From: a virus
Lineage: Duplodnaviria > Heunggongvirae > Uroviricota > Caudoviricetes
Length of the DNA stretch: 64,000 nt
Virus record (IMG/VR): IMGVR_UViG_3300029747_000004
Direction: 5' to 3' (one strand)
Under the pieces are notes generated by a model. That model was not told the origin of the DNA. It saw nothing but the letters and a program-made list of their open reading frames with translations, and ran no database searches. Within the stretch, counting starts at the first letter, position 1; each line of letters begins with the position of its first letter. A program made the position numbers and the translations under genes. Positions 1 to 64,000 of this stretch are shown here, in pieces.

Positions 1-536
1 ATTTCTTCAACCGCAATTTCCACAGAGCACTTGCACGTTTTACGTCTTTCAAGAATTTCTGCTGCTTTTGAATAATCTGCAAAAATTGTACCTTCAACCA
101 TCAAATAATTTTTTTGCTGGTTTTCGTCAAACTCTAAATATGGAGTTGCAGTTTGAGAAATCACACCAATAGGTTGTTCAACATAATGTATCTCAATACC
201 ATTGTCAGATTCAACCAACTCTATATCATGAGCACGAAATTCATATTCTCCGGTATCAGTTTTATATATTGCCCCCAGAATCGGCCTTCCTTTAAATGAA
301 TTTTTGTATAGCTCCATAGTCTCATCGGAAATCCCAGATTTATTACGATTTTTTCCTGTATGACACGATTTTAATTTTACAGTCATTAAACCATCGGAAA
401 TATTATCCGTAGATTCAAATACACCTAGTGACTGAACAACTAGTGGCGCACCACGTTCAACCGAACTAAATGACGTATAATTATTTTCTTTACAAAAATT
501 GTAAAGATCATCAATAGTATAAAATTTTTTAGGCAT
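1..536 (-). CDS. partial CDS (N-terminal 178 aa in window, start MPKKFYTIDDLYNF), hypothetical morphogenesis-module protein downstream of portal
   Basis: Open frame on minus strand from ATG at ~536 to window edge; position after portal/HEG in a head-morphogenesis operon; no motif recognised. Confidence 0.35.
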   Translation of the reverse strand, partial: MPKKFYTIDDLYNFCKENNYTSFSSVERGAPLVVQSLGVFESTDNISDGLMTVKLKSCHTGKNRNKSGISDETMELYKNSFKGRPILGAIYKTDTGEYEFRAHDIELVESDNGIEIHYVEQPIGVISQTATPYLEFDENQQKNYLMVEGTIFADYSKAAEILERRKTCKCSVEIAVEE

Positions 537-621
537 ATATTTGTCCTCCTTTCCGTAAAAATCAAAGCACAAATTGCGCCGTATATAAAACACAATCAAA
601 TAAGCATTATTAATATGTATA

Positions 622-1542
622 TTAAAAATTAATTAAATGTTTTTTAAAGATAAAATCTTTTACATGATCGACTTTTCCCAAGCAGCACTTTGAAATAGTA
701 GAAGAATCTATTCCCAATATTCTACCGGCCTCACTTTGATTTTTAAAAGTACAAATATATCTACCTTCCAAATCAAACATGTCAATTTCTGGCACATAAG
801 GTGTCGTGATTTTACTATAATCAAACTCTTCTGTATCTAAAAATAGGACAAACTCATTATCTATTATTACATGTTTGTCTTTCCACCTAAGTGCTACACA
901 TTGCGTAACGCCATATTCATCTTGAATATCTTTGCAGGACTTGTATGACTTAACAACTTCTCCATCAAGATTAAATTTATTTACTTTAAAAGCACCATTA
1001 TATCTATATAATGTTTCAAATTTATCCAAACTATCTCCAGCATATCTAAAAAATCCGCATCTAGTACCAAACGAAGTTCCATTGCAATTTTCTGTAATTG
1101 ACGTCATTGACAAACCGGTATATTCAGATGCTGCAGTCATAGAATCAAATTGACATACCAATACCTTATCCAAAGAATAGTAATCAATTGGACGAACAGA
1201 AGAGCCTTCTCCGCCAAGCGCTCCATTATATCCATTTGGATTATATGTATTAAAAATATTAATATAATGGCGTTCTAATTTATTCAATTCAAATTTTAGT
1301 TCACTCAATGTTTTTGAACAAATAACATCAACTTGTACGACAACAAAATTTTCTTTTTTATATTTTCTAATAGCTCTATGAAAATAATAATCATCAACTT
1401 CCGACATCGCATCTTTTACATGTTGTTTCCATCGAGCATCAATTGTCCTCATTGTTTGACCAATATACATATGGTAATTAATTTGATTTGTGACTTTATA
1501 AATATATCCCTCATACATTTTTGTTTCAGTATTATAACTCAT
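622..1542 (-). CDS. GIY-YIG homing endonuclease
   Basis: N-terminal GYIYKVTNQINYHMYIGQT...RWKQH matches GIY-(10-11)-YIG with downstream Arg; size and context typical. Confidence 0.6.
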   Translation of the reverse strand: MSYNTETKMYEGYIYKVTNQINYHMYIGQTMRTIDARWKQHVKDAMSEVDDYYFHRAIRKYKKENFVVVQVDVICSKTLSELKFELNKLERHYINIFNTYNPNGYNGALGGEGSSVRPIDYYSLDKVLVCQFDSMTAASEYTGLSMTSITENCNGTSFGTRCGFFRYAGDSLDKFETLYRYNGAFKVNKFNLDGEVVKSYKSCKDIQDEYGVTQCVALRWKDKHVIIDNEFVLFLDTEEFDYSKITTPYVPEIDMFDLEGRYICTFKNQSEAGRILGIDSSTISKCCLGKVDHVKDFIFKKHLINF

Positions 1543-1583
1543 GCCATTACCTCCAAATACTTTTCAAAATAAAAAAATAAAAG

Positions 1584-1778
1584 TTAATATTTTCTTAACT
1601 TCCACTCTGTTAATAAACTATTTAATTTATCTGTACCTTCAAACACCCAATATTTTTTATCTGTTTTTGGATGCTTTCCAGAAACAATCGACACCTGGCC
1701 ATTCTGAATCAAAAACTCTTTCAATGGCCAACTATAACAATAAAAATACTTATTCATATTGCACCTCATTGCATTCAT
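1584..1778 (-). CDS. small protein, paralogue of 8102..8284 product; partner ORF of HEG cassette
   Basis: 64 aa; shares YCYSxxLxxFLxxNG...W.....LNxLLxxW pattern with 8102..8284; preceded by conserved leader motif. Confidence 0.45.
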   Translation of the reverse strand: MNAMRCNMNKYFYCYSWPLKEFLIQNGQVSIVSGKHPKTDKKYWVFEGTDKLNSLLTEWKLRKY

Positions 1779-1787
1779 TTTGTATTG

Positions 1788-1973
1788 TCAAAATGTTAAT
1801 TTATCTGTAAAATAAATTTTTGTGTTATCAATTTCTTCAAAATTAAGTTTTACTTTATCGTCATTAATAAACGTATATGTATTATTGATATTTGACACCA
1901 TATAAAACCCATGAGCAAGTAGGTAGGTGCTCACGGTTTTGTCTTGTGTAATAATAAAATTTTTTTTAGACAT
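1788..1973 (-). CDS. hypothetical protein
   Basis: ORF in operon context. Confidence 0.3.
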   Translation of the reverse strand: MSKKNFIITQDKTVSTYLLAHGFYMVSNINNTYTFINDDKVKLNFEEIDNTKIYFTDKLTF

Positions 1974-1999
1974 CGTGATACCTCCTTTATAAACATAAT

Positions 2000-3541
2000 T
2001 TAATTATCATTTTTATTTCCGTCACGTGTCGCTTCGCCTTCATCAGATAATGGTGCATCAGACTCTGGCCTGCCATCAGAACCATCACCATTTTCAGATA
2101 GTCCAGCACTTTGCACATTGCTTGAAACAAGCGGAGTTGCCCATGACATAGTTCCAATTCCAAGGGCATTTTCTATAAAAGACATTCCACGTTCTTTTAC
2201 CGGGTTCACATTAGTTAAGGATGCCAATTCAAGTTTAACTGGAACACTATATTGTGCAAGTTTCAATAGCTTATCCACTCTATCATCAATAAAATATGGA
2301 GAAATATCACTGTATTCAACAATCATACCAGTTTCTCCAAGATGATTTAAAATCCATAGATTTTGCCACGCATTAATCTGCTCTATAGGAGCCATCGCAT
2401 CCATAGAGTCAAATTGAAGTGCCAATTTAAAACTTGTACTATTAGTAATTTTATTTTGATTTAGAACAATACCACCATTAGCATTAATAATATTTTCATA
2501 AGCTTTAGAAATAATATTAACATCATTAGCATTATTGCTATTAAAATCTATACTATCAAGTTTCATTGGAGACATTGCTAAAGCAACGTTATCTGGAACA
2601 GCAGACTGTAATTTCTGATAAAATGCATTTGCTAAATCAAGATCAATTTCAAAATCATCAACATCTTTTGTACCAGAAATTGTATCAATTTTTGCATAAA
2701 TAAGTTTATATGCCTCTAATTTATCCTTTAAATCTTGAACCGCCTGCAAATCTGCAAGACTAATAATCCCATCAAATAATCCAGAAAGTGGCGGAACTGG
2801 ATAATCTAAGTTATCTATGTTAATCTTTAAACAGAACGTATTCTCAATAGGAAGTTCCGCCCATCTCTGCGTGTTATCACTTTTATATTTATTATACAAT
2901 TTCTTAAAAATAGGGTCGTATACATCTAAATAATAAGAATTTGTACCAGAATCAAAGAATGAGCAATCAAACGCGAAATTTAGCACACCTCTGTAATACT
3001 GCTGACTTGAAATTTTACAATAATCCGGGTCAAGCAAATGTATAAAAAACGTTCCATCTTTTTCGGGGTCGCCATAACAGAACCCGTACACAACGTCGTT
3101 CTTCCAAGCCTGAAGCATACACTTCAAAATCTGACTTTTCATATCCATATTACGTACATACTTTGTAACACGCTCATAATTCTGTAATACACTATTCTGA
3201 TCAGGATCTTCTGTAAGTGGAATATCTGGATATACCGTCCACGACTTGCAATTAATTTGATATGCTTTAAAATTAATTAACCTTCTATATACATGAGATA
3301 CCGTATATAAATAATTCGAAAGTTTCCTAAGCTGTTTCTGGTTTGATTCACTTGCAGGATTCTTCAAATATGTACGTAAGCTGTCTCTAGAATACGTAGT
3401 GTATGTAATATTTTTATTTTTTGTCAAGTCAATAAGACTAAGCACGTCCTTCACAGCGGCAAACGCAGCTCTATTCTTTTCCTCACGACTTAACGTTTCA
3501 ATACGTTCCTTGTCTGTTAATTCTTTTGCCAAACTATTCAC
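2000..3541 (-). CDS. putative portal protein
   Basis: 513 aa immediately downstream of terminase large subunit; acidic/Gly-rich C-terminal tail typical of portals. Confidence 0.5.
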   Translation of the reverse strand: MNSLAKELTDKERIETLSREEKNRAAFAAVKDVLSLIDLTKNKNITYTTYSRDSLRTYLKNPASESNQKQLRKLSNYLYTVSHVYRRLINFKAYQINCKSWTVYPDIPLTEDPDQNSVLQNYERVTKYVRNMDMKSQILKCMLQAWKNDVVYGFCYGDPEKDGTFFIHLLDPDYCKISSQQYYRGVLNFAFDCSFFDSGTNSYYLDVYDPIFKKLYNKYKSDNTQRWAELPIENTFCLKINIDNLDYPVPPLSGLFDGIISLADLQAVQDLKDKLEAYKLIYAKIDTISGTKDVDDFEIDLDLANAFYQKLQSAVPDNVALAMSPMKLDSIDFNSNNANDVNIISKAYENIINANGGIVLNQNKITNSTSFKLALQFDSMDAMAPIEQINAWQNLWILNHLGETGMIVEYSDISPYFIDDRVDKLLKLAQYSVPVKLELASLTNVNPVKERGMSFIENALGIGTMSWATPLVSSNVQSAGLSENGDGSDGRPESDAPLSDEGEATRDGNKNDN

Positions 3542-3549
3542 CGCCTTTC

Positions 3550-5577
3550 TTATCCGAATAATTTCTCCAATGGTTTCCCAGGATTAACTTGTAATTTTGA
3601 TAATATATCTATTGCGTTTGGCTTTTTCCTAGTTACCAAATGTTCTCTACGGAGCTGTTGCAACAAATATGCAGCCATCGCGCAGACGTAAGCTCTATCG
3701 TCATGCAATTTATTCGCCTTGTCTGGAGCTAAATCAAATCTATCACCGCCAGAAGACTGTTTAAACCTATAGATATTAACAAGCTCCGTTTTCATTAAAT
3801 CAATCTGTTTTAACGCAACCTCTTCATCTAAATCTAAATTATATTGCTCTCTGACAATCTCTATACCTTTTTTGCTAAGTTCTTTAACTTCTTTTTCAGT
3901 GGGCTCTATGAACCTTTGTGTTTTAATGCCGGTTTTTGTATTCAAATCGTACATAACCATAATATACCCACGATTATCATACTCATTAGGCCAATCAATT
4001 AAATTCATATCCATCATTTCAATTAAAGCTCTAAACATTTCAACCTTATATTTAGCTGGTTGAAGTAATCGCATCTTATCAGTAATAGCATTTGGATACA
4101 ATTTATATTCTTCTGGACTATATTCTTTGTCAATTAAACCTCTATGTATGTTTCCGTTTTCATCTTTCCAGTCTTCCCACATGAAATCTGAAATATTTAC
4201 ACCAGATCCGCCGCTACCAGCATCTATATAAAGTCCTAAAATATTTTCATAATCAGCAACGCCTTCTCCATTATAGGCCAATAAAAGTCTTTTTAACTCT
4301 TTGATTTGATTTGGTGTAGTCATAGGGGTCTTTTTTTTCTTCATGGTATTAAGCAAATTAACTACATTTTGAATTCTCATCTTCCATCCAACAATTGGAT
4401 CTTCATAATATTCTGCACATAAAATAACAGAGTTATCTGCACTTCTAGCAGGGTCATATAGTAGAGCAAATTTGCTTTTACTATCATCATTTCTTAATCT
4501 TGGGGGACGAGATACAGAGTTTCTGATAATAGCTGCTCTTTTAATAATCTGACCATCGCCGCCTTCAGAAGTGAAAATATTTTTATATTCTCGCAACGCA
4601 GCTTCTTTGTCAACCCTCATAGCCTGGTCTACCTTTTCTTGTGTAAGAAGAGGTACAGGCCATATTTTGCCATGAACAGTTGCTCCAATTACTACATCGC
4701 TTGATATGTCCGCGCAGAAATACCGTCTATCTCCAGCAAACATCTTGATCGAAAACTCTCTATATTTTTTAAAAAAATATTGGTCTGTGCGCCCAGCAGA
4801 AGAACAGTATAACAACTGGTTTGGGAATGGTTTCGGCTCTGCAAGTAAATCTTCTGCGCTAAAATCTTTACCCGCTTTAAACTCTGAGTTCTGAGTAGTA
4901 AACGGTTCAGATGTATGAAACAACTCATCCGGGGCATTCATAGCCTCATCATAGACATTTAAATTCGACCTCTTAGACCTATTGTTGTCAAATGCACCAT
5001 TCAACGTAAAACATTGGCTACCGCCATATGTCCTTACTGTATATGAAGCAGGGTTATGTATCCAACCATTAGAATTAGCCTGAGACTTTACAACATTACT
5101 TTGAAAAATATCATTTAAATTCGTAAATGAAGATATATTTTTTAAGGCGAAAGCTTCCATTTTTAAAAACATTTCAATTGATTGTGAGCCAACACCGGCA
5201 AGTATATATGCTTTAAAATTCGGTATAAGCATCATTTTATCCATTACAAATAAGGACGCTCCTATACTCTTACCGCCGTTACGACTCATCGCCCATACTG
5301 CAAATGGCACATTCCAACTTGAATCAAATAAATATCTCTGATAGTCTAATAATTGCACATTAAATATTTCTTCACAAAAACGTGTTGGGTTTCTTCTACC
5401 CCACTGCAAAAACTCAGACAACTCCAGTTTTTCGTTATATCTTTTTGTAGTCATATTATATAAATTAGGACGCACAAACGGATGGTCATATCCATAATCT
5501 TCTATAATATCATCTATTGTTTTGTAATCTTTAATTAAATTTTCGTCATATATGGGAGCAATATCAATCACTATCAA
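3550..5577 (-). CDS. terL: terminase large subunit
   Basis: 675 aa; Walker A-like AMSRNGGKS, Walker B-like NVYDEAMN, C-terminal nuclease-like region; gene order TerS-TerL-portal. Confidence 0.7.
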   Translation of the reverse strand: MIVIDIAPIYDENLIKDYKTIDDIIEDYGYDHPFVRPNLYNMTTKRYNEKLELSEFLQWGRRNPTRFCEEIFNVQLLDYQRYLFDSSWNVPFAVWAMSRNGGKSIGASLFVMDKMMLIPNFKAYILAGVGSQSIEMFLKMEAFALKNISSFTNLNDIFQSNVVKSQANSNGWIHNPASYTVRTYGGSQCFTLNGAFDNNRSKRSNLNVYDEAMNAPDELFHTSEPFTTQNSEFKAGKDFSAEDLLAEPKPFPNQLLYCSSAGRTDQYFFKKYREFSIKMFAGDRRYFCADISSDVVIGATVHGKIWPVPLLTQEKVDQAMRVDKEAALREYKNIFTSEGGDGQIIKRAAIIRNSVSRPPRLRNDDSKSKFALLYDPARSADNSVILCAEYYEDPIVGWKMRIQNVVNLLNTMKKKKTPMTTPNQIKELKRLLLAYNGEGVADYENILGLYIDAGSGGSGVNISDFMWEDWKDENGNIHRGLIDKEYSPEEYKLYPNAITDKMRLLQPAKYKVEMFRALIEMMDMNLIDWPNEYDNRGYIMVMYDLNTKTGIKTQRFIEPTEKEVKELSKKGIEIVREQYNLDLDEEVALKQIDLMKTELVNIYRFKQSSGGDRFDLAPDKANKLHDDRAYVCAMAAYLLQQLRREHLVTRKKPNAIDILSKLQVNPGKPLEKLFG

Positions 5578-6760
5578 TCACCTGCCCATATATATCAATT
5601 AAATTTTTATCTCTTAAAAAATCTTTTAAATCCTTGTTTTCAACAAGTAGCACTCTTGCTCTTTCTACCGCCTTATCACGTTCTTTTGTAAGACTTTCAA
5701 CAAGATCTCGTCTAATACCCTGAATCTCATCCATTACATTTTCATCAAATCCGATTTGATCAATTTGTGCTTTTGCGCTAATTTCTGCAACTTGTTGCAT
5801 ACCTTTGCAATAATCAATATCGTACATATTAATTTTTGCATCTCTAAACCCAATTAGGTCTAATTCCTTCATTTTCCCGGTAAGCGTATTTTGTCCTTTG
5901 CTTTTACTATTATTGAAATTTACACTAATACCATTATCTTTTGCAAGTGCATTAGCGCCAGAAAGTAATTTAGAAACTGTATCCGCAAGTTGTTTGATAG
6001 TACCATTGTTATTATTTAATTTCATAGTATCAGACGACAAATCATCAATAGCATCATTAATTTTACTAATCTGATTAAATGATTTAACAATTTGAATAAC
6101 TGCATTCATTTTCATTCCATCATTTTTAGTTTCTTCATCAATAAAACTAACAACCTGCGCATAAAGCAAAGGTTTATCATCTTCTATTGGATAATTTGCA
6201 AAAGGGTCATAGCCTGTCATCCTAATTACGTCTTTTTTATTGGTTTTATATGCCTCGTTAACATCTTCGGTGCTAATATTTGATTGCCTATTCTCTTTTC
6301 CGACCTCAATTTTTGCCGCACTTTTTGCCTTTTCAACATATACATCAAAAATGTCACTATCCTGCCAACGTAAACCTCGATATTGAATCATTCCAATATT
6401 TTTTATATATGCATCCCAAATTGTTGTTCTACGTAATGTCTGCCCTTGATTCGCCCACTCCAAATAGCTTGAATCCCATACTTTGTTTAAAAATGGCTTA
6501 TCAAGTCTAATTAGCGCTTCTTGGATTGATGCCTTAGTACATGTACCATATTGTTGTGTGCGCTCGTCCCAATTCATTGCAATTTTCCTTGCACATTCTT
6601 TACACATTGTAGTCTTCCCCGTCATTACAAGAGGGTCTGAGCTTGTATAAAATTCTGCCGTTTTTTTCTCTTTCAAACAAAACGGGCATAAATATTTTTT
6701 GTCATCTGCGGCAGTTTTCTTTTTAGCTGCCGTTTTTTTCCCTGCACTTTTTGTAGCCAT
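5564..6760 (-). CDS. putative terminase small subunit / zinc-ribbon DNA-binding protein
   Basis: Basic N-terminus (KKTAAKKK) then CPFC...CKEC zinc ribbon; directly upstream of and overlapping terL. Confidence 0.3.
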   Translation of the reverse strand: MATKSAGKKTAAKKKTAADDKKYLCPFCLKEKKTAEFYTSSDPLVMTGKTTMCKECARKIAMNWDERTQQYGTCTKASIQEALIRLDKPFLNKVWDSSYLEWANQGQTLRRTTIWDAYIKNIGMIQYRGLRWQDSDIFDVYVEKAKSAAKIEVGKENRQSNISTEDVNEAYKTNKKDVIRMTGYDPFANYPIEDDKPLLYAQVVSFIDEETKNDGMKMNAVIQIVKSFNQISKINDAIDDLSSDTMKLNNNNGTIKQLADTVSKLLSGANALAKDNGISVNFNNSKSKGQNTLTGKMKELDLIGFRDAKINMYDIDYCKGMQQVAEISAKAQIDQIGFDENVMDEIQGIRRDLVESLTKERDKAVERARVLLVENKDLKDFLRDKNLIDIYGQVIDSD

Positions 6761-6804
6761 ATATAACTGCCACCTTTCTTGTTATTTTTTAGAAAGAAGC
6801 CCAT

Positions 6805-7026
6805 TTACTGAGCTTCCTTCTCCTTGGCAGTCTTAGCCTCTGCAATTTCCTTATTAATTCTTGCGAACTCAGTCTGAAAATGCTCATCATTCTTAAACAC
6901 TAAAACGGTCTTATCTGGATTTGTACGGTCGGGTTTTACATCAACTACCTGACAATTTGCCTTGAGAAGGGCTCGTCCAACACCCATATTAAACACCAAA
7001 CGACTTTCCTTGTTTTTATTTTCCAT
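6805..7026 (-). CDS. hypothetical protein
   Basis: 73-aa ORF with upstream RBS. Confidence 0.3.
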   Translation of the reverse strand: MENKNKESRLVFNMGVGRALLKANCQVVDVKPDRTNPDKTVLVFKNDEHFQTEFARINKEIAEAKTAKEKEAQ

Positions 7027-7086
7027 AATTCATTGCTCTCCTTTATGTTTTTCTTATTTGTATATTAAAAAATGGCGGGAAAGTTT

Positions 7087-7106
7087 CCCCGCCGTAGGTG
7101 GGACCG
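7087..7106 (-). terminator. rho-independent terminator (GGCGGG-loop-CCCGCC then U-run on minus strand)
   Basis: Plus strand shows aaaaaatGGCGGGaaagtttCCCCGCC; on the minus strand this is a hairpin followed by a T-run, 3' of GIY-YIG gene 7139..8077. Confidence 0.55.
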
Positions 7107-7138
7107 GACGTACAAATACATCAGCCACCAATATTAAA

Positions 7139-8077
7139 TTATATAGCTAATTCGTCTTTGAATCTAAAAACAAATCCATGAGTATATGGTCTTTTATAGT
7201 TGCACACTTTCGAGATCATTTTATGTCCAATCCCAGTTATTCTTTCGGCATCTCTTGCAGATAAATATTCTGCAATAAAATTCATATCTAAATCATATTG
7301 TATAACCGATTTTGTGGGTGGTCTATATCTTGTTGCGTTTGGAAAAATAATATTTTTTGTCAAATCCTTCCATATACGTTTAGCCCGAATGTCTTTAATT
7401 GTATTTACAGAAATTCCATAATCATTTGCGATATCTTTATCAAATTCAGAATTTAACATTCTCTCTATAATATTTTCAACGTCATCTTTGCTTAATTTAA
7501 TTGATGGTTTCTTTCTTTTAATAAAGTTCATATCTTTTGTAAGTTCAACATATGAAGTTTTTTCATATATCCCATATATAGTACAGGCACTTACATTAAA
7601 CATTTCCGCTATATTAACTATTGGAATATCAGTATTTACAAGATAATCGCAAACATCAACAAATTGTTCAAGCGAAAATCCACGTTTGCAATTTTGCAAA
7701 TCTTCAATTGTGGTGTAATTGGTAGGAGTTTTTGAATTTATTTTATTATGATTATAAACACATATACCGTTAGCAACATAACAATCTATCCAATATTGCT
7801 CTCTTTCAAAGATATAGTCTCTATCTCCAACAACATTTTCTATAATTAAAAAATCAAAATTATCTTGTCCGTACTTATTCCACGCATTTTGCAAATGCAA
7901 ATTATGATGTCTATCATTGTATAAATCCCAAACATGTTGCCTCCATCTTCCATATATATCTACAGAAGAACCAATATATACACTACAATTTGCTAAATTC
8001 TTAATTAAATACACACCTGAAATAACTTCTCCACTAAATCTAAAAAACTTTTTTGACATAACAATAACCTCCAACAT
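7139..8077 (-). CDS. GIY-YIG homing endonuclease
   Basis: GVYLIKNLANCSVYIGSSVDIYGRWRQHV = GIY...YIG...R motif. Confidence 0.65.
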   Translation of the reverse strand: MLEVIVMSKKFFRFSGEVISGVYLIKNLANCSVYIGSSVDIYGRWRQHVWDLYNDRHHNLHLQNAWNKYGQDNFDFLIIENVVGDRDYIFEREQYWIDCYVANGICVYNHNKINSKTPTNYTTIEDLQNCKRGFSLEQFVDVCDYLVNTDIPIVNIAEMFNVSACTIYGIYEKTSYVELTKDMNFIKRKKPSIKLSKDDVENIIERMLNSEFDKDIANDYGISVNTIKDIRAKRIWKDLTKNIIFPNATRYRPPTKSVIQYDLDMNFIAEYLSARDAERITGIGHKMISKVCNYKRPYTHGFVFRFKDELAI

Positions 8078-8101
8078 ATTTCAATTCAAATAAAAAACAA
8101 C

Positions 8102-8284
8102 CTACTTTTTAACAGACCATTGATTCAGTAAGTTATTTAATTGTTCTGTTCTAATATAAACCCAAAACATAGTTTTACTATTTGGATTTAAAGCACATAG
8201 CTCATACTTCAACCCATTTTTATATAAAAAATTTCTTAAATTCAAACTATAACAGCAATATAACTTATCCATCTTGTACCTCAT
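8102..8284 (-). CDS. small protein, paralogue of 1584..1778 product; partner ORF of HEG cassette
   Basis: 60 aa; conserved pattern shared with 1584..1778; preceded by leader motif variant. Confidence 0.45.
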   Translation of the reverse strand: MRYKMDKLYCCYSLNLRNFLYKNGLKYELCALNPNSKTMFWVYIRTEQLNNLLNQWSVKK

Positions 8285-8297
8285 TCATTTGTGCTGT

Positions 8298-9527
8298 CTA
8301 ATTTAAAATAAACTTTTCAGTTCCAACGCAACCATATTTTTTGTCAAAAATAAACATCTTACAAGCCGCTTTTGAACTTTTACCCAATTTATTGAACGCA
8401 TAAGGATCTGTTCCCTGAAATGACGGACATACTAATAGCTCCGTATCATGGCTGTCATGTTCATTGCCAGAAATAATTCTATCATTGTGAAAATGGCCAA
8501 TAAACACATAATCAATTAACTTTCTATGTTTAACACTCAAATCTTTAAGTGCCGTTTCTAAATTTTTAATTGTATGACCATGCATAGCCATAACATTAAA
8601 ATTATAAATCGGAACCTCAATATAATCATATCCGTCATTCAGATGCACAGACACTCTAGTATTGTATTTAAGCATATCTGCAATATAATGACCAATCACA
8701 TACTCCATATCCTCATGAACAAGTTCATTTGCCTTCGACCCAATTGGACGAGATTGTGAGTGATTTGACGTTGGAGTGTGGTAATAATCTATATAGCAAT
8801 ATGCTGACAATTCATTCAAAAAATTGGCAATTAACCTAGCCACGGTTACGGTTGCTTCAACAACAGGAACTTCATTCAATTTCAAATCTGTCAAACGCAA
8901 GATCCCCTGAATTGTATCAGCCAACTCAACAATATAAAACTTACTAATGTTATTAAATTGTATATATTCAACAAGCATATCAAGCAATTTATTGAATCTT
9001 TCTTCGCAGATTGATAGTGAATACTCATTTGTTTCAATCTCGAAGTTGGCCCCAGCTTGAATATCTGCAATTGTTAGCACATATTCCCTGCTATAATCTA
9101 TAAGATAATCACTATTTCCAGCAATAACTTTGGGCATTGTAAGGGTTTGGATAGCATCTCGAATATTTTCATAGAATAATTCCTCTCTACTATCAAACCT
9201 TAAGCTCCTATTGGCTTCAACTTTAGTCGCATATAACTTCTGACGTTCCTTCTCCAGCTCATACTTTGCCTTCTTTATCTCTTCAAGATATTTATCTTCA
9301 CCAACAATCTTGTCTGAGTTTGCCTCAAACACGTTCTTAAACGCCGCCCATGTTTTTCTATATGCGGATTCGGTTTTATTACACCCAAACTCGTCATTAA
9401 AAATTTGTGCCATCTGCGGCCAAGTAAAACCAAGAGTCTCTTTCATATTACAAACTCTATAAAAATACTGATCTTCACTCTCATTTTCCATACGCTTTAA
9501 GTTTTCATCCATGCTTATCACCATCAC
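8298..9527 (-). CDS. metallophosphoesterase-like protein
   Basis: C-terminal HGHT ... IGHFHNDR ... GNEHDSHD His/Asp clusters resembling the calcineurin-like phosphoesterase fold; N-terminal ~120 aa of unknown function. Confidence 0.4.
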   Translation of the reverse strand: MMVISMDENLKRMENESEDQYFYRVCNMKETLGFTWPQMAQIFNDEFGCNKTESAYRKTWAAFKNVFEANSDKIVGEDKYLEEIKKAKYELEKERQKLYATKVEANRSLRFDSREELFYENIRDAIQTLTMPKVIAGNSDYLIDYSREYVLTIADIQAGANFEIETNEYSLSICEERFNKLLDMLVEYIQFNNISKFYIVELADTIQGILRLTDLKLNEVPVVEATVTVARLIANFLNELSAYCYIDYYHTPTSNHSQSRPIGSKANELVHEDMEYVIGHYIADMLKYNTRVSVHLNDGYDYIEVPIYNFNVMAMHGHTIKNLETALKDLSVKHRKLIDYVFIGHFHNDRIISGNEHDSHDTELLVCPSFQGTDPYAFNKLGKSSKAACKMFIFDKKYGCVGTEKFILN

Positions 9528-9897
9528 TTTTTCTCGCTTTTTCTATTTTTTTTAATTTTTTACTTTTCTTTTTGTTAATTTTCTTTCTAAATGCTGGACT
9601 AAATTTTGCATATGGAATGAATTTTGCAGGTGTTATAACTTTTTCTTGTGTTCTTGGGTCTCTTGCTTCATGTTCTGGAGAATATCTACCACCAAACACA
9701 AACCCAAGAGAAAGACGAATTTCTGACGGTTTATCTTTTTTCGCTGTGCTCATATTCTCAACAATTATTTCGTCGAGCGCATCAAGCACCGTCTCCATAT
9801 TATGTATATAAAAATTTGTTTTCTCAGCTAATAGCCTCGATAACTCATATTTCGTTAACACTCTTTCCATATCTTTTTGCTCCTTCTTAGCAGCCAT
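9505..9897 (-). CDS. HU/IHF-family DNA-binding protein
   Basis: RLSLGFVFGGRYSPEHEARDPRTQEKVITPAKFIPYAKFSPAFRKKI parallels the HU beta-arm consensus GFGxFxxRxRxARxGRNPxTGExIxIxAxxVPxFKxG. Confidence 0.55.
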   Translation of the reverse strand: MAAKKEQKDMERVLTKYELSRLLAEKTNFYIHNMETVLDALDEIIVENMSTAKKDKPSEIRLSLGFVFGGRYSPEHEARDPRTQEKVITPAKFIPYAKFSPAFRKKINKKKSKKLKKIEKARKSDGDKHG

Positions 9898-10075
9898 TAT
9901 TCGTAATCCTCGTCATAGTTGACGCTAAGTTTTACCGTCTTATCCGCAAAATCTTCTAGCAAATCCTTAAGATCAATAAGCTCTCCGGTATCTATATTTT
10001 CAATTGCAATAGTACCATCTTCAATAGAAAGAATACCTTTTGCATTTAATGCATATTTGCGTGTAATATTTGCCA
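9898..10075 (-). CDS. small hypothetical protein (59 aa, MANITRKYALNAKG...)
   Basis: ATG with GGAGG RBS directly 3' of leader motif; not in the supplied ORF track (<60 aa). Confidence 0.3.
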
Positions 10076-10186
10076 TAATTTTGTACCTCCATGCTGTCTA
10101 TTCATTTTGTATTGTCGGGCGACATGCTATATATTCGACACGTCGCCCAGTATATCCTGTATAATTTATGTTAAATTTATATTATA

Positions 10187-10897
10187 TTATTCAACAAATT
10201 CATCCGCATGTCTACTGATCCAACCTCTATGGTTAATAGTCAAATGGCATACTATGGACCTTTCTTCTCCCTCAAAATGCTTAATGTATCTAGTGAATCC
10301 ACTTTCAGACGGATTTGGAAGGTCACACTGTAAGTCATGCCCAATTACAACAACTTTAGAATTATCACAAACTCTCGTTAATGTCTTTTTCAACTGGGGC
10401 GTCATATAATTCTGAGCCTCGTCTAACAATATTACCTTACCGTCTAAGTTTGTGCCACGAAGATATGTATCTGTAATACAAGTAATATATCCAGTGCCAT
10501 TCTTTTGATTTACCATGCTTTCATCATTAATTGCAGTATTTGGATTAATATTGCAATTAATCAAAGCCTGATAAAATGCCTCAAAATAAACAGAGCTCTT
10601 TTCAGTAATAGAACCAGGAAGCCATCCCTGCTTACGTTCACCATAAGGTGCCATGATATATACAATGCCATCATAAAATCCATACTGGACAAGAAGGTTA
10701 GCAACCCCTGTTGCTACAGTTGTTTTTCCGCAACCAGATTTTGCATTACACCATATAATATCATAATCTGGACTCCAAATAGCATTAGCAAACTTCAACT
10801 GTTCGGGATCCAACTTCATTCCATAAAAATTGGTATTATCTATAGCTCTTGGAGCTTCACCATAGTATTCCTGTTGAACTTTTTTCTTAGCCGCCAT
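10187..10897 (-). CDS. phoH: PhoH-like ATPase
   Basis: Walker A AKSGCGKTTVA, Walker B VILLDEAQN; 236 aa typical of phage PhoH. Confidence 0.75.
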   Translation of the reverse strand: MAAKKKVQQEYYGEAPRAIDNTNFYGMKLDPEQLKFANAIWSPDYDIIWCNAKSGCGKTTVATGVANLLVQYGFYDGIVYIMAPYGERKQGWLPGSITEKSSVYFEAFYQALINCNINPNTAINDESMVNQKNGTGYITCITDTYLRGTNLDGKVILLDEAQNYMTPQLKKTLTRVCDNSKVVVIGHDLQCDLPNPSESGFTRYIKHFEGEERSIVCHLTINHRGWISRHADEFVE

Positions 10898-10911
10898 ATG
10901 CTACCTCCGTA

Positions 10912-11538
10912 TTAAAATAGTTCATCTAAACTCTCAACAATTTTATCAATAACGCCATTTTCTAGCGCCTCATCCTCATCCATAAACCAATCAACTGTTG
11001 CCTTTCGCTTAAAAATCTTCGAGTCAATTTTTGTCTTACTCATTAAATGGTCAACAGTTTTCTTCGAAAGCTTATCAAAGTACTTCTTTGTAGATTCTAC
11101 TTGATCTGCCTGTCCAGAATACGCACATGAACCTGAATGTACCATAACATGAGAACCTTTAAGTCCAAGTCTAACATGGCCAGATGCAAGAATCTCCGCT
11201 GCGGCACTATATGCCGTGCAATAATTGATAGTCCATACTGGCGTTTTGCTAATTTCAATCATGTTAATAATACTCCACATAAACACAGCATCACCACCAC
11301 AACTATCAATAAAGATCTTAATTGGCCGTCTCTCCTGTATTGGAATATCCTTGTCATCTTTGTTGCAGCGCAAAATCATTTCAATTAAGTCCTGAGCACA
11401 ATCTTCAACACCATCGTTTAGCCAAAAAATCCTATCTTGTTCATCTCTATAGAGATTTCTTAAAGTTGGGTCAGGTAACTGTAAATTCGCTACATTTTCT
11501 GGTACTCCGATTAATACATTATTCAGCATATTATCCAT
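10912..11538 (-). CDS. clpP: ClpP-family serine protease (possible prohead protease)
   Basis: IDSCGGDAVFMWSIINMI...YCTAYSAAAEILASG...SHVMVHS aligns with the ClpP core INSPGGVITAGMSIYDTM...CMGQAASMGAFLL...SRVMIHQ. Confidence 0.75.
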   Translation of the reverse strand: MDNMLNNVLIGVPENVANLQLPDPTLRNLYRDEQDRIFWLNDGVEDCAQDLIEMILRCNKDDKDIPIQERRPIKIFIDSCGGDAVFMWSIINMIEISKTPVWTINYCTAYSAAAEILASGHVRLGLKGSHVMVHSGSCAYSGQADQVESTKKYFDKLSKKTVDHLMSKTKIDSKIFKRKATVDWFMDEDEALENGVIDKIVESLDELF

Positions 11539-11658
11539 ATTTGTTGTTCCTCGCTTTCATTGATTCTGTATAAAATTAATAGGGAATATCTATGCAATAT
11601 TCCCTTTTCAATATATGTATTTTTAATGCCAATTTCAAAAATACTAATAAATTACTAT

Positions 11659-12390
11659 TCATTTTGTATTGTCTACATTGTTTTCGCCATTTCTACCGAT
11701 AGCAAATTTCTGTGTTTTGTTATATTTTTTATTACATTCTTGGCACCTGCAAGTTTTTGTATCCTTACTTGTTACAATAAATTCTTGACCACAATCTATA
11801 CAAACTACGACTCTTTTTGTATGTTTATGATATATCGAACAATAGTCACAATACTTACGTTTTTTTCTATGCTTGGGCTTCTTTGACGCATCCTTTTTAT
11901 CACGTTGTAACATATTTGTTTCTTTTTCAAAATAAGCACCGCATTTTTGACATTGTAAAATATTTTCATCTCCATTATCAAATTTATCTTTAAACAATTC
12001 AATTGACTTTTGTATTCTATTTTTATTTTTTGTTTCTAACATAGAGTTGGTTCGTTTTATAACACCAACATCTGTAATATTAAATGATTCACCACCTGGA
12101 GAAATATTGTACCCATAATTTGAATTAGTTGTATTAAATAAAGCGATCAATCTAATTTCCCAAACTTTTGCCTCATTTTCTGTTAAATTTTTTGACCAAA
12201 TAATATGCTCGAAATTATCCCATCCATATTTTTGAATAGCACTCCAAAATAGTCTCTGTTGAATATATCCCTTGCCATTTTGCCACCTTCTATTTGGATC
12301 ATCTCCATAGGCCGTAATTCCAATATATGCCTTATTATTAATTATATTTCTATGAATATAAACACAATAATTATCACCTATTTCCATCAT
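11659..12390 (-). CDS. GIY-YIG homing endonuclease with C-terminal zinc fingers
   Basis: YCVYIHRNIINNKAYIGITA...RRWQNGKGY; Cys pairs at C-terminus. Confidence 0.6.
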   Translation of the reverse strand: MMEIGDNYCVYIHRNIINNKAYIGITAYGDDPNRRWQNGKGYIQQRLFWSAIQKYGWDNFEHIIWSKNLTENEAKVWEIRLIALFNTTNSNYGYNISPGGESFNITDVGVIKRTNSMLETKNKNRIQKSIELFKDKFDNGDENILQCQKCGAYFEKETNMLQRDKKDASKKPKHRKKRKYCDYCSIYHKHTKRVVVCIDCGQEFIVTSKDTKTCRCQECNKKYNKTQKFAIGRNGENNVDNTK

Positions 12391-13366
12391 GTTTTCTCTT
12401 CCATTCTCTTTTACTCAATTTATTAGCCTCATGTTGACAATACTCACATCTATATGTTGTATTATTTTTATAATCGTTAATATAAACCACCTCACCACAA
12501 TCAACACATATAATCTTCTTTGGCTCATAGTCTAACGTATATTCGTCTTTATCTTTATACTTCGGCTCATATTTTGGAACACACGTTCTACAATATAACG
12601 AATTATTATTTTGCTCATTCATATTAATGTTTTTGCCAATAACATTACCTCTAACTTTAAATAATTTACCGCAGTTCTTACATTTCTTGTATCCTCCACC
12701 ATTTTTCCAATTTAAATAAGTAAATGCAAGCTCATAATAACTTGATTCATCAAGTTCTAGCACTACAGGGTCATTTTCATCATTAGAAATATAATCAATG
12801 CGTTTACTCGTATCGTCATTCTTGTAATTCAAGTGAATAAGTGCCGCTGGTTCTCCATTAATTAACTCATTAATAAAATAATCTCTTTCTTTTGATGGAA
12901 TAGTAACATGTGCCATCTTAAACACGGTAATATCACTTTCATTCTCCCAATGTGTCGGTTCCCTACGAGACATATCCATGAACTTAGCAATTGCTAAATA
13001 ACAAAATAATAATTTTTCTTTCTTAATATCGTTGAAGGACACGATATATTCCAATTCACTTTTTCTGATTTTTATAGTGTCTACAATATTTCTCCAGGGC
13101 ATATCTTTCATTTTCTTAATATAACTCTTTATAGTCTTTGCATACGCGGATAGGTGAAACATATTTGTCCTTTTATTCATCCAATCCTCAACATAGGCAA
13201 TAATCACTTGTTCGTCTGTTGAGATGTTATAATATGCGTCCCAAATTAAATTAAATAGAATAGATGGAATAGTTGCCTTGTTAACTGGGGCATCTAATAC
13301 CACATCGATTCTTCTTCTTGTGTTAAAATAATAATTAAACTTCTCCATGGCTTTCTCCCCCAACAT
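12374..13366 (-). CDS. hypothetical protein with multiple zinc-ribbon motifs
   Basis: CKNCGK...CRTC and CVDCG...CEYC pairs; immediately upstream of the putative RNAP gene. Confidence 0.35.
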   Translation of the reverse strand: MLGEKAMEKFNYYFNTRRRIDVVLDAPVNKATIPSILFNLIWDAYYNISTDEQVIIAYVEDWMNKRTNMFHLSAYAKTIKSYIKKMKDMPWRNIVDTIKIRKSELEYIVSFNDIKKEKLLFCYLAIAKFMDMSRREPTHWENESDITVFKMAHVTIPSKERDYFINELINGEPAALIHLNYKNDDTSKRIDYISNDENDPVVLELDESSYYELAFTYLNWKNGGGYKKCKNCGKLFKVRGNVIGKNINMNEQNNNSLYCRTCVPKYEPKYKDKDEYTLDYEPKKIICVDCGEVVYINDYKNNTTYRCEYCQHEANKLSKREWKRKHDGNR

Positions 13367-16088
13367 AAATATTTTTCATTTTAAATTTCTTACGACAGCA
13401 ACTAAACTCATCATCATCTTCAATAACTGCCTCTGGATACTCTATTATGTAATTTGCTTTGTACAATAAATTATCTACAATTACATCTCCGCACATATCC
13501 CAAACGACACCTTTAGCATTCGGCTTATCATATAACAAGTCAATTAATATATCACAAAGCACTTTCTCGTTAGAGCATACCTCGTAAAATCTACCCTTAA
13601 AAATCAAATCAATAATTGATTTATCTGCTGCACCATCCTCTTCCTCAGTTACCTCGTCAGTTTTTGTCTTTTTAACAAGATTAACAATACTTGCTTTATA
13701 TTCATCGTAAACATCTCTCACCTTATAAAAATCAACGCCACTATACTCAACGCCAGATTTTATAAGTTCCTTATCAAATTTTACTTGCGGTAAACAATTA
13801 AAATCATTAAATTTCTTGTCAACAGCCCATGCAATACGATTTACAGTACCTGGGGACATATCAACTGGGCATCTATTATAAAAAATCTCACGTTCTTTTA
13901 ATAGCTCGTCCGTCAAATTCTCACTTGTAAGCAGTTCATCTAACGAAATATGATATTTTTGCTTAAGCTTTGAGTCAACCCTTTTCACATAGCTGTCGTA
14001 CTGTGTTTTTGTGGTGTTATATCTATAAATAAAGAAAAATGGCTTTCTATAAGCACAAATTCTCTTATTAAACTCCTTTTCAAGCGTAATTTCATCACTA
14101 TCTTGAGCATTTGGCAGACATTGAGATAAATTATTCCATTGCGTATTCATTGGAGTCATCTTAATTCCTTTTACAGAATCAATACTTAGCTGCTGAAAAT
14201 GTTGAATACAGATAGTTCTATACTCCAATTCGTCCCATTCTTTACTACCAATTTCAAATTTTGACTGTAAGTTTAACATACTAGTACCAATGTTAGTGAT
14301 AGATCCGACCTTGTTCTTAAATCCTCGTTTATTACTTGCTGCAATATTTTCTTCTGTAGGAAGTATCTTTGGAGCTTTTCTCTGCTGACAGTCAAGTGCT
14401 GGCAGCAACCTGTGCTTTTCAACAAGAATTTTACTGTTCGTAGTAAAAATTATGTCTCCATCTTCATCGCAGCCAGATTCAGCTATGCGTAAAGTATCCC
14501 ATGAATTAAGAATGATACAATCTTTTATATACCTAAACCAGTAATCCGCACTAGCAGAATATTTAATTTTTTGCTTCACTATGTTGAAATGAGCACACAT
14601 TGGGGATCTCATGCACACAACTTCTGAAACATGTTTGTCTCTCCAAAATTTATGATAAATCTCACCAGCGCCCAACAAACCTTGAACTTTTAATCCAAAA
14701 ATATCTTCACACATTGCATATGGATCACCAGAAATAAGAGCAAAATTACCAGAAACGTCAATTGTTGAAATCTTGGCAAGCCGAATTTTCTTACGAATCA
14801 TACGCTCAATTCTTGAACGAACATATGGATCATTAATTAACTCTCTATTTATCATTAAAGCACGCGCAATTACATCAGATTTCATAACATTTTTATCATT
14901 CAACCCCGTCCCAGCAAGATAAACAATTGATTTTCTTGGATCAAGCGCAATAATATCTTGAATTTCTTCAACGGTGGGTGAGATTAACTCATCAATATCC
15001 TCGTCACTCAAATAATAACTTTGAGTAAACTGATAATTCAAATTTCTACTCTCATCAAGCTCTTCGGACACCTTTGTAAGCCTAAAATCATACCCATGTT
15101 TAATACAATTTTCATAATACGACTCATAACTATCATATGCATCCCATAATTTTAGCTGACTTGTGGTAATAATTACGTCTGCATCCATTACGTTACGCTC
15201 TTGCCCCCATGCGTCAATCACTGTAGTTTTATTAGCAATAGTTTTTGCAAATTCCTTAAAATCAAACGTGAATAACATTCCTTTTAAAAATGCACAACGT
15301 GCGCACACCCCAGAAGAAATTTCGTCAAGTCCAATAGCTTCTTTTGTGATTTTTTGGCTATATTCTGGAGTCATAATTCCGCAACCATCATTTATTTCAA
15401 TTTCAATGCTCTTACCTTTGACTTCGCGCACAATTGGATCATTAGAGTTAATCCCGTCACTAACCTCAATAACATCTGCATCGAATGAAGTATTTGTCCC
15501 CCTAACAACAATCATTTTAGGCCAAGAAACTGCATTAGATGTTGATGATGTAAGCGCAAAATATGCTTCAAGTTTGGCAGGAGTATACTCTATTTTTTCA
15601 TTCCTGCCATTATTAATCATCTTATATACAGACGGATACAACTTTGAATTAATGAATAGCACCGTACTCATTTTTAACCCGCCTGGAGTGCCATATAATC
15701 TATGAAATAGCTCCCCATTAATGATTAAACTTTTGCAACAATTATCAAAATGAGACTTTTTGTCAAACTGAATGGACACTAAATTTGGCTCAAATTGTAG
15801 GCTATACAACTCATCATATTTACTTTTAATACTTTTCTTATTTTCTCTGGTATCATCAAGAGTTTTTAAATACTTTATTTCCTTTCGCACCTGTTCCGCT
15901 TTTAAATAGTTATCACCGGTGCCTGTCATATCTTCAATCCATTTAATTAACTGACTATGACCAACGCTGATCACTATTTCAGAATTACAAGCTATATCAC
16001 TTAATGAAATATTAACATTGTAATTATTCATGTCCAAATAAGTGCTATTCAACTTGTATATATACTTTTGTGGTCTTAATGGTTTCAA
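13335..16088 (-). CDS. putative single-subunit two-barrel RNA polymerase (YonO/QDE-1-like), TTG start
   Basis: 917 aa; ESGCDEDGDIIFTT carries a DxDGD signature like the catalytic NADFDGD/DYDGD of double-psi beta-barrel RNAPs; no other recognisable motif; inference. Confidence 0.45.
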   Translation of the reverse strand: MKPLRPQKYIYKLNSTYLDMNNYNVNISLSDIACNSEIVISVGHSQLIKWIEDMTGTGDNYLKAEQVRKEIKYLKTLDDTRENKKSIKSKYDELYSLQFEPNLVSIQFDKKSHFDNCCKSLIINGELFHRLYGTPGGLKMSTVLFINSKLYPSVYKMINNGRNEKIEYTPAKLEAYFALTSSTSNAVSWPKMIVVRGTNTSFDADVIEVSDGINSNDPIVREVKGKSIEIEINDGCGIMTPEYSQKITKEAIGLDEISSGVCARCAFLKGMLFTFDFKEFAKTIANKTTVIDAWGQERNVMDADVIITTSQLKLWDAYDSYESYYENCIKHGYDFRLTKVSEELDESRNLNYQFTQSYYLSDEDIDELISPTVEEIQDIIALDPRKSIVYLAGTGLNDKNVMKSDVIARALMINRELINDPYVRSRIERMIRKKIRLAKISTIDVSGNFALISGDPYAMCEDIFGLKVQGLLGAGEIYHKFWRDKHVSEVVCMRSPMCAHFNIVKQKIKYSASADYWFRYIKDCIILNSWDTLRIAESGCDEDGDIIFTTNSKILVEKHRLLPALDCQQRKAPKILPTEENIAASNKRGFKNKVGSITNIGTSMLNLQSKFEIGSKEWDELEYRTICIQHFQQLSIDSVKGIKMTPMNTQWNNLSQCLPNAQDSDEITLEKEFNKRICAYRKPFFFIYRYNTTKTQYDSYVKRVDSKLKQKYHISLDELLTSENLTDELLKEREIFYNRCPVDMSPGTVNRIAWAVDKKFNDFNCLPQVKFDKELIKSGVEYSGVDFYKVRDVYDEYKASIVNLVKKTKTDEVTEEEDGAADKSIIDLIFKGRFYEVCSNEKVLCDILIDLLYDKPNAKGVVWDMCGDVIVDNLLYKANYIIEYPEAVIEDDDEFSCCRKKFKMKNIYVGGESHGEV

Positions 16089-16105
16089 TACACATCACCG
16101 CCAAT

Positions 16106-16705
16106 TCATTTTGTACTACCTATTTTTTCTTCACACGTAAATCCGCATAACTCTTTAGCTCTTTGCTGTACCATATCCCATATTTTACAATTATCAAACT
16201 TCGAATTTAAATATTTCTTAAGCTTTTCTGGTTCTAATTTATGTCTAGATGTTTCACTAACGCATGGCGGTCCAGGCATCCCACAATGATTAACACAATG
16301 TTCCCAAAAATCAGTTTTGCATTTATAGCGAAAATCTGTAACCCACAAACTATCATAGTGTATAAAAATATGAACCTTCGAAGAAATATTAAAAGACGCA
16401 TGGAGTATTTTGCCCTTATATGTTTCCGCGTTTCCATACTTAAAATCCCATCTATCGGCAAAGCCACCATCAATCATCTCATGCCCTTTACCTGCTGGCG
16501 CATTGCCATCATACATATCTCTTGTGTAATTTTGGAATGCATTATATGTTGCGAAGATCTCATCATCACTTAACTTCTTCATTGCTTTCACCATCCATCT
16601 TGGCACCGCACTTTGGACAATAATCACTCGCACGAGCTTCTTCGTCAAAACAATTAGAACAAATATATGTCGGTCGTAAAAACGAATCATCTCCGACAAA
16701 TTCAA
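16106..16705 (-). CDS. hypothetical protein
   Basis: ORF in leftward operon. Confidence 0.35.
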   Translation of the reverse strand: MNLSEMIRFYDRHIFVLIVLTKKLVRVIIVQSAVPRWMVKAMKKLSDDEIFATYNAFQNYTRDMYDGNAPAGKGHEMIDGGFADRWDFKYGNAETYKGKILHASFNISSKVHIFIHYDSLWVTDFRYKCKTDFWEHCVNHCGMPGPPCVSETSRHKLEPEKLKKYLNSKFDNCKIWDMVQQRAKELCGFTCEEKIGSTK

Positions 16706-16928
16706 CTATACCGCAACCTTCAAGCCATTCCGCATGAATTACTGGTTTAAGTTCGTGATGGCACACATGCATTCCATCATAAAAGTTATTATCAAAAGTG
16801 CATTTAAACTTTGGTGGAAGTGAAGTATAACACTGCCCATCATTAAAAGGACAATTTCCACAAGTTCGCTCACCAAAAACATTTAAGATCAAAACAATAC
16901 TCATCCTCGTCACCACCACATTGCCCAA
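16566..16928 (-). CDS. hypothetical zinc-ribbon protein
   Basis: CGNCP...CxxxxxC and CSNC...CPKCG pairs. Confidence 0.35.
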   Translation of the reverse strand: MGNVVVTRMSIVLILNVFGERTCGNCPFNDGQCYTSLPPKFKCTFDNNFYDGMHVCHHELKPVIHAEWLEGCGIVEFVGDDSFLRPTYICSNCFDEEARASDYCPKCGAKMDGESNEEVK

Positions 16929-17314
16929 AAAACTTTACTCAAAACCTTAAAAAGATCATCCTTAGCCACATCTCTCTTTTCACAATCATAAAAATCATCA
17001 CTTGTTAAAATAATTCTACAATCTCTAATCATTCTTTTAATGCACTGCATTTGAGTCATGCGACGGCCATCCACATCAAACGTATGCCATTTGGGATCGT
17101 CCATCACGATAATTTTACTTACATTGTCTTCAAAATATCTAAGCCGTTCGTAGAGCCACATAATTAGTGTTGTATCCATATTAAACGTGTCACGACTATC
17201 GAAATCTGGATAATCCTTTTCACCATATGGAAATGGGAACCTGCCATTTGGAAAAATTTCACGTAGATATTTATGTTTCATGTATTTAACATCTCCTTGA
17301 ACTTTATAATGCAT
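16910..17314 (-). CDS. hypothetical protein
   Basis: ORF in operon. Confidence 0.35.
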   Translation of the reverse strand: MHYKVQGDVKYMKHKYLREIFPNGRFPFPYGEKDYPDFDSRDTFNMDTTLIMWLYERLRYFEDNVSKIIVMDDPKWHTFDVDGRRMTQMQCIKRMIRDCRIILTSDDFYDCEKRDVAKDDLFKVLSKVFWAMWW

Positions 17315-17742
17315 TTATCAAGCTCCACATTAAATTCTTCTTGTGTAATTTCTTCATCAAAAAACACAGGTTTACCATCTTTGATATTAAAATACACAGT
17401 GCCACAAGAACATGGTGCAAATTCATCTATATCATCCTGGCAATATCTTTCACATGGAAATTTTGGATCATGCAAAAATACTGCAGGAAACAGGTTTTCT
17501 TCATAACGCTCTCCACTAAGCATCAAAAGAGTTCTTGGTGTACCAATAATTTTTACAATGCTACCTAAGTCAGACTTATAGCACTTTCCAACAAATTTAC
17601 GTGCTAATTCTTTATTTACTTCTCGCTCTTTATTTTTAAGTTCTCGCACAATATTTTTAAGCCTGCTAATTTCATCATTAATTTCTTTAAGCGTCATCCT
17701 CTTCATCCTCCGAACAATCCTGAAATGCGCATTCCATAGCAC
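17278..17742 (-). CDS. hypothetical protein (N-terminal coiled coil)
   Basis: ORF in operon. Confidence 0.35.
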   Translation of the reverse strand: MLWNAHFRIVRRMKRMTLKEINDEISRLKNIVRELKNKEREVNKELARKFVGKCYKSDLGSIVKIIGTPRTLLMLSGERYEENLFPAVFLHDPKFPCERYCQDDIDEFAPCSCGTVYFNIKDGKPVFFDEEITQEEFNVELDKCIIKFKEMLNT

Positions 17743-17899
17743 ACATAAATTCGTTCTCTAGCCAGTATAAATAACTATCCTCGTCATATGGCATGTTTCT
17801 GGACTTTCTAAACTCAATCCACGCCTCAATAATGTCATAACAAAAACAGTCCATTGCGATGTAATTAGTAAAAATATTATTCATAAAAACTTCCTCCAT
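17687..17899 (-). CDS. hypothetical acidic protein
   Basis: ORF. Confidence 0.3.
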   Translation of the reverse strand: MEEVFMNNIFTNYIAMDCFCYDIIEAWIEFRKSRNMPYDEDSYLYWLENEFMCAMECAFQDCSEDEEDDA

Positions 17900-18074
17900 C
17901 AGTTAAACTCTAGACTTAGTAATATATCCGCATTTTGTGCAACGCCAACGGTCAATAGATTTGCACGGTCTGTCTTCATTTTTGCGAAAATAGTTCGCTT
18001 TTCCAAGGTATTCCCATTCATGTTTACAAAAGCATGAACGAATGTAGTTAATAACCCATCTCATACAACCACCT

Positions 18075-18257
18075 CTAATCTAATTTGTTAATGCTTAGAA
18101 TAATAGCCTTTGGAACCTCGCTTGTAACCTTCGAAATAATAAATTTAAGAAGATCTTCGCCTCTTAACTCACTATAAATAAGGCTATTACCGAAATAAAT
18201 TCCAAGTTCATTGTATGTCCAAGAAACGAAATACGCATGTGTTTTCTTCATATACAT
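18075..18257 (-). CDS. hypothetical protein
   Basis: ORF. Confidence 0.3.
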   Translation of the reverse strand: MYMKKTHAYFVSWTYNELGIYFGNSLIYSELRGEDLLKFIISKVTSEVPKAIILSINKLD

Positions 18258-18572
18258 CCATCACCAAAACCATTTAATATCATCAGGGTCTCCAATATAC
18301 TCTTCAACATAAAATATCTTAAGCCATGGGAATTTGTTCTTAAAATATTCTCTTGCTTCTTTTTTACTATTTGCTCGCACCGCATACGGAGTAGTAATTG
18401 GTGAGCTCCGATAATCTGCAGTAATCATGAATATTTTCATGTAAAAACTCCTTACTGTTACAGTGTATGTTTTTGCGCAAAAACCGCCAATTTGATTCTA
18501 CCCTTACAATTTATCATCTCACATAGAAAAACGCGAAATTGGTGTAATTTTCTAGATTATTAATCTATATTT

Positions 18573-18869
18573 TTAACGCTTACGCTTCTCTCTTGCATCC
18601 GCAAGTCTCTTAGCCGCAGCTTCGCGCTGTTCATCAGTCATTTCCCTTGTGCGAGGAGGACTAAGCTTAAACCAATTCTTAGGTACGTGTGCCACAATAT
18701 ATCCATCATTATTTTCTGGATACGTAGTGATTTCAACATCATCTGGATTAGATTCTTTTAGTTTTAGAATCTTATTTACCCATTTTCGTTCGCACGTACA
18801 AAAAACGGCATAATCATCAACATCCAAAAAATCAAAGCTTGTTTCCTTAAAGTCTGCCATTAACATCAC
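18573..18869 (-). CDS. hypothetical protein
   Basis: ORF; leader motif upstream at ~18876. Confidence 0.35.
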   Translation of the reverse strand: MMLMADFKETSFDFLDVDDYAVFCTCERKWVNKILKLKESNPDDVEITTYPENNDGYIVAHVPKNWFKLSPPRTREMTDEQREAAAKRLADAREKRKR

Positions 18870-18878
18870 TCCTACAAT

Positions 18879-19313
18879 TCATTTTGTACTGTCAAATTTG
18901 CTCCTAACAAATTCAACGCTGCTAGACTTAATGTCTTTGTAATAATAATTACTACCGTTAACTGCAAATTTACCACCAGCAAAGTAGATCACTGCTTCAT
19001 GATAACCACCGCCATAACTGCGCATCTTTACAATATCATGTTCAAAAAGAAGTTTACCATTTTTGTCTTTGACACCAGTGCTACGACAAACTGTTTCTGG
19101 GTCAACCTCAACATATTCAAGAAGTGGCTCGAATCCCCAATCACAAAAACCATCACGGACAATATAGTGCCTAGTTTTAGGGTCATCTGATGAGAAACAA
19201 ACTTTTACCGCATCATGTTTTACATAATACCCATAAACCCATTCGCCGCTATCAATGCACTTACCCCGAAATAAAATCTCGTTTTCCATATGGTTGAAAG
19301 TACCCCCTGTCAT
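18879..19313 (-). CDS. hypothetical protein
   Basis: ORF. Confidence 0.35.
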   Translation of the reverse strand: MTGGTFNHMENEILFRGKCIDSGEWVYGYYVKHDAVKVCFSSDDPKTRHYIVRDGFCDWGFEPLLEYVEVDPETVCRSTGVKDKNGKLLFEHDIVKMRSYGGGYHEAVIYFAGGKFAVNGSNYYYKDIKSSSVEFVRSKFDSTK

Positions 19314-19440
19314 AGAATGCGGTTGTGATTGTTTATGTCATACAATGCCATAAAGATCAAAACAAGAATCATAATACAGTAAACCCAATTCATTTAAATG
19401 GCCTCCATTCATTTTGTATTACCTGTATCTAGTATAGCAC

Positions 19441-19757
19441 CAAATTTTGGAAATGTCAAGAGGGTAATTCAATTCCCCCTACAACCCCTTTATATTATTA
19501 TTTAATATATACTATGTAGTTTATATATAATACACTATATAGTTTATATATATTATTTAAATAAATAAATAAATAAATATAAAATATATAAACAATACGA
19601 GTTATATACGTAGTATATAACGAGTAAGAGGATAAATACGTAGTATTTATACGATAACCTAATGTAATATCTATTGTAATAATACTAATGTAATATAGTA
19701 TACTGAGTATACTTTGGTTAGTATAACCAGTATATTTTGGTATGTATACTGAGTATA
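19441..19757. repeat. AT-rich repeat region with near-palindromic GTATACTGAGTATA / GTATAACCAGTATA units and (AAAT)n; candidate origin or operator array
   Basis: Direct reading: TATACTGAGTATA x2 flank GTATAACCAGTATA; TATACG-AGTATATAACGAGTA repeats; no ORF. Confidence 0.5.
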
Positions 19758-20105
19758 TTATGGTGCGTGCGGCGCAGCCAACTTAAATTCCTCTACGGCT
19801 TGTTCATTATAAGTCAATATTCTTTGTTTCCTACCCTCAATACAAAATACTTTTTTATTGATAAAACCATGAGCTAAAAGCTTGTTTATAGACTTTTGTA
19901 TAGTTGCCTGTGTAGTAAAGCATTTTTCAGCAAGATATTTATTTGATGCAAAAAATGTTTGGCCTGAATATTCGTATGAATGAACAAGGCTAATAATACG
20001 CGCATCAACTAAAGTAAATTGCTCTTTTGTAGGTTTATCAATATTATATTTTATCATTGCGTCAAGTATCTCTTCGTCAAATGGAGAATGCTTATAGTCT
20101 TTCAT
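19758..20105 (-). CDS. HTH protein resembling phage replisome-organiser N-terminal domain (paralogue of 48308..48622)
   Basis: FFASNKYLAEKCFTTQATIQKSINKLLAHGFI parallels YLYFASNMNGYSIALSPIAIEEAIGISENTYRAAFKELLEYGYL; adjacent repeat array. Confidence 0.45.
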   Translation of the reverse strand: MKDYKHSPFDEEILDAMIKYNIDKPTKEQFTLVDARIISLVHSYEYSGQTFFASNKYLAEKCFTTQATIQKSINKLLAHGFINKKVFCIEGRKQRILTYNEQAVEEFKLAAPHAP

Positions 20106-20109
20106 TCAT

Positions 20110-20340
20110 CTACACCTTCTTCATAGTTAAAAAGTATATTTGATTTAAATATCTTGATTGTACTCTGTGACGTTCACCATTAATATACTGATTTTTCTTG
20201 GATATACAAAGTTTATTAATTGATTTTTGTGTAAGCGCATGACCTGCATTTGATATAGCGCAGGAATACCGATGTTCATGCACAATACTCATAATTATTA
20301 CGTCAGATCCATTTTGTTTGTACAAGCATAGCGTCATCAA
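20110..20340 (-). CDS. small HTH-like protein
   Basis: ALTQKSINKL segment resembles the HTH of the neighbouring 115-aa protein. Confidence 0.3.
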   Translation of the reverse strand: MMTLCLYKQNGSDVIIMSIVHEHRYSCAISNAGHALTQKSINKLCISKKNQYINGERHRVQSRYLNQIYFLTMKKV

Positions 20341-20499
20341 ATCTAGAATTCTTATACGGACTCTTTACCAGGTTAATTTCTCCTTTTCATTTTGTACTAC
20401 CATAGGCGCTGTAATTATATCACAGGATTTGGCGCTTGTCAATATAGACTTGAGTGTAATGTTTTTGAATGTAAAATCGTTTTTTGTGGCTTGCCTTGG

Positions 20500-20662
20500 G
20501 GATTTTACCTATCAGGAGTTAAAGCGGCTAATTTCTTCAAAAACGTAGATTATTACAGTAAATTTTGTATTTGTGTCCATAGCACAAAATATAGGCTTGA
20601 GTTAACGGCGCTCTATAGGATTTTACCTGTTTGGTGCAAAATCCGTTAATTTCTCTGAAAAT
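20500..20662. repeat. two ~45-bp imperfect direct repeats (GGATTTTACCT...TAATTTCT)
   Basis: 20500-20545 versus 20618-20662 read directly. Confidence 0.5.
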
Positions 20663-21199
20663 AATACAATAGAAAATTCATGCTGTAGACAGGTTGAAAG
20701 GTGGTGCTGGTAGATAAGTGACAGCATTTTACTAGTGGTTTTATGAATATTTACATTTTTATGAAAACGAATTCAAGATTTTTTCGTGATTATTTTTTCA
20801 GGCTGTAATTTTATATTGTTGAAAATATCAATGTGCTGTTGATGTTTTTGCAGGTGCTTGTATTTTTCAATTTTTATGTTTGTTTGTGAAAATGTTAATT
20901 TTTATGAATAAAATTTTATAAAAATAATAATTGTTCGTTGTTACTTTACGATAACAAAAACGAGCATTTTGAGGGTTTTTGAAGGAATTTGAGTGCTGAA
21001 TTGTTTTTACGTTGAAAATCCAAGTTTGATATAAATTTATAGTACGCATTTTTCAGTTAGTATGTAAAAGAACCACCTACATAAAAATGTATAAAAAATC
21101 ATAAAATCAATAGTTTTATGCACCCTAACGCCTGTTTTATGCAAAAAAATGTATAAAATATGCAATTAAAATAAATTTGAATTTATCCGAATTATTGAT

Positions 21200-21960
21200 A
21201 TAATAATAACTGTCCAAAGGACAAGCGACAACAGCGGCGCAAGCCGAAAAAGTGGCGCAAGCCGAAAAAGTGGCGCAAGCCTTGCAAGTCCTAGGACGCG
21301 GAAACAATCGTTCCTTGAAAACTTTACACGGAGGTAACATTCCGACAAAAGTGACAGCTTTGTGCCTAAGGTCATAGGCGTATGGATAGATAGGCGTAAA
21401 TTTACCCACTTGCAAACCATGCAGGCAGGATAAATGAGAACCCGAAGAATTACATATGCTAGCAGGGCTATGGTACGTAAAAGGGACTTGCTTATAAACA
21501 GTCCGCAACCGGATAAAACCGGCTTTAGCTAGGGTTTCCCTTACCGACGTGCGATATAGGACTATGTTATACCTGTACAGTGTTTGCACTTAGGCGAATA
21601 CGCAGGGTTACGGGGCAAATCCGCAATGAAAAGTCCCTAATGCGATACTGTTATTCATGTTAAATCATGTTAGCAAGTCGTTACCTTATACAGTGATAAC
21701 GTGCGTTTCGCGGACGCACAGGAAGGATTAAAGCAACGTCCAAATAATCCATAGAAGAATACTATAATATCAATGTTAAAGAGTTAAGCCACAACCTTAA
21801 AATGACTGCGCTCATGGCATACTCATGGGGAAGATGGCTGTACCATGTATAGGTTGAAGAGCGACGTAAAACCGTCTAAAAGTATCCGCTGATTTAGGAC
21901 TATGCGAATGGCAATCGAGTAACTTCTGCTCGTCCTTATATAGTATTCTTTATGCGACTA
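21200..21960 (+). ncRNA. candidate structured non-coding RNA / long 5' leader (GC-elevated, ORF-free)
   Basis: ~760 nt with clearly higher GC than flanks, no credible ORF, recurring GGACTATG words, several hairpins including TTTACAGCATA/TATGCTGTAAA at 21967-22005. Confidence 0.3.
21233..21290. repeat. tandem 18-bp repeat (AAGCCGAAAAAGTGGCGC) x ~3
   Basis: Direct reading. Confidence 0.7.
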
Positions 21961-22058
21961 TGGATTATTTACAGCATATTACACAAAAACAGTATGCTGT
22001 AAATAGTCCATAGGACTATAATAATAATTTGCGGTAAAACCGCATAGGAGGAATAACC

Positions 22059-22859
22059 ATGAATAAAACTACTTTCAACACCATTGGCGCTGAGATGATT
22101 GAGAACCGTCTCACCAAGTCCACCCTTGACCTTGATATGCTCACTAGCTATGAGCGCAAGAGCTATATCTCTATCTGTGATGAGATTGCCGACTCTGCCT
22201 ATGCCCTCATGTCTAGCAATAACCATGACAACTTCCCTGCATTCCGTTCTGCCCTGCACAAGCTGTTTACCTTTGTGGAGACCGAAACCCGCATTCTGTC
22301 CCTTGACGCATATTCCCTGCGCTTCATCCCTGCCGTTGTGCCCTATAAGACTTTCAAGTCTAAGGCGTACAAAGACGCTGAAAAGGCTATTCGTGTATTC
22401 AAAAATGCTATGGAATGGGCTTGTGAAGTGTCCAATGTGGATATGACCAACGACGAAGGCGAACTGTTCCCGAATGCAAAGGACTGCGTCCAATTCCAGA
22501 CCGAATACTATTCTGCCGACGTGCAGGATAGCTATAACGCCATTGTCGGAATGTTTGTAGCTAACAATGCGCTCAAAGTATCCGACTTGAAGGCTCACCT
22601 TCAGACTCTCGAAGACGCAAGGGACGACCTTGCAAAAGTTCCGGGCAATTTCTATAACGACTTCAAAGACCCTATGAAGTCCAGCACCGGTAAGCGTCTT
22701 TCTCATGCGCCTGAATCTGTTCGCAAGGGCATTGAGGACGCAATGGCAGACCTTCTTGCCCAGCGTGAACTCATGACCAGTGCCCAGCTCGACAAAGAAG
22801 AAGCCCAGATTGTCGGCGGTAAGAAGCAGGCAAAGCAGGCGAAGTCTGCCAACAAGTAA
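22059..22859 (+). CDS. hypothetical protein (GC-rich gene, strong RBS)
   Basis: AGGAGGAATAACC-ATG; 266 aa; first gene of the rightward block in a compositional island. Confidence 0.5.
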   Translation: MNKTTFNTIGAEMIENRLTKSTLDLDMLTSYERKSYISICDEIADSAYALMSSNNHDNFPAFRSALHKLFTFVETETRILSLDAYSLRFIPAVVPYKTFKSKAYKDAEKAIRVFKNAMEWACEVSNVDMTNDEGELFPNAKDCVQFQTEYYSADVQDSYNAIVGMFVANNALKVSDLKAHLQTLEDARDDLAKVPGNFYNDFKDPMKSSTGKRLSHAPESVRKGIEDAMADLLAQRELMTSAQLDKEEAQIVGGKKQAKQAKSANK

Positions 22860-23030
22860 GACAGTACAAAATGAATGCATCGCATGGGTTTCCTAAAGAG
22901 TCTGTACCCTAAACAGGCTCTTTTTCAGCGCCTAGAGGGGGATAGCCCATTTTACGGCATCCGCAAAATTGATGGGTGTTTCTGTGAGACTTGTATTGTC
23001 AAGTAAACCTATTGAGAAGGAGGAATAACC

Positions 23031-23381
23031 ATGTATCGTAAACCCAGTTTCACTTGGTGGGACGGACTTGGTCGTTGTGTAATTTACCCTGTTTCCGTTC
23101 ATGTTTCTGGTCGACAGTGGGATGAGAAGAACATTCTCGTTCCTTTGCAGGCATGGCAGGAAGGTATCCGCAAATTCGGATTTGTGGATAGTTATGGTGT
23201 AACTCTTCCCGAATACACCATTACTCCGAAGGTTGAAAAGGGTTTGTCCGATGCTGTTGCCGCCTGCGAATCTTTTTACGATAGCATGAAAGAGATGCGT
23301 CGTATTCAGAATGAGCTTGACCGCATACGGAGTAAAATGGACGATATGTCTTATGACTATGACATTCCGTTTTTTGAATAA
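23031..23381 (+). CDS. hypothetical protein
   Basis: RBS GAAGGAGGAATAACCATG. Confidence 0.45.
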   Translation: MYRKPSFTWWDGLGRCVIYPVSVHVSGRQWDEKNILVPLQAWQEGIRKFGFVDSYGVTLPEYTITPKVEKGLSDAVAACESFYDSMKEMRRIQNELDRIRSKMDDMSYDYDIPFFE

Positions 23382-23382
23382 A

Positions 23383-23436
23383 CCCATATAAGACGCTTCG
23401 GCTATGTTGGAGCGTCTAATTATGGGCTTATAACTA
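23383..23436 (+). promoter_or_regulatory. conserved hairpin element copy 1 (AAACCCATATAAGACGCT-loop-AGCGTCTAATTATGGGCTT)
   Basis: Second copy at 24614-24668; both sit immediately 5' of RBS-led genes. Confidence 0.4.
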
Positions 23437-23464
23437 TACTACGCCCAAATAGGAGGTAACAATC

Positions 23465-23659
23465 ATGACCAAGTTCGAGCAGGTTGGCGTTAACTATCAG
23501 AATGACGCTGAATCCAAAGAACAGGCTAACCGAAGTTTCCGCTACAGTTGCGAATGTTGTTGCACTCGTGGTTTGCGCATTGAGTGTGACCGTTGCGCTA
23601 TTGCGGTAGCGCACAATCTCACTATTGCAGCCTTTGAAAATAAAAAGGTTGCCAAGTGA
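23465..23659 (+). CDS. hypothetical Cys-rich small protein
   Basis: RBS AGGAGGTAACAATCATG; CECCCTRGLRIECDRC. Confidence 0.4.
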   Translation: MTKFEQVGVNYQNDAESKEQANRSFRYSCECCCTRGLRIECDRCAIAVAHNLTIAAFENKKVAK

Positions 23660-23758
23660 CCCACTACCAGAGTATACACTGGTTAAGTTTGTATGCCGTT
23701 AGCGTTACAACGTGCGTGACGCAGCAAAGAGTGAGAGCGGCTTAGGCTCTTAGGCTTT

Positions 23759-23790
23759 AGCAGGTAGAATAAACCTGCTATTTTTCATGC
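23759..23790 (+). terminator. rho-independent terminator GCAGGT-agaataa-ACCTGC TATTTTTC
   Basis: Direct reading. Confidence 0.6.
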
Positions 23791-23953
23791 CCACAAAATA
23801 TTATACAACGAACCATACGTGGTTTTTTGATTTAATAAATGTGGGCATACCCATTCGAGCAGAACTACCTTGACGTGGTGAGTTGGCTGCGCTAACGCGC
23901 TCTAAAGTTCTGCACAACATCAATGCCTACGGGCAGAATAGGAGAATGACATC

Positions 23954-24460
23954 ATGAATAACAACATCATCATCAGCAATAATGCCACCATTAAGAGCAC
24001 AGGGGAACATATTGGTGGTAACTGCAAGCCCGTCATTTGCATCACCGACAATATGACCTTCAATAGCGTTACTGATGCCGCCGAGTATTATAATGCTTGG
24101 GCAGTCCAAATTTCTAATGTATGCACCGGCAAGTTTAGAACTTTTCATGGAAAAAGGTTTTGTTTCTTGCGCGACATCAACCAGCATCTTGATGAAATGA
24201 TGGATAACAATCGTAATACGGCAGAAAGAGTTTCTGAGCTTGAGCGCAAAGCCGCTCTTTGGGATGCGTTTCAGCACGAGCAGGAAATGAAGCGCAAAGC
24301 AGAAGAAGAACGCAATGCAACTATTGCAAAGGTCGAAGCAAAACTTGAGCGCCGTAAGCGCATTGCAGAGCGCATTGATGCCGAATATCAGAACGCTGTG
24401 CATCGTATGATGGAAGCAGAAAAAGAACTTGCTGAACTGAAAGGAGATAAAAGCAAATGA
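23954..24460 (+). CDS. hypothetical protein with C-terminal coiled coil
   Basis: 168-aa ORF. Confidence 0.45.
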   Translation: MNNNIIISNNATIKSTGEHIGGNCKPVICITDNMTFNSVTDAAEYYNAWAVQISNVCTGKFRTFHGKRFCFLRDINQHLDEMMDNNRNTAERVSELERKAALWDAFQHEQEMKRKAEEERNATIAKVEAKLERRKRIAERIDAEYQNAVHRMMEAEKELAELKGDKSK

Positions 24461-24613
24461 GCATATTTGCAATCCTTATTGCGGCAACCGCATGTGAAAG
24501 CGCAATAGACTTTGCAGAAACTTGTATTAACAAAGGAAAGGAGTATATAACCCATCAGAAATTTAAATACATCGCACAGGCAAGACGCTATAGAAAAAGA
24601 AGATTTGTTTAGA

Positions 24614-24668
24614 AGCGAAACCTATATAAGACGCTTTGCTAATAAGGCAGAGCGTTTAATTATGGGCT
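24614..24668 (+). promoter_or_regulatory. conserved hairpin element copy 2
   Basis: See 23383..23436. Confidence 0.4.
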
Positions 24669-24689
24669 TTGCTCAAATAAACAATGGAG

Positions 24690-24931
24690 GTAGTACAATG
24701 AGTAATCTTTACTATGAACTGAGTAACGGAGAACTAGTGCCCAAGCACAAGGTAGATGCTGCCTTTGAACTGATTGAGCGGTTGAGGGAAGGTTGCTCGA
24801 TTATTGGTCTTTCTGACATTGATGTGTTTACTAAGGGAGATAAGCTTGACGCAATTATCCGTTTCCGCAATAAGTACAATATCCCGATTAATGAAGCGAA
24901 AGAAGCAATTGAATTTTTAAGGGAGGAATAA
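24690..24931 (+). CDS. hypothetical protein (start MSNLYYEL; track ORF extends upstream without RBS)
   Basis: GGAGG RBS 8 nt before ATG at 24690. Confidence 0.4.
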
Positions 24932-24933
24932 TC

Positions 24934-25272
24934 ATGCAGCGTGTAGCAACTTTTATTAAGATTCAGGGTAACGGAAATATAGAAGTTATTATGAACGGCA
25001 TTGTTAACAAGGAAATTCAGCACCTTCGTCAGCAGGAACTTATTGAACTCAACAAGGCAAATGAAGAGCTTGAAAGGGAAAGAGATGCGGTTAAAATGAT
25101 TAAAAAACAGCGCGATAGGTTACTTGCAGAAAAGTACGCAGAAAGCAAGCCTAGGCGCATGAGCATTAGAACTCGTATAAAGGAAAGCGTTATTTTTGCA
25201 TGGGCATGTCTCATTTGCTGGAGTGAAATGCTTGGGCTGATTGAATACATTGGTGATAAGAAAGTGAGGTAA
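24934..25272 (+). CDS. hypothetical protein
   Basis: RBS GGGAGGAATAATCATG. Confidence 0.4.
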   Translation: MQRVATFIKIQGNGNIEVIMNGIVNKEIQHLRQQELIELNKANEELERERDAVKMIKKQRDRLLAEKYAESKPRRMSIRTRIKESVIFAWACLICWSEMLGLIEYIGDKKVR

Positions 25273-25277
25273 GGAAA

Positions 25278-25535
25278 ATGCCGTCCTATGATTCACATTA
25301 TTATTTGACAAGAGAGTTTAACGGAAATCCAATCGGAACAGAAATCCGTGTTCACAATTGGAATGAAACATCAGTCCAAATTTCTATTCATGGAAAGTAC
25401 GAATGGATAAGCGCAAACACATTTAAGCATATTACAGAATATGTTGTAAGCGATTATTGGACGAACCCAATTGGAGATAACAGAAGGGATGGATATAGCG
25501 AATTTAGTGTAAAGGAGAAGAAAAATGGAAATTAA
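25278..25535 (+). CDS. hypothetical protein
   Basis: ORF with RBS. Confidence 0.4.
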   Translation: MPSYDSHYYLTREFNGNPIGTEIRVHNWNETSVQISIHGKYEWISANTFKHITEYVVSDYWTNPIGDNRRDGYSEFSVKEKKNGN

Positions 25536-25893
25536 AATTACGAATTATTCATGTTACGATAACGGAATTGTAAGCGAAACCGAGAATATTAGCAATATCA
25601 TGGATAAAATGGTTCGCCTTGCTGCAAAGTTAACCGAAAGATATGCAGGTGATATTTACTATGATATGTTAAAACTGAATAACGCTATAAACGAAAAAGA
25701 ACAACTTGACAATTTGTTTTTCTTCCATAAAAACGGAGTTACTACAAGTGAAACTAATAAATTGACAGCAGAACTTTATGATGGTCTCCTATGCTTCTTC
25801 ACTCCTATTCAAACATGGAGATTGACCTACAACCCAGACACAATGGAAATAAAACTTATTCGTGTCAACGTAAGAAAGGAAGGGTTATACTAA
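25525..25893 (+). CDS. hypothetical protein
   Basis: ORF with RBS AAGGAGAAGAAAAATG. Confidence 0.4.
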   Translation: MEIKITNYSCYDNGIVSETENISNIMDKMVRLAAKLTERYAGDIYYDMLKLNNAINEKEQLDNLFFFHKNGVTTSETNKLTAELYDGLLCFFTPIQTWRLTYNPDTMEIKLIRVNVRKEGLY

Positions 25894-26078
25894 TGAATGA
25901 AATTATTAGAATCCTAATGGAACGTGATGGCGTAAGCCGCGAAGAAGCAAGGGAAATGTATCTTGAATGCAAAAGCGAACTCATGGATGCTATATCCGGT
26001 ACAAGTTGCCTTGACCCTGAAGAAGTTCTTGCAAGTGAACTTGGGTTGGAGCCTGACTACTTTATTTACTTTTTATAA
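25894..26078 (+). CDS. hypothetical small protein (MNEIIRILMERDGVSREEAREMY...)
   Basis: ATG with RBS inside track ORF 25791..26078. Confidence 0.35.
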
Positions 26079-26096
26079 CGGAAAGGAGATATAAAC

Positions 26097-26492
26097 ATGA
26101 CACTTAAAGAATTTGCAGGTGTTGATTCTTTTTATAGAGATATTGAAACTAAAAGGGAAATCTCGCATACAGAATACATGCACCGTATAATAGACAAGCT
26201 CGGACTTGAGAATATCGCACGCTATATTCCATTTGACATTGATTGCCTCAAAGAGAAATTTAAGAGAGATAAGCATTTTAACAATACGGCAATGCAAGTA
26301 TGGGATGTAGCAGCAGGATTTATACCACATATAAGCAAAAAAACACATACTCTTGAATACAATCATGCTCATAACGGGCTTGCATATTTGTTCATTGCTA
26401 ACAGAATTACATGTTTTAGTGTATCTGAAGGAGTGAGTGTGCTAAAGGAAGTCGCAAGAATTTTGTGTGGAAGGGAAAATGGAAATGGTTAA
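26097..26492 (+). CDS. hypothetical protein
   Basis: RBS AAAGGAGATATAAACATG. Confidence 0.4.
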   Translation: MTLKEFAGVDSFYRDIETKREISHTEYMHRIIDKLGLENIARYIPFDIDCLKEKFKRDKHFNNTAMQVWDVAAGFIPHISKKTHTLEYNHAHNGLAYLFIANRITCFSVSEGVSVLKEVARILCGRENGNG

Positions 26493-26679
26493 ATTCAAAG
26501 TTCATGTATGCACTCCTTACGAAGATTTTGATAGAGAATATTTTGCGCGAACAAGTAGCAGAGCAATAAACACCGTTGATAAATGGAATGCAGATTTTAA
26601 GGGAACTGAATATAGTGTTGAGCTTATCAGCATTGAACCAACAATTGAAAAGATTCCAGAATATTATACAATCTGGTAA
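26479..26679 (+). CDS. hypothetical protein
   Basis: ORF; start uncertain (GTG 26467 or ATG 26479). Confidence 0.3.
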   Translation: MEMVKFKVHVCTPYEDFDREYFARTSSRAINTVDKWNADFKGTEYSVELISIEPTIEKIPEYYTIW

Positions 26680-26694
26680 TTAGGAGGAAACGCA

Positions 26695-26895
26695 ATGAAC
26701 AAAGACCAAGCGAAACGGCTTTTTGTAACAGCGTGCTACGAAAATGTTTATAATTTGCGTACAGCTATTAAGAAAGACAGACTTATGGTTCAAGAAGATT
26801 GGGGCATCTTTACTGATAGACTTTGTCGTGATGGAGAAATCTCAATGAAACAGTATGAATCATGGACTTTTCCGTGGCCTAAGAAAGGGAGGTAA
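26695..26895 (+). CDS. hypothetical protein
   Basis: RBS TTAGGAGGAAACGCAATG. Confidence 0.4.
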   Translation: MNKDQAKRLFVTACYENVYNLRTAIKKDRLMVQEDWGIFTDRLCRDGEISMKQYESWTFPWPKKGR

Positions 26896-26899
26896 CACA

Positions 26900-27118
26900 A
26901 TGAAATCTTCTGAAATGAAAATTACTGTAAGCCGCAGACCTGATGGAGTTCCTGAATTTACATTTCCTAAAGAATGGGACTTTGATAAGATTTTTGAACA
27001 GATTAGTGAATTGTGTTGTACACTTTCCGAAGAACTTGCGCAAGAGAAACGCATAAATTGGGTTTACAAATGTATGCTTGACTATGATAAAAATGTGGGG
27101 CATATCTATGGAGAATAA
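26900..27118 (+). CDS. hypothetical protein
   Basis: RBS AAGGGAGGTAACACAATG. Confidence 0.4.
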   Translation: MKSSEMKITVSRRPDGVPEFTFPKEWDFDKIFEQISELCCTLSEELAQEKRINWVYKCMLDYDKNVGHIYGE

Positions 27119-27230
27119 ATACAGCATCATTCATATACACGACCACTACGAAATTTACATCAATGGAAGATTCTATTGTAGTGCAGACACTATGGAAGAA
27201 GCAGTAAGAGAAATTGAAGGAGGAATTCTT

Positions 27231-27359
27231 TATGAGTAATAACAATGGAACCAGCGGAGCAGACGTAGTATTTCATCTCTTTATGACGTTAATTACTGGC
27301 GGTGTATGGATCGGAATTCTTGTTATCTGGCTTATCATTAAGGCAGTTTCACAAAAGTA
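27231..27359 (+). CDS. small predicted membrane protein (42 aa)
   Basis: RBS GAAGGAGGAATTCTTTATG; hydrophobic stretch LFMTLITGGVWIGILVIWLII. Confidence 0.3.
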
Positions 27360-27385
27360 ATTAAATTGTTTCCAGAGGAGGTGTA

Positions 27386-27589
27386 ATGAAAATGCCCTTA
27401 AGGTCACATCATAATGATTTCTATTCACTTACTATGCGGTTAAACGTTAATGATAAACTTGAATATATTGAAATCACTGTTAGTTTTACTAACAAAGCTA
27501 ACGGAAAGCAAAAAACTAAACAATTTGCCGCGAGCGAATTTCCAAAAGCAATTGCTTACTATAACGAAATTGAAAACATGATGTTTTAA
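27386..27589 (+). CDS. hypothetical protein
   Basis: RBS AGAGGAGGTGTAATG. Confidence 0.4.
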   Translation: MKMPLRSHHNDFYSLTMRLNVNDKLEYIEITVSFTNKANGKQKTKQFAASEFPKAIAYYNEIENMMF

Positions 27590-27601
27590 AGGAGAACAAA
27601 T

Positions 27602-27898
27602 ATGAATGTTAATGGATATGAAACAATAACTACATTTTTGGATGACTTTAGTATTGCCGATATGTTTGGCGTAGCAGCAATTAAAGATACTTACAAGCGA
27701 GCTTTCAATGAGTGGAAAAGCAATTACAAGTATTTGACTGAACTTGTTATGGTGCTCAACTGGAAAATCTGGCAGCACTACGAAAACAACGAATCAATTG
27801 CAAGAGTGTATAACGAGCTTTGGGAAGAAGCCGATTTGTACGCACAAGAGAACCTGTATGGCGAAGAAGCAGAGTATTTCTTCAGGACAACTGATTAA
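27602..27898 (+). CDS. hypothetical protein
   Basis: RBS AAGGAGAACAAATATG. Confidence 0.4.
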   Translation: MNVNGYETITTFLDDFSIADMFGVAAIKDTYKRAFNEWKSNYKYLTELVMVLNWKIWQHYENNESIARVYNELWEEADLYAQENLYGEEAEYFFRTTD

Positions 27899-27911
27899 AG
27901 GAGTGATAAGA

Positions 27912-28280
27912 ATGATAAACAGAAATGAATCTTTGGCAAAAGATATATATAAATGGTGCAAAAATAAAGAATTGTGGGGTGATAATTGCATTTACTTTAA
28001 TGGCAAGGCATGGGCATCATGGTCAAAATGGGGCGATGAAAACGGAAATGAAATTGACGAAAATCTCTACGAATATATGAATAAAAATCCAATTAAGTAC
28101 TTCGAATATGCAAACCCCGAAACGGTAAGCATGAGTTATGAAGGTGCGCTAAATCATGTGCTTAATGCGTATGTAAGCGGCTGGGTTAAACTAGAAGATG
28201 AATTCCTAAAACTGTTTGAAAAGTATGGGCTTTATGCAGAATATGGAAACTCGTGGAACCTAAGCGCATACGAGCTGTAA
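27912..28280 (+). CDS. hypothetical protein
   Basis: RBS AAGGAGTGATAAGAATG inside longer track ORF. Confidence 0.4.
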   Translation: MINRNESLAKDIYKWCKNKELWGDNCIYFNGKAWASWSKWGDENGNEIDENLYEYMNKNPIKYFEYANPETVSMSYEGALNHVLNAYVSGWVKLEDEFLKLFEKYGLYAEYGNSWNLSAYEL

Positions 28281-28292
28281 AGGAGAATAATA

Positions 28293-28514
28293 ATGTCTTT
28301 GTTGTATGGATTACACACCATAGGTGGTAGAAAACATCGTTTATGCATATCTTTTGCTGGTAAAACAGCTAAAGGGTGGAAAAGTGCATATAATGGACCT
28401 CCATGGAAAAAATGGTTCAACAATCCAATCTTTCACAACAGAAGCGGATACGACCAAGTGCTTGATAGATATAGAGTTTGGTTTATATTCATGTGGTTTA
28501 TTATTCAATGGTAA
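28293..28514 (+). CDS. hypothetical protein
   Basis: RBS AAGGAGAATAATAATG. Confidence 0.35.
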   Translation: MSLLYGLHTIGGRKHRLCISFAGKTAKGWKSAYNGPPWKKWFNNPIFHNRSGYDQVLDRYRVWFIFMWFIIQW

Positions 28515-28528
28515 AGGAGATAGCACCC

Positions 28529-28783
28529 ATGACAGTTGAAGAGCTTAAACTTGAAGCCGCAAAACTTGGATATAACATCACCAAAAAACCAGAACCAATT
28601 AAACTTTTGCCATGTGTTTGTGGACACAACAAAAGACACTTGTGGTTTGATTGCAAAACCCAAATGCATTTTTATAGATGTGAATATTGTGGTTTTGATG
28701 GTTATCAGTCAAAGACTAAAAAAGACGCAAAGACAAATTGGAACAAAGCTATTGAGAAGGCGAGGAAAGGTGAAAGCAATTAA
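28529..28783 (+). CDS. hypothetical zinc-binding protein
   Basis: RBS AAAGGAGATAGCACCCATG; CVCGHNKRH...CEYCG. Confidence 0.4.
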   Translation: MTVEELKLEAAKLGYNITKKPEPIKLLPCVCGHNKRHLWFDCKTQMHFYRCEYCGFDGYQSKTKKDAKTNWNKAIEKARKGESN

Positions 28784-28948
28784 TATTGATTGGGATATTG
28801 AATACGAAGAAGATAGAGAGTCGCTTCCAACAGAAATTGAGATTCCTGCCGACATGGAAGATGAAGATGAAATCAGTGATTATCTTTCAGATGTAACTGG
28901 ATTTTGTCATAAGGGATTTGAATTAATCTAATAAAGGAAGTAAAGCAA

Positions 28949-29230
28949 ATGGCACAGTTCAAAAACTGGAAATGCAATAGTTACAGATTCGGCAGCAAAA
29001 AAGAGAAAGATTATAGTTATTTAGAACTTAAAGAGTATTTCTATATAGACGGCAGTGAGGTAATCTATTGTAAGAGAGACTTTGGAGATTGCGAAGCTGG
29101 AAACTACTATCTTGTATCTGATGGCACATGGTATGGTTGTGGCTTTGTTGTAAATGAGTACGCCCCATTTAAATCATGGATTGACAGAGAATATATGAAG
29201 GAAGGCAAGGTAAATGAAACTTTGGGTTGA
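28949..29230 (+). CDS. hypothetical protein
   Basis: RBS AAAGGAAGTAAAGCAAATG. Confidence 0.4.
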   Translation: MAQFKNWKCNSYRFGSKKEKDYSYLELKEYFYIDGSEVIYCKRDFGDCEAGNYYLVSDGTWYGCGFVVNEYAPFKSWIDREYMKEGKVNETLG

Positions 29231-29519
29231 TGATGTGCGTCCTGTTCCAGATGGATATTGGTTGGCTCAATCTGTTAAGCAAGCAAAACTTGCTATTCAA
29301 ATTGTAGAACAAAGTTCTGAACCTATTGAACTTATTGACATTGATCATGATGCGGGCGACTACGTAAACGACGGTGGAGATTATATTAACCTTCTTAACT
29401 GGCTCGAACAAACTGGTCGTAACTATCCAATTAAAATTCACAGTATGAATCCTGTTGGCGTAGAAAACATGCGACGAATCATTAAGCGAAATGGTTGGAC
29501 GGAAATTAAAGGAGAGTGA
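29214..29519 (+). CDS. hypothetical protein
   Basis: ORF with RBS. Confidence 0.4.
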   Translation: MKLWVDDVRPVPDGYWLAQSVKQAKLAIQIVEQSSEPIELIDIDHDAGDYVNDGGDYINLLNWLEQTGRNYPIKIHSMNPVGVENMRRIIKRNGWTEIKGE

Positions 29520-29524
29520 TAAAA

Positions 29525-29761
29525 ATGGACACATTAACAAACATAGCAATATTAGGAGTATTCATGTATGCTTGCGCTGGCGACTATGAACCAATGAAGA
29601 GAATAGGATTTTTGCTAACCATCATAGGAATGATTGGTTCATCAATTATTTACCAAAGATTAAAAGAAAGGATTGAAGAATTAGAAAGACAAATAAACAA
29701 GAGTAATGATATAATAGCCAAGAATAGACAATACAAAATGAATGGCAGAAGGGGATTATAA
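29525..29761 (+). CDS. small membrane protein (two predicted TM helices)
   Basis: RBS AAAGGAGAGTGATAAAAATG; hydrophobic segments. Confidence 0.4.
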   Translation: MDTLTNIAILGVFMYACAGDYEPMKRIGFLLTIIGMIGSSIIYQRLKERIEELERQINKSNDIIAKNRQYKMNGRRGL

Positions 29762-29762
29762 T

Positions 29763-30383
29763 ATGGGCTGGACAAGTTATCATGTTGAAACAATATATAA
29801 TAACGGAAAGCTTTTCATAGACCGTAAAATAGAATGCGATAAGATGTTTAGATGTGATGCAATTCATAGCAAAACAAATAAAATAGTTGGTAAATATGAA
29901 CTTCTAAAATCTGCTATGGTTGGTGGTACTCATTATGCTGCAGTAAAGAAAACTATCTTTGCAACAGAAACTGAACCAGAACGAACTATAGTGTTTGCAG
30001 CCATTACATTGACCCGTGTTGACAATAAAAACTATTTCAACTTTGCATATAAAGATATGGAAGAAAGTATGGGACCTTGTGAACACAATTGTCCAAAGTC
30101 AATCTTGGATTTATTAACCCCAACTGATTCTGAATATGCAAAAAAATGGAGGAAAGATTGTTATGAGAATTTGAAGAAAAAGCGAGATCCAAATACACTT
30201 GCAAACTTACCAATTGGAAGTGTAATTAAATATACACATCGTAACGGAATGGAAATAGAACTTTTTAAACATCCAGCAGCATATCAATTTAAACGCCCAT
30301 TCTGGATGATGTGCAATGATAACAAATATGTATCTGCGAATCATATTCCTAGCAATTATGTTGTTGTTAAGAGGGGGGAGTAA
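29763..30383 (+). CDS. hypothetical protein
   Basis: RBS AAGGGGATTATAATATG. Confidence 0.4.
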   Translation: MGWTSYHVETIYNNGKLFIDRKIECDKMFRCDAIHSKTNKIVGKYELLKSAMVGGTHYAAVKKTIFATETEPERTIVFAAITLTRVDNKNYFNFAYKDMEESMGPCEHNCPKSILDLLTPTDSEYAKKWRKDCYENLKKKRDPNTLANLPIGSVIKYTHRNGMEIELFKHPAAYQFKRPFWMMCNDNKYVSANHIPSNYVVVKRGE

Positions 30384-30655
30384 TGATGTTTGATATGTTG
30401 TACATCCAAGGTTATACGGCTGCATTGATGGATGTTCTTGAGGTTATGGAAAATATTCAAGATGATTTAAAACGGCATAAACGAAAGCAAAATTATAAAA
30501 CGTACAAAGCAATTATTGGATGTATGCTTCATAATCGCGTGATATTGCGTGAAAATCCGAATACATTTGTTCGATGTAATGATAATGCAAATGACGGGTT
30601 TGAAATATATATTGAAAGTAAAGGAGTGTATGATATAGATGAAAACAATAGTTGA
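30383..30655 (+). CDS. hypothetical protein
   Basis: RBS GAGGGGGGAGTAATGATG. Confidence 0.4.
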   Translation: MMFDMLYIQGYTAALMDVLEVMENIQDDLKRHKRKQNYKTYKAIIGCMLHNRVILRENPNTFVRCNDNANDGFEIYIESKGVYDIDENNS

Positions 30656-31061
30656 TTACTTAAAACAACATAAACAATTTACAGGGGAGATTGGAGGTTA
30701 CAAACTCAAACTTGAACTGATATGCAAAGACATAATAATGGAAATTCAAGGTGTAATGTGGTGTAAAGTTGATGCATATAGAATAGATATTTGTGAGGTT
30801 TTGCAGTTCCTATTTGAAAACTTTACGGAAATGGAAATCCGTTTTTGTGAAGAATGTGGCAAGCCTTATGACAGAGGGTTTACCGCAGAGAATGGAGATT
30901 GGTATTGTTGTGAAGAATGTTTTGAATCAACAATGGATAGGGATTATGGCAGAGGCAACTGGAGAGCTGCTAAAGAGGAAGGAGTGTATGGTGGTTGGTA
31001 TGAAGCATTAAGAGATGGTAAGTGGGAAGACACTGGAATCTACTGGACTGATTGGAACTAA
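30639..31061 (+). CDS. hypothetical Cys-rich protein
   Basis: ORF with RBS. Confidence 0.4.
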   Translation: MKTIVDYLKQHKQFTGEIGGYKLKLELICKDIIMEIQGVMWCKVDAYRIDICEVLQFLFENFTEMEIRFCEECGKPYDRGFTAENGDWYCCEECFESTMDRDYGRGNWRAAKEEGVYGGWYEALRDGKWEDTGIYWTDWN

Positions 31062-31077
31062 GAAAGGAGACAAAGTA

Positions 31078-31335
31078 ATGAAAAACACAAATAAGATTTA
31101 TACTCACGACGAAGCAATGCTAATCGTAGAAGAATTTGAAAATGTACTAAACGAATACGGAATTAAAGTTCCCAGTCCCGAAGATGATGAACGAGATGAG
31201 GAAAGTGAAACAGGGCTTTATGGAAGTACTTATAGTGATTTGCTTGACGCTGTTGAATATATGTTGATTGAAATTCTTAAGCGTCATTCAAATGATACAG
31301 AAGTGATTGAATATGAATTTTCTGGAAATGTTTAA
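31078..31335 (+). CDS. hypothetical acidic protein
   Basis: RBS AAAGGAGACAAAGTAATG. Confidence 0.4.
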   Translation: MKNTNKIYTHDEAMLIVEEFENVLNEYGIKVPSPEDDERDEESETGLYGSTYSDLLDAVEYMLIEILKRHSNDTEVIEYEFSGNV

Positions 31336-31353
31336 TTGAAAGGAGAATGAAAA

Positions 31354-32031
31354 ATGGGTTTGGATATGTATCTCGAAAGAATGCCTCGTTACGGAAACAC
31401 TACTCCAAGTGAAATTGGTGCAATCGAGAGCTATATGGATTGGAGACGGCAAAAAGAAAACAAAACGTACAATGGAACTATGGAAAAATGGTGCGGCGTT
31501 AGCTATAGCAAAGTACCGAAAGGCAAGGTACTGAAATTTTATAAAGAACATTGCAAGTTTTGCTATGCATATTGGGACACTGAAAAGAAATATTCTGGAG
31601 GATATAAAATTATTGAGGAAGTTGGCTATTGGCGCAAAGTAAATCAAATTCATAATTGGTTTGTTGAAAATGTACAGGACGGAGTTGATGATTGCAATTA
31701 TCATAATGAAGTAACTAAAGAAATTCTTGAAGAACTACTTGATATTTGCCAGAGAGTCATTGACAGTTGTGAACTCGTAAAAGGTAAGATTAAAAACGGA
31801 GAAACGCTAGAAAACGGCAAATGGGTTCCGATTATGGAAGATGGGCTTTACGTAAAAGATTCTAGTGTTGCCGAAGAATTGCTTCCTTGTTGCGAAGGAT
31901 TCTTCTTTGGTAGTTATAATTACGATCAATATTATGTAGATGATATCAAAAAAACGATTGACATTATTACGACGGTACTTGAAACAACCGATTTTGAAAC
32001 GCAAATGATTTATTACGTGAGCGATTGGTAA
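31354..32031 (+). CDS. hypothetical protein
   Basis: RBS AAAGGAGAATGAAAAATG. Confidence 0.45.
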   Translation: MGLDMYLERMPRYGNTTPSEIGAIESYMDWRRQKENKTYNGTMEKWCGVSYSKVPKGKVLKFYKEHCKFCYAYWDTEKKYSGGYKIIEEVGYWRKVNQIHNWFVENVQDGVDDCNYHNEVTKEILEELLDICQRVIDSCELVKGKIKNGETLENGKWVPIMEDGLYVKDSSVAEELLPCCEGFFFGSYNYDQYYVDDIKKTIDIITTVLETTDFETQMIYYVSDW

Positions 32032-32043
32032 GGAGGTAGCAAT

Positions 32044-32259
32044 ATGAAATTTGTAATGAAGGTAACAGAAACGCTTTCTCGAACAGTAGTTGTAGACGCA
32101 AATGATCAAGACGACGCAATTAGTAAGGTAGAACAAGCATATGACAACGAAGATATTGTGCTCGATTATAAGGACTATGATGGATATGACATTAGCGCAG
32201 TTCGTATTGCGTGCCCCGGAGACCTTGAGTGGTACGGGGAGCTGGAGGTAAAAGAATGA
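32044..32259 (+). CDS. hypothetical protein
   Basis: RBS AAGGAGGTAGCAATATG. Confidence 0.4.
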   Translation: MKFVMKVTETLSRTVVVDANDQDDAISKVEQAYDNEDIVLDYKDYDGYDISAVRIACPGDLEWYGELEVKE

Positions 32260-32786
32260 AAATATATACAGTAGAAAGAATGGATAAATTTGATTATGAC
32301 TTTTCAGTTGAGTTGAAGAAGTGCGGTTGCTTCTATGATAAAAAGAATGCACTTCAAAAGGCAAAAGAAGTGTATGAATCCATGTGCGGCGAATATGAAG
32401 ACGGCATGGCAAGATACGCTGACGAGGAAGATGAGGCCAGCGGCAAAACTCGTATTGAGGAGGATACAGAAAACGGATATTATTTGGTGGCGTTCGGTTT
32501 TGAAGAGCATTATGAATGTCATAGCGTAGCCGTTGAAGAGTACGAAATTGAAGATGAGCTTTCATATCGGGAAAAGCGAAATGTATATGACGAGTTGCGC
32601 GAAGGCTATCTGATTGAAGATATTAAATGTAAGCTCGAAGAAATGGAGGATTACACTGCAACAAATGAAGACTTGGAGAGTATAGCATATAAGGCACAGA
32701 GGACACTGGACAACAATGATTATTACTGGGATTCTTATTGGTGTACGCTGGAAAACGTAATTGAAGATTACTTCAGGGAGGCATAA
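32256..32786 (+). CDS. hypothetical acidic protein
   Basis: ATG overlapping previous stop. Confidence 0.4.
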   Translation: MKIYTVERMDKFDYDFSVELKKCGCFYDKKNALQKAKEVYESMCGEYEDGMARYADEEDEASGKTRIEEDTENGYYLVAFGFEEHYECHSVAVEEYEIEDELSYREKRNVYDELREGYLIEDIKCKLEEMEDYTATNEDLESIAYKAQRTLDNNDYYWDSYWCTLENVIEDYFREA

Positions 32787-32789
32787 AAC

Positions 32790-33206
32790 ATGAGCATGAG
32801 AGATTATACGGTTAATGACTACGGTCTTATAATGACAAGGGATATGCTGAAAACTATCTGCTCGAAATATTGTCCTGATTATACTAAAAAGAAATACGAT
32901 AATGACGAATGTGGCTTCAATAATGACTTGTATGAAGCGGGAATTGTAGAATATATTAGTGATTTCACTGGCGAGTCAATGGCAATTGATAATGATGGAA
33001 GAGATATTTATGATTCTGGTGAAACATACGAAGGCGACATAATCTATTATGTACCTGTTAAACAATATAGCACATTGTTTAAAGCGGCATATCACAACAT
33101 GGATGACATCATAAATGAATTCAGATGGTCTCTTCATGAGTATTTGCCTATTGATTTTGATTACAAGAAATATATTCGTCACATTGTAGGTACCTATTAC
33201 GGTTAA
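32790..33206 (+). CDS. hypothetical protein
   Basis: RBS CAGGGAGGCATAAAACATG. Confidence 0.4.
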   Translation: MSMRDYTVNDYGLIMTRDMLKTICSKYCPDYTKKKYDNDECGFNNDLYEAGIVEYISDFTGESMAIDNDGRDIYDSGETYEGDIIYYVPVKQYSTLFKAAYHNMDDIINEFRWSLHEYLPIDFDYKKYIRHIVGTYYG

Positions 33207-33241
33207 AGTTTACAACACAAAATGAATGGAGGTATATTATT

Positions 33242-34213
33242 ATGGCACACATGATTATGGAAACCGACCAGATGTTTAGTGTAAGAGAAAAGCCCTGGCA
33301 TTATGAACTCACGAAAGAACACACCAAAATTATTCAGGAAGCACCGAACTCAAGAGAAGCACTTGTTGCCGCAGGACTTGATTGGAATGTGGTATCTATG
33401 CCTGTGTATCAGGAAAACGGATTGCTGATTCCTGGATATAAGGCAAATGTAAGAGATAAGGATAATATGGTTCTTGGTATTGTGTCCGGAAGGTATAAAA
33501 TCGTACAAAATACAGAAGCATTCGAGTTCACTGATTCGCTGATTGGCGAAACCGAAAATGGAGAAGTGCGATATGAAACTGCAGGTTCACTCTATAACGG
33601 AAAGAAAGTGTGGCTACTTGCAAAGCTACCCACGACGAAAGTTCTTGATGATGATGTAGAACCGTATTTGTGTTTTGCAAACAGTTTTGACGGAAGTGGC
33701 GCTGTTCAGGTTTGCATCACAGGAATTCGCGTCGTTTGTCAGAACACACTCAATATTGCTTTGAACACTGCAAAGCGTAAGTGGTCTACCAAACATATTG
33801 GTGATATGCAGTCTAAGCTCGAAGAAGCGAAGCTGTGCTTGCGAATGGCAGACAGTTATATGGCCAACCTCGATGTCGAAGCTGACCGTCTTGCAAACGC
33901 GAAGCTTTATAGGGAACAGATTGAAGAGATTCTTGATGAAATGTTCCCTGTAGATGGCAACGCAAGCGAACGTAAGAAGAACAACATTGTACAGTTTAAG
34001 AACCAGTTCTGGACTGCATATGGTATGCCCGACATTCAGAAATTTGATGAAAGTGCATGGAAAGCTGTAAACGCTATGAGTGATGTTATTACCCATTCTG
34101 CTCCTCGCAGAAACACCGCAAGCTATAATGAAAACCGCTGGGGCAAGATAATGGACGGGCATATGCTCTTTGACCAGTTCAACAATCTTATTAATAAGAA
34201 AATTGCCGCATAA
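33242..34213 (+). CDS. DUF932-family phage/plasmid protein
   Basis: Overall pattern GLDW.V...P......G..........R.D....LG.V...Y...QN.EAF.F.D.L...E.AG.L..G..VWLLAKL...FANSFDGSGA...GIRVVCQNTL, as I recall for DUF932. Confidence 0.5.
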   Translation: MAHMIMETDQMFSVREKPWHYELTKEHTKIIQEAPNSREALVAAGLDWNVVSMPVYQENGLLIPGYKANVRDKDNMVLGIVSGRYKIVQNTEAFEFTDSLIGETENGEVRYETAGSLYNGKKVWLLAKLPTTKVLDDDVEPYLCFANSFDGSGAVQVCITGIRVVCQNTLNIALNTAKRKWSTKHIGDMQSKLEEAKLCLRMADSYMANLDVEADRLANAKLYREQIEEILDEMFPVDGNASERKKNNIVQFKNQFWTAYGMPDIQKFDESAWKAVNAMSDVITHSAPRRNTASYNENRWGKIMDGHMLFDQFNNLINKKIAA

Positions 34214-34259
34214 CAATACAAAATGAATACGGAATAATATGGGAAGGCGGTAATGATTT

Positions 34260-34892
34260 ATGGCAATGAACGGTGCTCTTTGGATGACCAATCATGAAGG
34301 TAAAATGAAGGGAATCAATAGCATTGGTACTTCGTGTGCAAACAACCCCTATTGCATTAAGCGTAGAGAGAACGGGGAAAGTGTATGTAGTCATTGTTAT
34401 GCCTCTACATATATGAAAATGAGAAAAAGTTTGCAGAACCATTTGAAGGACAATGCAAATATCTTGACTACTAGACTTCTTGAAGGAAAAGAAATCCCTG
34501 TAACAAATGCAAACGTTTTCAGATTTGAAAGTTTTGGAGATTTGTACAATGTAACGCATCTTGAAAATTATGTAAGGATTTGTGAAAGAAACCCGTATAC
34601 GAAGTTTGGTATTTGGACTAAAAACATTTGGCTGCTCAACGAACTGTTTAATCAGAACAAAGTTAAGAAGCCTGATAATTTGAGTATTGTGGTAAGTAGC
34701 CCAATGCTAAATGTGCAAATGGAACTTGATAAGGAAAAATATTGGATGGTAGATCATGTGTTTACCGTTTACGACAAGGACTATATTAAGAACAATGGAA
34801 TTGTGATTAATTGTGGCTCTAGAGACTGTCTTGGATGTCAGCGTTGTTATCATAATAATACTGATTTTTATGTAAGAGAAAAATTGAAATGA
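34260..34892 (+). CDS. hypothetical Cys-rich protein
   Basis: SCANNPYC...CSHCYA and CGSRDCLGCQRC clusters. Confidence 0.4.
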   Translation: MAMNGALWMTNHEGKMKGINSIGTSCANNPYCIKRRENGESVCSHCYASTYMKMRKSLQNHLKDNANILTTRLLEGKEIPVTNANVFRFESFGDLYNVTHLENYVRICERNPYTKFGIWTKNIWLLNELFNQNKVKKPDNLSIVVSSPMLNVQMELDKEKYWMVDHVFTVYDKDYIKNNGIVINCGSRDCLGCQRCYHNNTDFYVREKLK

Positions 34893-35690
34893 AAGAAGTG
34901 ATATATATGAATATTAATTATATTAAATGTGGTGATTGTGTACAGTTAATGTCTAAAATGGAAAATGATTGCATTGATCTTACAGTCACTTCTCCTCCAT
35001 ATGACAATTTAAGGAAATACAATGGTTTTGAATGGAATTTTGAGAATACTGCAAAAGAGTTGTATCGTATTACAAAACCTGGCGGTGTGGTTGTTTGGAT
35101 AATTGGAGATGCGACAATTAAAGGAAGCGAAACAGGGACGTCATTTAAGCAGGCTCTATTTTTTAAAGAATGTGGATTTAACATTCATGACACTATGATT
35201 TGGGGAAAAAACAGCAATGCTTCCAACACAAGATCGTTATTACAATGTGTTCGAATATATGTTTGTGTTTAGCAAAGGCAAACCAAAGGCTATGAATTTC
35301 ATAGAAGACAAGCCTAATGTGAATGGAGGTCGGAAACAAAGAAAAGATACTTGCATAAACAAAGGACATAATGAGAAATCGGACAGCTACTTTGTTCGAA
35401 AAGAAGTCGGAAGAAGAACAAATATTTGGCGTATACCAATTGGCAAAAACAAGGAGACACAAGGGCACCCGGCTCCATTTCCTGAACAATTAGCGAATGA
35501 TCATATTATTACATGGAGTAATCCAGGTGATATAGTATTTGATCCTTTTGTTGGAAGTGGCACGACACCCAAAATGGCAATGTTAAATAATCGTAATTTT
35601 ATTGGATTTGATATCTCAGAAGAATATTGCAATATTGCAGATAATAGGCTAAGACAATACAAAATGGATGGAGATGATAATTATGCTTAA
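34889..35690 (+). pseudogene. DNA N6-adenine/N4-cytosine methyltransferase (beta class), reading frame broken at a G4A6 homopolymer
   Basis: ORF1 carries motif IV TSPPY; ORF2 carries MIWGK-like continuation RYYNVFEYMFVFSKGKPK and motif I DPFVGSGTT; frames switch at GGGGAAAAAAC near 35203-35213. Confidence 0.6.
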
Positions 35691-36063
35691 GAATTATGTG
35701 CCGTCAAAATGGTGTAAAATCACAGAGTATCAGCTTGTGTTTGATGATCGTCGTCACAACGGATTCGGTTTCCCATGTGATGCAAATGGAAATCTACTAC
35801 AAAATGAAGAAGAGAATCCAGAAGCTTATAAAAATTTGCGCTGGTGCCTTGAACACCCAAATGAATTTGAACGATTTAATGAAGTTGTAAAATATACTCA
35901 TAATGTAAGAGATGATGCCCACGGAACCTGTCATTGTGGCAACGAAGTGTATCTGTATAATCAATATCATGGCGCTTGTCAATGTTCAGAGTGTGGACAG
36001 TGGTATAACTTATTTGGCGAAGAACTTTTGCCGCCAGAAGAATGGATTGAGGAGGAATTTTAA
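35683..36063 (+). CDS. hypothetical zinc-finger protein
   Basis: HGTCHCGNE...CQCSECGQ. Confidence 0.4.
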   Translation: MLKNYVPSKWCKITEYQLVFDDRRHNGFGFPCDANGNLLQNEEENPEAYKNLRWCLEHPNEFERFNEVVKYTHNVRDDAHGTCHCGNEVYLYNQYHGACQCSECGQWYNLFGEELLPPEEWIEEEF

Positions 36064-36540
36064 ATGAATATATGCACAATAAGAAAATTAGAAAAATTAG
36101 GCTTTGATAAAGATTGGTTAATGGTTGTTAAAAGTGAATGGAAGCCAAAGAAACGTGGTGCATATGATATGCTAATAACAGATATACAAAACTTATCTGA
36201 TGATCCTTTATATGGTACACGTATTGAACGTACAAAGTTTAATAATGATTATGACCTATCTTTAATTCTCAAATATTTTGAGGGAAATGCATATGTCATT
36301 GTAGAAGTAGACAGCAATGAAATTATCAGTAAAGGCATTCTTGATGATGGTGTTTTTGACATAATGCATTATTGGACACAAGAGAATTGGGATATATATA
36401 GTAATAAGGAGTTGGAGAGCGAGCGACAAATGCGGGCTGCAAGAAATGAAAGCATAATTAATAGACTCACAAGAGAAAATTATGAACTTCAAGTTGAAAA
36501 TGCAAAGTTGAGATTGCAGTTAAAGGAGAAACAAAAATGA
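36064..36540 (+). CDS. hypothetical protein with C-terminal coiled coil
   Basis: RBS GAGGAGGAATTTTAAATG. Confidence 0.4.
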   Translation: MNICTIRKLEKLGFDKDWLMVVKSEWKPKKRGAYDMLITDIQNLSDDPLYGTRIERTKFNNDYDLSLILKYFEGNAYVIVEVDSNEIISKGILDDGVFDIMHYWTQENWDIYSNKELESERQMRAARNESIINRLTRENYELQVENAKLRLQLKEKQK

Positions 36541-36689
36541 AACATATTGAAGCCACGAGCAAAGATGGTCGTTATATTAAAGTATCAGATGATGAAACTG
36601 GTAAGGATATTGGAATCTATTGCGACAACATAGAACAGGCAAACGAACTTATTATCAAACTTGTTGCTGAACTTTTGAAGGGAGAATAA
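36537..36689 (+). CDS. small hypothetical protein (50 aa)
   Basis: RBS TTAAAGGAGAAACAAAAATG. Confidence 0.3.
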   Translation: MKHIEATSKDGRYIKVSDDETGKDIGIYCDNIEQANELIIKLVAELLKGE

Positions 36690-36691
36690 AT

Positions 36692-36865
36692 ATGAAAATT
36701 GAAAATCTTATTTGTAAATTACAGGAACTTCAACATGAATACCCGAATGCCGAAATATATTTTACTGATGGAAATAGTCAAGAATGGTTTGAAACTTATT
36801 TTCAACATTTTAATATCGATGAAGAAAATAATAAAATTGAAATGCTATTTGATACGGAGGAGTAA
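36692..36865 (+). CDS. small hypothetical protein (57 aa)
   Basis: RBS GAAGGGAGAATAAATATG. Confidence 0.3.
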   Translation: MKIENLICKLQELQHEYPNAEIYFTDGNSQEWFETYFQHFNIDEENNKIEMLFDTEE

Positions 36866-36867
36866 TT

Positions 36868-37404
36868 ATGAAAGCACCTAAAAATTATAAAATTGGATAT
36901 AAACTTTTTGAAATGAGGGAAGACGGGAAGCTCTTCCCTCTCTTCATTTCTAAAGGAAAAGAAACTCCCATGAACGAATGGATTCCTGCAGAAAATAATC
37001 CCACCAAAGGATATGCTAGCCGTCCAGGTTGGCACTGTTCCATGACGGTGCCGGATGCACCACACCTTCGCGGTTATGACGGGAGCAATCTTGGGCCATA
37101 TAAAAGCAGGTTTAAGAATGGAAAGCGTGTTTGGTGTGAAGTTCTGTATAATACAACTGTAGATTACAGAGATGAGGTATCTAAATTACATAAGAAATGT
37201 TTCACGGATAAGCTTCCAACCAACGGATGGTATCTGTTCAACGAAGGAAACCGATCCACTTGGGCTATTTCTGATGCAATCAAAGTAATCCGTATTCTTA
37301 CAGAAGAAGAGCGCCAAGAGATTCTAAGGCAAATGAATTACAATGAATCCACGGCATTCGAACCGTACAAGAGAGCATTTAAAAAGAGAATGAAGTCTAT
37401 ATAA
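36868..37404 (+). CDS. hypothetical protein
   Basis: RBS ACGGAGGAGTAATTATG. Confidence 0.4.
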   Translation: MKAPKNYKIGYKLFEMREDGKLFPLFISKGKETPMNEWIPAENNPTKGYASRPGWHCSMTVPDAPHLRGYDGSNLGPYKSRFKNGKRVWCEVLYNTTVDYRDEVSKLHKKCFTDKLPTNGWYLFNEGNRSTWAISDAIKVIRILTEEERQEILRQMNYNESTAFEPYKRAFKKRMKSI

Positions 37405-37503
37405 AATTCCAAATATTTAAAATTGTCAGTCTTGACAATACGAAATGAATGAGTTACAATATACGTAATTCAATAGTAAATCGTTAATGAAAAGAGGTAT
37501 ACT

Positions 37504-37740
37504 ATGGAATGTTTGTTCAACTGTGAATCTAATAACTGCTGTGCGTACTGCAAGCATCATCACGCGTCAATGACCGTGCGGCAGATGAAAGTAAAGGAGT
37601 GTCTCCAGAAGGAGTGCCGTCATCTTGTTAAAAATGAAACGCATCAATACTGGCGGCAGAGAGAAAGAGTCAAACAAAATAAGAAACTTAAAAAGAAAAT
37701 GCTCAATAATTATATCATGTCGTTGAACGGAGGTATGTGA
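37504..37740 (+). CDS. hypothetical Cys/His-rich protein
   Basis: CFNCESNNCCAYCKHHH. Confidence 0.35.
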   Translation: MECLFNCESNNCCAYCKHHHASMTVRQMKVKECLQKECRHLVKNETHQYWRQRERVKQNKKLKKKMLNNYIMSLNGGM

Positions 37741-37742
37741 TA

Positions 37743-37958
37743 ATGAATAAAGCAAGAAGAAAAGAAATCCAGAAAATTATTAAGGATATTGAGAATTTGG
37801 TGCATAGCGTTCTAAGTGAAGAACAGGTGGCGTTTGACAATATGCCTGAAAACCTTCAAGGGTCTTATCGAGGTCAAGAATCAGAGGATGCACAGGGAAG
37901 TCTAGAGTCCGCAATTGATGCTCTTGAAGAAGCGATTTCATGTTTGGATGAAATTTAA
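37743..37958 (+). CDS. hypothetical protein
   Basis: ORF with RBS. Confidence 0.35.
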   Translation: MNKARRKEIQKIIKDIENLVHSVLSEEQVAFDNMPENLQGSYRGQESEDAQGSLESAIDALEEAISCLDEI

Positions 37959-38389
37959 TGAATGCTAGAAATTATTTTGAGTATAATGGAAAGAAATATT
38001 ATACTGGTACGGTTTTTGTTGTAAAGGATGGCAATAAACAGACTGATGCAACATTTATTTGTTATGATATGGATACTAAAAATTATATTTATAAAATTAA
38101 AAATTGGAGCGGAAATGATTGTAAAGTATTTGCGTATGAAAAATATTTTTACAACAATTTGGTATCTATAACAAATAAATTTGATAATACTGTTCGTTCG
38201 CCTATCATAAAGAAAAGAAAAGACACTCAAATAGACGGACTATTTTTGGGTTGGATGTGGTATATTTTTCTTATGGCAATAAGCGTTATTTTCAAAGATG
38301 CGATTGGATTATGGATTTTCGAATCAATTGTATTCTTTAATTGGAGAAAGAATAAAATCAAAAAGGAGGGTACTTACGTTGAGTGGTAG
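37958..38389 (+). CDS. hypothetical membrane-anchored protein
   Basis: C-terminal hydrophobic LFLGWMWYIFLMAISVIF. Confidence 0.35.
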   Translation: MNARNYFEYNGKKYYTGTVFVVKDGNKQTDATFICYDMDTKNYIYKIKNWSGNDCKVFAYEKYFYNNLVSITNKFDNTVRSPIIKKRKDTQIDGLFLGWMWYIFLMAISVIFKDAIGLWIFESIVFFNWRKNKIKKEGTYVEW

Positions 38390-39374
38390 ACATGAAAAGG
38401 AAATTAACCTAGAAAGAAGAATTAAAAATAGATTGCAAGATGCGCCCAGTGTTGTTGAAGAATTTTATTATAGTCTTATTGGTTCTGGAAGAACATATGA
38501 TACGGCATATTCTTATATTAATTGTGTACTTTCATTTATTAACTTTTTGCAACTTGAAAATGCAAAGCGATTTAATTCCACTAATAAAGAAAAATTTTAC
38601 GAATATGTAAAACCTATTGACATAAATAAATATATGACATCATTGCGCACAAAAAGAGTTAACGGAAAAGAAGAGCGAGCATCTGATAGCATTAGAAGCG
38701 TTCGGTGGTCTTCACTTAATACTTTTTTTCAGTTTTTGGTCCCAGATTATATTCAAGATAATCCTGTTGCAAATACACAACGTCCAAAAATGAAAGACAA
38801 TCCAAAAGTTACATACTTGAACCCAGAAGAAATTGCGAAAGTGCTATCTAATGTAGAAAAGACCGCACCTGAAAAGTTTAAGAACAGAGACCTTTGTATT
38901 ATGAAACTTGGATTTAGCACCGGACTCAGAGCGTCTGCTCTTATTGGAATTGATATTGACGATATTGATTTTAAGCACAATCAAATTAGAATTACTGAAA
39001 AGGGAGATTATGATAATTATGTGATTTTTGGAGATAATTTAAAAACGCAACTTATCGCTTGGATTAAAGATAGAGAAAAATATTTTCCAAAATGTGGTTC
39101 TAGTGCGCTATTTGTTTCAAGTTTTAATCAACGCATTAGTGATGATATGGTTGCGGTGATACTTAAACAGTATTCTAAGGGTGTAACTGATAAACATGTA
39201 ACTCCGCATGTTATGAGACATTCGTGTGCAACAAATTTGTACGAAGCAACTGGAGACATTTACTTGTGTGCAAAGCAGCTAAATCATAAACAAGTTTCGA
39301 CCACGCAAAGATATGCAGAGCTGTCTAAGGAAAAGCAAAAGCACGCTGCAAATATTCTGGATGGAATGATTTAA
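38379..39374 (+). CDS. int: tyrosine site-specific recombinase / integrase (TTG start)
   Basis: TGLRASALIGIDIDDIDF (Arg box), HVMRHSCATNLYEA...(H-x-x-R), RYAE (Tyr); RBS AAAAAGGAGGGTACTTACGTTG. Confidence 0.75.
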   Translation: MSGRHEKEINLERRIKNRLQDAPSVVEEFYYSLIGSGRTYDTAYSYINCVLSFINFLQLENAKRFNSTNKEKFYEYVKPIDINKYMTSLRTKRVNGKEERASDSIRSVRWSSLNTFFQFLVPDYIQDNPVANTQRPKMKDNPKVTYLNPEEIAKVLSNVEKTAPEKFKNRDLCIMKLGFSTGLRASALIGIDIDDIDFKHNQIRITEKGDYDNYVIFGDNLKTQLIAWIKDREKYFPKCGSSALFVSSFNQRISDDMVAVILKQYSKGVTDKHVTPHVMRHSCATNLYEATGDIYLCAKQLNHKQVSTTQRYAELSKEKQKHAANILDGMI

Positions 39375-39434
39375 AAAACCACGTATTTCCAGTTGATAAT
39401 ATGAATATTCATAATATATAATAATCCACGAAGG

Positions 39435-40361
39435 GTGGCAATACAAATGTATCAATCTGAAATGAAAGAAGGGTTTGTAGAAGACTATTTACGAAGTCGA
39501 TTTGTTGCACGCACGTCGTTAAATAGTCTATTTAAAAAAACAGAATTATTTGAGAACAAAAACGAAAAAGATTGTAGCCAGTTTGATGAGACCGAAGCGC
39601 TGGAAATGTACAGGGAGTTTAATGCCAAATCAGTTTATGTATTATTGAACTACAATACAATTATAAAATCATATTGTGCATGGAGGAAATATTATTATAA
39701 AGATAATGTAACTAATGCATATGATAGTTTAACAATTGAAATGCTAAAACCGTGCATATCTCCAGACAATATGATATTTTTAAGTAGAGATGAAGTAACC
39801 AGTATTGAGAATCAAGTATATAATTGGACGGATAGAGCCATTATAGAATGTTTATGGGAGGGCATTTCTGGACAGAGCATGCTTGATTTAGTGAGTCTTA
39901 ATAGAAATATGATTGACGTTGAGTGTAAAATATTATATTTTCCAGATGGTAGGCAAGTGCAACTAACTAACAGACTATGCAATTTGCTGTTAAAAGCATT
40001 CGACGAGATTGAATATGTATGTTATGGCAAAGATTTAACGGTCGTTAAGCTCAACGGACATGGTAGTTTATACAAAGAGCTTGAGAATGCACACGCTCAA
40101 GATTCAAATGATAAGTATTTTAGATGGGTTTATAGAAAAGTCAGAAACTGTAGAGATCATGTTGGTATGCCGGGGCTGACAATGAAAAACATTCAAACTA
40201 GTGGGATGTATTATTATCTATGTCAAGGGATACAAGAAACAGGGCTCGATTTAAGAAGTTTTTTAAAGTCTGAAGATGGAGAGTGCTTGATGGACAAATA
40301 TGGTTTTCAATCAAAATATCGTGTAGATAATGTATATCATCATTTTCAAGATTATATTTAA
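39435..40361 (+). CDS. integrase-like protein, possibly catalytically degenerate
   Basis: N-terminal SAM-like segment FVEDYLRSRFVARTSLNSL; no clear R-H-R-Y tetrad. Confidence 0.3.
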   Translation: MAIQMYQSEMKEGFVEDYLRSRFVARTSLNSLFKKTELFENKNEKDCSQFDETEALEMYREFNAKSVYVLLNYNTIIKSYCAWRKYYYKDNVTNAYDSLTIEMLKPCISPDNMIFLSRDEVTSIENQVYNWTDRAIIECLWEGISGQSMLDLVSLNRNMIDVECKILYFPDGRQVQLTNRLCNLLLKAFDEIEYVCYGKDLTVVKLNGHGSLYKELENAHAQDSNDKYFRWVYRKVRNCRDHVGMPGLTMKNIQTSGMYYYLCQGIQETGLDLRSFLKSEDGECLMDKYGFQSKYRVDNVYHHFQDYI

Positions 40362-40384
40362 TTGATAGCTTCAGGGGGTAGGGT

Positions 40385-40663
40385 ATGTTGCCGAAATATA
40401 TTATAAAAGATTTTATAGACCAATTTAGCATTTTAGACATTAAAAAGGCAAATGTACAAATTAGACATAGTTTTTATGGGAATCAAAAATCAAACCAATG
40501 CGATATTTGTCCATTTGTAGATGAAGATCGTATTGGTTTTATTAAAGATGATGGAGAGAAAGTGTATATAACATTTGATGAATTGTGTGAGGTTGGCATT
40601 GATAATGAAGGATGCTATCTTAAAAGTGATGTAATGGAATTATATATTAAATACATTTTTTAA
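40385..40663 (+). CDS. hypothetical protein
   Basis: RBS CAGGGGGTAGGGTATG. Confidence 0.35.
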   Translation: MLPKYIIKDFIDQFSILDIKKANVQIRHSFYGNQKSNQCDICPFVDEDRIGFIKDDGEKVYITFDELCEVGIDNEGCYLKSDVMELYIKYIF

Positions 40664-40676
40664 AAAGTGAGAAAGA

Positions 40677-40714
40677 GGCTTGACAAGTCTCTTTTTTTAT
40701 GTTATAATGCTTAA
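40677..40714 (+). terminator. weak rho-independent terminator (AAAGAG-loop-CTCTTT TTTTATG), loop contains a TTGACA -35
   Basis: Direct reading. Confidence 0.4.
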
Positions 40715-40727
40715 CGAAGAGGAAGGC
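40698..40727 (+). promoter_or_regulatory. sigma70-type promoter TTGACA-17-TATAAT
   Basis: cTTGACAagtctctttttttatgtTATAATg. Confidence 0.5.
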
Positions 40728-40779
40728 AATACAAAATGAATGGTATTGAGACAAAAAGAGAGGAGGCCAAAAATGAGTA

Positions 40780-40992
40780 ATGAGTATAGATTTAAAAAAG
40801 AAAAAATGCTGCCACATTCAATGTCAAACATGTGGAATTATATATACGGTCCAACGTAATATTCCGTTTGAGGAGATGTATGTAAAGGCAAATTGCCCTA
40901 ACTGCGGGATCGTAACAGGGTTGAATTTGAGTGACAATGAAAATGATGTGTACGTTTTCATGAATGAAAATGTTGATCCGAGGTATTATTAA
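40780..40992 (+). CDS. hypothetical zinc-ribbon protein
   Basis: CCHIQCQTCG...CPNCG. Confidence 0.35.
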   Translation: MSIDLKKKKCCHIQCQTCGIIYTVQRNIPFEEMYVKANCPNCGIVTGLNLSDNENDVYVFMNENVDPRYY

Positions 40993-41021
40993 CAGTACGA
41001 AATGAATGAGGGAAGACAAAC

Positions 41022-41831
41022 ATGAATGAGATTCAAGTTTTTGAAAGTGAAAAATTTGGACAGATAAGATCTGTAATTATTGATGAAGAACCATGGTTCG
41101 TGCTTAAGGATGTGTGTAATGCATTCGGTGAAACGAATTATAGGCGCGTTTCTTCTAGATTGGCTGACGACGAAAAGGGTGTGTCGCAAATTAACACCCC
41201 TGGTGGGATGCAAAATATGACTGTGATTAACGAATCTGGAATATACACAGCATTGTTTGTTATGCAACCAGAAAAAGCACGTGGTGTAGACGATGAATAT
41301 ATTGAAAAGAGACAAAATGAACTTAAGACATTTAAGCGATGGGTAACTCATGATGTTCTCCCTTCAATTCGTAAACATGGCATGTACGCTGTAGATGAAG
41401 TCCTTGCAAACCCAGATATGTTAATCAATGCACTTCAAGCGCTTAAGAAAGAGCGTGAGGAAAAAGCACTCCTTAAGCAAAAGAATGAAGCACAAGCTCT
41501 TTTGATTACGGAAATGCAGCCGAAGGTAAGTTATTACGATAAGATTCTTCAAAGCAAATCAACTGTGTCAGTTACTCAGATTGCTAAGGATTATGGAATG
41601 AGCGCGGTGAAGTTCAATTCAATTCTACATGGTCTTAAAGTGCAATATAAACAAGGCGATATGTGGATGCTATATCAGAAATACGCCAATAAAGGATATA
41701 CAAAATCAAGAACATACACTGTAAGTGACGACGTTAGTAGAATGGGCACATATTGGACACAGAATGGTAGAAAGTTTTTGTATGATATATTGAAGAAAAA
41801 TGGAATCCTGCCTGAATGTGAACGAAACTAA
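41022..41831 (+). CDS. phage antirepressor (Bro-N domain plus KilA-C/ANT domain)
   Basis: N-terminal IQVFESEKFGQIRSVIIDEEPWFVLKDVCNAFGETN (Bro-N); C-terminal SYYDKILQSKSTVSVTQIAKDYGMSAVKFNSIL (ANT/KilAC). Confidence 0.8.
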   Translation: MNEIQVFESEKFGQIRSVIIDEEPWFVLKDVCNAFGETNYRRVSSRLADDEKGVSQINTPGGMQNMTVINESGIYTALFVMQPEKARGVDDEYIEKRQNELKTFKRWVTHDVLPSIRKHGMYAVDEVLANPDMLINALQALKKEREEKALLKQKNEAQALLITEMQPKVSYYDKILQSKSTVSVTQIAKDYGMSAVKFNSILHGLKVQYKQGDMWMLYQKYANKGYTKSRTYTVSDDVSRMGTYWTQNGRKFLYDILKKNGILPECERN

Positions 41832-41875
41832 TAATGACAACACAAAATGAATGACATGAAAAGGAGATAAAAATT

Positions 41876-42262
41876 ATGGTGTATGATGGAACTAACAACT
41901 CGGAGCTGATTGTATTTCATACGGTGGAAGATTCGGATTATAAGCACTTCATTGAACTGTATAAGGACATGAATTCACAGGTGCTTTCGGTTGGTTGCTG
42001 TTGTGATCGCTATTGGGGTTATAAGTTTTTCATGACTAGTAATTCGGACTATGAAAGAATTAAATTCAACATCATGGAGGCCGTTTTCGAATGTGAAGAT
42101 GTTGATGAACTGTTGAACGCTTTGGATGAAATTTTTTGTGATGGTTTTAGTGATATCATGCTTGAAAATGAGTGTGGAGGCCATTGTGACTGTTGCGATG
42201 AGAATGATAATAATGAAAAGAATGTATATTTTTTAAACGAAAATAATAAGTATTTGAATTGA
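41876..42262 (+). CDS. hypothetical Cys-rich acidic protein
   Basis: RBS AAAAGGAGATAAAAATTATG. Confidence 0.4.
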   Translation: MVYDGTNNSELIVFHTVEDSDYKHFIELYKDMNSQVLSVGCCCDRYWGYKFFMTSNSDYERIKFNIMEAVFECEDVDELLNALDEIFCDGFSDIMLENECGGHCDCCDENDNNEKNVYFLNENNKYLN

Positions 42263-42282
42263 CGAAAAGGAGAGACGTAATT

Positions 42283-43356
42283 ATGGCAGAGAGACTACAC
42301 GAACTTAAGCAGACTACAAGTACTGTACAGCTTCGCGGCGTAATCACTGGTACTAAGAGTAATAGATTTTATAAAAACGGCACCGGCAAGAATGGTGGCG
42401 CATGGAATGCAATTGAAATGGGTGTGAAAATTGCGGAAAACGAAACAGTATACGTAAAGCTGAACGGGTTCCCTCGTCCTGAAGTATTTTACTATAAGAA
42501 GGGCGAAGGTAAGGCCAAGGGAGACACTCAAAAGGTGGCGTGGAAGAACAGACACAAGTCTCCGGGAGAGGGATATCGTCTAATTGGTGTTAATATTAGC
42601 ACTGGCAAGGATGAAAACGGAAAGAATATCAATAAGAGTTTTACAGAGTATGATGCTGTTGAGTGGATACACGAAAACATTCACGACGGAGATAGTGTTC
42701 TAATTAGAGGCAGTCTTGAGTTTTCTTCTTATACTGATAAGAACGGACAGACTCGTAGAAAGGTAGATATTGTTCCGAATCAGATTTCTTATACAAATGA
42801 GCCGATTGATCTTGACGATCCAAATTGCAATACGATGGCAGAATTTGAAAATGTGATTGTTTTCTCGTCTATTGACAAAGAAGAAGATGAGAACGGGAAG
42901 GCAACTGGAAGATTTGTCCTAAGTGGATATTCTATTGGGTACAACACCGTTGAGCCTGTGTCTTTTATCATTGATGCAGAACACGCAAAGGTTGCGAATG
43001 CAATTAAGAAGAAGATGCGTCCGGGCAATGCAATTAAGACATATGGCAGAGTAGTTATCAAAAATAATATCGAGACGGTTGTAGAGGAAGATTCTTGGGG
43101 CTCTACTGAAACTTCTCCGTTTGAAAGAGTTGTTGGGCCCACAATTAGAGAGTATGTTGTGTATAAGGTAGACGGAAGCACCTTTGATACGGAGACATAT
43201 TCTGAGGAATCTATTGCGCAGGCACTGCGTAAGATTAAGGCTGCAAAGACTGCCAAGGAAAACTTTGGTGAGAAGCCGAGTGTGGCGGTTAGTGATGATA
43301 CTGATGACTGGGGCAGCGATGACGACGATAGTCTAGATGACGAAGCTCCATGGTAA
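42283..43356 (+). CDS. SSB-like protein (OB-fold segments, acidic C-terminal tail)
   Basis: DSVLIRGSLEFSSYTDKNGQTRRKVDIVPNQISY resembles SSB L45/beta-strand pattern; C-terminus DDWGSDDDDSLDDEAPW. Confidence 0.45.
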   Translation: MAERLHELKQTTSTVQLRGVITGTKSNRFYKNGTGKNGGAWNAIEMGVKIAENETVYVKLNGFPRPEVFYYKKGEGKAKGDTQKVAWKNRHKSPGEGYRLIGVNISTGKDENGKNINKSFTEYDAVEWIHENIHDGDSVLIRGSLEFSSYTDKNGQTRRKVDIVPNQISYTNEPIDLDDPNCNTMAEFENVIVFSSIDKEEDENGKATGRFVLSGYSIGYNTVEPVSFIIDAEHAKVANAIKKKMRPGNAIKTYGRVVIKNNIETVVEEDSWGSTETSPFERVVGPTIREYVVYKVDGSTFDTETYSEESIAQALRKIKAAKTAKENFGEKPSVAVSDDTDDWGSDDDDSLDDEAPW

Positions 43357-43418
43357 GGTAAATAAGGAGTGGGCGTAAGCTCACTCCTGATAATACAAAA
43401 TGAATGAGATGATGATTA

Positions 43419-44564
43419 ATGTTAGAAATAACAGATGATGTCATCATTGAGGAGCAAGAAGAAAAACAAGTAGATGATGAAAAATATGTAGAGATAAGAG
43501 AACCATATGGGTTTATTTACATAACTACTAATATTGTAAATGGTAAACGATATTTGGGGCAAAAAACATTTGATAGAAAATGGAAAGATTACATCGGTAG
43601 TGGCATTGCATTTAAGGCGGCAGTTAAAAAATACGGAAAAGAAAATTTTATAAGAAATATTGTTTTTATATGTTATTCTGTGGAAGAATTAAATCAGATA
43701 GAGTTTGAACTTAGTGTATTTTTAAACGTTGTTGAGTCTGATAATTGGTATAATATGGTTTATGGTGGTGGGACTACATCGGGGATAACTGTCTCTGAAA
43801 AGACACGAAAGAAGTTGAGTGAGGCACGTAGAAACAATACTATACTACATCCAGAATATGATGCTTACCACAGTCAAAAAATGATTGAATTTCATAAAAA
43901 ACACCCTGAAGCGAAAGAAAATAGTAGTGACAGGCTTAAACAGCTATGGCAAAATTCAGATTTTATTATAAAAATGGAGCAACACCGCGAAGGGTATTGG
44001 AGTGACGAGAACAATCATACAAAACGTAGAGAAATATTAAAAGAAATATGGAAGGATCCAGATGTTAAGGAGATTAGACTTCGTGGATTAAGAGAGTGGA
44101 ATGCACAGTCAAATAACCACGATATTAGAAGTGAATTGTCAAAACGCAACTGGGATAAGCCAGGTTATAGAGAAGCACAAATTTTAAGAAATACTGGAAG
44201 CGGAAATCCAATGTATGGTGTTCGTAGATATGGGATTGATAGCACAAATTTTATACCAGTATATTGTATAGAAATGCACAGGATATTCTGGGGAGCAACT
44301 CAAGCAGAGAATGAACTACATATTAAAGGTTCTGATATAGCGCAATGCTGCAAGGGAAGGCGTGGGCATAAGTCTGCTGGGAAGTATCCAGTTACAGGTG
44401 AGAAACTACAATGGAAGTATGTTTATGATCAAGCTAGTAATGATGGAACTATCATCAAAGGTGCAATAACACTTGGCTATATAACAGAAGAAGAAGTTAA
44501 TAATTATTTGGATAGTTTAAGACAGAAAGGAAATGATATAAATGGCACTATGGAAGAAGAATGA
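43419..44564 (+). CDS. GIY-YIG homing endonuclease (I-TevI-like, NUMOD-type repeats)
   Basis: YGFIYITTNIVNGKRYLGQ ... YIGSG; GITVSEKTRKKLSEARRNN-like repeats. Confidence 0.75.
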   Translation: MLEITDDVIIEEQEEKQVDDEKYVEIREPYGFIYITTNIVNGKRYLGQKTFDRKWKDYIGSGIAFKAAVKKYGKENFIRNIVFICYSVEELNQIEFELSVFLNVVESDNWYNMVYGGGTTSGITVSEKTRKKLSEARRNNTILHPEYDAYHSQKMIEFHKKHPEAKENSSDRLKQLWQNSDFIIKMEQHREGYWSDENNHTKRREILKEIWKDPDVKEIRLRGLREWNAQSNNHDIRSELSKRNWDKPGYREAQILRNTGSGNPMYGVRRYGIDSTNFIPVYCIEMHRIFWGATQAENELHIKGSDIAQCCKGRRGHKSAGKYPVTGEKLQWKYVYDQASNDGTIIKGAITLGYITEEEVNNYLDSLRQKGNDINGTMEEE

Positions 44565-45621
44565 AGTGTCCGTTGATTTAGCACATTATCGTCATTATTG
44601 GAGGGCGCCAAAGAAGTGGGGAAAGACAACCCTATTTGCAAATCTAGCTCTTGAACTTTATGGAGATATGGGAAAATCTCTACTAATTAGCTGCGGAAAT
44701 GAACGAGGATATTCCGCTCTAGATGGGTTGGTATACGTAGATTGCCCCGAATGGTCAGCCTTAACGGAAGTTATTGATGAACTGGTCGAGAATAAAGAAG
44801 ATAACGAGTTTAAACTAATTGGTTTTGATACCGTTGATGAGCTTGTGGCCATGGCACAGCGAGAGGTTATTAGGCTCGAATATCGTAAGAGTGGCGAACG
44901 TAAGGAATTTAATGCGTGCCTTGGTGGATATGGGGCTGGACGTAAGAAAGTAGAAGATCTAATCAACGCAATTATTACAAGACTTGGAGATAGCGGATAT
45001 GGTTTGATTTTCATCGGTCATACAAAAATCCGTGATATTAAAGAAAAGAACGGCGATGAATACCAGATGCTTACTTCTAACTTGTCTAGCGATTATGATG
45101 GTATTTTTGCTAACAAGGCAGATATTTGTATGATGGGTACAATCGAAAAGAATATTGATGGTGGTTTTGTACAGGACGCAGAAAGGTTTATGGTTTTTCG
45201 CGGAGACGGTTACATTGACGCAGGTGGTAGATTTGCGGATATCGATTCTAAGGTAGAAGTCTCTGCAAAGAATTATATTAAGACTGTAACTGATGCAATT
45301 AGAAGGTCGATTAAATCTCATGAGGTAACTGACGAATATATCGAAAAGAAGATGAAGCAGGAACAGCAGGAGCGTGAAGAATATTACCAGGCGAATAAGG
45401 AAAAACTTATGCGGGACGAACCTGATATTGGAAACGTAGAAGATGAAATTGAAAAATGTAAGGAACTTCAGGCACAAATTAAGTCTGCTATTAACGACCT
45501 AGATGCTGGTACAAAGAAGGAAATGCAGACCAAGCTCAAGGATTCCGGCCTACCAACAGCCTTCAACAAGGTAGCCGACGTAGACATCCTTAAGCAAATC
45601 CTTGACATTGTGTCGGCTTAA
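44542..45621 (+). CDS. Sak4-like (AAA_24) RecA-family ATPase, putative recombination protein
   Basis: Walker A APKKWGKTTL, Walker B LIGFDTVDEL; sits next to SSB-like gene. Confidence 0.45.
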   Translation: MALWKKNEVSVDLAHYRHYWRAPKKWGKTTLFANLALELYGDMGKSLLISCGNERGYSALDGLVYVDCPEWSALTEVIDELVENKEDNEFKLIGFDTVDELVAMAQREVIRLEYRKSGERKEFNACLGGYGAGRKKVEDLINAIITRLGDSGYGLIFIGHTKIRDIKEKNGDEYQMLTSNLSSDYDGIFANKADICMMGTIEKNIDGGFVQDAERFMVFRGDGYIDAGGRFADIDSKVEVSAKNYIKTVTDAIRRSIKSHEVTDEYIEKKMKQEQQEREEYYQANKEKLMRDEPDIGNVEDEIEKCKELQAQIKSAINDLDAGTKKEMQTKLKDSGLPTAFNKVADVDILKQILDIVSA

Positions 45622-45631
45622 TAAAGTACAT

Positions 45632-45665
45632 AAGGGGGACCTACGAGTCTCCCTAAATTTTTTAT
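45632..45665 (+). terminator. rho-independent terminator GGGGGAC-ctacga-GTCTCCC TAAATTTTTTA
   Basis: Direct reading. Confidence 0.55.
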
Positions 45666-45675
45666 ATGCGCGTGC

Positions 45676-45704
45676 TTGACAATACGAAATGAATGGATTA
45701 TAAT
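45676..45704 (+). promoter_or_regulatory. sigma70-type promoter whose spacer is the conserved motif (TTGACA-ATACGAAATGAATGGAT-TATAAT)
   Basis: Direct reading. Confidence 0.55.
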
Positions 45705-45715
45705 GTTTCCAGAAT

Positions 45716-46393
45716 ATGGGGGTGGACAGCGTGGTAGACGTGAAATGTGCCGAGTGCGGGAAAACAATAAAAGTTGAAAGAAACAAGATTGAGAATGTAT
45801 TGCAATTTAAAGGGAAATATTATCATTCTGGGTGCTTTAAGGCGCTTGTATCAAAGCGAGTAGCTTCAGGTCGTGGCAAACCAGAAATGTGGAGTGCCGC
45901 ATTGGATAAAATGTCATCACTGGAAGCGGAAACGAAGTCTAAATTAGAGCATCGTTTTTATAGCGACGAATTGAATGAATGGCTGCTGAACCATTATGAT
46001 ATTAGCATCGTACCGGGAGCATTCTGGCAGGTCATTGCAAGTCTAGAAAGTGGAACTTACAAAGGAAAAAGGTGTAAGCCCATGAGTATTGGCACTTTGT
46101 TGGAATGCTGGAAATGGGGACAAAAGAAATTAGATGAAATTAAACAGTATAATAAGGTAAATCATAAAGGCCCAGATAATGACAATGCAAGATTGATGTA
46201 TGATTTAGCAATCTTGATTGGCAAGATGCCTAATTATTTGGCTTATAAGGCAAAGCAAGAGGCGGCAGAGATTGAAAGGCAAAGAGAAATGAAAGAGAAA
46301 GTTAAAATTGATTATAATGATGTGGCATGTCGCGCAGAAGTGAAAAAAGAAGGATTAGATGATATTTCTGATCTGCTAGATGAATTCTTTTAA
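45716..46393 (+). CDS. hypothetical protein with N-terminal zinc ribbon (possible helicase loader/accessory)
   Basis: CAECGK...HSGC; directly upstream of DnaB-like gene. Confidence 0.4.
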   Translation: MGVDSVVDVKCAECGKTIKVERNKIENVLQFKGKYYHSGCFKALVSKRVASGRGKPEMWSAALDKMSSLEAETKSKLEHRFYSDELNEWLLNHYDISIVPGAFWQVIASLESGTYKGKRCKPMSIGTLLECWKWGQKKLDEIKQYNKVNHKGPDNDNARLMYDLAILIGKMPNYLAYKAKQEAAEIERQREMKEKVKIDYNDVACRAEVKKEGLDDISDLLDEFF

Positions 46394-46397
46394 GTAG

Positions 46398-47966
46398 GTG
46401 GCAATAATGGGAAATGACAATAATATCGTTATTGAGAAGAGCAATGTGCAGGCAGAGCTCCTTTTTGTAGGCTCATTTTATAAAAAGACAGATCTATATT
46501 TAAGCTACGGCAAAAGCATTAAGTCTAAATATGATCTTTCTGATAATGCAACTCGGTTTTTCTACGACATGTTTGAGGAGTATTATCTTACATTTAGTCA
46601 AGATGTAAGTGAAAACAAGGTAAATAATTTCGCAACTCAAAACATGGAGCGCCTTAAACAGTACAGATCTTATGGAGGATGGAAAACAATTAAGTCTATG
46701 ATGGATCTATCAGATCCTCAAGATTTTAAAAACATATATAATACGGTAAAGAAATATTCTCTTGTGAGAGAGTATGAGCATAACGGTTTTCCAGTAGAAA
46801 AGATTTTATCTAACGAAAGATTTCAGTATATGACCCCAAACGACATCTATAGATTGATGCGGAGTAAGGCAGATAAAATTAACACAATAATTAACGTAAT
46901 TGACGAGCCAATAGTTATGACGCAGGAAGCAAAGAAAACTATCGATAGTTATTTGACTGCGCCACAATTTGGGTGCCAAGTCCATTGGAAAGGGTATAAT
47001 GATTATTTCCGTGGATTGCTAAGTACTAACGTATTGTTTCAGGGATTTTTAGCCAACGAGGGAAAATCTAGGAATATTGTTAATTTAATTTCATACACAG
47101 TGTTAGTTAAAAAGAAGAAATTTATGCTTCTTTCAAATGAGATGACTCATACATCCATTTTTAATTGTTTTATTGCAACTGTACTAAATTGCGCAGAATT
47201 TAAAAAATTACATGGCGTTGAACTTATGAAGCCAGAAAAAGAAATTACTATGGGACTATATAGAGATGATAAAACTCATGAGTTTATTGAAAGAGGCATT
47301 GACAATGATGGGAATTATACTGAATCTGAAGAGTCGTTTTTGAACAGAGTAAAAGCTACAAAAGAGTATAAAGATGTTGCTTACGTTGCCAAATGGCTAG
47401 AAGAACAAATCGATGGTAAGTTTTATTTCACCGACATTACAAGTGATTATAGTGAAGAAGCAATTGAGCTAGAAATGAGACGAGCCAAATTAATTTATAA
47501 TTGTGAATATGTTGCATTGGACACTCTCAAAGCATATGGAGAAGAACATTGGGAGCAAGTTAAAAAGCTTGCAACACGTGTAGTTGAGGTCACAAAGGAA
47601 CTTAAAATTTTCACGGTTTGCTCATTTCAGTTGACGGATGATTCGTTGTTCTGTGATATATTTGATCTATCTAGTAATAACATTTCTGCAGCAAAGGGTA
47701 TTAAACATCCTGCAGATCTTCTTGTGCTTGGCAAAAAGATTGCGCCAGAAGAATATCATAAATATCAATATGATTCTTATGACGACGATTTAGAAGATAC
47801 TTGGGGAGAACCTGAGCCAAAGGATTTAAATGCCAACAAGAAATATTTTGGAATAAAAATCGATAAAAATAGGTTAGGTGAACGAGGACACGTTTTGTTG
47901 TTTGAATATGATTTGAATTATAATATTTGGAATAATATCGGGATTTTAAAGAAGAAGCAATCATAA
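46398..47966 (+). CDS. DnaB-like replicative helicase
   Basis: Walker A-like GFLANEGKSRNIVNL; DnaB-like motif layout through C-terminal ADLLVLGK. Confidence 0.55.
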   Translation: MAIMGNDNNIVIEKSNVQAELLFVGSFYKKTDLYLSYGKSIKSKYDLSDNATRFFYDMFEEYYLTFSQDVSENKVNNFATQNMERLKQYRSYGGWKTIKSMMDLSDPQDFKNIYNTVKKYSLVREYEHNGFPVEKILSNERFQYMTPNDIYRLMRSKADKINTIINVIDEPIVMTQEAKKTIDSYLTAPQFGCQVHWKGYNDYFRGLLSTNVLFQGFLANEGKSRNIVNLISYTVLVKKKKFMLLSNEMTHTSIFNCFIATVLNCAEFKKLHGVELMKPEKEITMGLYRDDKTHEFIERGIDNDGNYTESEESFLNRVKATKEYKDVAYVAKWLEEQIDGKFYFTDITSDYSEEAIELEMRRAKLIYNCEYVALDTLKAYGEEHWEQVKKLATRVVEVTKELKIFTVCSFQLTDDSLFCDIFDLSSNNISAAKGIKHPADLLVLGKKIAPEEYHKYQYDSYDDDLEDTWGEPEPKDLNANKKYFGIKIDKNRLGERGHVLLFEYDLNYNIWNNIGILKKKQS

Positions 47967-48060
47967 AATTTTGAATTGACAACTTTTCAAAAAAGTTGAG
48001 ATCACGGACTAGTTAGACAATACAAAATGAATGATAATAAAAATAATGGAGATATGAGAC

Positions 48061-48261
48061 ATGCTAGAAAGAAAACATGGAAAGTATTATACATGCAAAA
48101 GACTTAAACTGCTGCAATATTTACTTGAGCATGGATATGAACCAATTAAAATAATTCCAGATGTAAATGACTGGCGATATAAGAACTGGGTATTTGAAAA
48201 CACCGGCGCGGATTTCGAACAGTGCGTAAATCACTATTTTGAAAATCTAAAGGCAAATTAA
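48061..48261 (+). CDS. hypothetical protein
   Basis: ORF. Confidence 0.35.
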   Translation: MLERKHGKYYTCKRLKLLQYLLEHGYEPIKIIPDVNDWRYKNWVFENTGADFEQCVNHYFENLKAN

Positions 48262-48307
48262 ATAACAGAAATAATAATGATAATAATAATAAGGAGTTTT
48301 AATATGC

Positions 48308-48622
48308 ATGATTATATACCCAAACCAAAGAGTTGTTACTGTATTTAAACCAGATTGTTCTAAAGATTTTTTACAGATCAACAATCAGGAGTGGCAAGCT
48401 GCCGCTAGTACATTAAAAACTTATAGCGCATTTAAATTATACTTGTACTTTGCCAGCAATATGAACGGTTATTCTATTGCCCTTAGCCCTATAGCAATCG
48501 AAGAAGCAATTGGTATAAGTGAGAACACGTATCGCGCAGCATTTAAAGAATTATTAGAATATGGTTATCTACATAAAGTCGAAGGGAAAAAGAACCAATA
48601 TTTTTTCTACACCGCAATATAA
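48308..48622 (+). CDS. HTH protein, phage replisome-organiser N-terminal-like (paralogue of 19758..20105)
   Basis: LYLYFASNMNGYSIALSPIAIEEAIGISENTYRAAFKELLEYGYL. Confidence 0.45.
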   Translation: MIIYPNQRVVTVFKPDCSKDFLQINNQEWQAAASTLKTYSAFKLYLYFASNMNGYSIALSPIAIEEAIGISENTYRAAFKELLEYGYLHKVEGKKNQYFFYTAI

Positions 48623-48760
48623 AACTATGTACCAACATATTGCGGTTTTAACCACCAATGTGTTGAGGTTTTACCCACCAATAGACTGCGGTTTTAAACC
48701 ACCAATGTATTGCGGTTTTAAAACCACAGTATACTGGTACAGAAATAGATAATAACATAT
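48622..48760. repeat. iteron array, candidate replication origin (ACCACCAATGTNTTGNGGTTTTAA x3 plus AT-rich tail)
   Basis: accaccaatgtgttgaggtttta / cccaccaatagactgcggttttaa / accaccaatgtattgcggttttaaaaccac, read directly. Confidence 0.55.
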
Positions 48761-48887
48761 AAAAACATATAAATACAAATAAATAACATAAGCCAAAAAT
48801 TAAAAATTTTTGTCCTGTTAGATTACAACACAAAAATGAATAGAGGACAACATAACAATATATGAAAAAAAATAACAATTCACCCCC

Positions 48888-48916
48888 TTGACAACACAAA
48901 ATGAATATGCTATACT
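48888..48916 (+). promoter_or_regulatory. sigma70-type promoter with motif as spacer (TTGACA-ACACAAAATGAATATGC-TATACT)
   Basis: Direct reading. Confidence 0.5.
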
Positions 48917-48947
48917 ATTTCCAGAAATTGACAATGGAGGGAACGAC

Positions 48948-49160
48948 ATGAAAAATCATATCAAACAAGAAGGTATGTGGTGGAAATGGATTGAATCTTG
49001 TGATAGATGCGGAAGTATGATCCGAGAGTATAATGTGCGATCAACAAATAAGCCAAATACAGAGGAAGCAGACTTTTGTGTAAATTGCCTTAAATATTTT
49101 CTTGACAACAATATTCCATATGAAGAAGTAAAGGAACAATATAAAAAGGAGGATATTTAA
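48948..49160 (+). CDS. hypothetical zinc-ribbon protein
   Basis: RBS AATGGAGGGAACGACATG. Confidence 0.35.
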   Translation: MKNHIKQEGMWWKWIESCDRCGSMIREYNVRSTNKPNTEEADFCVNCLKYFLDNNIPYEEVKEQYKKEDI

Positions 49161-49907
49161 ATGAGTTTACTTAACAACTTACGAAAGCGCCTAGTGCGCA
49201 AGTTGCTACGACCAGAAGATGGCTATACTTACACAGGATTTAGAGAAGGAAAACCAATTAAATTCTATTACCAAGAAAGCACTGGTAAGTATTTGATGGG
49301 TATGCGCAATGATACAATGTATTACTTTGAGCCTACGCTTACTGGATGGAGTGCCGCATCATCTAAGTATCTTCCATGGGGAATGACTTATAATGGGCAT
49401 ACATATCCAACGGAACCAAAGAAAATTGATTTTCAGCGTTGGGTTCATGGCATTTTAGATAATATTTATGAGCAGTATAAGGAACGTCTAGATAGAATTT
49501 CAACAAAGGAACTAAAGAAACTGCAAGATTATAAGTTAGAGGAAAGTGGTGAGAAGCTCGTGATTACTAGGAAGTCTTTCTGCAATATTATGGATGCACT
49601 TGATAGTTATTGGATGCATATGAATGCACTAGAAGACGTGCTGAATGTTTGTTTTGAAAAGGGAATGATGGCTGATATTCTTAATAATATTGTTGACGCG
49701 CTTGAAGAAGAGCTTGAGCCGCAGTTCTTCGATCCAGAAATGAATTTTGATATTGATGAAGAGCCGCTCATTATGCGATGGTTGACTGAATTTGATGCTG
49801 GACGTAGTGAAAAAGCACAGGAAGGTGTAGATGGGCATCCACTAAGGAGTGCCGATGAGCTCTATGATTATCTGGTAGCAAAGAGAGACGAAGAGGATGT
49901 AGAGTAA
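49161..49907 (+). CDS. hypothetical protein
   Basis: ORF with RBS AAAAGGAGGATATTTAAATG. Confidence 0.4.
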   Translation: MSLLNNLRKRLVRKLLRPEDGYTYTGFREGKPIKFYYQESTGKYLMGMRNDTMYYFEPTLTGWSAASSKYLPWGMTYNGHTYPTEPKKIDFQRWVHGILDNIYEQYKERLDRISTKELKKLQDYKLEESGEKLVITRKSFCNIMDALDSYWMHMNALEDVLNVCFEKGMMADILNNIVDALEEELEPQFFDPEMNFDIDEEPLIMRWLTEFDAGRSEKAQEGVDGHPLRSADELYDYLVAKRDEEDVE

Positions 49908-50077
49908 GCAGTGAATTATTGTAAATGCTGTGAGAGTTGTGGGCGAAGCGAATGGAAGAGTAAAGATCTTTTCTGTTATCAATGGAACAAAAATGTTTTA
50001 ACTACTGGATATTGTGAGTGTTTTTGTGAGGATTCGGTATATCATTATGAAGAGTTTCGTGATATGGAGTAATTGAT

Positions 50078-50287
50078 ATGTATGTTGTAAAATATAGTTG
50101 CATATATGGTGATCTAGGTATGTTTATTTGTAATAATATTGAAGACTGCTTAAAATATTTTAAAACTAATTTTGGACAGGTTACTGATTTTTATTACGAT
50201 AGGGACTATGGAGATTCGTGGATTGGCGCTTTTAAGAGTGATGGCATTAGATGTACTTGGATGGCGACAAAATGCGAGGTAATTTGA
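50078..50287 (+). CDS. hypothetical protein
   Basis: ORF. Confidence 0.35.
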   Translation: MYVVKYSCIYGDLGMFICNNIEDCLKYFKTNFGQVTDFYYDRDYGDSWIGAFKSDGIRCTWMATKCEVI

Positions 50288-50306
50288 CGAAAAAAACCTT
50301 GAGAAA

Positions 50307-50335
50307 CCTATTGACAAGATTGGAAGAATATGGTA
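50307..50335 (+). promoter_or_regulatory. sigma70-type promoter TTGACA-17-TATAAT flanked by CTTGAG/CTCAAG inverted repeat
   Basis: ttgacaagattggaagaatatggtataat. Confidence 0.5.
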
Positions 50336-50392
50336 TAATCAATACATCCTCAAGAGAGGCGATACAAAATGAATGAAAAAGGAGCAAGGAAA

Positions 50393-50771
50393 GATGGATT
50401 ACGAGCGGGTAGGTCACGTTATCGATAAGGGTAATAACGTAGTGGTTGCAGAAATTACTGGTTGTATTTTTGATGCAGAAGACATAATGAATGAGAGATT
50501 TATTCCGTCTGTTACTTCAGGTCTTCATGTGTCTAATGTTGGTAAGAATAAGTTTGATATGAATCGCAATTACAAGGCTGTTGCTAAACTGCATCCAGAT
50601 GATCAGTGGGACGAAAAGCGCGGTAAGAAGATCGCGAATGATAAGCTTACTGAGGTGTACCACCACAGCATGAATAAGCGACTTGCCAAGTACGCCAAAG
50701 ATTTTCGTAAGATTGCGGATAACATCGATAAGTATCTTGAAGATCGACACTTTAATGCAACGAAGAGTTAA
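50393..50771 (+). CDS. hypothetical protein
   Basis: RBS AAAGGAGCAAGGAAAGATGG. Confidence 0.4.
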
Positions 50772-50794
50772 CATTAGAAAGTATTGACAAATAA

Positions 50795-50823
50795 TGGAAA
50801 TCATGATATAATCAATATTGTAC
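50795..50823 (+). promoter_or_regulatory. sigma70-type promoter (TTGACA-17-TATAAT) feeding tRNA cluster 1; duplicated at 54600
   Basis: ttgacaaataatggaaatcatgatataat, near-identical to 54600-54628. Confidence 0.5.
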
Positions 50824-50954
50824 TGAGGGAGACAACACAAAATGAATGGGAAGGGATGATCCATATGAGGTATACAAGAGAAATTAGTAGTTCGATGGAT
50901 GAGCCACCCTGCTTAGATTGCCCTGCGCCATGGCGATAAACTGGCGCACAATAT

Positions 50955-51104
50955 GAACCCGTAGCTCAGTTAGTAGAGCATCGGACTTGGGATATTAACC
51001 TAGCGGTTAGGCAGGTGGCTGTTAACCACCCAAGGGAGGTTCGACCCCTTCATATCCCGCCATTAATCCGAGGGTCGTGGGAGCAAAGCCCACCGGGTTT
51101 ACCA
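50955..51104 (+). tRNA. tRNA-Lys(UUU)-like gene interrupted between anticodon nt 34/35 by a complete tRNA-Asn gene; atypical D-loop (AGTTAGTAGA) and T-loop (AGCAAAG)
   Basis: Acceptor GAACCCG/CGGGTTT, D-stem GCTC/GAGC, anticodon stem TCGGA/TCCGA, T-stem GTGGG/CCCAC, ACCA end; after removing 50989-51062 the loop reads CTTTTAA. Confidence 0.4.
50989..51062 (+). tRNA. tRNA-Asn(GUU), nested inside the anticodon loop of the tRNA-Lys-like gene
   Basis: Acceptor GGGATAT/ATATCCC plus GCCA, D-stem CCTA/TAGG, anticodon arm GGTGG-CTGTTAA-CCACC, T-arm GGAGG-TTCGACC-CCTTC. Confidence 0.6.
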
Positions 51105-51360
51105 GCAGAGAATTAAGCTACGGCTTCTCTGAATTCCCAACATACCGCCATGCGTGGGTGAGAAGAGAAGAAGGCGGCCGAAGCTCAATGGGAGAATAGA
51201 GCATTTTAATCTTAGCACGGCCCGTGCGCGGGACATCTTTCGAGATGAAAAAAGGGTATTGCGGGGAAGCTCCCCGCACAATGCGGGATTGATGTAATGA
51301 TAGCATAAGTGCCTTCCAAGCATTTTGTGCCAGTTTGAATCTGGTATCTCGCTCCAATAT

Positions 51361-51527
51361 AGTCGTGTAGCCAAGTGGTAAGGCACGGGACTTCGTAGAA
51401 TAGTTTAAAAGTAAAACACTCTATCGAAGGATAGACCTTTACTGGATAACAAAGAGATGTTTGTGCAAGACAAACTTCTACGTCCATGACTCCCGGATCG
51501 TTGGTTCGAACCCAACCACGACTGCCA
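51361..51527 (+). tRNA. tRNA-Gln(UUG) gene interrupted between nt 34/35 by a 93-nt class-II tRNA-like insert
   Basis: Acceptor AGTCGTG/CACGACT plus GCCA, D-loop AAGTGGTAA, anticodon stem CGGGA/TCCCG, T-arm GTTGG-TTCGAAC-CCAAC; loop after removing insert = CTTTGAC. Confidence 0.45.
51394..51486 (+). tRNA. nested class-II (long variable arm) tRNA-like gene, anticodon uncertain (loop CGAAGGA)
   Basis: Acceptor CGTAGAA/TTCTACG plus TCCA, D-arm GTTT-AAAAGTA-AAAC, anticodon stem TCTAT/ATAGA, variable arm CTTT..AAAG, T-arm GTTTG-TGCAAGA-CAAAC. Confidence 0.4.
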
Positions 51528-51559
51528 GATTTATTTAGCAGTAAAAGAAGTGATGACGT

Positions 51560-52327
51560 TTGAGTAATATGACAGATGGAAATGTTGGCAAGAGAATCGG
51601 AATTTATGATGTACTATATGAATGTGATGAAAAGCGTAACGATGGGCATAAGTTATATCATGTAAGGTGTGTATTTTGTGGTTGGGAAACTGACATGCAA
51701 CTCAGTGATGCAAAGAGAGCTGCTAAATGTACACATTACAATAAATTAACACAAGAACAAAAAGATGCTTGGTACGATAAAAATAAAAAGCAGTGTTTGT
51801 ATTGCGGAAAAGACATTCCATTTAATGAAAGATGTCAAAGTGAATATGTAATAAAAAATTTTTGTAATCAAAGTTGCGCTGCATCTTATAACAACAAGGG
51901 AGTTAGAAGAAATCACAAAGATGGTAGGGACTATAATGTAAAATATTGTTTAAATTGTGGAAAAGAGATCTCATATAAAAATAAATATTGCTCTTCTAAG
52001 TGCCTGCAAGATTATCGGCATAAGCAATACATAGAACGGTGGAAGAATAGCATTGAAGACGGAATAGTGGGAGAATATCAAATTTCAGACCACATTCGAA
52101 GATATTTGTTTGAAAAATATGATAATAGATGCTCAATATGTGGATGGAACAAAATTAATGAATTTACTGGAAATGTACCGCTTGAAGTCCATCATATAGA
52201 CGGAAATTACACTAATAATACAGAAAGCAATCTGCAATTGCTTTGTCCAAACTGCCATTCCCTGACGAAAACCTACAAAGCAGGAAACATAGGAAGTGGC
52301 AGAAAAGGACGTCAAAAATATAATTAA
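51560..52327 (+). CDS. HNH homing endonuclease (paralogue of 53833..54597)
   Basis: CSICGW...EVHHIDGNYTNNTESNLQLLCPNCH; shares N-terminal block with 53833 product. Confidence 0.7.
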   Translation: MSNMTDGNVGKRIGIYDVLYECDEKRNDGHKLYHVRCVFCGWETDMQLSDAKRAAKCTHYNKLTQEQKDAWYDKNKKQCLYCGKDIPFNERCQSEYVIKNFCNQSCAASYNNKGVRRNHKDGRDYNVKYCLNCGKEISYKNKYCSSKCLQDYRHKQYIERWKNSIEDGIVGEYQISDHIRRYLFEKYDNRCSICGWNKINEFTGNVPLEVHHIDGNYTNNTESNLQLLCPNCHSLTKTYKAGNIGSGRKGRQKYN

Positions 52328-52380
52328 ACAATACAAAATGAATGGTTGGCAAACCAGTTTAAACAAAGCTTCCACAGCAT

Positions 52381-52464
52381 GCCGTGGTCGCATAGTGGTC
52401 GAGTGCATCAGTTTTGTAATCTGACAGCGAAAGCTCATCATAGGTTCGAATCCTATTCACGGCT
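52381..52464 (+). tRNA. class-II tRNA (84 nt, long variable arm), anticodon ambiguous (loop TTTTGTAAT; GUA/Tyr or UGU)
   Basis: Acceptor GCCGTGG/TCACGGC, D-loop TAGTGGTCGAG, variable arm AGC-GAAA-GCT, T-arm ATAGG-TTCGAAT-CCTAT. Confidence 0.5.
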
Positions 52465-52538
52465 GACTACAATTCCTCACCTTCACGTGGTGTAGTTGTT
52501 TAAACTAACGAGGAAATTAACAACGGAGGTACAAAACA

Positions 52539-52661
52539 ATGACTAAGACCGTAGAAATGCTTCAGGCACGAATCAATCTTCTAAAGCAGCGCGATCCTGT
52601 AGGAAATGCAAATATCATTCGAAAGATCCAGCGTGAAATTCGAAAACTAGAAGGAAATTAA
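52539..52661 (+). CDS. small hypothetical protein (40 aa) between tRNAs
   Basis: RBS AACGGAGGTACAAAACAATG. Confidence 0.25.
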   Translation: MTKTVEMLQARINLLKQRDPVGNANIIRKIQREIRKLEGN

Positions 52662-52676
52662 ATAACATGGTGGGAT

Positions 52677-52760
52677 GGCAGAGTTTGATTTAATGCACTA
52701 GATTCGAAATCTAGCGTGCTTTTAGGAGCACCGTGGGTTTAAATCCCACTCCTGCCGCCA
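52677..52760 (+). tRNA. tRNA-Ser(CGA), class II, encoded CCA; atypical D-arm and TTTAAAT T-loop
   Basis: Anticodon arm CTAGA-TTCGAAA-TCTAG, variable arm GTGCT-tttagg-AGCAC, T-arm GTGGG-TTTAAAT-CCCAC, 3' TCCTGCC-G-CCA. Confidence 0.5.
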
Positions 52761-53296
52761 GAGGGTTGGTGTATCCTGCGGAACTACTGCAAACACCGAG
52801 GCAACAGGCAATGTCTCGCTATGAAAATAGCAAAGATGTGGAACCGGATTTTACTAAAGCATAGTTCAGGACAATATGCGGAGTTAGTCGGAATTAAATG
52901 AGGAAACCCTGAGATCTACACATCAACCTGTTATGGGGGTAGGCTCCGAGAGCTAGCAGGAGAGCAAGGGCCTGTGGAAGTTTGGTTTGACTCCAGATGC
53001 CTCCACCACAACCGCAAGATGTGTTATGCGGTATAAAAATGACGAAACATCCTTTAAGGGTAGGGGATCTGAAATGTGAATCCAGCCACTTAAAGTGAGT
53101 CCTATAGCCCATGATACTAACGGACTATGCGTGAATGGGTGATTTATCACTCTAAAAAGTATCTGAAACGCTAGGCAAATTTGTTCGATGATAGTAAGCG
53201 CTACGCTACTATATAGTGTTTACCGGAGAATCCCTGTTGGTTATCGCTTATCCACAAGGTAGCTAGGATTTAATCTGAAAGAAAAAGCGAATTTAT
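52761..53296 (+). ncRNA. ORF-free GC-elevated block between tRNAs: candidate large structured ncRNA(s) (for example ROOL/GOLLD-type, group I intron, or tRNA-like modules ending in CCACCA)
   Basis: ~530 nt with no credible ORF on either strand, GC well above genome average, multiple GC helices, tRNA-like 3' end GCCTCCACCA at ~52985-53007. Confidence 0.3.
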
Positions 53297-53448
53297 TGTC
53301 CACTAGCTCAATTTGGTGAGAGCCACGGCCTTGATGGATTCATTTCGGGATAGTGTAGTTCAAATCTATGATCCATCACAAATAAGCCGTAAGCCCTAAC
53401 AAGGCATAGTCTGGGTTCGAGGCCCAGGTGGACTACCAGCCATGCTGA
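53297..53448 (+). tRNA. tRNA-like gene (loop CTT/ATAA if spliced, anticodon UAU?) interrupted after nt 34 by a ~50-nt acceptor/T-arm minihelix insert; encoded ACCA
   Basis: Acceptor TGTCCAC/GTGGACT, D-arm GCTC-AATTTGGTGA-GAGC, anticodon stem ACGGC/GCCGT, T-arm CTGGG-TTCGAGG-CCCAG; insert GATGGAT...ATCCATC with TTCAAAT loop. Confidence 0.35.
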
Positions 53449-53650
53449 CTTCGCATGTAAAACCAGTTGAGAAGAAACTGCTCGAAAGGTTATATAATAC
53501 GCAAATGGTGGCTGTCCGACGGCGCGGTTCGAGTCCGCAAGCTATAGGTTATATAATTCAAGTTAGTCTTCCGAGGCAATCCGAGTTCATCACGACTTTA
53601 TTAGAGTGATTGCTAAAGGATAAACGCAGGTGATGCTGTTAGTAGTCCAC

Positions 53651-53680
53651 GGTAGGTTCGGAGATACCCTACCATATTTT
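53651..53680 (+). terminator. hairpin GGTAGG-loop-CCTACC followed by ATATTTT (terminator-like) just before tRNA-Arg
   Basis: Direct reading. Confidence 0.35.
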
Positions 53681-53682
53681 AT

Positions 53683-53757
53683 GCAAGTATCGTCTAACGG
53701 ACAGGACATGAAGCTTCTACCTTCAGAATGAGAGTTCGACCCTTTCTACTTGCGCCA
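53683..53757 (+). tRNA. tRNA-Arg(UCU), encoded CCA
   Basis: Acceptor GCAAGTA/TACTTGC-G-CCA, anticodon arm TGAAG-CTTCTAC-CTTCA, T-arm GAGAG-TTCGACC-CTTTC. Confidence 0.6.
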
Positions 53758-53832
53758 TATTTGATTGTAGTATTAGTAGATACAAAAAGAGACAAATACG
53801 TCTAATGCACAATCTAATTAATTTAATTAGAG

Positions 53833-54597
53833 GTGTATTACAATATGAGAGTGGACCCGAATGCACACATAGGAGAACAATATGGAATATATGTAATTAA
53901 AAGCGTATCTGAAGAAAAAGACAAGTATGGACATTATATTTATAATGGTGTATGTAGTGAATGCGGATATGTTCATTCTGCAAAGTTGGATTATTTTAAA
54001 CGGAAACAGATCAATACATGTACTCACTTTAGTAAATTAACACAAGATCAGAAAGACGCCTGGTACGAAAAGAATAAAAAAGTTTGCTTATGTTGTGGGG
54101 AATATATTCCAATGGGCAATAAAACATTCTTTGAATATAAAATATCGAGATTTTGTAATCAAAATTGTGGCGCAATTTTCGCAAACAAAAATACAAAAAA
54201 GAAAACATATTATTGTCAAAAATGTGGTAAACCGATTGGATATGGCCATGATCAGTGTGGCAATAAACAGTTATGCGATGATTGCAACCCTTTTCGAGTT
54301 GATTGGGGCTTTATTACATACGGAGAAATGAAAAGCAGAAGAAAATATCAAGTTAATAGTAGAATCAGAGAAATTGCAAGAACATTATATAAAAACTCTG
54401 GAAGACCACAGATGTGTATGAATTGTGGGTATGATAAGCACTATGAAATTTGTCATATCAAAGGAATATCAACTCACTCAGATGATACATTTATATCAGA
54501 AATTAATAACATTGATAATTTGATTGCGCTATGTCCAAATTGCCACTGGGAATTCGACCACGGTTTGTTAGACTTGCAAGCGATAACACAATCTTAA
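53833..54597 (+). CDS. HNH homing endonuclease (paralogue of 51560..52327)
   Basis: CMNCGYDKHYEICHIKG...LIALCPNCHWEFDHG. Confidence 0.7.
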   Translation: MYYNMRVDPNAHIGEQYGIYVIKSVSEEKDKYGHYIYNGVCSECGYVHSAKLDYFKRKQINTCTHFSKLTQDQKDAWYEKNKKVCLCCGEYIPMGNKTFFEYKISRFCNQNCGAIFANKNTKKKTYYCQKCGKPIGYGHDQCGNKQLCDDCNPFRVDWGFITYGEMKSRRKYQVNSRIREIARTLYKNSGRPQMCMNCGYDKHYEICHIKGISTHSDDTFISEINNIDNLIALCPNCHWEFDHGLLDLQAITQS

Positions 54598-54599
54598 CT

Positions 54600-54628
54600 T
54601 GACAGAATACGGAAATCATGATACAATA
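54600..54628 (+). promoter_or_regulatory. sigma70-type promoter feeding tRNA cluster 2 (duplicate of 50795 module)
   Basis: ttgacagaatacggaaatcatgatacaat. Confidence 0.45.
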
Positions 54629-54721
54629 ACTACAGTTCAAGGGACAGTACAAAATGAATGGAAAGGCGCATGCAGCAAATGTTTAAGTTTAATATTTTGG
54701 TAAAATATGAAATAAACGCGT

Positions 54722-54844
54722 CTTGAGATATGGGAACGTCTGGACGACAGAATAAAGTGCACGGAGTGGGCGGCACGGACAGCAAATTTACATATGAAAT
54801 TACGGCATTAATTTTACTCCTTGGTTCAATTCCAAGGGTTCCCA
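54722..54844 (+). ncRNA. ~120-nt tRNA-like RNA (acceptor-like GGGAAC/GTTCCC closing helix, T-arm CCTTGG-TTCAATT-CCAAGG), Y-RNA/YrlA-like candidate
   Basis: Direct reading of complementary ends and canonical T-arm; long internal region with repeated CACGGA. Confidence 0.3.
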
Positions 54845-54864
54845 AATCCAACTAATTTTAATAT

Positions 54865-54992
54865 GCCGGTGGTAGCTTAACTGGATAGAGCGCGTACATC
54901 ACACAACGTGAAATGAAAATTTCGCGCACAGCAATTGAACAAGATAGGGCTGTTAACCCCGAGGTTGTTGGTTCGAGTCCAACACACCGGCA
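54865..54992 (+). tRNA. long tRNA-like gene (~125 nt) with internal GNRA-capped hairpin insert (CGTGAAAT-GAAA-ATTTCGCG); anticodon unresolved (GGGCTGTTAACCCC suggests GUU)
   Basis: Acceptor CCGGTGG/ACACCGG, D-arm GCTT-AACTGGATA-GAGC, T-arm GTTGG-TTCGAGT-CCAAC. Confidence 0.35.
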
Positions 54993-55275
54993 CAAGAGAA
55001 TAAAAGGCACTCACAGCAAATTTATATTAGAAGATTATAATGTGGTTTTATAGTAAGATAATAAGTGCCTTGATTATTGAAATGATAGAGAGACTAGCAG
55101 CAACTTTATTTAAAAAAGATATAAGTTATTATTGGTTCTGCCAGAAATGATATTTATGGTCTCTCGAAAAAAAATAAAATCTCCAAAGACATAAACAGCA
55201 ATCTTATATAACGACCTGACTTTTAACCAGACTACGTAAATGTGTGTCTTGAGATTTTAGAAATAAAATCAGATA

Positions 55276-56844
55276 ATGGAGGAAAGAGCAATGGAATTTA
55301 TGAACGCAGTAAAGCAGACTCTAAACAATGAATACAATATGTCCATCACTGAGAACGGAGCTGTTGGATTTAGAACTACTGGCAAGGAACTACTTGATCT
55401 TAATTTTGCGGTTGCTTCTCTTCGTAAGATGAGTGATGAGGAAGTAACTAAGAGATTTATGAAAGCATTTTGTGAGAATAAGATGCTGGCTATGCGTTGG
55501 TTGTTTTATGCTAGAGATGCAAGACAGGGGATCGGTGAGCGCAGACTATTTAGGGTTGTTATGAAACATCTTGTAGAATCTAATCCTGAAATGGTTATCC
55601 CTGTTATCAATCTGATTCCTGAATACGGTAGGTATGATGATTTGTGGTGTCTACTTGACAACGAGGAATCTGCAAAAGTTATATATCAGATTGTAGATAA
55701 ACAGCTTAAAGAAGATTGGGATAATATGAGTACTGGTAAGCCCATTTCTCTCACAGCCAAGTGGATGCCGTCAATTAACGCATCCTCTGAAAAGACTAAG
55801 GAATATGGTAAGAAGCTCTGCAAGGCACTTCACATGTCCGAACGTGAATATCGCAAGGCTCTCAGCAAGCTTCGTAAGTATCTCGATGTCGTTGAAGTTA
55901 AGATGTCCAACAAGGATTGGTCTGAAATCAAGTATGAAACAGTTCCTTCTCGTGCAAATCTTATCTATAACAGCGCATTCCTCAGAAATGATGAAGTACG
56001 TCGTAGGGAATATCTTGGAAAGCTTGAAAAAGGAGAAACGAAGATTAATGCGTCAACGCTTTTCCCCCATGATATTGTTCATAAATATGCTATTCACTAT
56101 GGGTGGAAATGTAGTCTAAATCAGAAGGACGCAACTATTGAGGCTCTGTGGAGGGCTCTGCCAGATACTGTAAACGGTTGCAGTAACACTATCGTTGTTG
56201 CTGATGGTTCTGGTAGCATGATAACTCAGGTTGACCGTAGTTCCAGTGTGACGGCACTTGAGGTTGCAAACGCACTTGCGATTTATTTTGCAGAACATTC
56301 TTCTGGTCAGTTTAAGGACAAGTACATTACTTTCTCTGAACGTCCACAAATCGTTGATTTCAGTAATGCCACTTCACTCCATGATAAGCTGCAGATTGCA
56401 CTGACACATGATGAGTGTGCGAATACCAATATTGAGAAGGTATTTGATCTGATTCTTGATACTGCGATTAAGAATAGAATGAAGCAGGAAAATCTTCCTC
56501 AGAATATTCTGATTATCTCAGATCAGGAATTTGATAGATGCGCTTCCTGTGGAAATAATAGATCATCGTGGGATTTTAAGAAACCGAACCAGAGGCTGTT
56601 CGATGTGATTGCTCAGAAGTATGCTAATGCAGGATACTCAATCCCAAGGTTAGTATTCTGGAACGTTAATAGTCGAACTGGCACAATCCCTGTAAAGGAA
56701 AATGAACTTGGTGTAGCACTTGTTAGCGGATTCTCTGTTAACATCGCCAAGATGGTTTTGAGCAACAAGCTTGATCCTTATGAGTGCCTACTCGAAACTC
56801 TGAACTCTGAGCGCTATGCTCCAATTGAAGCTGCGCTGAGTTAA
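55276..56844 (+). CDS. rsr: Ro60/Rsr orthologue (TROVE domain plus vWA domain with MIDAS)
   Basis: 522 aa; N-terminal helical region with LFYARDARQGIGERRLF; C-terminal VVADGSGSM (DxSxS MIDAS), ITFSE, ILIISDQEF, RLVFWNVNSRTG...GFSVN colinear with human Ro60 LLAVDVSASM ... VAFSDE ... FIVFTDNETF ... KLIVCGMTSNG...GFDTG. Confidence 0.65.
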   Translation: MEERAMEFMNAVKQTLNNEYNMSITENGAVGFRTTGKELLDLNFAVASLRKMSDEEVTKRFMKAFCENKMLAMRWLFYARDARQGIGERRLFRVVMKHLVESNPEMVIPVINLIPEYGRYDDLWCLLDNEESAKVIYQIVDKQLKEDWDNMSTGKPISLTAKWMPSINASSEKTKEYGKKLCKALHMSEREYRKALSKLRKYLDVVEVKMSNKDWSEIKYETVPSRANLIYNSAFLRNDEVRRREYLGKLEKGETKINASTLFPHDIVHKYAIHYGWKCSLNQKDATIEALWRALPDTVNGCSNTIVVADGSGSMITQVDRSSSVTALEVANALAIYFAEHSSGQFKDKYITFSERPQIVDFSNATSLHDKLQIALTHDECANTNIEKVFDLILDTAIKNRMKQENLPQNILIISDQEFDRCASCGNNRSSWDFKKPNQRLFDVIAQKYANAGYSIPRLVFWNVNSRTGTIPVKENELGVALVSGFSVNIAKMVLSNKLDPYECLLETLNSERYAPIEAALS

Positions 56845-57081
56845 TAAATCTTAAACCGTGGTCGCTCCACATTCTATAAGGTTATATCAATTTTAGTATT
56901 AATGCTGCATTGGGTGTCGCTCATTCATGTAAGTCAAACATTATCTAGAAATTGTAGTTAGTAATAGAAAATAATCCAAAGGAGGATTTTGCTTATGATT
57001 GTATCTGCTTATTCTGATTTGGAGGACGAGCCGAAGGGCTAGTCTATGTCCCGAGTAAGACATAAAACTGCTCAATTATAT

Positions 57082-57203
57082 GGCCATGTAGCCCAATTGG
57101 AAGAGGCAACAGACCGTCGATAGCCAGAGCGTAGCGAGGTCATCACTTGCATCGACGACCATTAAAATCTGTACAGGTATGGGTTCGAATCCCATTATGG
57201 CCA
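57082..57203 (+). ncRNA. tRNA-like RNA (~120 nt) with a ~50-nt hairpin (CGTCGAT...ATCGACG) in place of/inside the anticodon loop; Y-RNA/YrlA-like or intron-containing tRNA candidate
   Basis: Acceptor GGCCATG/TATGGCC, D-arm GCC-AATTGGAAG-GGC, stem ACAGA/TCTGT, T-arm ATGGG-TTCGAAT-CCCAT. Confidence 0.35.
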
Positions 57204-57361
57204 AAGTAGCAATATCAACAACCTCCACGTGGTGCTACTTGGGTAATGCTAATAGTTGATAGGCGCGTAATGGTGCTGGACTGGCCTGATTGGGGAGAGT
57301 CGTTTCGAATAATCTTCTGTGTGGAGAAGATAAAATACCAATCACCACACATTTATATTAT

Positions 57362-57439
57362 GGCGCGGTAGTCCAACTGGCAGGAGACAAATCACTCAAA
57401 ATGATTACAGTATGGTTTCGAATACCATCCGCGCTACCA
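57362..57439 (+). tRNA. class-I tRNA with anticodon CAA (Leu-type anticodon on a short-variable-arm body; atypical), encoded CCA
   Basis: Acceptor GGCGCGG/CCGCGCT-A-CCA, anticodon arm AATCA-CTCAAAA-TGATT, T-arm ATGGT-TTCGAAT-ACCAT. Confidence 0.45.
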
Positions 57440-57683
57440 AGCTGGGCTGGTTCTAACTACTTCACAAGTCACAGGCTAAAATGTGGTACCTGAAGCAGCG
57501 GTGGTTGTGGCACCTGTGGAATACCGATAAAGAAAAGCCACCATTGACACTGAATCAATGTAAAATAAACTGCAAGTCGGGATACCGGGCGGAAAAGATA
57601 CAGGTATAAGAGGATAAAGAAAAGTTCAGTTAGCATCCTCTGGCGTAGACTGACGCTAAAAGCAACAAAGAAAGGATGTTTTC

Positions 57684-58676
57684 ATGTTTAGTATTGTGAT
57701 TGGTGTCCTACTAATTATTGTAGCAATTATTGCGCGTATTGTTTGTCCAAAGCTTGGTTCTAGTCGTGTAGGAGTACTTATAAGTGTGGCTGCGGCTGTG
57801 CTTGCAGTAATTATTATTGGAGCTTCTTGCATTTCTATTGTTCCAACTGGTCATACCGGAATCCTTACTACGTTTGGGCGCGTAGAAGACAGGAATCTTC
57901 CAGAAGGTGTAAATTTTCATGCGCCATGGCAGAATATCACAACAATGACGAATAAGGAACAGATTTTTACAGAAACAAATATGTGTTTTTCTGCGGATCT
58001 ACAAGAGGTATCATATACTTATACTGTAAAATATAATCTGTCATCGTCCGCAACTCCTAACATTTACAAGACCGTTGGCGTTAATTACTTTAACGTTCTT
58101 ATTAAGCCTCATGTAAATAATGCAATTAAAGCAGAATTTGGCCTTGTTAAAGCCGAAAACATGACGGAATTACGTACACAGCTTCAGGACAATATCGACA
58201 CTACAGTTTCGAATTTTGCGTCTCAGTATGGTATTAGTGTTACCGTGGTAATTGACGATTTTGATTTCTCTGATGCTTATACAGATGCTATTGAAGCAAA
58301 ACAGGTAGCAGAGCAGGAAGCTCTTCGTGATAAGACGCAGCAGCAAATGGAAACAGAACGTACTAGACAGGCAGCAGAACGCACTAAGATTCAAGCTGAA
58401 AACGACGCTGCGGTTCGTGAAATTAATGCCAATGCAGATGCAGAAGCGGCTCGCATTAAGGCTCAGGCAGATTTTGAAGTAGCCCAACTTGAGGCAGATG
58501 CAATCGCTTACAAGGGTGAAAAAGAAGCGGAAGCAACAAAAGCTCTTGCCGAGGCAATTACTAATGACATTGTTGCTTACGAATATGCGAAGAACTGGTC
58601 CGGCGATCTTCCGACTTATATGATGGGCACTGGAGCACTTCCTATTATTGATATTCCAATGGGTGAGGGGAATTAA
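57684..58676 (+). CDS. SPFH/band-7 (prohibitin/HflKC-like) membrane protein with long coiled-coil C-terminus
   Basis: N-terminal TM helices then VPTGHTGILTTFGRVEDRNLPEGVNFHAPWQNI (SPFH core), Ala/Glu-rich coiled coil. Confidence 0.7.
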   Translation: MFSIVIGVLLIIVAIIARIVCPKLGSSRVGVLISVAAAVLAVIIIGASCISIVPTGHTGILTTFGRVEDRNLPEGVNFHAPWQNITTMTNKEQIFTETNMCFSADLQEVSYTYTVKYNLSSSATPNIYKTVGVNYFNVLIKPHVNNAIKAEFGLVKAENMTELRTQLQDNIDTTVSNFASQYGISVTVVIDDFDFSDAYTDAIEAKQVAEQEALRDKTQQQMETERTRQAAERTKIQAENDAAVREINANADAEAARIKAQADFEVAQLEADAIAYKGEKEAEATKALAEAITNDIVAYEYAKNWSGDLPTYMMGTGALPIIDIPMGEGN

Positions 58677-58705
58677 TTCCCTCATCTTTTTTTTATTTAT
58701 ATATC

Positions 58706-58735
58706 TTGACAAATTGAAAAAACGTGCTATAATGA
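58706..58735 (+). promoter_or_regulatory. sigma70-type promoter TTGACA-17-TATAAT followed by leader motif
   Basis: cttgacaaattgaaaaaacgtgctataat. Confidence 0.5.
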
Positions 58736-58765
58736 CAATACAAAATGAATGGAAGGGGAGATAGC

Positions 58766-59911
58766 TTGATTTATCTTGATAATGCTGCTACTACACGTAT
58801 GTATCCAGAGGCAATACAGGCAGCAACTGACGTTATGACAAACTACTGGGCTAATCCATCAAGTAGTTATAGTATCGCCGATAACCCTAGAATTTTAATC
58901 GAAAATATACGGCAGCAGTTTGCGGATGATTTAAATTGCATTCCAGAAGAATTAATTTTTACTAGCTCTGGTTGTGAAGCAAACAACCTTGCAATTATTG
59001 GTTTTCTAAAAAATAATACAGGATATGAATTTTACACAAGTGATATGGAACACGCTTCAATTAGTGAATTTGTTGAAAGTCGTCCTGCAACGCTAGGTCA
59101 TGTTACTATTCCTGTAAATGAAATTGGACAGATTAATCCTGATAAACTTAGAATTTTGTTTATAGAGCGACAAAGACTTTCAAATAGGAAACCCTTTGTT
59201 TCTATTCAGGCGGCTAATTCAGAGATTGGGATAAAGCAGGATATCAAAGCGCTGGCCGAGGTTGTACATCAATACAATGGAATTATTCATTGTGATGCGG
59301 TGCAGCTTTTCCCGGAACAACGCATTAATGTTGACGATTGGAATGTGGATATGCTATCAATTTCGGCGCAAAAATTCCATAGTGGACGCGGGTGCGGTGT
59401 ATTATTTGTTCGAGACAACATTGAAATTTCACCGACAACTTATGGAAGTCAAGAAAACCACCGACGCGGAGGCTCGTATAATACCTCAGCTATAGTAGCC
59501 GCAGGTAAGGCGCTTGAAATTACTAGACTATATGATTCAAAATCTTACGTAAAATCGCTTCGTGACAAACTACTGAACAAACTATTAACCATACCAGATA
59601 CGAGGCTCAACGGCCCTAGAAACAAAGATAATAGATTAGTAAATAACATAAGCTTGACTATTGATGGTGTGTCTGCGGAGCGACTTGTTATTCTTTGTGA
59701 CTTGGCCGGTGTTATGATAGCAAAAGGTTCAGCATGTCAATCTCATGAGCCAACTCCGAGTAAGACACTATTAGCTATAGGACTTACACCAGAACAAGCA
59801 CTAAGTACAATTAGAATTACTCTTGATGAGTTTAATACAGAGGAAGAGATTGAACAGGCCGCAAGCATCATTTCAAAACTAGTTTGGAGGATTAGAAATA
59901 ATGAGGCGTAA
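58766..59911 (+). CDS. NifS/IscS-like cysteine desulfurase (class V PLP aminotransferase), TTG start
   Basis: LIYLDNAATTRMYPE N-terminus; SISAQKFHSGRGCGVLFV (PLP-Lys region); C-terminal active-site Cys region GSACQS. Confidence 0.7.
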   Translation: MIYLDNAATTRMYPEAIQAATDVMTNYWANPSSSYSIADNPRILIENIRQQFADDLNCIPEELIFTSSGCEANNLAIIGFLKNNTGYEFYTSDMEHASISEFVESRPATLGHVTIPVNEIGQINPDKLRILFIERQRLSNRKPFVSIQAANSEIGIKQDIKALAEVVHQYNGIIHCDAVQLFPEQRINVDDWNVDMLSISAQKFHSGRGCGVLFVRDNIEISPTTYGSQENHRRGGSYNTSAIVAAGKALEITRLYDSKSYVKSLRDKLLNKLLTIPDTRLNGPRNKDNRLVNNISLTIDGVSAERLVILCDLAGVMIAKGSACQSHEPTPSKTLLAIGLTPEQALSTIRITLDEFNTEEEIEQAASIISKLVWRIRNNEA

Positions 59912-60482
59912 TTTGTGTAGTATTTTCTTGATTGTTGTGTCGATTTTCCTTTTGTTAAGTACGTTGTTTTATAACTATCAATTAAATACTAAAGATAAAC
60001 TACTTCAATATGTGCAAGAAAAGCTTGCTTCTGTTACTGAAAAACTAGAGTTGACTATTAGAAAATCAGATGAATTAGCCGTTCAATTAGATCACACGAC
60101 CAAATCCTTAGACAAAGCAAACGAGACGATTTCAGCGCTAAAAAGTATTGAATATGAATTAGTTTATCTAGGAGATTTTAAACTAACTCATTATTGCATT
60201 GAGGAATTTGACCATATTTGTGGCAATGGTGATGGGCTCACAGCAACTGGGACAAAAATAGCAGTAGGGGAAACTATTGCGGTAGATCCTTCACTGATTC
60301 CGTATGGATCTCAAGTGTACATTGAAGGCTATGGTTGGTACACGGCTGATGATTGTGGAGGATCCGTCAATGGCAAGCACATTGACATTGCAGTTGAAAC
60401 ACACGAAGAAGCACTATCTAAAGGTGTTAAAAATGGTGGTGTGTGGATTTTAGTTCAAAAAGGGCTTGACAATACAAAATGA
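59901..60482 (+). CDS. 3D-domain (MltA/YuiC-like) cell-wall-active protein with N-terminal TM and coiled coil
   Basis: GLTATGTKIAVGETIAVDPSLIPYGSQVYIEGYGWYTADDCGGSVNGKHIDI matches 3D-domain pattern. Confidence 0.55.
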   Translation: MRRNLCSIFLIVVSIFLLLSTLFYNYQLNTKDKLLQYVQEKLASVTEKLELTIRKSDELAVQLDHTTKSLDKANETISALKSIEYELVYLGDFKLTHYCIEEFDHICGNGDGLTATGTKIAVGETIAVDPSLIPYGSQVYIEGYGWYTADDCGGSVNGKHIDIAVETHEEALSKGVKNGGVWILVQKGLDNTK

Positions 60483-60496
60483 ATGATGTATAATAG
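60466..60496 (+). promoter_or_regulatory. sigma70-type promoter with motif as spacer (TTGACA-ATACAAAATGAATGATG-TATAAT)
   Basis: Direct reading. Confidence 0.55.
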
Positions 60497-60534
60497 TACC
60501 AGAAACTGGAAAATAAATTGATGGGTGAACGAGG

Positions 60535-61551
60535 ATGCAAGTCAATGAGCTAAAAGAATATTTGTTAAACAATGAGTTGTGTGAAGATGTTCTTACAGCT
60601 CTTGGCTGTGGACATGTTCGTAACAGGGGTGAGTATATCTCTGCTCAAAATCCAGACGGGAATAATAAACAAGCAATTACGCTTTACCTCAACGAAAATC
60701 TCAACTGCATTGATTATACGCGACAGATTTCTAAAACAAAAAGAGCAACTGACATTTTTGATTTAGTGGCGTATTTTAAACAGTGCACGTTCGCTGAGTC
60801 TATGAAATGGGTTTGCGATACAGTGGGACTGGACTACTACCACGAACCAGATGATGTGCCTGAAAGCTTAAAAATACTTCGTTTCCTTCGAGAAATGAGT
60901 AATGACGGTAATGATGAAGATAACAGATCAGTAGTCCCAATTCCAGAAGAAATATTAAATTATTATCTTCCTTACCCAAATAAAATGTTTGAAAATGATG
61001 GAATATCTCTAGATATACAACAGGAATTGGGTTATGGTTATGACCCACAAACCAATAGAATCACAATTCCTATTAGAACGCCAATTGGAGATTTATGCGG
61101 TGTGAAGGGGCGATTATTAGGAGAACCAGACGAGTATAACCCAAAATATGTTTATATCGAACCAACTGTAAAATCTAAAATTTTGTATGGATTATATGAG
61201 AATAAGAATTATATCAAAAATAGCAATCAACTTTTAATTTTTGAAGCAGAAAAGAGTGTGGCTCAATGTGCATCAAATGGTATACGAAATTGTGTGGCGA
61301 TTGGCGGTAAATCTATTTCAAAAACTCAGATGGAGTTGATTATAAGAACAGGGTGTGCGCCTATTGTTGCGTTAGACAAAGGAATTTCAGTAGATGAAAT
61401 TAAATCTGTATCATCAGTATTCCCTGAAAATATACCGGTATATTATATTTACGATAAAGATAATATTTTACTAGACAAACAGTCCCCTAGTGATGACTTT
61501 GAAAAATTTAGATATCTTTTTGGAAATAATATTTATGAATTGAGGCGATAG
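60535..61551 (+). CDS. DnaG-like primase (divergent zinc-binding region plus TOPRIM-like C-terminus)
   Basis: FEAEKSV and VALDKG acidic motifs in a TOPRIM-like arrangement; N-terminal region with primase-zinc-finger-like spacing; inference. Confidence 0.4.
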   Translation: MQVNELKEYLLNNELCEDVLTALGCGHVRNRGEYISAQNPDGNNKQAITLYLNENLNCIDYTRQISKTKRATDIFDLVAYFKQCTFAESMKWVCDTVGLDYYHEPDDVPESLKILRFLREMSNDGNDEDNRSVVPIPEEILNYYLPYPNKMFENDGISLDIQQELGYGYDPQTNRITIPIRTPIGDLCGVKGRLLGEPDEYNPKYVYIEPTVKSKILYGLYENKNYIKNSNQLLIFEAEKSVAQCASNGIRNCVAIGGKSISKTQMELIIRTGCAPIVALDKGISVDEIKSVSSVFPENIPVYYIYDKDNILLDKQSPSDDFEKFRYLFGNNIYELRR

Positions 61552-61552
61552 A

Positions 61553-62323
61553 ATGGGGAGAGGTTGGGAAGATTTAATAGGTCAAAGATTTGGCAGATTA
61601 ATTGTATTAGAACGTGTAAATGATTACATTTCTCCTAAAGGAAGGCATATTCCGCAATGGAGGTGCATTTGTGATTGTGGGGAAGAGTGCATCGTAACCA
61701 GCAATAATTTAAAAAAGAAAAATGGCACAAAGTCGTGTGGGTGTATTAGACGCGAAAATGCTGCTATTATATCTAAAAAAACACGACATAAAATATTAAA
61801 GTATGACATGTCAAATGAATTTGGAATAGGATATTTATCTAATACAGGCAATCCATTTTACTTTGACGAGGAAGATTTTGACAAAATTAAAGATTATTGT
61901 TGGTATGAATGTGTTACCTGCAGTGGGCATCATGACGTTCGAGCATGGAGCAAAGACGAGAAGAAAGCAATTTTGTTGCATCAATTGATAACTGGAAAGA
62001 AAAATATAGATCATAAAAACCGCAATCCTTTGGATAATAGAAAAATAAATCTAAGAGATGCAACACCATCACAACAAGTACAAAACCAACCCGTAAGAAA
62101 AACAAACACTAGTGGTTTTATTGGAGTACGATTTTGTAAGAACATACAGAAATGGCGAGCTAGGATAGTCATCAATTATAAAGAGATTAATCTTGGATGT
62201 TTTATAAATAAAGATGACGCAATTCGTGCTAGGCTTAAAGCAGAAGCAGAGTACTTTGGTGAATTTGCTCCGCAACGTAATCTATTTGAAGAATACGGAA
62301 TTCAGACAATACAAAATGAATGA
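61553..62323 (+). CDS. HNH homing endonuclease with C-terminal AP2 DNA-binding domain
   Basis: HKNRNPLDNRKINLR (HNH core) and GFIGVRFCKNIQKWRARIVINYKEINLGCFINKDDAIRARLKAEAEYFGEFA (AP2). Confidence 0.7.
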   Translation: MGRGWEDLIGQRFGRLIVLERVNDYISPKGRHIPQWRCICDCGEECIVTSNNLKKKNGTKSCGCIRRENAAIISKKTRHKILKYDMSNEFGIGYLSNTGNPFYFDEEDFDKIKDYCWYECVTCSGHHDVRAWSKDEKKAILLHQLITGKKNIDHKNRNPLDNRKINLRDATPSQQVQNQPVRKTNTSGFIGVRFCKNIQKWRARIVINYKEINLGCFINKDDAIRARLKAEAEYFGEFAPQRNLFEEYGIQTIQNE

Positions 62324-62535
62324 GGATGATGCTTTTGATCATTGTAGAAAGCGGCTGTGTAGGGTGCCCGACAGAGATGGGTTGCTTATATGAAGCTTGC
62401 CCGTATTATAAAATTACACGTTTTTACTGTGATAAATGTCATGAAGAAACTGAGGGCTTATATAAATGGAATAATGAAGAATGGTGCTTGGACTGTATTA
62501 TTAATGATTTAGAAAGGGTTGAATATGATGATTAA
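62320..62535 (+). CDS. hypothetical Cys-rich protein
   Basis: ORF. Confidence 0.3.
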   Translation: MRMMLLIIVESGCVGCPTEMGCLYEACPYYKITRFYCDKCHEETEGLYKWNNEEWCLDCIINDLERVEYDD

Positions 62536-62728
62536 TACCAATAACACCCACGAAGAAGATCTAGAACTATATGACCTATACCTATCTGGGCGCAACCCAA
62601 AGATTTTAAAGAATCCAAAGGGTTATGACAGAGTAAGAGATCGTAAGAGTAAATACTTGTATGAGTATGAATATGAAGAGGATGAAGATTTGGATGACTA
62701 TGACACGGAGGAGACTCGCCTTTTTTAA
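62519..62728 (+). CDS. hypothetical acidic protein
   Basis: ORF. Confidence 0.3.
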   Translation: MNMMINTNNTHEEDLELYDLYLSGRNPKILKNPKGYDRVRDRKSKYLYEYEYEEDEDLDDYDTEETRLF

Positions 62729-63110
62729 CGCAGCACGGGCAGTCTCGAAGCTTAGTGATTTTCCGAGGGTTGCTGTTGGAAGTTGCGCAGTATATAAACA
62801 TCGTATTATTTCTAGCGGATGCAATTCTCGGAAAACGGATACTTTGCAAAAGCAATATAATATTTATCGTTTTTCTGAGGATACGCCAGCATCTATACAT
62901 TCTGAAGTATCTTGTCTAAAACCATTGATTGGAAGAAAAGATATAGATTTTAGATATGTTGATTTGTATGTGTATAGAGAAAGTAAAAAAGGTACCCCCA
63001 TGCTTGCACGTCCGTGTGATTCGTGTATGGCACTAATCAAGAAGCTTGGTATACGTAATATTTATTATTCGAATAACGGCGGTTATTCGCACGAAGATAT
63101 TCTAAATTAA
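62706..63110 (+). CDS. dCMP/cytidine deaminase-family zinc enzyme
   Basis: HSEVSCL (H-x-E) and PCDSCMALI (PCxxC) zinc-binding motifs; start uncertain. Confidence 0.55.
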   Translation, partial: RRRLAFFNAARAVSKLSDFPRVAVGSCAVYKHRIISSGCNSRKTDTLQKQYNIYRFSEDTPASIHSEVSCLKPLIGRKDIDFRYVDLYVYRESKKGTPMLARPCDSCMALIKKLGIRNIYYSNNGGYSHEDILN

Positions 63111-63124
63111 GAAAGGAATTATTT

Positions 63125-63298
63125 ATGAGTAACGCAACTAATTTCTACAAGTATTGCAAAAATTGTTTTATCTCTATTGAGAAACCTAAGAAGAAGGTAC
63201 AGAAACATCTTGTGCTGTCTAATTACAAAGAAGAATGTGATAACTGTGGAAGAATTGAGAGACTAGTAATTGATATTGATATGGAGCGGAAGGAATAA
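63125..63298 (+). CDS. small zinc-ribbon protein
   Basis: RBS AAGAAAGGAATTATTTATG; CKNC...CDNCG. Confidence 0.3.
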   Translation: MSNATNFYKYCKNCFISIEKPKKKVQKHLVLSNYKEECDNCGRIERLVIDIDMERKE

Positions 63299-63314
63299 GG
63301 TAGTGAACAAAATA

Positions 63315-64000
63315 TGGTAAAAGTTAAAAACGATTTAACAGGTAGAACATTTGGGAGATTAAAAGTTATAAAACAAGTTGAAGACCATGTTCAATCAAAC
63401 GGGCGTCATGTAGCTATGTGGGAGTGTATATGTTCTTGTGAAGATCATAATACTGTCTTTGTTATTGGTGATAGTTTAAAAGGTGGAAAAACAGCTTCGT
63501 GTGGATGTTTACATAAAGAATGTATTTCTAAAATTGGAATTGATAATAAAAAAGGCAATCGGTATGATTTATCTGGAGAATATGGTGTAGGTTGGACTTC
63601 TAACACCAATAAAGAATTTTATTTCGACCTAGAAGACTACGATAATATTAAAGAATATACTTGGTATGAAAATATAGACCAAAATAACTATCATTCTTTA
63701 AGAGCATATGATAAAAAGTCTAATATAAAAATTGTAATGTCATGGATTATTTGTGGTAAATTTTTTGATCATAATAATTTAAATCCTTTAGATAACAGGA
63801 AACAAAACTTACGTCCTGCCACAATGATAGAAAATGCACGAAATCATAGTAAACAAAAGAACAACATTTCTGGTTTTATAGGAGTATATTTTAGAAAACG
63901 GGATCAAAAATGGTGTGCTCAAATTAATTTTAATAAAAAACATATTTTAATTGGAGCGTTTAATAACAAAAAAGATGCTATTATCGAACGTCTTAAGGCA
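63315..64000 (+). CDS. HNH-AP2 homing endonuclease, 3'-truncated by window edge (paralogue of 61553..62323)
   Basis: GRTFGRLKVIKQVEDHVQSNGRHVAMWECICSCEDH parallels GQRFGRLIVLERVNDYISPKGRHIPQWRCICDCGEE; DHNNLNPLDNRKQNLR; GFIGVYFRKRDQKWCAQINF. Confidence 0.6.

Follow-up and report, generated by a model that had tools for sequence, protein, structure and literature searches.

Introduction

Bacterial and phage tRNA genes are thought to be interrupted only by self-splicing group I introns, and protein-dependent tRNA splicing is regarded as archaeal and eukaryal. The closest precedent for the locus described here is the "enigmatic" tRNA introns of Lak megaphages (Devoto et al. 2019, PMC6784885), in which phage tRNA genes are interrupted in the anticodon loop by short non-group-I inserts. 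One of these introns "itself may encode a tRNA," intron sequences are identical across cohorts while the genomes differ, and no mechanism is known. On our reading of Table S6 of that study, each Lak intron contains a 7-bp stem plus a T arm (TTCGAAT) whose 3' end lies 1 to 2 nt from the 3' splice site. The 93-nt insert examined here likewise sits in the anticodon loop of a phage tRNA gene and contains a tRNA-like stem and T arm ending at the 3' splice site. However, Lak introns sit at about 36/37, carry an extra 5' hairpin and an A-rich linker before the tRNA-like part, and lack CCA, while our insert sits at 34/35 (32/33 to 35/36 across related units), starts at the acceptor stem, and ends in CCA, so that both of its ends coincide with the tRNA-like termini. 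The phage lineage also differs (about 156 kb, with Bacillus phages as the nearest cultured relatives, against 540-kb Prevotella phages).

Group I introns in bacterial and phage tRNA anticodon loops, such as that of tRNA-Leu(UAA) at U34/A35, share the location and the association with nearby homing-endonuclease genes (PMC3984707), and the Leu(UAA) units of two related phages (L006 and L008) even break at 34/35. The inserts reported here are 47 to 93 nt rather than over 200 nt, have no P1-P9 core and no Rfam group I match, and do not always follow a 5' exon ending in U. Archaeal and eukaryal tRNA introns with a bulge-helix-bulge (BHB) motif are also short anticodon-loop introns, removed by proteins (EndA/TSEN) and rejoined by a ligase (RtcB or Trl1) (PMC4090602, PMC3400036), but their canonical site is 37/38, their ends are cyclic phosphate/5'-OH rather than the 3'-OH/5'-P predicted here, and our setting is bacterial and viral. 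Polycistronic and dimeric phage tRNA precursors, such as T4 Pro-Ser, are separated by RNase P and 3' trimming, and the same enzymes are proposed here. The tRNAs of our array are packed 0 to 4 nt apart and most encode CCA, but the units are nested rather than tandem, so release of the inner one breaks the outer one and a ligation step is required. In the T4 Pnkp/Rnl1 repair of anticodon-loop breaks made by PrrC, a phage ligase reseals a tRNA broken next to the wobble base, and the tRNAs involved here overlap with anticodon-nuclease targets (Lys UUU, Gln UUG, and Asn GUU). In our case the break would be programmed by gene structure rather than inflicted by host defense, the ligase found is Rnl5-type and not Rnl1, and no Pnkp was found.

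Results

We analyzed a 64,000-nt stretch of phage DNA (IMG/VR record IMGVR_UViG_3300029747_000004), here called the window. The original prediction that positions 51361 to 51527 hold a tRNA-Gln(UUG) gene interrupted at 34/35 by a 93-nt tRNA-like insert was confirmed as an observation. The features of this unit, of its sister units, and of the region upstream are as follows.

51361-51393 (+), 5' half of tRNA-Gln(UUG), positions 1 to 34: acceptor 5' strand, D arm, anticodon stem 5' strand, and C32 U33 U34, reading AGTCGTG TA GCC AAGTGGTAA GGC A CGGGA CTT
51394-51486 (+), 93-nt insert, a mimic of the top half of a tRNA: acceptor 5' strand (CGTAGAA) 51394-51400, D-like region 51403-51417, hairpin UCUAUC-GAAG-GAUAGA 51420-51435, T arm GUUUG-UGCAAGA-CAAAC 51459-51475, acceptor 3' strand (TTCTACG) 51476-51482, tail UCCA 51483-51486
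51487-51527 (+), 3' half of tRNA-Gln(UUG), positions 35 to 76: U35 G36 A37 C38 (TGAC), anticodon stem 3' strand TCCCG, variable loop GATC, T arm GTTGG-TTCGAAC-CCAAC, acceptor 3' strand CACGACT, G73, and an encoded CCA, which some alleles do not encode
50955-51104 (+), sister unit A: outer tRNA-Lys(UUU) at 50955-50988 plus 51063-51104, interrupted at 34/35 by a complete tRNA-Asn(GUU) at 50989-51062 that ends in GCCA
53297-53438 (+), sister unit C: class-II-type tRNA that reads UAU after excision, interrupted at 34/35 by a 49-nt minihelix (53333-53381) ending in ACAA
57082-57203 (+), sister unit E: tRNA(UAA) interrupted at 32/33 by a 47-nt minihelix (57115-57161) ending in ACCA
50784-50812 (+), perfect sigma-70-type promoter consensus (TTGACA, 17 nt, TG-TATAAT) upstream of the tRNA cluster that contains units A and B, a consensus match only

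Standard tRNA finders did not recognize the Gln unit as a contiguous gene. A call of only a single ordinary tRNA here had been named in advance as grounds for rejecting the nested reading, and no such call was obtained: default ARAGORN made no call, and the Rfam tRNA model (RF00005) gave no hit even at E<=10. With introns allowed, ARAGORN called a 74-nt tRNA with a 93-nt intron at these coordinates, although it shifted the boundary by one base and so read UCG. After excision of exactly stem-to-CCA, the loop becomes CUUUGAC and ARAGORN called tRNA-Gln(ttg). Alignment with uninterrupted Gln(UUG) genes of related phages (L024, L003, and L143), in which the loop is identical, placed the indel at CTT|[C...CCA]|TGAC, confirming the 34/35 boundary and the UUG reading. 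Another related phage (L179) carries a 51-nt insert at the same site, and this version scored 53 bits with the Rfam tRNA model. Thus, uninterrupted versions, which the original prediction had proposed to look for, do exist in related phages, and the target-site duplication that it had suggested as a sign of mobility was absent from the alignment.

Chance resemblance or an assembly artifact, for which nothing speaks beyond the failure of default tRNA finders, is refuted. The window holds four nested units of this kind. The 167-nt unit occurs in at least 10 independent assemblies from IMG/VR, ENA, and Logan, and samples that contain this phage include ERR912085, the ERZ272xxxxx set, and IMG 3300045988. 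A scanner that puts no constraint on the tail sequence found 30 excisable inserts in the window and its relatives, all of which begin at the first base of a 7-bp stem and end 4 nt after it, with CCA (25 cases) or CAA (5 cases), the termini of a mature tRNA; no other tail was found among 879 candidate stem/T-arm structures. A looser repeat gave only two calls with another tail (ACA), and both are one-base register shifts of the ACAA insert of unit C, one in the window and one in the identical locus L028. As a negative control we used 1.0 Mb of unrelated viral DNA, taken from loci hit by a degenerate pattern for the 93-nt family (more than 119 mostly random hits), and the scanner made one spurious call in it. 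A degenerate minihelix pattern returned only loci already found.

The outer tRNA behaves as one gene. Lack of joint conservation of the flanking halves had been stated beforehand as a refuting outcome, but across seven alleles 140 of 140 cells (20 base pairs in each allele) remain paired in a cloverleaf with 7/3-4/5/5-bp stems, four pairs show compensatory changes, including changes in the anticodon stem, and three of the four link the two halves. In the stretches examined, each phage of this group carries one Gln(UUG), either nested or intact. The insert is 92 to 93 of 93 nt identical across six different outer alleles, whereas the outer alleles differ at up to about 9 of 72 sites and are identical only close to the insert. 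Excision restored a 7-nt loop with U33, a purine at 37, and a sensible anticodon (UUG, UUU, UAA, UAU, UCU, or GUU) in all nine designs observed.

The interpretation of the insert as a class-II tRNA-like element was only partly supported. The 7-bp acceptor stem, the discriminator U with CCA, and the T arm abutting the acceptor 3' strand are solid, although the T loop is atypical (G55). The predicted fold has a z score of -3.5, and homologous inserts of 77 nt (in related phages L015 and L080) and 51 nt (L179) keep the T arm, NCCA, and an acceptor stem that differs in sequence but is fully complementary. However, the "anticodon arm" is a 6-bp stem closed by a GAAG tetraloop rather than a 7-nt loop, and neither ARAGORN nor any Rfam model recognized the insert. 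For the long variable arm, CUUU/AAAG can pair, but the arm is absent from the 77-nt and 51-nt homologs, and the minimum free energy (MFE) fold instead pairs the D region with the "variable arm" (-22.3 kcal/mol against -15.3 for the cloverleaf), which leaves class II membership undecided. The claimed identity of the insertion point with the Lys/Asn unit, directly after CTT, is likewise less telling than proposed, since CTT is simply C32-U33-U34 of U34 tRNAs and related units break at 32/33, 34/35, or 35/36. The shared feature is the architecture of the insert and not the site; the common design nevertheless points, as predicted, to a shared mechanism.

The sister units showed the same nesting with unrelated cores. 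In unit A the inner tRNA-Asn (49 bits with the Rfam tRNA model) is the only standard tRNA-Asn(GUU) that the finders called in the window (an atypical unit, D, also carries a GUU loop), and it must be released by normal tRNA processing, while the outer Lys has an odd T loop (AGCAAAG). For unit C, relatives L011 and L014 carry a different 50-nt insert ending in GCCA at the same site. Unit E scored 41 bits with the Rfam tRNA model, and its syntenic slot holds uninterrupted alleles in relatives. Inserts of 47 to 93 nt all keep the acceptor stem, T arm, and tail, the part that tRNA end-processing enzymes recognize.

We next searched for enzymes that could act on these units. No RNA ligase, Pnkp, RtcB, RNase Z, or EndA was found among 40 ORFs of the window. 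The phage of the window (L028, 100% identical to the window over 18.7 kb) encodes, 2.3 kb beyond the window, an Rnl5-type RNA ligase with an N-terminal OB fold (PF21189) and a nucleotidyltransferase domain (PF09414). An ortholog matched Naegleria RNA ligase 5COT (E = 4.6e-27) and the DraRnl family model TIGR02306 at 91 bits, below its curated cut-off of 151. Rnl5 enzymes join 3'-OH/5'-PO4 ends (PMC7261155, PMC4408790); sealing of the nick in this tRNA was not assayed. The ligase gene is also present in a relative in which we found no NCCA-type insert (L024).

Wider searches yielded little. BLAST of the tRNA region against 50,697 GenBank phages gave only a trivial tRNA-Lys match, and the terminase is 26% identical to those of Bacillus phages, so there is no cultured relative beyond this level. 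The spliced-junction 26-mer had no hits in IMG/VR and one in JGI metagenomes, which is an unrelated intact tRNA-Gln; thus, there is no exact intact ortholog and no spliced cDNA. A 17-mer of the insert's T arm gave 35 hits in 185,579 reference genomes, all random, and the insert is not seen in reference bacterial genomes, prophages included. An exact-sequence look-up of the dCMP deaminase returned no record. Literature searches for nested tRNAs, tRNA-like introns, and RNase P/ligase splicing in phages turned up the Lak study but found nothing on mechanism, and eustigmatophyte mitochondrial tRNA-like loci were unrelated. An 870-nt "intron" called by ARAGORN in the tRNA-Leu of L179 had no group I match and was treated as an artifact.

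Discussion

The explanation that we favor, with moderate confidence, is that the 93-nt element is an intron-like tRNA mimic nested in the anticodon loop of a functional phage tRNA-Gln(UUG) gene. In this view the cluster is transcribed as a polycistronic tRNA precursor and the insert folds into an acceptor stem stacked on a T arm, followed by NCCA. RNase P would cut between U51393 and C51394, leaving a 3'-OH on U34, and a tRNA 3'-end endonuclease, for which an RNase Z/BN-type enzyme that measures past CCA is the candidate, would cut after A51486, leaving a 5'-phosphate on U35. The two halves would stay base-paired through the acceptor and anticodon stems, and an ATP-dependent RNA ligase, with the phage Rnl5-type enzyme as the candidate, would seal the 3'-OH/5'-P nick to give a 74-nt tRNA with loop CUUUGAC and the junction GGGACUU-UGACUCCCG (junction k-mer AAGGCACGGGACTTTGACTCCCGGATCGTTGG). 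Our analysis demonstrates the anatomy of the unit, the NCCA rule among excisable inserts, the covariation of the halves, the presence and absence of the insert among relatives, and the presence of the ligase gene, whereas excision at the RNA level, the identity of the cutting and joining enzymes, and the reason for the arrangement are inferred. The reason may be protection of the gene from homing endonucleases that sit in the tRNA array or making the tRNA depend on phage functions. The ends that RNase P and RNase Z leave are those joined by Rnl5 ligases, and the MFE fold of the 167-nt precursor keeps the outer acceptor, D, and T helices, 3 of the 5 anticodon-stem pairs, and the inner acceptor stem and T arm. 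On the other hand, no RNA data were available and a mature, aminoacylated product was not measured. Rnl5 ligases are characterized on nicked duplexes and not on anticodon-loop nicks (PMC5397189). CCA inhibits RNase Z cleavage in Bacillus-type hosts, where CCA-bearing precursors are trimmed by exonucleases, so that, with the host unknown, the 3' cut has no assured enzyme. NCAA tails fit RNase P/CCA recognition less well. Nevertheless, the strict coincidence of both insert ends with mature-tRNA termini, CCA included, is most simply read as tRNA end processing.

Other readings appear less likely. The insert could be spliced by a different pathway, involving another nuclease and RtcB or some RNA-catalyzed step, with the tRNA-like shape serving folding or recognition rather than RNase P or RNase Z. 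Besides the unassured 3' cut and the substrate range of Rnl5, this unlikely alternative draws on the Lak introns, in which the tRNA-like element is flush only with the 3' splice site and the extra 5' hairpin means that RNase P alone cannot define the 5' site, and on HDV-like ribozyme signals elsewhere in the same array. However, no RtcB, EndA-like nuclease, or ribozyme motif was found in or near the unit, and there is no BHB geometry, the junctions being a 3-nt and an 8-nt single strand around a 7-bp stem. Slightly less likely still is that the outer tRNA is only a carrier, its halves acting as a structured leader and trailer, like a natural tRNA scaffold, that is discarded after release of the inner RNA. 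The higher conservation of the insert and the canonical inner but odd outer tRNA of unit A fit this view, and a CCA-ended 93-nt RNA could have a function of its own. A carrier, though, would not need a precisely restorable anticodon loop in all nine designs or compensatory changes in the anticodon stem, and it would not be the only Gln(UUG) in the examined array; the 47- to 51-nt minihelix inserts also have little beyond the processing signals.

We consider it doubtful that the gene is dead, inactivated by a tRNA-derived mobile DNA element or a retro-inserted mature tRNA copy with nothing being spliced. Insert ends matching mature tRNA termini would fit RNA-level ligation into a nicked anticodon loop followed by reverse transcription, the near-identity of the insert across diverged outer alleles that are identical only close to it resembles recent spread with co-conversion, and HNH and GIY-YIG genes lie in the array. 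Against this are the retained and compensated outer base pairs, a diverged phage that keeps the same tRNA with a different insert at the same site, the absence of a second Gln(UUG) in the examined arrays, the absence of a target-site duplication, and the lack of a reverse transcriptase in the window. Such an origin could still be true even if the gene is functional. We also rejected a BHB intron, a group I remnant (93 nt, with no Rfam RF00028 hit at the gathering threshold or at E<=10), DNA-level excision (no repeats at the junctions), and a YrlA-like Y RNA, since the insert ends form an acceptor stem and not a Ro-binding stem.

Taken further, and only tentatively, these units suggest a third, so far undescribed kind of tRNA splicing in phages, in which the intron is itself a tRNA or a tRNA top-half mimic, the universal tRNA end-processing enzymes act as splicing endonucleases, and a phage Rnl5-type ligase, of a family whose physiological role is uncharted, rejoins the exons. 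If so, an intron could borrow the tRNA maturation machinery simply by looking like a tRNA end, which would define a new splicing route, give Rnl5 ligases a physiological substrate, and explain the Lak megaphage introns by the same logic. The design is simple (a 7-bp stem, a T arm, and NCCA placed in an anticodon loop), which makes it directly testable and potentially usable as an engineered switch that makes a tRNA depend on a ligase. It would also show that standard annotation misses phage tRNAs: four of the tRNA genes in the window were missed or miscalled by default ARAGORN, and with them the only Gln, Lys, UAA, and UAU decoders called in the window.

Structure of the interrupted tRNA-Gln(UUG) gene

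The unit under study occupies positions 51361-51527 on the plus strand and consists of three segments:
51361-51393 (+), outer 5' part: AGTCGTG TA GCC AAGTGGTAA GGC A CGGGA CTT
51394-51486 (+), insert of 93 nt: CGTAGAA...TTCTACG T CCA
51487-51527 (+), outer 3' part: TGAC TCCCG GATC GTTGG TTCGAAC CCAAC CACGACT G CCA

ARAGORN with default settings skipped the unit, and the Rfam tRNA model did not hit it even at E<=10. When introns were allowed, ARAGORN called a 74-nt tRNA with a 93-nt intron at exactly the coordinates of the unit, but it shifted the boundary by one base and therefore read the anticodon as UCG. Three results settled the boundary as CTT|[C...CCA]|TGAC, that is, between positions 34 and 35, which gives the loop CUUUGAC and the anticodon UUG. 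The insert's own 7-bp stem starts at C51394 and its NCCA ends at A51486; ARAGORN called tRNA-Gln(ttg) once exactly that stretch was removed; and the intact Gln(UUG) genes of three related phages (loci L024, L003, and L143), which share the D arm and the CTTTGAC loop, aligned with the gap exactly at this point. A target-site duplication, which had been put forward as a sign that the insert is mobile, was absent. The whole 167-nt RNA was predicted to fold with the outer acceptor, D, and T helices, 3 of the 5 anticodon-stem pairs, and the insert's acceptor and T arms all intact (MFE -46.4 kcal/mol, z = -2.3).

Other interrupted tRNA genes in the array and in related phages

With introns allowed, ARAGORN found further interrupted tRNAs in the same 6.5-kb array. 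To examine whether such arrangements could arise by chance, we wrote a scanner that required a 7/7-bp stem and an abutting 5-bp T stem with a 7-nt loop, allowed any 4-nt tail, excised the sequence from the start of the stem to the end of the tail, and then used ARAGORN to determine whether the rejoined flanks formed a tRNA with the junction inside the anticodon loop. On the window plus the first 19 related loci, 879 stem/T-arm candidates gave 30 tRNAs, and all 30 tails were NCCA (25) or NCAA (5). On 1.0 Mb of mostly unrelated IMG/VR loci, 16,715 candidates gave 4 calls, of which three were true relatives and one was spurious.

Interrupted tRNA units in the window (unit; outer tRNA and coordinates; insert; break)
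A; tRNA-Lys(UUU), 50955-51104; complete tRNA-Asn(GUU), 50989-51062, ends GCCA; 34/35
B (the unit under study); tRNA-Gln(UUG), 51361-51527; 93 nt, 51394-51486, ends UCCA; 34/35
C; class-II-type tRNA reading UAU, 53297-53438; 49 nt, 53333-53381, ends ACAA; 34/35
E; tRNA(UAA), 57082-57203; 47 nt, 57115-57161, ends ACCA; 32/33

Relatives added further designs: Leu(UAA) with a 47-nt insert ending ACAA at 34/35, the unit C tRNA with a different 50-nt insert ending GCCA, Lys(UUU) with a 50-nt insert at 35/36, Arg(UCU) with a 77-nt insert at 35/36, Asn(GUU) with a 71-nt insert at 35/36, and Gln(UUG) with a 51-nt insert at 34/35. The common feature is therefore the architecture of the insert and not the CTT site, which the original prediction had stressed.

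Some of these units had unusual features or neighbors. The outer tRNA-Lys of unit A (50955-51104) has an unusual T loop, AGCAAAG, which resembles the T loop of the unit B insert (UGCAAGA, 51464-51470) in that both read N-G-C-A-A, with G in place of U55; the atypical partner is the outer molecule in unit A and the inner one in unit B. After excision, unit C (53297-53438, plus strand) is a tRNA with a long variable arm (class-II type) but with the anticodon UAU and a U1-U72 mismatch, an unusual combination that leaves its amino acid identity unclear, while relatives carry an ordinary 78-nt tRNA-Ile(UAU) instead. A drum RNA (Rfam RF02958, 59 bits in the window; 53183-53294, plus strand; also at 7976-8091 of the related locus L179) ends 2 nt before unit C. 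Drum is an orphan structured RNA reported to associate with a nearby protein gene (PMC5737381), and here it lies 2 kb upstream of a DUF2828/VWA "RNA-binding protein" gene. The interrupted tRNA of unit E encodes no CCA, and weak HDV-like ribozyme matches (57204-57279, plus strand; RF02682, 27.3 bits, E = 0.058; RF00094, 26.3 bits) start one base after its discriminator A57203. This segment is conserved downstream of the syntenic Leu(UAA) slot in relatives and looks like a "theta"-type ribozyme that would cut the tRNA 3' end.

Evolution of the outer tRNA

The exact 24-mer of the insert retrieved six IMG/VR contigs, and ENA and Logan assemblies added more; across all of them there were seven distinct outer alleles. 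On the spliced alignment of these alleles, all 140 cells of the 20 cloverleaf pairs were standard pairs. Four pairs had changed on both sides, and three of these join a base in the 5' half to a base in the 3' half (two acceptor-stem pairs and one anticodon-stem pair). None of 500 shuffles reached these values, and sliding the partners destroyed the pairing. Lack of conservation of the flanking halves as a unit had been specified in advance as an outcome that would overturn the original prediction, and the opposite was observed: the halves are conserved as a unit. In the stretches examined, each phage has one Gln(UUG), either nested or intact. The intact tRNA-Gln(UUG) genes of two related loci (L015 4371-4458 and L181 8338-8425) are 88 nt long and have a long variable arm, which is unusual for tRNA-Gln.

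Structure and conservation of the insert

The insert was 93/93 or 92/93 identical across six outer alleles, while those alleles differed from one another at up to about 9 of 72 sites. Two diverged homologs exist, the 77-nt insert in Arg(UCU) of the related loci L015 and L080 and the 51-nt insert in Gln(UUG) of L179. They share a D-loop-like motif (AAAAGTAAAAC, AAAGGTAAGAT, and AAGTAAGAT), and their acceptor stems are entirely different yet fully complementary, with each keeping a T arm and ACCA. The variable arm proposed in the original prediction is absent from both homologs, and the cloverleaf proposed there scored -15.3 kcal/mol, against -22.3 for a fold that pairs the D region with the "variable arm." The "anticodon arm" ends in a GAAG tetraloop. 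The tRNA top half plus NCCA is secure, whereas the description as class II tRNA-like is not. The short inserts of 47-51 nt are little more than an acceptor stem, a linker, a T arm, and a tail.

Inferred mechanism of excision and a candidate ligase

The acceptor/T-arm minihelix with NCCA is what RNase P and the tRNA 3'-end enzymes recognize, and RNase P and RNase Z leave 3'-OH and 5'-phosphate ends. If RNase P cuts before C51394 and a nuclease cuts after A51486, the outer halves would form a tRNA nicked between U34 and U35, with 3'-OH and 5'-P ends, and those are the substrate ends of ATP-dependent RNA ligases. This scheme is inferred, and no RNA data were available. An enzyme cutting precisely after CCA is known in some bacteria, but CCA blocks RNase Z in Bacillus-type hosts, and the host here is unknown. 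A perfect match to the sigma-70-type promoter consensus at 50784-50812 lies upstream of units A and B, and nine of eleven tRNA-type 3' ends in the array encode CCA.

No ligase was found among 40 window ORFs. However, contig L028, which is 100% identical to the window over 18,710 nt and extends past its end, carries a gene with PF21189 (OB fold) and PF09414 (RNA ligase) at a position equivalent to about 66,346 in window coordinates. Full-length orthologs lie in conserved synteny in every related phage examined where the fetched stretch reaches that position. The ortholog in the related locus L181 matched Naegleria RNA ligase 5COT at E = 4.6e-27 and was 54% identical to the window phage's N-terminal fragment of this protein, and the orthologs of L181, L026, and L184 matched the DraRnl family model TIGR02306, although below its curated cut-off. 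Rnl5 enzymes seal 3'-OH/5'-PO4 nicks, and their physiological role is described as uncharted (PMC7261155, PMC4408790, PMC5397189); they are, however, characterized on nicked duplexes and not on loop nicks, and the ligase was also present where we saw no NCCA-type insert. A conserved module sits near the Rnl5-type RNA ligase (beyond the window end, about 66,346 in window coordinates, equal to L028 21056-21554; L184 18795-21548), with an ExoX-like exonuclease, an RNase_T/DEDD exonuclease (in L184), and an RlaP nucleotidyltransferase (PF10127, an RNA-repair family), and it looks like an RNA repair or processing cassette.

Overall, the interrupted gene noted in the original prediction is real and statistically secure. 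The interpretation offered with it was supported in part: the reading as a nested, intron-like tRNA mimic is well supported, while the "class II" label and the "same site" argument are not. The splicing mechanism is a coherent inference and is directly testable.

Relationship to known tRNA introns

The nearest precedent is the report of Lak megaphage tRNAs with "enigmatic introns," one of which "may encode a tRNA" and whose sequences were identical across cohorts (PMC6784885). No paper proposing a mechanism was found in our literature searches. On examination of Table S6 of that report, each Lak intron was found to hold a 7-bp stem and a TTCGAAT-type T arm whose 3' end lies 1-2 nt from the 3' splice site; it is preceded by a hairpin and an A-rich linker and has no CCA, which makes it a related but distinct design. 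Other families were tested and excluded, group I introns by size and by Rfam, and BHB introns by geometry and by the absence of an EndA-type gene among the window ORFs.

Possible origin and role

Why the arrangement exists is a matter of speculation. HNH and GIY-YIG homing-endonuclease genes are interspersed in the array, one of them starting 33 nt after unit B, and an insert in the anticodon loop could protect the gene from such nucleases, as group I introns do. The near-invariance of the insert, together with outer-allele identity only close to it, would fit spread by gene conversion. The interrupted tRNAs and break sites overlap with known anticodon-nuclease targets. Insert ends that match mature tRNA termini, CCA included, would also fit an origin by ligation of a mature tRNA into a nicked anticodon loop.

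Many free-standing HNH and GIY-YIG homing-endonuclease-like ORFs were present in the window (51560-52327, 53833-54597, 61553-62323, 43419-44564, and 11659-12390, and, by eye, 622-1542 and 7139-8077), two of them inside the tRNA array. The HNH gene after unit B is absent from relatives that still carry the insert.

Other elements in and near the tRNA array

A second, different class of odd tRNA-like genes was observed at these positions:
window 54865-54993 (+)
L015 5824-6223
L016 9329-9688 (related locus)
L020 9291-9677 (related locus)
L024 9425-9684

In these genes, a conserved element of about 45 nt (CGTACATCA.C.AACGTGAAATGAAAATTTCRCGYACAGCAA, with a recurring ACAGCAA motif) lies between the D arm and the anticodon arm, and there is no acceptor-like stem or CCA. 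They cluster directly upstream of the DUF2828 gene in every phage examined and might be Y-RNA-like partners of that protein. The DUF2828 gene itself (55276-56844, plus strand) sits inside the tRNA array and encodes a 522-aa protein with DUF2828, DUF7788, and weak VWA matches, assigned to phrog_850 "RNA-binding protein" (E = 4e-136). It is possibly Ro60/TROVE-like and has thousands of homologs on phage contigs of 150-177 kb.

The 178-nt spacer between unit A and tRNA-Gly (51105-51282, plus strand) contains a D-arm-like GCTC...GAGC and a GC-rich hairpin (GCGGGG AAGC TCCCCGC). It had no Rfam match and a fold z of -1.9, and its start is conserved in the related loci L005 and L006. Elsewhere in the window, a 917-aa ORF (13335-16088, minus strand) matched the Pfam RdRP family PF05183 (E = 1e-14), which is the fold of YonO/crAss-type single-subunit RNA polymerases.

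What the first reader, a model, noticed from the sequence alone, without database searches (positions are those of the whole stretch)
52761..53296. ~0.5-1 kb GC-rich, ORF-free block between tRNA genes: candidate large structured ncRNA
From the end of tRNA-Ser (52760) to the third interrupted tRNA and on to tRNA-Arg (53683), there is no credible ORF on either strand (the track shows only short minus-strand ORFs). GC is clearly above the genome average and many GC-rich helices are present. At least one tRNA-like 3' terminus (…GCCTCCACCA near 53000) occurs. A perfect DnaA-box-like TTATCCACA sits at 53239. Large ornate RNAs such as ROOL, GOLLD and HEARO-like, and group I introns, are typically found in phages next to tRNA arrays.
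Basis: seen in the sequence. Interest (0 to 1): 0.6.

Follow-up and report, generated by a model that had tools for sequence, protein, structure and literature searches.

The report
Drum RNA inside phage tRNA island
The gene-free stretch is not one giant RNA but a chain of separate small folded RNAs sitting in a phage's tRNA gene cluster; one is a divergent copy of the known "drum" RNA, whose function is still unknown, and the others belong to no described family.

Summary
The block is real. It has no credible ORF, its GC is 0.437 against 0.358 for the window, and it lies between tRNA-Ser and tRNA-Arg on the + strand of an uncultivated phage. It is not one large ornate RNA. Rfam finds no ROOL, GOLLD, HEARO or group I intron. 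It does find a drum RNA (RF02958) at 53183-53294, at 59.1 bits against a gathering score of 43.

Comparison with about 25 related phage contigs shows a mosaic of independently inherited modules:
- block A, 52761-52928, with 6 compensatory pairs against its one homologue;
- a tRNA-like element without an anticodon arm that ends in CCA, 52935-53009;
- "module X", 168 nt, 53010-53177, with 13 variants;
- drum.

This drum copy differs from the canonical copies I sampled in gut Clostridia. Those carry a terminator and often precede a Y-family polymerase gene. This copy has no terminator and a changed P2 loop, and it sits inside a tRNA array, as does a similar copy in an unrelated 146-kb phage contig.

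The most likely mechanism, which is inferred, is co-transcription with the tRNAs and release by tRNA-processing enzymes. The function remains unknown. The case is moderately interesting.

The parts
50784..50812 (+). Perfect sigma-70-type promoter (TTGACA-17-TATAAT with TG) upstream of the first tRNA. It is the candidate start of the island transcript.
   Evidence: The next strong + promoter is at 54599-54627, and no + strand terminator-like site lies between them. This is a consensus match only, and such matches are not enriched over shuffled sequence.
52669..52760 (+). tRNA-Ser(CGA) with encoded CCA, forming the 5' flank of the block.
   Evidence: ARAGORN; Rfam tRNA at 48.5 bits.
52761..52928 (+). 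Block A: a 168-nt multi-hairpin RNA of no known family, including a GAAA-capped hairpin.
   Evidence: It is absent from most relatives. One homologue exists, L095 2833-3000, at 79.8% identity. RNAalifold predicts 44 pairs, 6 of them kept through changes on both sides, which accounts for 12 of the 32 substitutions. No Rfam match.
52935..53009 (+). tRNA-like element with a 7-bp acceptor stem, D arm, T arm and an ACCA end. A conserved 16-nt linker (CAAGGGCCU...) takes the place of the anticodon arm.
   Evidence: Read directly from the sequence. Not called as tRNA by ARAGORN or Rfam. Across 8 variants, 96.9% of cells in the 16 named pairs are paired, and the acceptor and T stems are 100% paired with G.U<->G-C changes. 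The D stem changes from GCUC/GAGC to GCUU/AAGC in L106. The shuffle control is not significant.
53010..53177 (+). Module X: a conserved 168-nt structured RNA candidate of no known family.
   Evidence: It is 94-97% identical in related phages, with a 73%-identical variant in L100/L027. There are 13 distinct versions. The consensus has 42 pairs, 98.3% paired, with 3 compensatory pairs. Two hairpins vary in length, and in L099 one is truncated to a GAAA-capped stub. Its boundaries are sharp and its upstream and downstream neighbours vary. No Rfam match. There is one copy in the window and none in distant Ro-gene phages.
53183..53294 (+). Drum RNA (Rfam RF02958), a divergent copy without a terminator.
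   Evidence: 59.1 bits against a gathering score of 43, E=1.6e-8, full-length 1-112. 21 of 23 consensus pairs are canonical and P3 is fully swapped in a compensatory way. 32 of 46 highly conserved positions match. It contains the TTATCCACA at 53248-53256.
53297..53440 (+). Interrupted tRNA forming the 3' flank: a cloverleaf with a 49-nt hairpin inserted in the anticodon loop, a long variable arm and an encoded CCA.
   Evidence: The MFE fold is a cloverleaf plus an inserted hairpin. ARAGORN in intron mode calls 53297-53438 with a 49-nt intron. It starts 3 nt after the drum.
53441..53682 (+). Block D: a further conserved structured RNA of about 240 nt that contains a T-arm-like hairpin.
   Evidence: 85-87% identical in relatives. 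RNAalifold predicts 69 pairs, 4 of them compensatory, including UUAUAUAA/UUAUAUAA against UUAUGCAA/UUGCAUAA.
53683..53757 (+). tRNA-Arg(UCU), the end of the ORF-free stretch.
55276..56844 (+). Ro-like RNA-binding protein (DUF2828 + DUF7788 + VWA). This is context only and is not shown to be a partner.
   Evidence: Pfam. PHROG 850 'RNA-binding protein' at E=4e-136. Homologues at 31-33% identity are annotated 'Ro-like RNA binding protein' in mycobacteriophages. There is no direct sequence match to solved Ro60 structures.

Best explanation
The block is a string of independent small structured RNAs inside the phage's tRNA/ncRNA island (about 50.8-57.5 kb, + strand). In order they are:
- block A, 168 nt;
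- a tRNA-like element that lacks an anticodon arm, 75 nt;
- module X, 168 nt;
- a divergent drum RNA, 112 nt.

An interrupted tRNA, block D and tRNA-Arg follow.

Shown:
- the drum assignment;
- the modular, mosaic inheritance;
- structure-preserving substitutions in block A, module X and block D;
- the absence of coding potential.

Inferred:
- The RNAs are co-transcribed with the tRNAs from the strong promoter at 50784 or an internal one.
- They are cut out by the enzymes that mature the neighbouring tRNAs. RNase P cleavage at the 5' end of the tRNA that begins 3 nt after the drum would make the drum's 3' end. This would replace the intrinsic terminator that canonical drum copies carry.
- The CCA-ending tRNA and tRNA-like elements upstream of block A and module X would mark their 5' ends.
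- The released RNAs then act in trans as stable RNAs. The drum would act through its conserved, largely unpaired core (GGAG...GGUU...UAUCCACAA...UAG...GAAAGAAAA), binding a partner that is still unknown.
For: Drum assignment:
- 59.1 bits against a gathering score of 43, E=1.6e-8, full-length.
- 21 of 23 pairs are canonical, and all three P3 pairs are swapped in a compensatory way relative to the consensus.
- A sister copy (62.1 bits) with the same variant core CCACAAGGYAGCUAGG lies between tRNA-His and tRNA-Asn in an unrelated 146-kb phage contig, L110.
- A 63.8-bit copy lies 350 nt from a tRNA-Tyr in L115.
- A 35-bit drum-like element lies in the tRNA island of L027/L100.

Mosaic inheritance:
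- Block A and the drum are absent from most relatives.
- The tRNA-like element plus module X is present in many relatives, and module X occurs with three different upstream partners.

Structure:
- Block A has 6 compensatory pairs out of 44, from 32 substitutions.
- Module X is 98.3% paired, with 3 compensatory pairs and hairpin length variation.
- Block D has 4 compensatory pairs.

Non-coding.

Transcription unit:
- A perfect promoter at 50784-50812, with no + strand terminator before 54599.
- Spacers are 5 nt between module X and the drum, and 3 nt between the drum and the tRNA.
Against: - No expression or end-mapping data exist. Processing by RNase P or RNase Z is inference from adjacency.
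- The promoter and terminator scans are consensus matches only.
- Covariation is shallow. Block A rests on two sequences, most module X pairs never vary, and the tRNA-like element does not beat the shuffle control.
- Folding energies are not exceptional.
- The drum copy lacks the conserved P2 loop motif and 14 of 46 conserved positions, so it could have lost the ancestral function.
- The function of drum RNAs is unknown in the literature.
Confidence: 0.6

Rival explanations
1. The RNAs in the block are Y-RNA-like partners of the phage Ro-like protein encoded 2 kb downstream. The tRNA-like element would play the role of the YrlA tRNA-mimic domain, and module X or the drum would provide the protein-binding part.
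For: - A Ro-like gene (DUF2828/VWA) lies at 55276-56844 on the same strand, 2.0-2.5 kb away. This is within the 4-kb, same-strand rule that Chen et al. 2014 reported for YrlA.
- The block contains a tRNA-like element.
- Module X also lies 2.2-2.5 kb upstream of Ro-like genes in L101 and L105, where the protein is only 35% identical.
- Ro-like genes sit next to tRNA arrays in diverse phages.
Against: - No drum at gathering score in 17 other Ro-gene loci.
- No module X in the 10 distant Ro-gene phage loci searched.
- L098 and L108 have module X but no Ro-like gene within about 8 kb downstream.
- L110 has a drum but no Ro-like gene within the 6.5 kb fetched.
- The YrlA motif GNCGAAN0-1G is absent from 52761-53683 on the + strand.
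- The co-location can be explained by both features simply living in the tRNA island.
Confidence: 0.12
2. Apart from the drum, the block is non-functional debris: decayed tRNA genes, intron remnants and recombination scars left by homing-endonuclease traffic in the tRNA island.
For: - HNH endonuclease genes flank the block at 51560-52327 and 53833-54597.
- Relatives carry different cassettes at the same junctions. L001 has an HNH-motif ORF where the window has the drum.
- The tRNA-like element looks like a tRNA that lost its anticodon arm, and its 3' end carries indels.
- Folding z-scores are weak.
Against: - Module X is 94% identical between phages whose Ro-like proteins are only 35% identical, and it keeps a 42-nt invariant core.
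- Substitutions in block A, module X and block D preferentially preserve pairing.
- Hairpins change length or are recapped with GAAA rather than decaying.
Confidence: 0.15
3. The whole block is one large ornate RNA of the ROOL, GOLLD or HEARO type, or a group I intron.
For: It is an ORF-free, GC-enriched stretch in a phage next to tRNAs. A related contig, L100, has a sub-threshold group I intron hit elsewhere in its island.
Against: - No match to any such family at E<=10.
- The block is a mosaic of separately inherited pieces.
- One piece is a complete small known RNA.
- No interrupted host gene flanks the block.
Confidence: 0.04
4. The TTATCCACA marks a DnaA-dependent origin or regulatory DNA site, or the block encodes small proteins.
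For: One perfect 9-mer at 53248-53256. Minus-strand ORFs of 72 and 65 aa.
Against: - A single box is what chance gives (expected 0.95), and it coincides with the conserved drum core.
- No cluster of boxes was seen.
- The ORFs have no family match, they cross module boundaries, and variants carry indels that are not multiples of three.
Confidence: 0.02

Closest known systems
drum RNA motif (Rfam RF02958; Weinberg et al. 2017, PMC5737381)
   Same: The full-length covariance-model match is above the gathering score. The P1-P4 helices and most of the unpaired conserved core are present.
   Different: - There is no 3' intrinsic terminator.
- The P2 terminal-loop motif is changed.
- The core reads AAGGUAGCUAG instead of AAaCcGaaUAG.
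- It is embedded in a tRNA array.
- There is no Y-family polymerase gene. In my sample, 33 of 67 canonical copies sit directly upstream of one, and only 1 of 67 has a tRNA within 1 kb.
Small stable RNAs of the phage T4 tRNA gene cluster (species 1 and 2, rnaC/rnaD). This comparison rests on my own knowledge, not on a tool result.
   Same: They are non-tRNA stable RNAs of unknown function, encoded among phage tRNA genes and matured from the same precursors. This is the working model proposed here.
   Different: There is no sequence relationship: blastn of 52660-53760 against 50,697 phage records found nothing. Processing has not been demonstrated for this window.
Bacterial and phage Y RNAs (YrlA) with Ro60/Rsr (Chen et al. 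2014, PMC4201824)
   Same: A tRNA-like module lies within 4 kb of, and on the same strand as, a Ro-like gene.
   Different: There is no GNCGAAN0-1G motif. No closing Ro-binding stem was identified. The tRNA-like element has open acceptor ends with CCA, whereas in YrlA the acceptor-like stem is closed. The RNAs do not track Ro-like genes across phages.
ROOL, GOLLD, HEARO and group I introns
   Same: The phage and tRNA-adjacent location.
   Different: No covariance-model match. The pieces are 75-170 nt each rather than 400-800 nt. The inheritance is modular.
tRNA-like structures without an anticodon arm, such as the tmRNA tRNA-like domain and acceptor/T-arm minihelices (own knowledge)
   Same: Acceptor stem, T arm and CCA end are present without a decoding arm. 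These are the minimal features recognised by RNase P and by 3'-end enzymes.
   Different: It is a free-standing 75-nt unit with a D arm and a conserved 16-nt linker. No mRNA-like part is present, and ARAGORN finds no tmRNA.

Membership tests
drum RNA (RF02958) | Covariance-model score at or above Rfam's gathering score, over the full model length | tested here: met
   59.1 bits against 43, E=1.6e-8, model positions 1-112 of 112.
drum RNA (RF02958) | Consensus helices P1-P4 can form | tested here: met
   21 of 23 pairs are canonical. P3 is CGC/GCG against the consensus GCG/CGC, and CGU/ACG in L110.
drum RNA (RF02958) | Highly conserved nucleotides of the core (GGAG, GGUU, ACCACAA, UAG, GAAAGAAAA) | tested here: met
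   32 of 46 upper-case consensus positions match, and the long runs GGAG, GGUU, CCACAA, UAG and GAAAGAAAA are all present.
drum RNA (RF02958) | Conserved P2 terminal-loop motif (GuguCgGuAugC) | tested here: not met
   Only 1 of 5 highly conserved loop positions matches. By eye, the loop matches that of the L110 subclass copy at 7 of 12 positions.
drum RNA (RF02958) | Rho-independent terminator at the 3' end (Weinberg 2017) | tested here: not met
   No + strand terminator-like site was found. A tRNA starts 3 nt downstream. Of the 12 canonical copies whose downstream sequence I printed, most show a terminator, but L018 does not.
drum RNA (RF02958) | Association with a particular neighbouring protein. 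It is stated but not named in the main text of Weinberg 2017. In my sample it is a Y-family DNA polymerase. | tested here: not met
   33 of 67 canonical loci have an IMS/IMS_C gene a median of 51 nt downstream. The window has none. No drum-proximal protein family is shared with the drum's neighbourhood in the window.
ROOL / GOLLD / HEARO | Covariance-model match | tested here: not met
   Nothing at gathering score in the window, and nothing at E<=10 in 52300-53800.
ROOL / GOLLD / HEARO | One contiguous conserved RNA of several hundred nucleotides | tested here: not met
   The modules are gained and lost independently among relatives.
Group I intron | Match to RF00028, and interruption of a host gene | tested here: not met
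   No hit at E<=10. The flanks are a complete tRNA-Ser and complete RNA modules.
Y RNA (YrlA type) | Encoded within about 4 kb of, and on the same strand as, a Ro60-like gene | tested here: met
   The block lies 2.0-2.5 kb upstream of 55276-56844 on the + strand.
Y RNA (YrlA type) | GNCGAAN0-1G motif and a Ro-binding stem formed by the RNA's two ends | tested here: not met
   The motif does not occur in 52761-53683 on the + strand. No such closing stem was recognised in the tRNA-like element, which has free CCA ends.
Y RNA (YrlA type) | tRNA-like domain with D and T arms | tested here: inconclusive
   52935-53009 has both arms, with 96.9% of cells paired across 8 variants, but the shuffle control is not significant.
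Y RNA (YrlA type) | Physical binding to the Ro-like protein | not testable with these tools
   This needs RIP or CLIP from infected cells.
tRNA | Cloverleaf with an anticodon arm, for the element at 52935-53009 | tested here: not met
   ARAGORN does not call it and Rfam tRNA gives no hit at E<=10. A 16-nt unpaired linker replaces the anticodon arm and variable loop.

The most novel reading that the evidence does not exclude
The window's drum belongs to an undescribed subclass of drum RNAs that has no terminator and is embedded in tRNA arrays. The subclass is also seen in IMG/VR contig 3300032167_000051 and, more weakly, in L027/L100. The drum sits beside three further unclassified structured RNAs: block A, a tRNA-like element without an anticodon arm, and module X. 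Together they would form a phage 'RNA island'. Its non-tRNA members would be released by tRNA-processing enzymes and would serve phage RNA repair or anti-defence, possibly with the neighbouring Ro-like protein.
Probability: 0.3. Interest if true: 0.7.

Novelty: new variant of a known kind. Interest (0 to 1): 0.42.

Why it matters
Drum is one of the widespread bacterial RNA motifs singled out in 2017 as likely to have a sophisticated biochemical function, and nothing has been published on that function since. Finding copies spliced into phage tRNA arrays, without the terminator and without the usual neighbouring gene, makes an obligate cis-regulatory role less likely. It points instead to a stable, trans-acting RNA that exists independently of its neighbours. 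It also offers a tractable setting, a phage infection, in which to look for its partner. The block further yields at least two new conserved RNA candidates, module X and block A, and a tRNA-like element. It adds to the evidence that phage tRNA islands carry many non-tRNA RNAs. The practical lesson for annotation is that 'empty' gaps in phage tRNA clusters are mosaics of small RNA modules, not single giant RNAs.

Tried and rejected
- Rfam at a permissive threshold gave nothing for ROOL, GOLLD, HEARO, group I/II introns, tmRNA or RNase P.
- blastn of the block against 50,697 phage records found no match.
- Drum as a partner of the Ro-like gene: no drum at gathering score in 9 related and 8 diverse Ro-gene loci, so I rejected a general link.
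- Module X as a conserved Ro-associated RNA: my covariance model R1 finds it only in the close phage group.
- An alternative helix GUGGA/UCCAC in place of the acceptor stem of the tRNA-like element: I dropped it once the alignment showed substitutions rather than a register shift.
- An early idea of a pseudoknot AGUCC/GGACU + CCCAU/AUGGG in module X is not supported, because U->C/A changes occur opposite an invariant partner.
- Pattern scans for the window's exact drum variant in IMG/VR found nothing.
- One scan hit, L093, was a chance match inside a coding region, and L104 likewise.
- A search for a protein family shared between drum neighbourhoods and the window found none near the drum.
- The supplementary text of Weinberg 2017 that names the drum-associated protein is not held.
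- I did not run a structural test of the Ro-like protein. There is no direct sequence match to PDB Ro60, so that label rests on Pfam, PHROG and annotations of homologues.

Full report
**Observation**

The window is an uncultivated phage. Its terminase-like protein is only 26% identical to its best match, in Bacillus phages. Close relatives are IMG/VR and human-gut metagenome contigs of about 130-170 kb.

ARAGORN and Rfam place tRNA-Ser(CGA) at 52669-52760 and tRNA-Arg(UCU) at 53683-53757 on the + strand. Between them, the longest ORFs are 72 and 65 aa on the minus strand and 55 aa on the plus strand. None has a Pfam or PHROG match.

GC of 52761-53296 is 0.437 against 0.358 for the window, the 94th percentile. 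GCCTCCACCA is at 52999-53008. TTATCCACA is at 53248-53256, not 53239, and one copy is what chance gives (expected 0.95). Folding energies of the pieces are not exceptional, with z-scores of -0.8 to -1.7. The descriptive part of the finding therefore holds, with one coordinate correction.

**What Rfam says**

At gathering thresholds the only non-tRNA match in the window is drum RNA, RF02958, at 53183-53294 on the + strand. It scores 59.1 bits against a gathering score of 43, with E=1.6e-8, over the full model length.

A permissive scan of 52300-53800 at E<=10 adds nothing relevant. There is no ROOL, GOLLD, HEARO, group I/II intron, tmRNA or RNase P match.

In the drum alignment:
- 21 of 23 consensus pairs are canonical.
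- The three P3 pairs are all swapped in a compensatory way.
- 32 of 46 highly conserved positions match.
- The runs GGAG, GGUU, CCACAA, UAG and GAAAGAAAA are all present.

The conserved P2 loop motif is not kept, and no terminator follows.

**The block is a mosaic**

I retrieved nine related loci through the Ro-like protein at 55276-56844, and further loci through DNA patterns. Alignment against them shows sharp module boundaries:
- 52653-52928 (tRNA-Ser plus block A) is missing from most relatives. It is present in L095.
- 52929-53177 is 94-97% identical in many relatives.
- 53178 to about 53353/53409 (the drum plus the 5' part of the next tRNA) was found in no other contig.
- 53441-53682 (block D) is again conserved, at 85-87%.

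At the place where the window has the drum, relatives carry other cassettes. In L001 this is an ORF with an HNH motif, read by eye. A single large RNA is therefore excluded.

**The modules**

*Block A (52761-52928).* It has one homologue, at 79.8% identity. RNAalifold predicts 44 pairs. Six are kept through changes on both sides, which accounts for 12 of the 32 substitutions. The changes include GCUAU-GAAA-AUAGC to ACUAC-GAAA-GUAGU and GCAUA...UAUGC to GCACG...CGUGU. The support is strong for a single pair of sequences, but it is still only two sequences.

*The tRNA-like element (52935-53009).* It has:
- an acceptor stem GGGGGUA/UGCCUCC;
- a discriminator A and CCA;
- a D stem GCUC/GAGC;
- a T arm UUUGG-UUUGACU-CCAGA;
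- a conserved 16-nt linker where the anticodon arm should be.

Neither ARAGORN nor the Rfam tRNA model detects it. Across eight variants the acceptor and T stems stay 100% paired, with several G.U<->G-C changes. L106 shows GCUU/AAGC in the D stem and a canonical UUCAAUU T loop. The shuffle control is not significant, so this is consistent with the proposed structure rather than proven.

*Module X (53010-53177).* It has 13 distinct versions.
- Its boundaries are sharp, and a 42-nt core is invariant.
- Two hairpins vary in length. L100 has insertions of +18 and +19 nt, and L099 has a stub capped with GAAA.
- The consensus has 42 pairs, 98.3% paired, three of them compensatory. One of these is a long-range pair that is C-G in 7 sequences and U-A in 5.
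- Its upstream partner varies. It is the tRNA-like element, a real tRNA (L100), or an unrelated sequence (L096/L101 type).

*Block D.* It has 69 predicted pairs, four of them compensatory.

**Drum elsewhere**

A strict core pattern recovered 3 viral and 64 gut-Clostridia genomic copies. The three viral ones, checked with Rfam, score 92-101 bits. In that sample:
- 33 of 67 have a Y-family DNA polymerase gene (IMS + IMS_C) a median of 51 nt downstream on the same strand.
- Most of the 12 copies whose downstream sequence I printed are followed by an intrinsic terminator.
- Only one has a tRNA within 1 kb.

The window has no such polymerase. It shares no drum-proximal protein family with the other loci.

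A looser pattern found copies that resemble the window's:
- L110/L113, from a 146-kb phage contig, has a 62.1-bit drum between tRNA-His and tRNA-Asn. It carries the same variant core CCACAAGGYAGCUAGG and a P3 of CGU/ACG.
- L115 has a 63.8-bit drum 350 nt upstream of tRNA-Tyr. A skipping-rope RNA lies 730 nt upstream of that drum, next to a beta-CASP RNase gene.
- A related phage, L027/L100, has a 35-bit drum-like element in its tRNA island.

The window's copy therefore belongs to a recurring variant embedded in tRNA arrays. The pattern-based sampling is biased, so the frequencies are indicative only.

**The Ro-like gene**

ORF 55276-56844 is DUF2828 + DUF7788 + VWA and matches PHROG 850 'RNA-binding protein'. 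Homologues at 31-33% identity are annotated 'Ro-like RNA binding protein'. In diverse phages this gene sits beside tRNA arrays, separated by ORF-free gaps. This raised the idea that the block encodes Y-RNA-like partners (Chen et al. 2014).

Evidence against that idea:
- No drum in 17 other Ro-gene loci.
- No module X outside the close phage group.
- Module X occurs without a Ro-like gene within 8 kb in L098 and L108.
- The YrlA motif GNCGAAN0-1G is absent from the block.

Evidence in favour:
- The block meets the same-strand, within-4-kb rule.
- Module X also lies upstream of Ro-like genes that are only 35% identical.

I keep this as a minority rival.

**How it most likely works**

A perfect sigma-70-type promoter lies at 50784-50812, the next strong one is at 54599-54627, and no + strand terminator-like site lies between them. 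The modules are separated by 0-6 nt and are bracketed by tRNAs or CCA-ending tRNA-like elements.

From this I infer a polycistronic precursor that is cut by the tRNA-maturation machinery. RNase P cleavage at the tRNA that starts 3 nt after the drum would create the drum's 3' end, replacing the terminator of canonical copies. This resembles the stable RNAs of the T4 tRNA cluster (own knowledge).

What the released RNAs do is unknown. The absence of a downstream protein gene and of a terminator argues against a cis-regulatory role for this drum copy.

**Limits**
- There are no expression data.
- Covariation is shallow.
- Sampling through exact patterns is biased.
- The protein that Weinberg et al. 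associate with drum is named only in a supplement that is not held.

**Verdict**

The finding is a real non-coding, structured region, but the 'large ornate RNA' reading is wrong. It contains a divergent member of a known family of unknown function, in an unusual and recurring context, plus several unclassified small RNA modules.

Noticed in passing
window 51361-51527, 53297-53438, 54865-54993, 57081-57204 (+): Four tRNA genes are interrupted by 30-93-nt insertions in the anticodon loop (ARAGORN intron mode; Rfam calls 57082-57203 as a 122-nt tRNA). The insert at 53297-53438 is a hairpin that contains a T-loop-like UUCAAAU, so it resembles an acceptor/T-arm minihelix. Relatives have many 110-150-nt 'tRNA' hits. 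The splicing mechanism is unknown.
   Followed up: partly
L027 about 3490-3640 (-), the same region as in L100: A complete tRNA-Asn(GUU) with CCA is nested inside the anticodon loop of another tRNA. Removing it leaves a perfect CUUUUAA loop, that is, tRNA-Lys(UUU). I read this from the sequence. ARAGORN calls only the inner tRNA. I found no description of this in the held literature.
   Followed up: partly
L029-L092 (gut Clostridia genome contigs): Canonical drum RNA plus a terminator lies directly upstream of a Y-family DNA polymerase gene (IMS/IMS_C) in 33 of 67 loci, a median of 51 nt away on the same strand. This looks like a leader arrangement.
   Followed up: partly
L115 2615-2693 and 3423-3532: Skipping-rope RNA (66.5 bits) and drum RNA (63.8 bits) lie 730 nt apart in one phage contig. 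They sit just downstream of a beta-CASP/RMMBL RNase gene and upstream of tRNA-Tyr.
   Followed up: no
window 54599-55275 and 56845-57080: ORF-free stretches flank the Ro-like gene. The first follows a TTGACA-17-TACAAT promoter and holds an interrupted tRNA and a T-arm-like hairpin at 54818-54845. The second contains a GCCGAAGG match to the YrlA motif at 57030. These are better places to look for a true Y RNA.
   Followed up: no
L014 3268-3332; L017 2966-3028: Partial tRNA-model hits that lack the acceptor stem (model positions 10-63 and 6-65) lie upstream of Ro-like genes in a Campylobacter phage and a Bacillus phage. They are possible YrlA-like tRNA mimics.
   Followed up: no
L002 3209-3300, and the same position in L001, L003, L004, L008, L009: Where the window has tRNA-Ser plus block A, relatives carry an odd element of about 90 nt. 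It has GCGGCG/CGCCGC ends followed by GCCA and internal T-arm-like hairpins, and it is not called as a tRNA.
   Followed up: no
L025 872-928, L101 172-228, L105 1228-1284, L108 8679-8735: Recurrent sub-threshold matches to cow-rumen-4 RNA (35-36 bits against a gathering score of 48.5) lie about 550-650 nt upstream of module X in one sub-group of relatives.
   Followed up: no
L100 5044-5251 (-): A sub-threshold group I intron match (40.4 bits against a gathering score of 50, E=8e-7) lies at the edge of a related phage's tRNA island.
   Followed up: no
L012 1249-1599: Enterococcus phage EfsSzw-1 has a full tmRNA match (150.5 bits) in its tRNA island, which is not among the record's annotated features. 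It lies upstream of the phage's Ro-like gene.
   Followed up: no
window 52381-52464: tRNA-Thr(UGU) is 84 nt long because of a 12-nt extra arm, which is unusual for a threonine tRNA. The feature is conserved in L001, L003, L095 and L103.
   Followed up: no
window 52539-52661: A 40-aa ORF with a good ribosome-binding site (GGAGG, then 8 nt, then ATG) sits between tRNA-Thr and tRNA-Ser. It is 82-92% conserved at the DNA level in relatives and has no family match.
   Followed up: no
window 51560-52327 and 53833-54597: Two free-standing HNH endonuclease genes with zinc-finger-like N-termini lie inside the tRNA island. They probably drive the cassette shuffling seen among relatives.
   Followed up: no

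Follow-up and report, generated by a model that had tools for sequence, protein, structure and literature searches.

The 64,000-nucleotide stretch of DNA analysed here (the window) comes from an uncultivated human-gut phage of ~130-170 kb. Within its tRNA array, at 53297-53438 on the plus strand, lies a complete tRNA cloverleaf whose anticodon loop holds a 49-nt insert (53333-53381) that is itself tRNA-like. As far as we know, every tRNA intron reported until now from bacteria or their viruses is a self-splicing one, belonging to group I or, in rare cases, to group II. The question raised by the locus is whether this gene can give rise to a working tRNA and, if so, by what route the insert would be removed.

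The preliminary description had seen here an interrupted tRNA-like gene with an acceptor/T-arm minihelix inserted after CTT, and each of the stems and arms that it listed was found in the sequence. Its span of 53297-53448 was correct at the start and 10 nt too long at the end, and what it gave as an element of ~50 nt is exactly 49 nt. The 5′ exon (53297-53332; like all parts of the gene, on the plus strand) consists of the 5′ strand of the acceptor stem (TGTCCAC, 53297-53303), U8 and A9, a D-arm (GCTC-AATTTGGTGA-GAGC, 53306-53323, with AATTTGGTGA as the loop), C26, the 5′ strand of the anticodon stem (ACGGC, 53325-53329) and the loop nucleotides C32, U33 and U34 (CTT, 53330-53332). The 3′ exon (53382-53438) starts with the loop nucleotides A35, U36, A37 and A38 (53382-53385) and continues through the 3′ strand of the anticodon stem (GCCGT, 53386-53390), a variable region of 20 nt (AAGCCCTAACAAGGCATAGT, 53391-53410), the T-arm (CTGGG-TTCGAGG-CCCAG, 53411-53427) and the 3′ strand of the acceptor stem (GTGGACT, 53428-53434), which makes six Watson-Crick pairs and a U1.U72 mismatch, to A73 and an encoded CCA (53435-53438) at the 3′ end of the gene. 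The universal tRNA positions U8, A14, G18G19, A21, U33, G53, T54T55C56, A58 and C61 are all present. When the insert is taken out, the 5-bp anticodon stem closes a 7-nt loop (ACGGC-CUUAUAA-GCCGU) with U33 and a purine at position 37, and the sequence parses as tRNA-Ile(UAU); the intron thus lies between the wobble nucleotide 34 and nucleotide 35. We are highly confident of this anatomy. The isoleucine identity is putative, being read solely from the anticodon, and so long a variable arm is not typical of tRNA-Ile.

The insert has the form of the 'top half' of a tRNA. A 7-bp acceptor-like stem (GATGGAT, 53333-53339, with ATCCATC, 53371-53377) encloses a linker containing a GGG (TCATTTCGGGATAG, 53340-53353) and a T-like arm (TGTAG-TTCAAAT-CTATG, 53354-53370) that is stacked directly on the stem with no spacer, and a discriminator-like A (53378) and the trinucleotide CAA (53379-53381) follow as a tail. 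This minihelix was recovered by folding the insert alone, and both its helices covary among the interrupted homologues considered below. A 7-bp acceptor stem on a 5-bp T-stem with a 7-nt T-loop is the minimal substrate architecture for RNase P, RNase Z and the CCA enzyme. The A-CAA tail of the window insert is unlike the CCA of its homologues (A-CCA in the phage locus L025, G-CCA in L002). At the predicted 5′ cut of the insert there is a U at -1 and a G at +1.

The minimum free energy fold of 53297-53438 recovered both the cloverleaf and the insert helix (-44.2 kcal/mol, z = -2.06). In an alignment made up of just three distinct interrupted sequences (the window, L025 and L002), 19 of the 33 pairs were altered on both sides, spread across all six helices, and 97% of cells paired; 0 of 500 shuffles did as well, and controls in which the helices were slid were 27-39% paired. 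The outer tRNA shared in this pattern, with both-sided changes at 7/7 acceptor, 3/5 anticodon, 2/4 D and 2/5 T pairs, and the D and T helices were 100% paired in the three homologues. These compensatory changes back both the outer cloverleaf and the inner minihelix. ARAGORN with intron detection, the check proposed at the outset, did call a tRNA at the locus, in frames of its own choosing (Thr(UGU) in the window, Ser(UGA) in L002). Run with default settings it reported no tRNA at 53297-53438, nor did the Rfam tRNA model RF00005 (at its gathering score or at E <= 1). An uninterrupted homologue in the locus L019 likewise gave no match to the Rfam model at the gathering score, so that miss is probably due in part to the long variable arm. 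Splicing in silico left a sequence of 93 nt that ARAGORN called tRNA-Ile(tat).

The correct splice frame is CTT/...ACAA/ATAA (slashes mark the junctions). ARAGORN alone accepts shifts of +/-1 nt, and the frame was fixed because it obeys the rule of a 7-nt residual loop and because the L019 loop reads CTTATAA. Parsed in the same frame, the introns of L025 and L002 end exactly at A-CCA and G-CCA, respectively. The Thr(UGU) and Ser(UGA) frames were rejected since they conflict with the L019 loop, with the tRNA that relatives carry in the same slot and with the NCCA boundary, and ARAGORN was also rejected as sole guide to the junctions because a relaxed scan with no tail requirement passed frames shifted by +/-1 nt. 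A pairing of the intron GGG with a CCC of the variable region was dropped, as the uninterrupted L019 gene keeps that region.

The L019 gene (5556-5645) has the same unusual 20-nt variable region as the window gene. A 17-nt core of this region (CCCTAACAAGGCATAGT, 53394-53410) is identical in 4/4 members of the family, with every stem diverged, and scanning the genomes with this 17-mer gave 6 chance matches and one true homologue, L019. The closest homologue, L025, has C1-G72 where the window has U1.U72. In eleven other phage loci of the same type, all with the identical 3′ flank, the slot is taken by a tRNA-Ile(tat) gene without an insert, and 5/5 loci from a metagenome scan had the uninterrupted Ile allele; the window allele was in no other retrieved locus. 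An exact search of IMG/VR with the 3′ exon returned only a chance match in a high-GC coding region (L001). Among 50,697 GenBank phage records neither the whole array (megablast) nor the candidate (sensitive blastn) had a match, and there is no cultured relative in that set. Excision at the DNA level by the two tyrosine recombinases of the window was dropped as an explanation, there being no repeats at the insert boundaries.

The insert is one of a class. At least 10 tRNA genes in these human-gut phages contain inserts that are either real tRNAs or tRNA-like elements and end in NCCA or NCAA. In the window array the same geometry, CTT followed by the insert, recurs in a Lys(UUU) gene holding a 74-nt tRNA-Asn and in a Gln(UUG) gene holding a 93-nt element, as had been noticed initially, and the tails of these two nested cases are N-CCA, unlike the A-CAA of the Ile gene. 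The Ile(UAU) inserts of 49-50 nt are found in the window, L025 and L002/L005, and two different Leu(UAA) genes have inserts of 47 nt (window/L015; L003 and others). The remaining cases are Arg(UCU) with 77 nt and Lys(UUU) with 50 nt (both L006), Asn(GUU) with 71 nt (L007), and Ile(UAU) with 75 nt (L035-37) or 71 nt (L080). In every one of these genes, once the element that runs from the 7-bp stem to N plus CCA or CAA is excised, the remaining loop is 7 nt long and has U33 and a purine at position 37. The confirmed cases are all on the strand of the tRNA array, with 0 on the opposite strand. Four of the interrupted genes are spanned by the Rfam tRNA model itself; within the window, default ARAGORN misses 4/4 interrupted genes and the Rfam model three.

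The junctions fall at positions 32/33, 34/35, 35/36 or 36/37 of the outer tRNA, and always where the inner stem begins on its 5′ side and 4 nt past the end of its 3′ strand; the boundaries track the insert and not the host tRNA. The inner acceptor and T stems are contiguous, forming a 12-bp stack, an architecture common to L025, L002, both Leu introns and the L006 and L007 inserts. A U at -1 and a G at +1 occur at 8/10 junctions. Where interrupted and uninterrupted copies of a slot exist (Lys, Ile, Leu), the anticodon is the same in both. In most interrupted tRNAs the wobble base is of a kind that is usually hypermodified (U34 in 9/10 interrupted genes, G34 in Asn); we do not claim a link of U34 with interruption, since half of the six uninterrupted tRNAs of the window also have it. 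A full-text literature search found no earlier account of phage tRNA genes that have a tRNA or a minihelix as their intron, and so far as that search shows the family is new.

Our best overall explanation, held with moderate confidence, is that the locus is a tRNA-Ile(UAU) gene with a mini-tRNA intron that is excised and its flanks re-joined. It seems likely from the sequence that the gene is spliced to a working tRNA; the splicing itself, the nucleases that cut and the ligase that joins are what we infer. The precursor would fold into a cloverleaf bearing an extra tRNA-like arm. RNase P would cut directly 5′ of the inner acceptor stem (53332/53333), as it would at the outer 5′ end, and an RNase Z-type endonuclease, or possibly RNase E, would cut past the fourth nucleotide after the inner stem (53381/53382). 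The halves would remain paired, with a 3′-OH and a 5′-phosphate in the anticodon loop, and a phage ATP-dependent RNA ligase of the Rnl5 type would seal them to give the 7-nt loop CUUAUAA, which would decode AUA. The spliced junction is predicted to read ...ACGGCCUU/AUAAGCCGU..., and the junction-spanning sequence ...GAGCCACGGCCUU/AUAAGCCGUAAGCCC.... For this particular combination of RNase P, RNase Z and Rnl5 our confidence is somewhat short of even, and the same tentative weight attaches to the general proposal that tRNA splicing in gut phages can follow a third route, not recognised before, in which a tRNA or mini-tRNA intron is cut by RNase P and an RNase Z-type enzyme and an Rnl5-type ligase re-joins the exons.

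A point against the proposed 3′ cut is that the RNase Z of some bacteria is inhibited by CCA. The enzymes of Thermotoga maritima, methanogens and Bacillus subtilis cut just after an encoded CCA, and for them an acceptor stem suffices (PMC7479834). The A-CAA tail and the U1.U72 mismatch could mean that the window allele is impaired; as far as the tail is concerned this is weakened by the widespread 89-nt-type Leu(UAA) intron (L003 and others), a second intron family that also ends in A-CAA.

A candidate for the joining enzyme is present in close relatives. Scanning 30 ORFs of the 64-kb window revealed no RNA ligase, but four relatives (96-99% identity across the shared backbone) encode an RNA repair cluster ~2-3 kb beyond the point at which the window ends, ~5.6 kb past the window gene at 60535-61551. 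The cluster encodes a protein matching PHA02142 and RNA_ligase, RlaP, a kinase-like protein with KTI12/AAA_33 and HD domains, a Thg1-like protein and a metallophosphoesterase. The ligase, which is present on the contigs of L002, L003, L005 and L009, carries the motif KLDGTS (a KxDG adenylylation motif) and matches the structure of Naegleria gruberi RNA ligase (5COT) with E = 6.6e-30 and TIGR02306 RNA_lig_DRB0094 with E = 7.7e-21, the latter at 74 bits and so under the 151-bit cutoff. In L027 it is encoded at 15653-16828. The KTI12/AAA_33 and HD protein also matches bacterial Pnkp weakly. Several small ORFs of the cluster are without annotation. Against the proposed role, Rnl5-type ligases favour nicks in duplex RNA over breaks in a loop. 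The cluster also has an ordinary explanation, namely the repair of damage by host anticodon nucleases and the healing of theta-ribozyme products. DRB0094-family ligases are 140-fold enriched in phages with theta ribozymes and had no known substrate (PMC10879173).

The presence of a full healing set beside the ligase in the relatives (the KTI12/AAA_33 and HD protein, the metallophosphoesterase and an HD protein) bears on a different route, in which a dedicated phage endonuclease, and not RNase P and RNase Z, makes the cuts, the kinase/HD protein and metallophosphoesterase heal the ends and the ligase seals them. Such 'heal and seal' pathways have precedents in T4 Pnkp/Rnl1 and fungal Trl1. The unannotated small ORFs of the cluster would leave room for such an enzyme, and two introns with a CAA tail speak against a reading of the CCA sequence as such. 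Against it, the boundaries coincide with the mature tRNA ends of the inserts, as processing of the RNase P/Z type gives, and one insert is a bona fide tRNA-Asn that needs a 5′-phosphate and a CCA-3′-OH end; no candidate nuclease was found. Moreover, healing enzymes are already needed for the products of theta ribozymes (PMC10879173) and for anticodon-nuclease damage (PMC7824862). We consider this route unlikely.

A selfish or accidental insertion of a tRNA-like element might instead have inactivated the gene, so that nothing is spliced and the window allele is a pseudogene in a cassette with the neighbouring drum RNA. The rarity of the allele, its CAA in place of CCA and its U1.U72 mismatch fit this view, as does the mosaic array full of HNH and GIY-YIG genes, and mobility is suggested by homologous Leu introns that occupy non-homologous tRNA-Leu genes at different loop positions. 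However, where the outer stems differ between interrupted copies, compensatory changes keep them paired, which implies that the outer tRNA stayed under selection once it had been interrupted. Moreover, the loop without its insert is always of exactly 7 nucleotides, U33 and a purine at 37 among them. The anticodons of the four interrupted genes are found in no other gene of the window, and AUA is in use: of the Ile codons in 34 ORFs of the window, 21% are AUA. An inactivated gene appears somewhat less probable than a dedicated endonuclease.

Still further down, and very improbable, is the idea that the composite RNA works unspliced, or that the outer tRNA is a scaffold whose product is a released minihelix or nicked halves; such an RNA might be a decoy for host nucleases that target tRNA, or might be bound by the neighbouring DUF2828/VWA 'RNA-binding' protein. 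In favour are the canonical T-loop of the minihelix, its conservation with covariation and the gene for a DUF2828/DUF7788/VWA protein within the array, but neither the constant 7-nt residual loop nor the match of the residual anticodon to the uninterrupted tRNA of relatives in the same slot would be explained. A known type of intron can be set aside almost completely: the site in the anticodon loop would suit one, and 34/35 is the site of the cyanobacterial tRNA-Leu(UAA) group I intron, but a group I core takes about 200 nt or more, for which 49 nt leaves no room, and 50500-58000 gave no Rfam intron or ribozyme match at E <= 1, while for an archaeal/eukaryal bulge-helix-bulge the junctions oppose each other across a single internal loop of 3 nt (CUU) versus 8 nt (ACAA plus AUAA), the two 3-nt bulges separated by a 4-bp helix are not present, and 30 scanned window ORFs held no splicing-endonuclease domain.

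The mini-tRNA intron that we favour nevertheless resembles several known systems in part. Like the archaeal and eukaryal tRNA introns (EndA/TSEN with RtcB or Trl1), it is a short structured anticodon-loop intron that would not self-splice and would need an endonuclease and an RNA ligase; those introns, however, have a bulge-helix-bulge and a canonical site at 37/38, whereas here the site is 34/35 (32/33 to 36/37 in the class), the genome is that of a bacterial virus and the intron is a tRNA or minihelix whose own ends would set the cuts. tRNA-like elements are cut out of longer transcripts by RNase P and RNase Z in the cases of mascRNA from MALAT1, the tRNA-like units of gammaherpesviruses and mitochondrial tRNA punctuation. 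There too an acceptor/T-arm module in a larger RNA directs cuts at its own 5′ and 3′ ends, but the flanks are not re-joined, whereas here they are tRNA halves that must be ligated. In T4, a wobble-adjacent break in the anticodon loop (tRNA-Lys cut by PrrC) is likewise sealed by a phage ATP-dependent RNA ligase, in a pathway with Pnkp and Rnl1; that break is inflicted by the host, whereas here it would be programmed by the architecture of the gene, and the ligase is of the Rnl5 type (DraRnl/NgrRnl-like), not Rnl1. The same genes (ligase, kinase/phosphatase, RlaP and Thg1) make up phage RNA-repair sets (PMC7824862). Group I tRNA introns share the bacterial domain, a position in the anticodon loop near 34/35 and presence/absence polymorphism among related genomes, but they are ribozymes of 200 nt or more, and a catalytic core is absent from the 49-nt insert. 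The split and permuted tRNA genes of Nanoarchaeum equitans, Caldivirga and Cyanidioschyzon merolae also have halves joined in or near the anticodon loop; these use a bulge-helix-bulge and separate or permuted pieces, unlike a single transcript around an embedded tRNA-like unit. The theta (HDV-like) ribozymes that act in tRNA maturation are found in the same kind of gut phage, and a weak match to them is present here, but they trim tRNA 3′ ends (PMC10879173), and that paper, in which the word 'intron' has 0 occurrences, contains no account of tRNA genes that are interrupted or nested.

A class of introns that are short, tRNA-shaped and non-catalytic would be a new architecture of tRNA genes and probably imply a new splicing pathway, built from enzymes that every cell has and a phage ligase. 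If correct, protein-dependent tRNA splicing would be seen here for the first time in the bacterial domain, one locus could give two RNAs (tRNA-Asn and tRNA-Lys, for example), and the DRB0094-family ligases so strongly enriched in theta-ribozyme phages would have a natural substrate. Because default ARAGORN and the Rfam tRNA model miss interrupted genes, counts of phage tRNAs are probably too low, and tRNAs beside theta ribozymes scored as 'not tRNA-associated' may have been missed in the same way. The class also raises the questions of what phage Rnl5 ligases, RlaP and Thg1-like enzymes do, whether RNase P and RNase Z are able to process one tRNA lying inside another, and whether tRNA maturation that depends on phage enzymes gives temporal control of translation or shields the tRNA from host anticodon nucleases. 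As a tool, the architecture could be compact and programmable for co-expressing and releasing small RNAs.

The gene lies in a replaced cassette (53178-53432) together with a drum RNA (Rfam RF02958; 53183-53294, plus strand; model positions 1-112; 59.1 bits against a gathering score of 43), and homology to the relatives stops at 53177 and resumes at 53433. The drum RNA ends 2 nt before the 5′ end of the tRNA and is a neighbour, not a part, of it; an RNase P cut at 53296/53297 would fix its 3′ end. Upstream of the tRNA array, a consensus scan found a perfect sigma-70-type promoter on the plus strand (TTGACA-17-TATAAT with TG, 50784-50812) and no plus-strand terminator-like site between it and 57700, so the candidate gene is probably within a long multi-tRNA transcript. 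The array is mosaic and rich in HNH and GIY-YIG genes, and the DUF2828/DUF7788/VWA protein encoded inside it is named 'RNA-binding protein' in some GenBank phages. The weak theta/HDV-like match lies at 57204-57261, directly 3′ of the interrupted tRNA-Leu(UAA) gene.

An interrupted tRNA gene, predicted to encode tRNA-Ile(UAU), lies at 53297-53438 (+) within a + strand tRNA array of about 50950-57440. Its 5' half (53297 onward) reads TGTCCAC-TA-GCTC-AATTTGGTGA-GAGC-C-ACGGC-CTT, its insert (53333-53381, +) GATGGAT-TCATTTCGGGATAG-TGTAG-TTCAAAT-CTATG-ATCCATC-A-CAA, and its 3' half (to 53438, +) ATAA-GCCGT-AAGCCCTAACAAGGCATAGT-CTGGG-TTCGAGG-CCCAG-GTGGACT-A-CCA. A preliminary description had read this region as an interrupted tRNA-like gene with an acceptor/T-arm minihelix; every structural element it listed was found in the sequence, the observation was confirmed and that reading is supported, except that the gene ends at 53438 rather than 53448. 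The gene was not reported from the window sequence by default ARAGORN or by the Rfam tRNA model; ARAGORN with intron detection, the check then proposed, did report it. Folding these 142 nt by minimum free energy gave a cloverleaf to which the insert adds an extra arm (-44.2 kcal/mol, z = -2.06).

Four possible splice frames would leave a 7-nt loop, with anticodons AAU, UAU, UGU or UGA, and three independent comparative lines select CTT|insert|ATAA, the frame predicted to give the loop CUUAUAA and Ile(UAU). First, at loci of relatives (L003, L004, L009, L010, L013, L015, L017 and L026-L029) the same slot, recognised by an identical 3' flank (GCCATGCTGACTTCG...), is occupied by a 78-nt tRNA-Ile(tat) without an insert. 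Second, searching with a 17-mer of the window gene's variable region, which is unusual, recovered an uninterrupted homologue (L019 5556-5645, from a Paludibacteraceae MAG of yak rumen) that shares this 20-nt region and has CTTATAA as its loop. Third, in two interrupted homologues the same frame puts the insert end exactly at A-CCA (L025 1720-1861, - strand) or G-CCA (L002 5840-5980, identical in L005). In silico deletion of 53333-53381 gave an ARAGORN tRNA-Ile(tat) of 93 nt, but one-nucleotide frame shifts were accepted as well, so the frame rests on the comparative lines and not on ARAGORN. A 17-nt stretch of the variable region (53394-53410, +; CCCTAACAAGGCATAGT) was identical in four tRNA-Ile(UAU) genes, one of them belonging to a rumen Bacteroidales MAG, despite divergence of all the stems, which suggests a sequence-level constraint on the variable region.

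Covariation was counted for a six-helix structure on an alignment of the window gene with L025 and L002, that is, three distinct sequences only. Standard pairing occurred in 97% of cells over 33 pairs and both sides had changed in 19 of these, and none of 500 shuffles reached any of the measures. When the partners were slid by 1-3 columns as a control, pairing fell to 27-39%, with 0-2 compensatory pairs. Both-side changes were spread over the outer helices (acceptor 7/7, D 2/4, anticodon 3/5, T 2/5) and those of the insert (insert stem 4/7, T-like stem 1/5). Within the limits of three sequences, the retention of pairing through such changes indicates that the outer tRNA stayed foldable while interrupted and that the insert is a conserved structure. 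The anatomy is very probably real and under selection.

The insert is a miniature tRNA, a tRNA-like minihelix serving as an intron: its two stems, of 7 bp and 5 bp, are directly stacked, TTCAAAT in the loop matches the T-loop pattern T54 T55 C56 R57 A58, the linker has GG(G), and the 7-bp stem is followed by a single nucleotide and three more. Its first base is G and the base just before it is U, the preferred RNase P context. The A-CAA tail and U1.U72 mismatch of the window allele could mark a weakened copy, a reading tempered by the occurrence of A-CAA in a common Leu intron too.

Similar interruptions were found in other tRNA genes. In the window, Lys(UUU) (50955-51104, +) carries at junction 34/35 a genuine tRNA-Asn(GUU) with CCA (50989-51062; CTT|tRNA-Asn|TTAA); its outer T-loop AGCAAAG is non-canonical, pair 1-72 is G.U, and the slot holds an uninterrupted tRNA-Lys(UUU) in L005, L009, L010 and L015. 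Gln(UUG) (51361-51527, +) has at 34/35 a 93-nt tRNA-like insert (51394-51486, CGTAGAA...TTCTACG-T-CCA; fold z = -3.5), is kept in all close relatives and is miscalled by ARAGORN as Arg(tcg). A Leu(UAA) gene of the 77-nt type (57081-57204, +; also in L015) has a 47-nt insert (57115-57161) ending A-CCA at 32/33, whereas the 89-nt type (L003 6548-6683, L004, L016, L027-29, L031) has a homologous 47-nt insert ending A-CAA at 34/35. The two introns are 70% identical, and their presence at different junctions in different genes suggests movement between tRNA genes; in L002, L005 and L010 the Leu(UAA) genes lack an intron. The 49-50-nt Ile(UAU) minihelix of the window, L025 and L002/L005 lies at 34/35, and further loci have inserts at 35/36 in Arg(UCU) (77 nt) and Lys(UUU) (50 nt) of L006 and Asn(GUU) of L007/L008 (71 nt), at 34/35 in Ile(UAU) of L035-37 (75 nt) and at 36/37 in Ile(UAU) of L080 (71 nt). 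Deletion of the stem-bounded element together with one nucleotide and three more left a loop of exactly 7 nt in every one of these genes; the boundaries follow the insert's own ends, and their place within the host tRNA varies. The Rfam tRNA model covers four of the interrupted genes, treating each as a tRNA that bears a large insertion. Confirmed cases occur exclusively on the array strand: two scans, of 1129 and of 485 candidate stems, found none on the opposite strand. The Lys and Leu slots are polymorphic too: some relatives have them interrupted and others do not, with the anticodon kept. The window has no second gene for the anticodons of its four interrupted tRNAs, and of the Ile codons in 34 window ORFs, 21% are AUA.

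As judged from this anatomy, the inner tRNA-like element itself would dictate the two cuts, one where its acceptor stem starts on the 5' side and one four nucleotides past the 3' strand of that stem; these are the positions of mature tRNA ends. On the simplest reading, RNase P would cut on the 5' side and an RNase Z-type enzyme just past the CCA position; both kinds of cut leave 3'-OH and 5'-phosphate ends, which an ATP-dependent Rnl-type ligase would seal. RNase Z of Thermotoga maritima, methanogens and Bacillus subtilis cuts after CCA, the acceptor stem being sufficient, and CCA ends can also come from RNase E (PMC7479834).

No RNA ligase was found among 30 window ORFs scanned. Four relatives, chosen as contigs encoding exactly the window protein of 60535-61551 and 96-99% identical over the shared backbone, have an RNA-repair cluster located ~5.6 kb downstream of the gene for that protein, at ~2-3 kb beyond the end of the window (L027 12761-20545; about 66-71 kb on the window scale, as placed from these close relatives). 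It encodes a 391-aa PHA02142 + RNA_ligase protein of Rnl5 type (intein-containing in L029), RlaP, a KTI12/AAA_33 + HD kinase-like protein, a Thg1-like 3'-5' polymerase, a metallophosphoesterase, an HD protein, an HNH protein and a RecJ-like DHH protein. The ligase has the motif KLDGTS, matches the Naegleria gruberi RNA ligase structure 5COT (E = 6.6e-30) and TIGR02306 RNA_lig_DRB0094 (E = 7.7e-21, under the curated cutoff), and is also encoded on the IMG/VR contigs of L002, L003, L005 and L009. Kienbeck et al. found a DRB0094-family ligase 140-fold enriched in theta-ribozyme gut phages, without a substrate for it (PMC10879173), and a jumbo-phage review gives phage RNA-repair genes a counter-defence role only (PMC7824862). 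That the Thg1-like enzyme bears on the mismatched 5' nucleotide of the Ile gene is speculation.

We infer that the gene is probably spliced into a working tRNA; the route by RNase P, RNase Z and an Rnl5 ligase is put forward more tentatively, at somewhat below even chances. The main alternative to that route is cutting by a dedicated phage nuclease, after which a kinase and phosphoesterases would heal the ends. The two junctions lie on opposite sides of a single internal loop, which rules out a bulge-helix-bulge intron, and a group I intron is ruled out, the insert being 49 nt with no Rfam match. The RNase P/RNase Z/Rnl5 route would resemble mascRNA-type RNase P/Z excision of embedded tRNA-like units in its cutting and T4-style sealing of an anticodon-loop break in its rejoining; we know of no system that unites the two. 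Full-text literature searches found no earlier description of such tRNA introns, and a tRNA-Ile(UAU) with a tRNA-like intron possibly represents a new splicing pathway.

The window is phage DNA, encoding a YonO-like RdRP-family RNA polymerase, DUF932, gp88, antirepressor, SSB and integrases, with numerous HNH and GIY-YIG genes and an overall GC content of 35.8%. A 917-aa protein (13335-16088, -) matches PF05183, the family of eukaryotic-type RNA-dependent RNA polymerases (E = 1e-14), and is similar to the single-subunit, YonO-like RNA polymerases found in some phages. No GenBank phage showed DNA-level similarity; the relatives, which come from IMG/VR and from assemblies labelled human gut metagenome, are contigs of 130-170 kb.

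A perfect sigma-70-type promoter (50784-50812) lies upstream of the array, and no + strand terminator-like site was found between it and 57700. A drum RNA (Rfam RF02958, 59 bits, full length; 53183-53294, +) ends 2 nt before the Ile gene. Drum RNA as originally described is followed by a terminator (PMC5737381), whereas here the interrupted tRNA follows instead. Drum and tRNA form a cassette (53178-53432), replaced in relatives by a different ~95-nt structured-looking element and an uninterrupted tRNA-Ile. A weak HDV-like ribozyme match (57204-57261, +; RF02682, 27 bits, E = 0.065), resembling gut-phage theta ribozymes, begins immediately 3' of the discriminator in the interrupted tRNA-Leu(UAA), which lacks CCA, and similar sequence lies downstream of the Leu genes in all relatives. 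Tools that miss an interrupted tRNA would class adjoining ribozymes as not tRNA-associated.

A further class of tRNA-shaped genes, interrupted in a different manner (54865-54993, +; L015 9589-9716, L006 5824-6223, L007 6329-6688), has normal acceptor, D and T arms and a 50-57-nt insert that separates the D-arm from a short anticodon hairpin; this insert has a ACGTGAAATGAAAATTTCACGT-like hairpin and an invariant ACAGCAA, with neither NCCA nor an acceptor-like stem. A strong promoter-like site (54599-54627) precedes the window member. Within or adjoining the array are + strand genes for a DUF2828/DUF7788/VWA protein (55276-56844; in 706 GenBank phage records, sometimes annotated 'RNA-binding protein'), an SPFH/Band-7 protein (57684-58676) and a NifS/IscS-type cysteine desulfurase (58745-59911) that could serve tRNA thiolation. 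The tRNA-Thr(UGU) (52381-52464, +) has an unusually long 13-nt variable region with a small hairpin, AGC-GAA-AGCT, and occurs in relatives in either this 84-nt form or a 75-nt form. Finally, all close relatives conserve a 38-nt hairpin (48667-48704, +; GGTTTTA...TTAAACC, then ACCA), which could be either a minihelix in its own right or merely a terminator-like hairpin.
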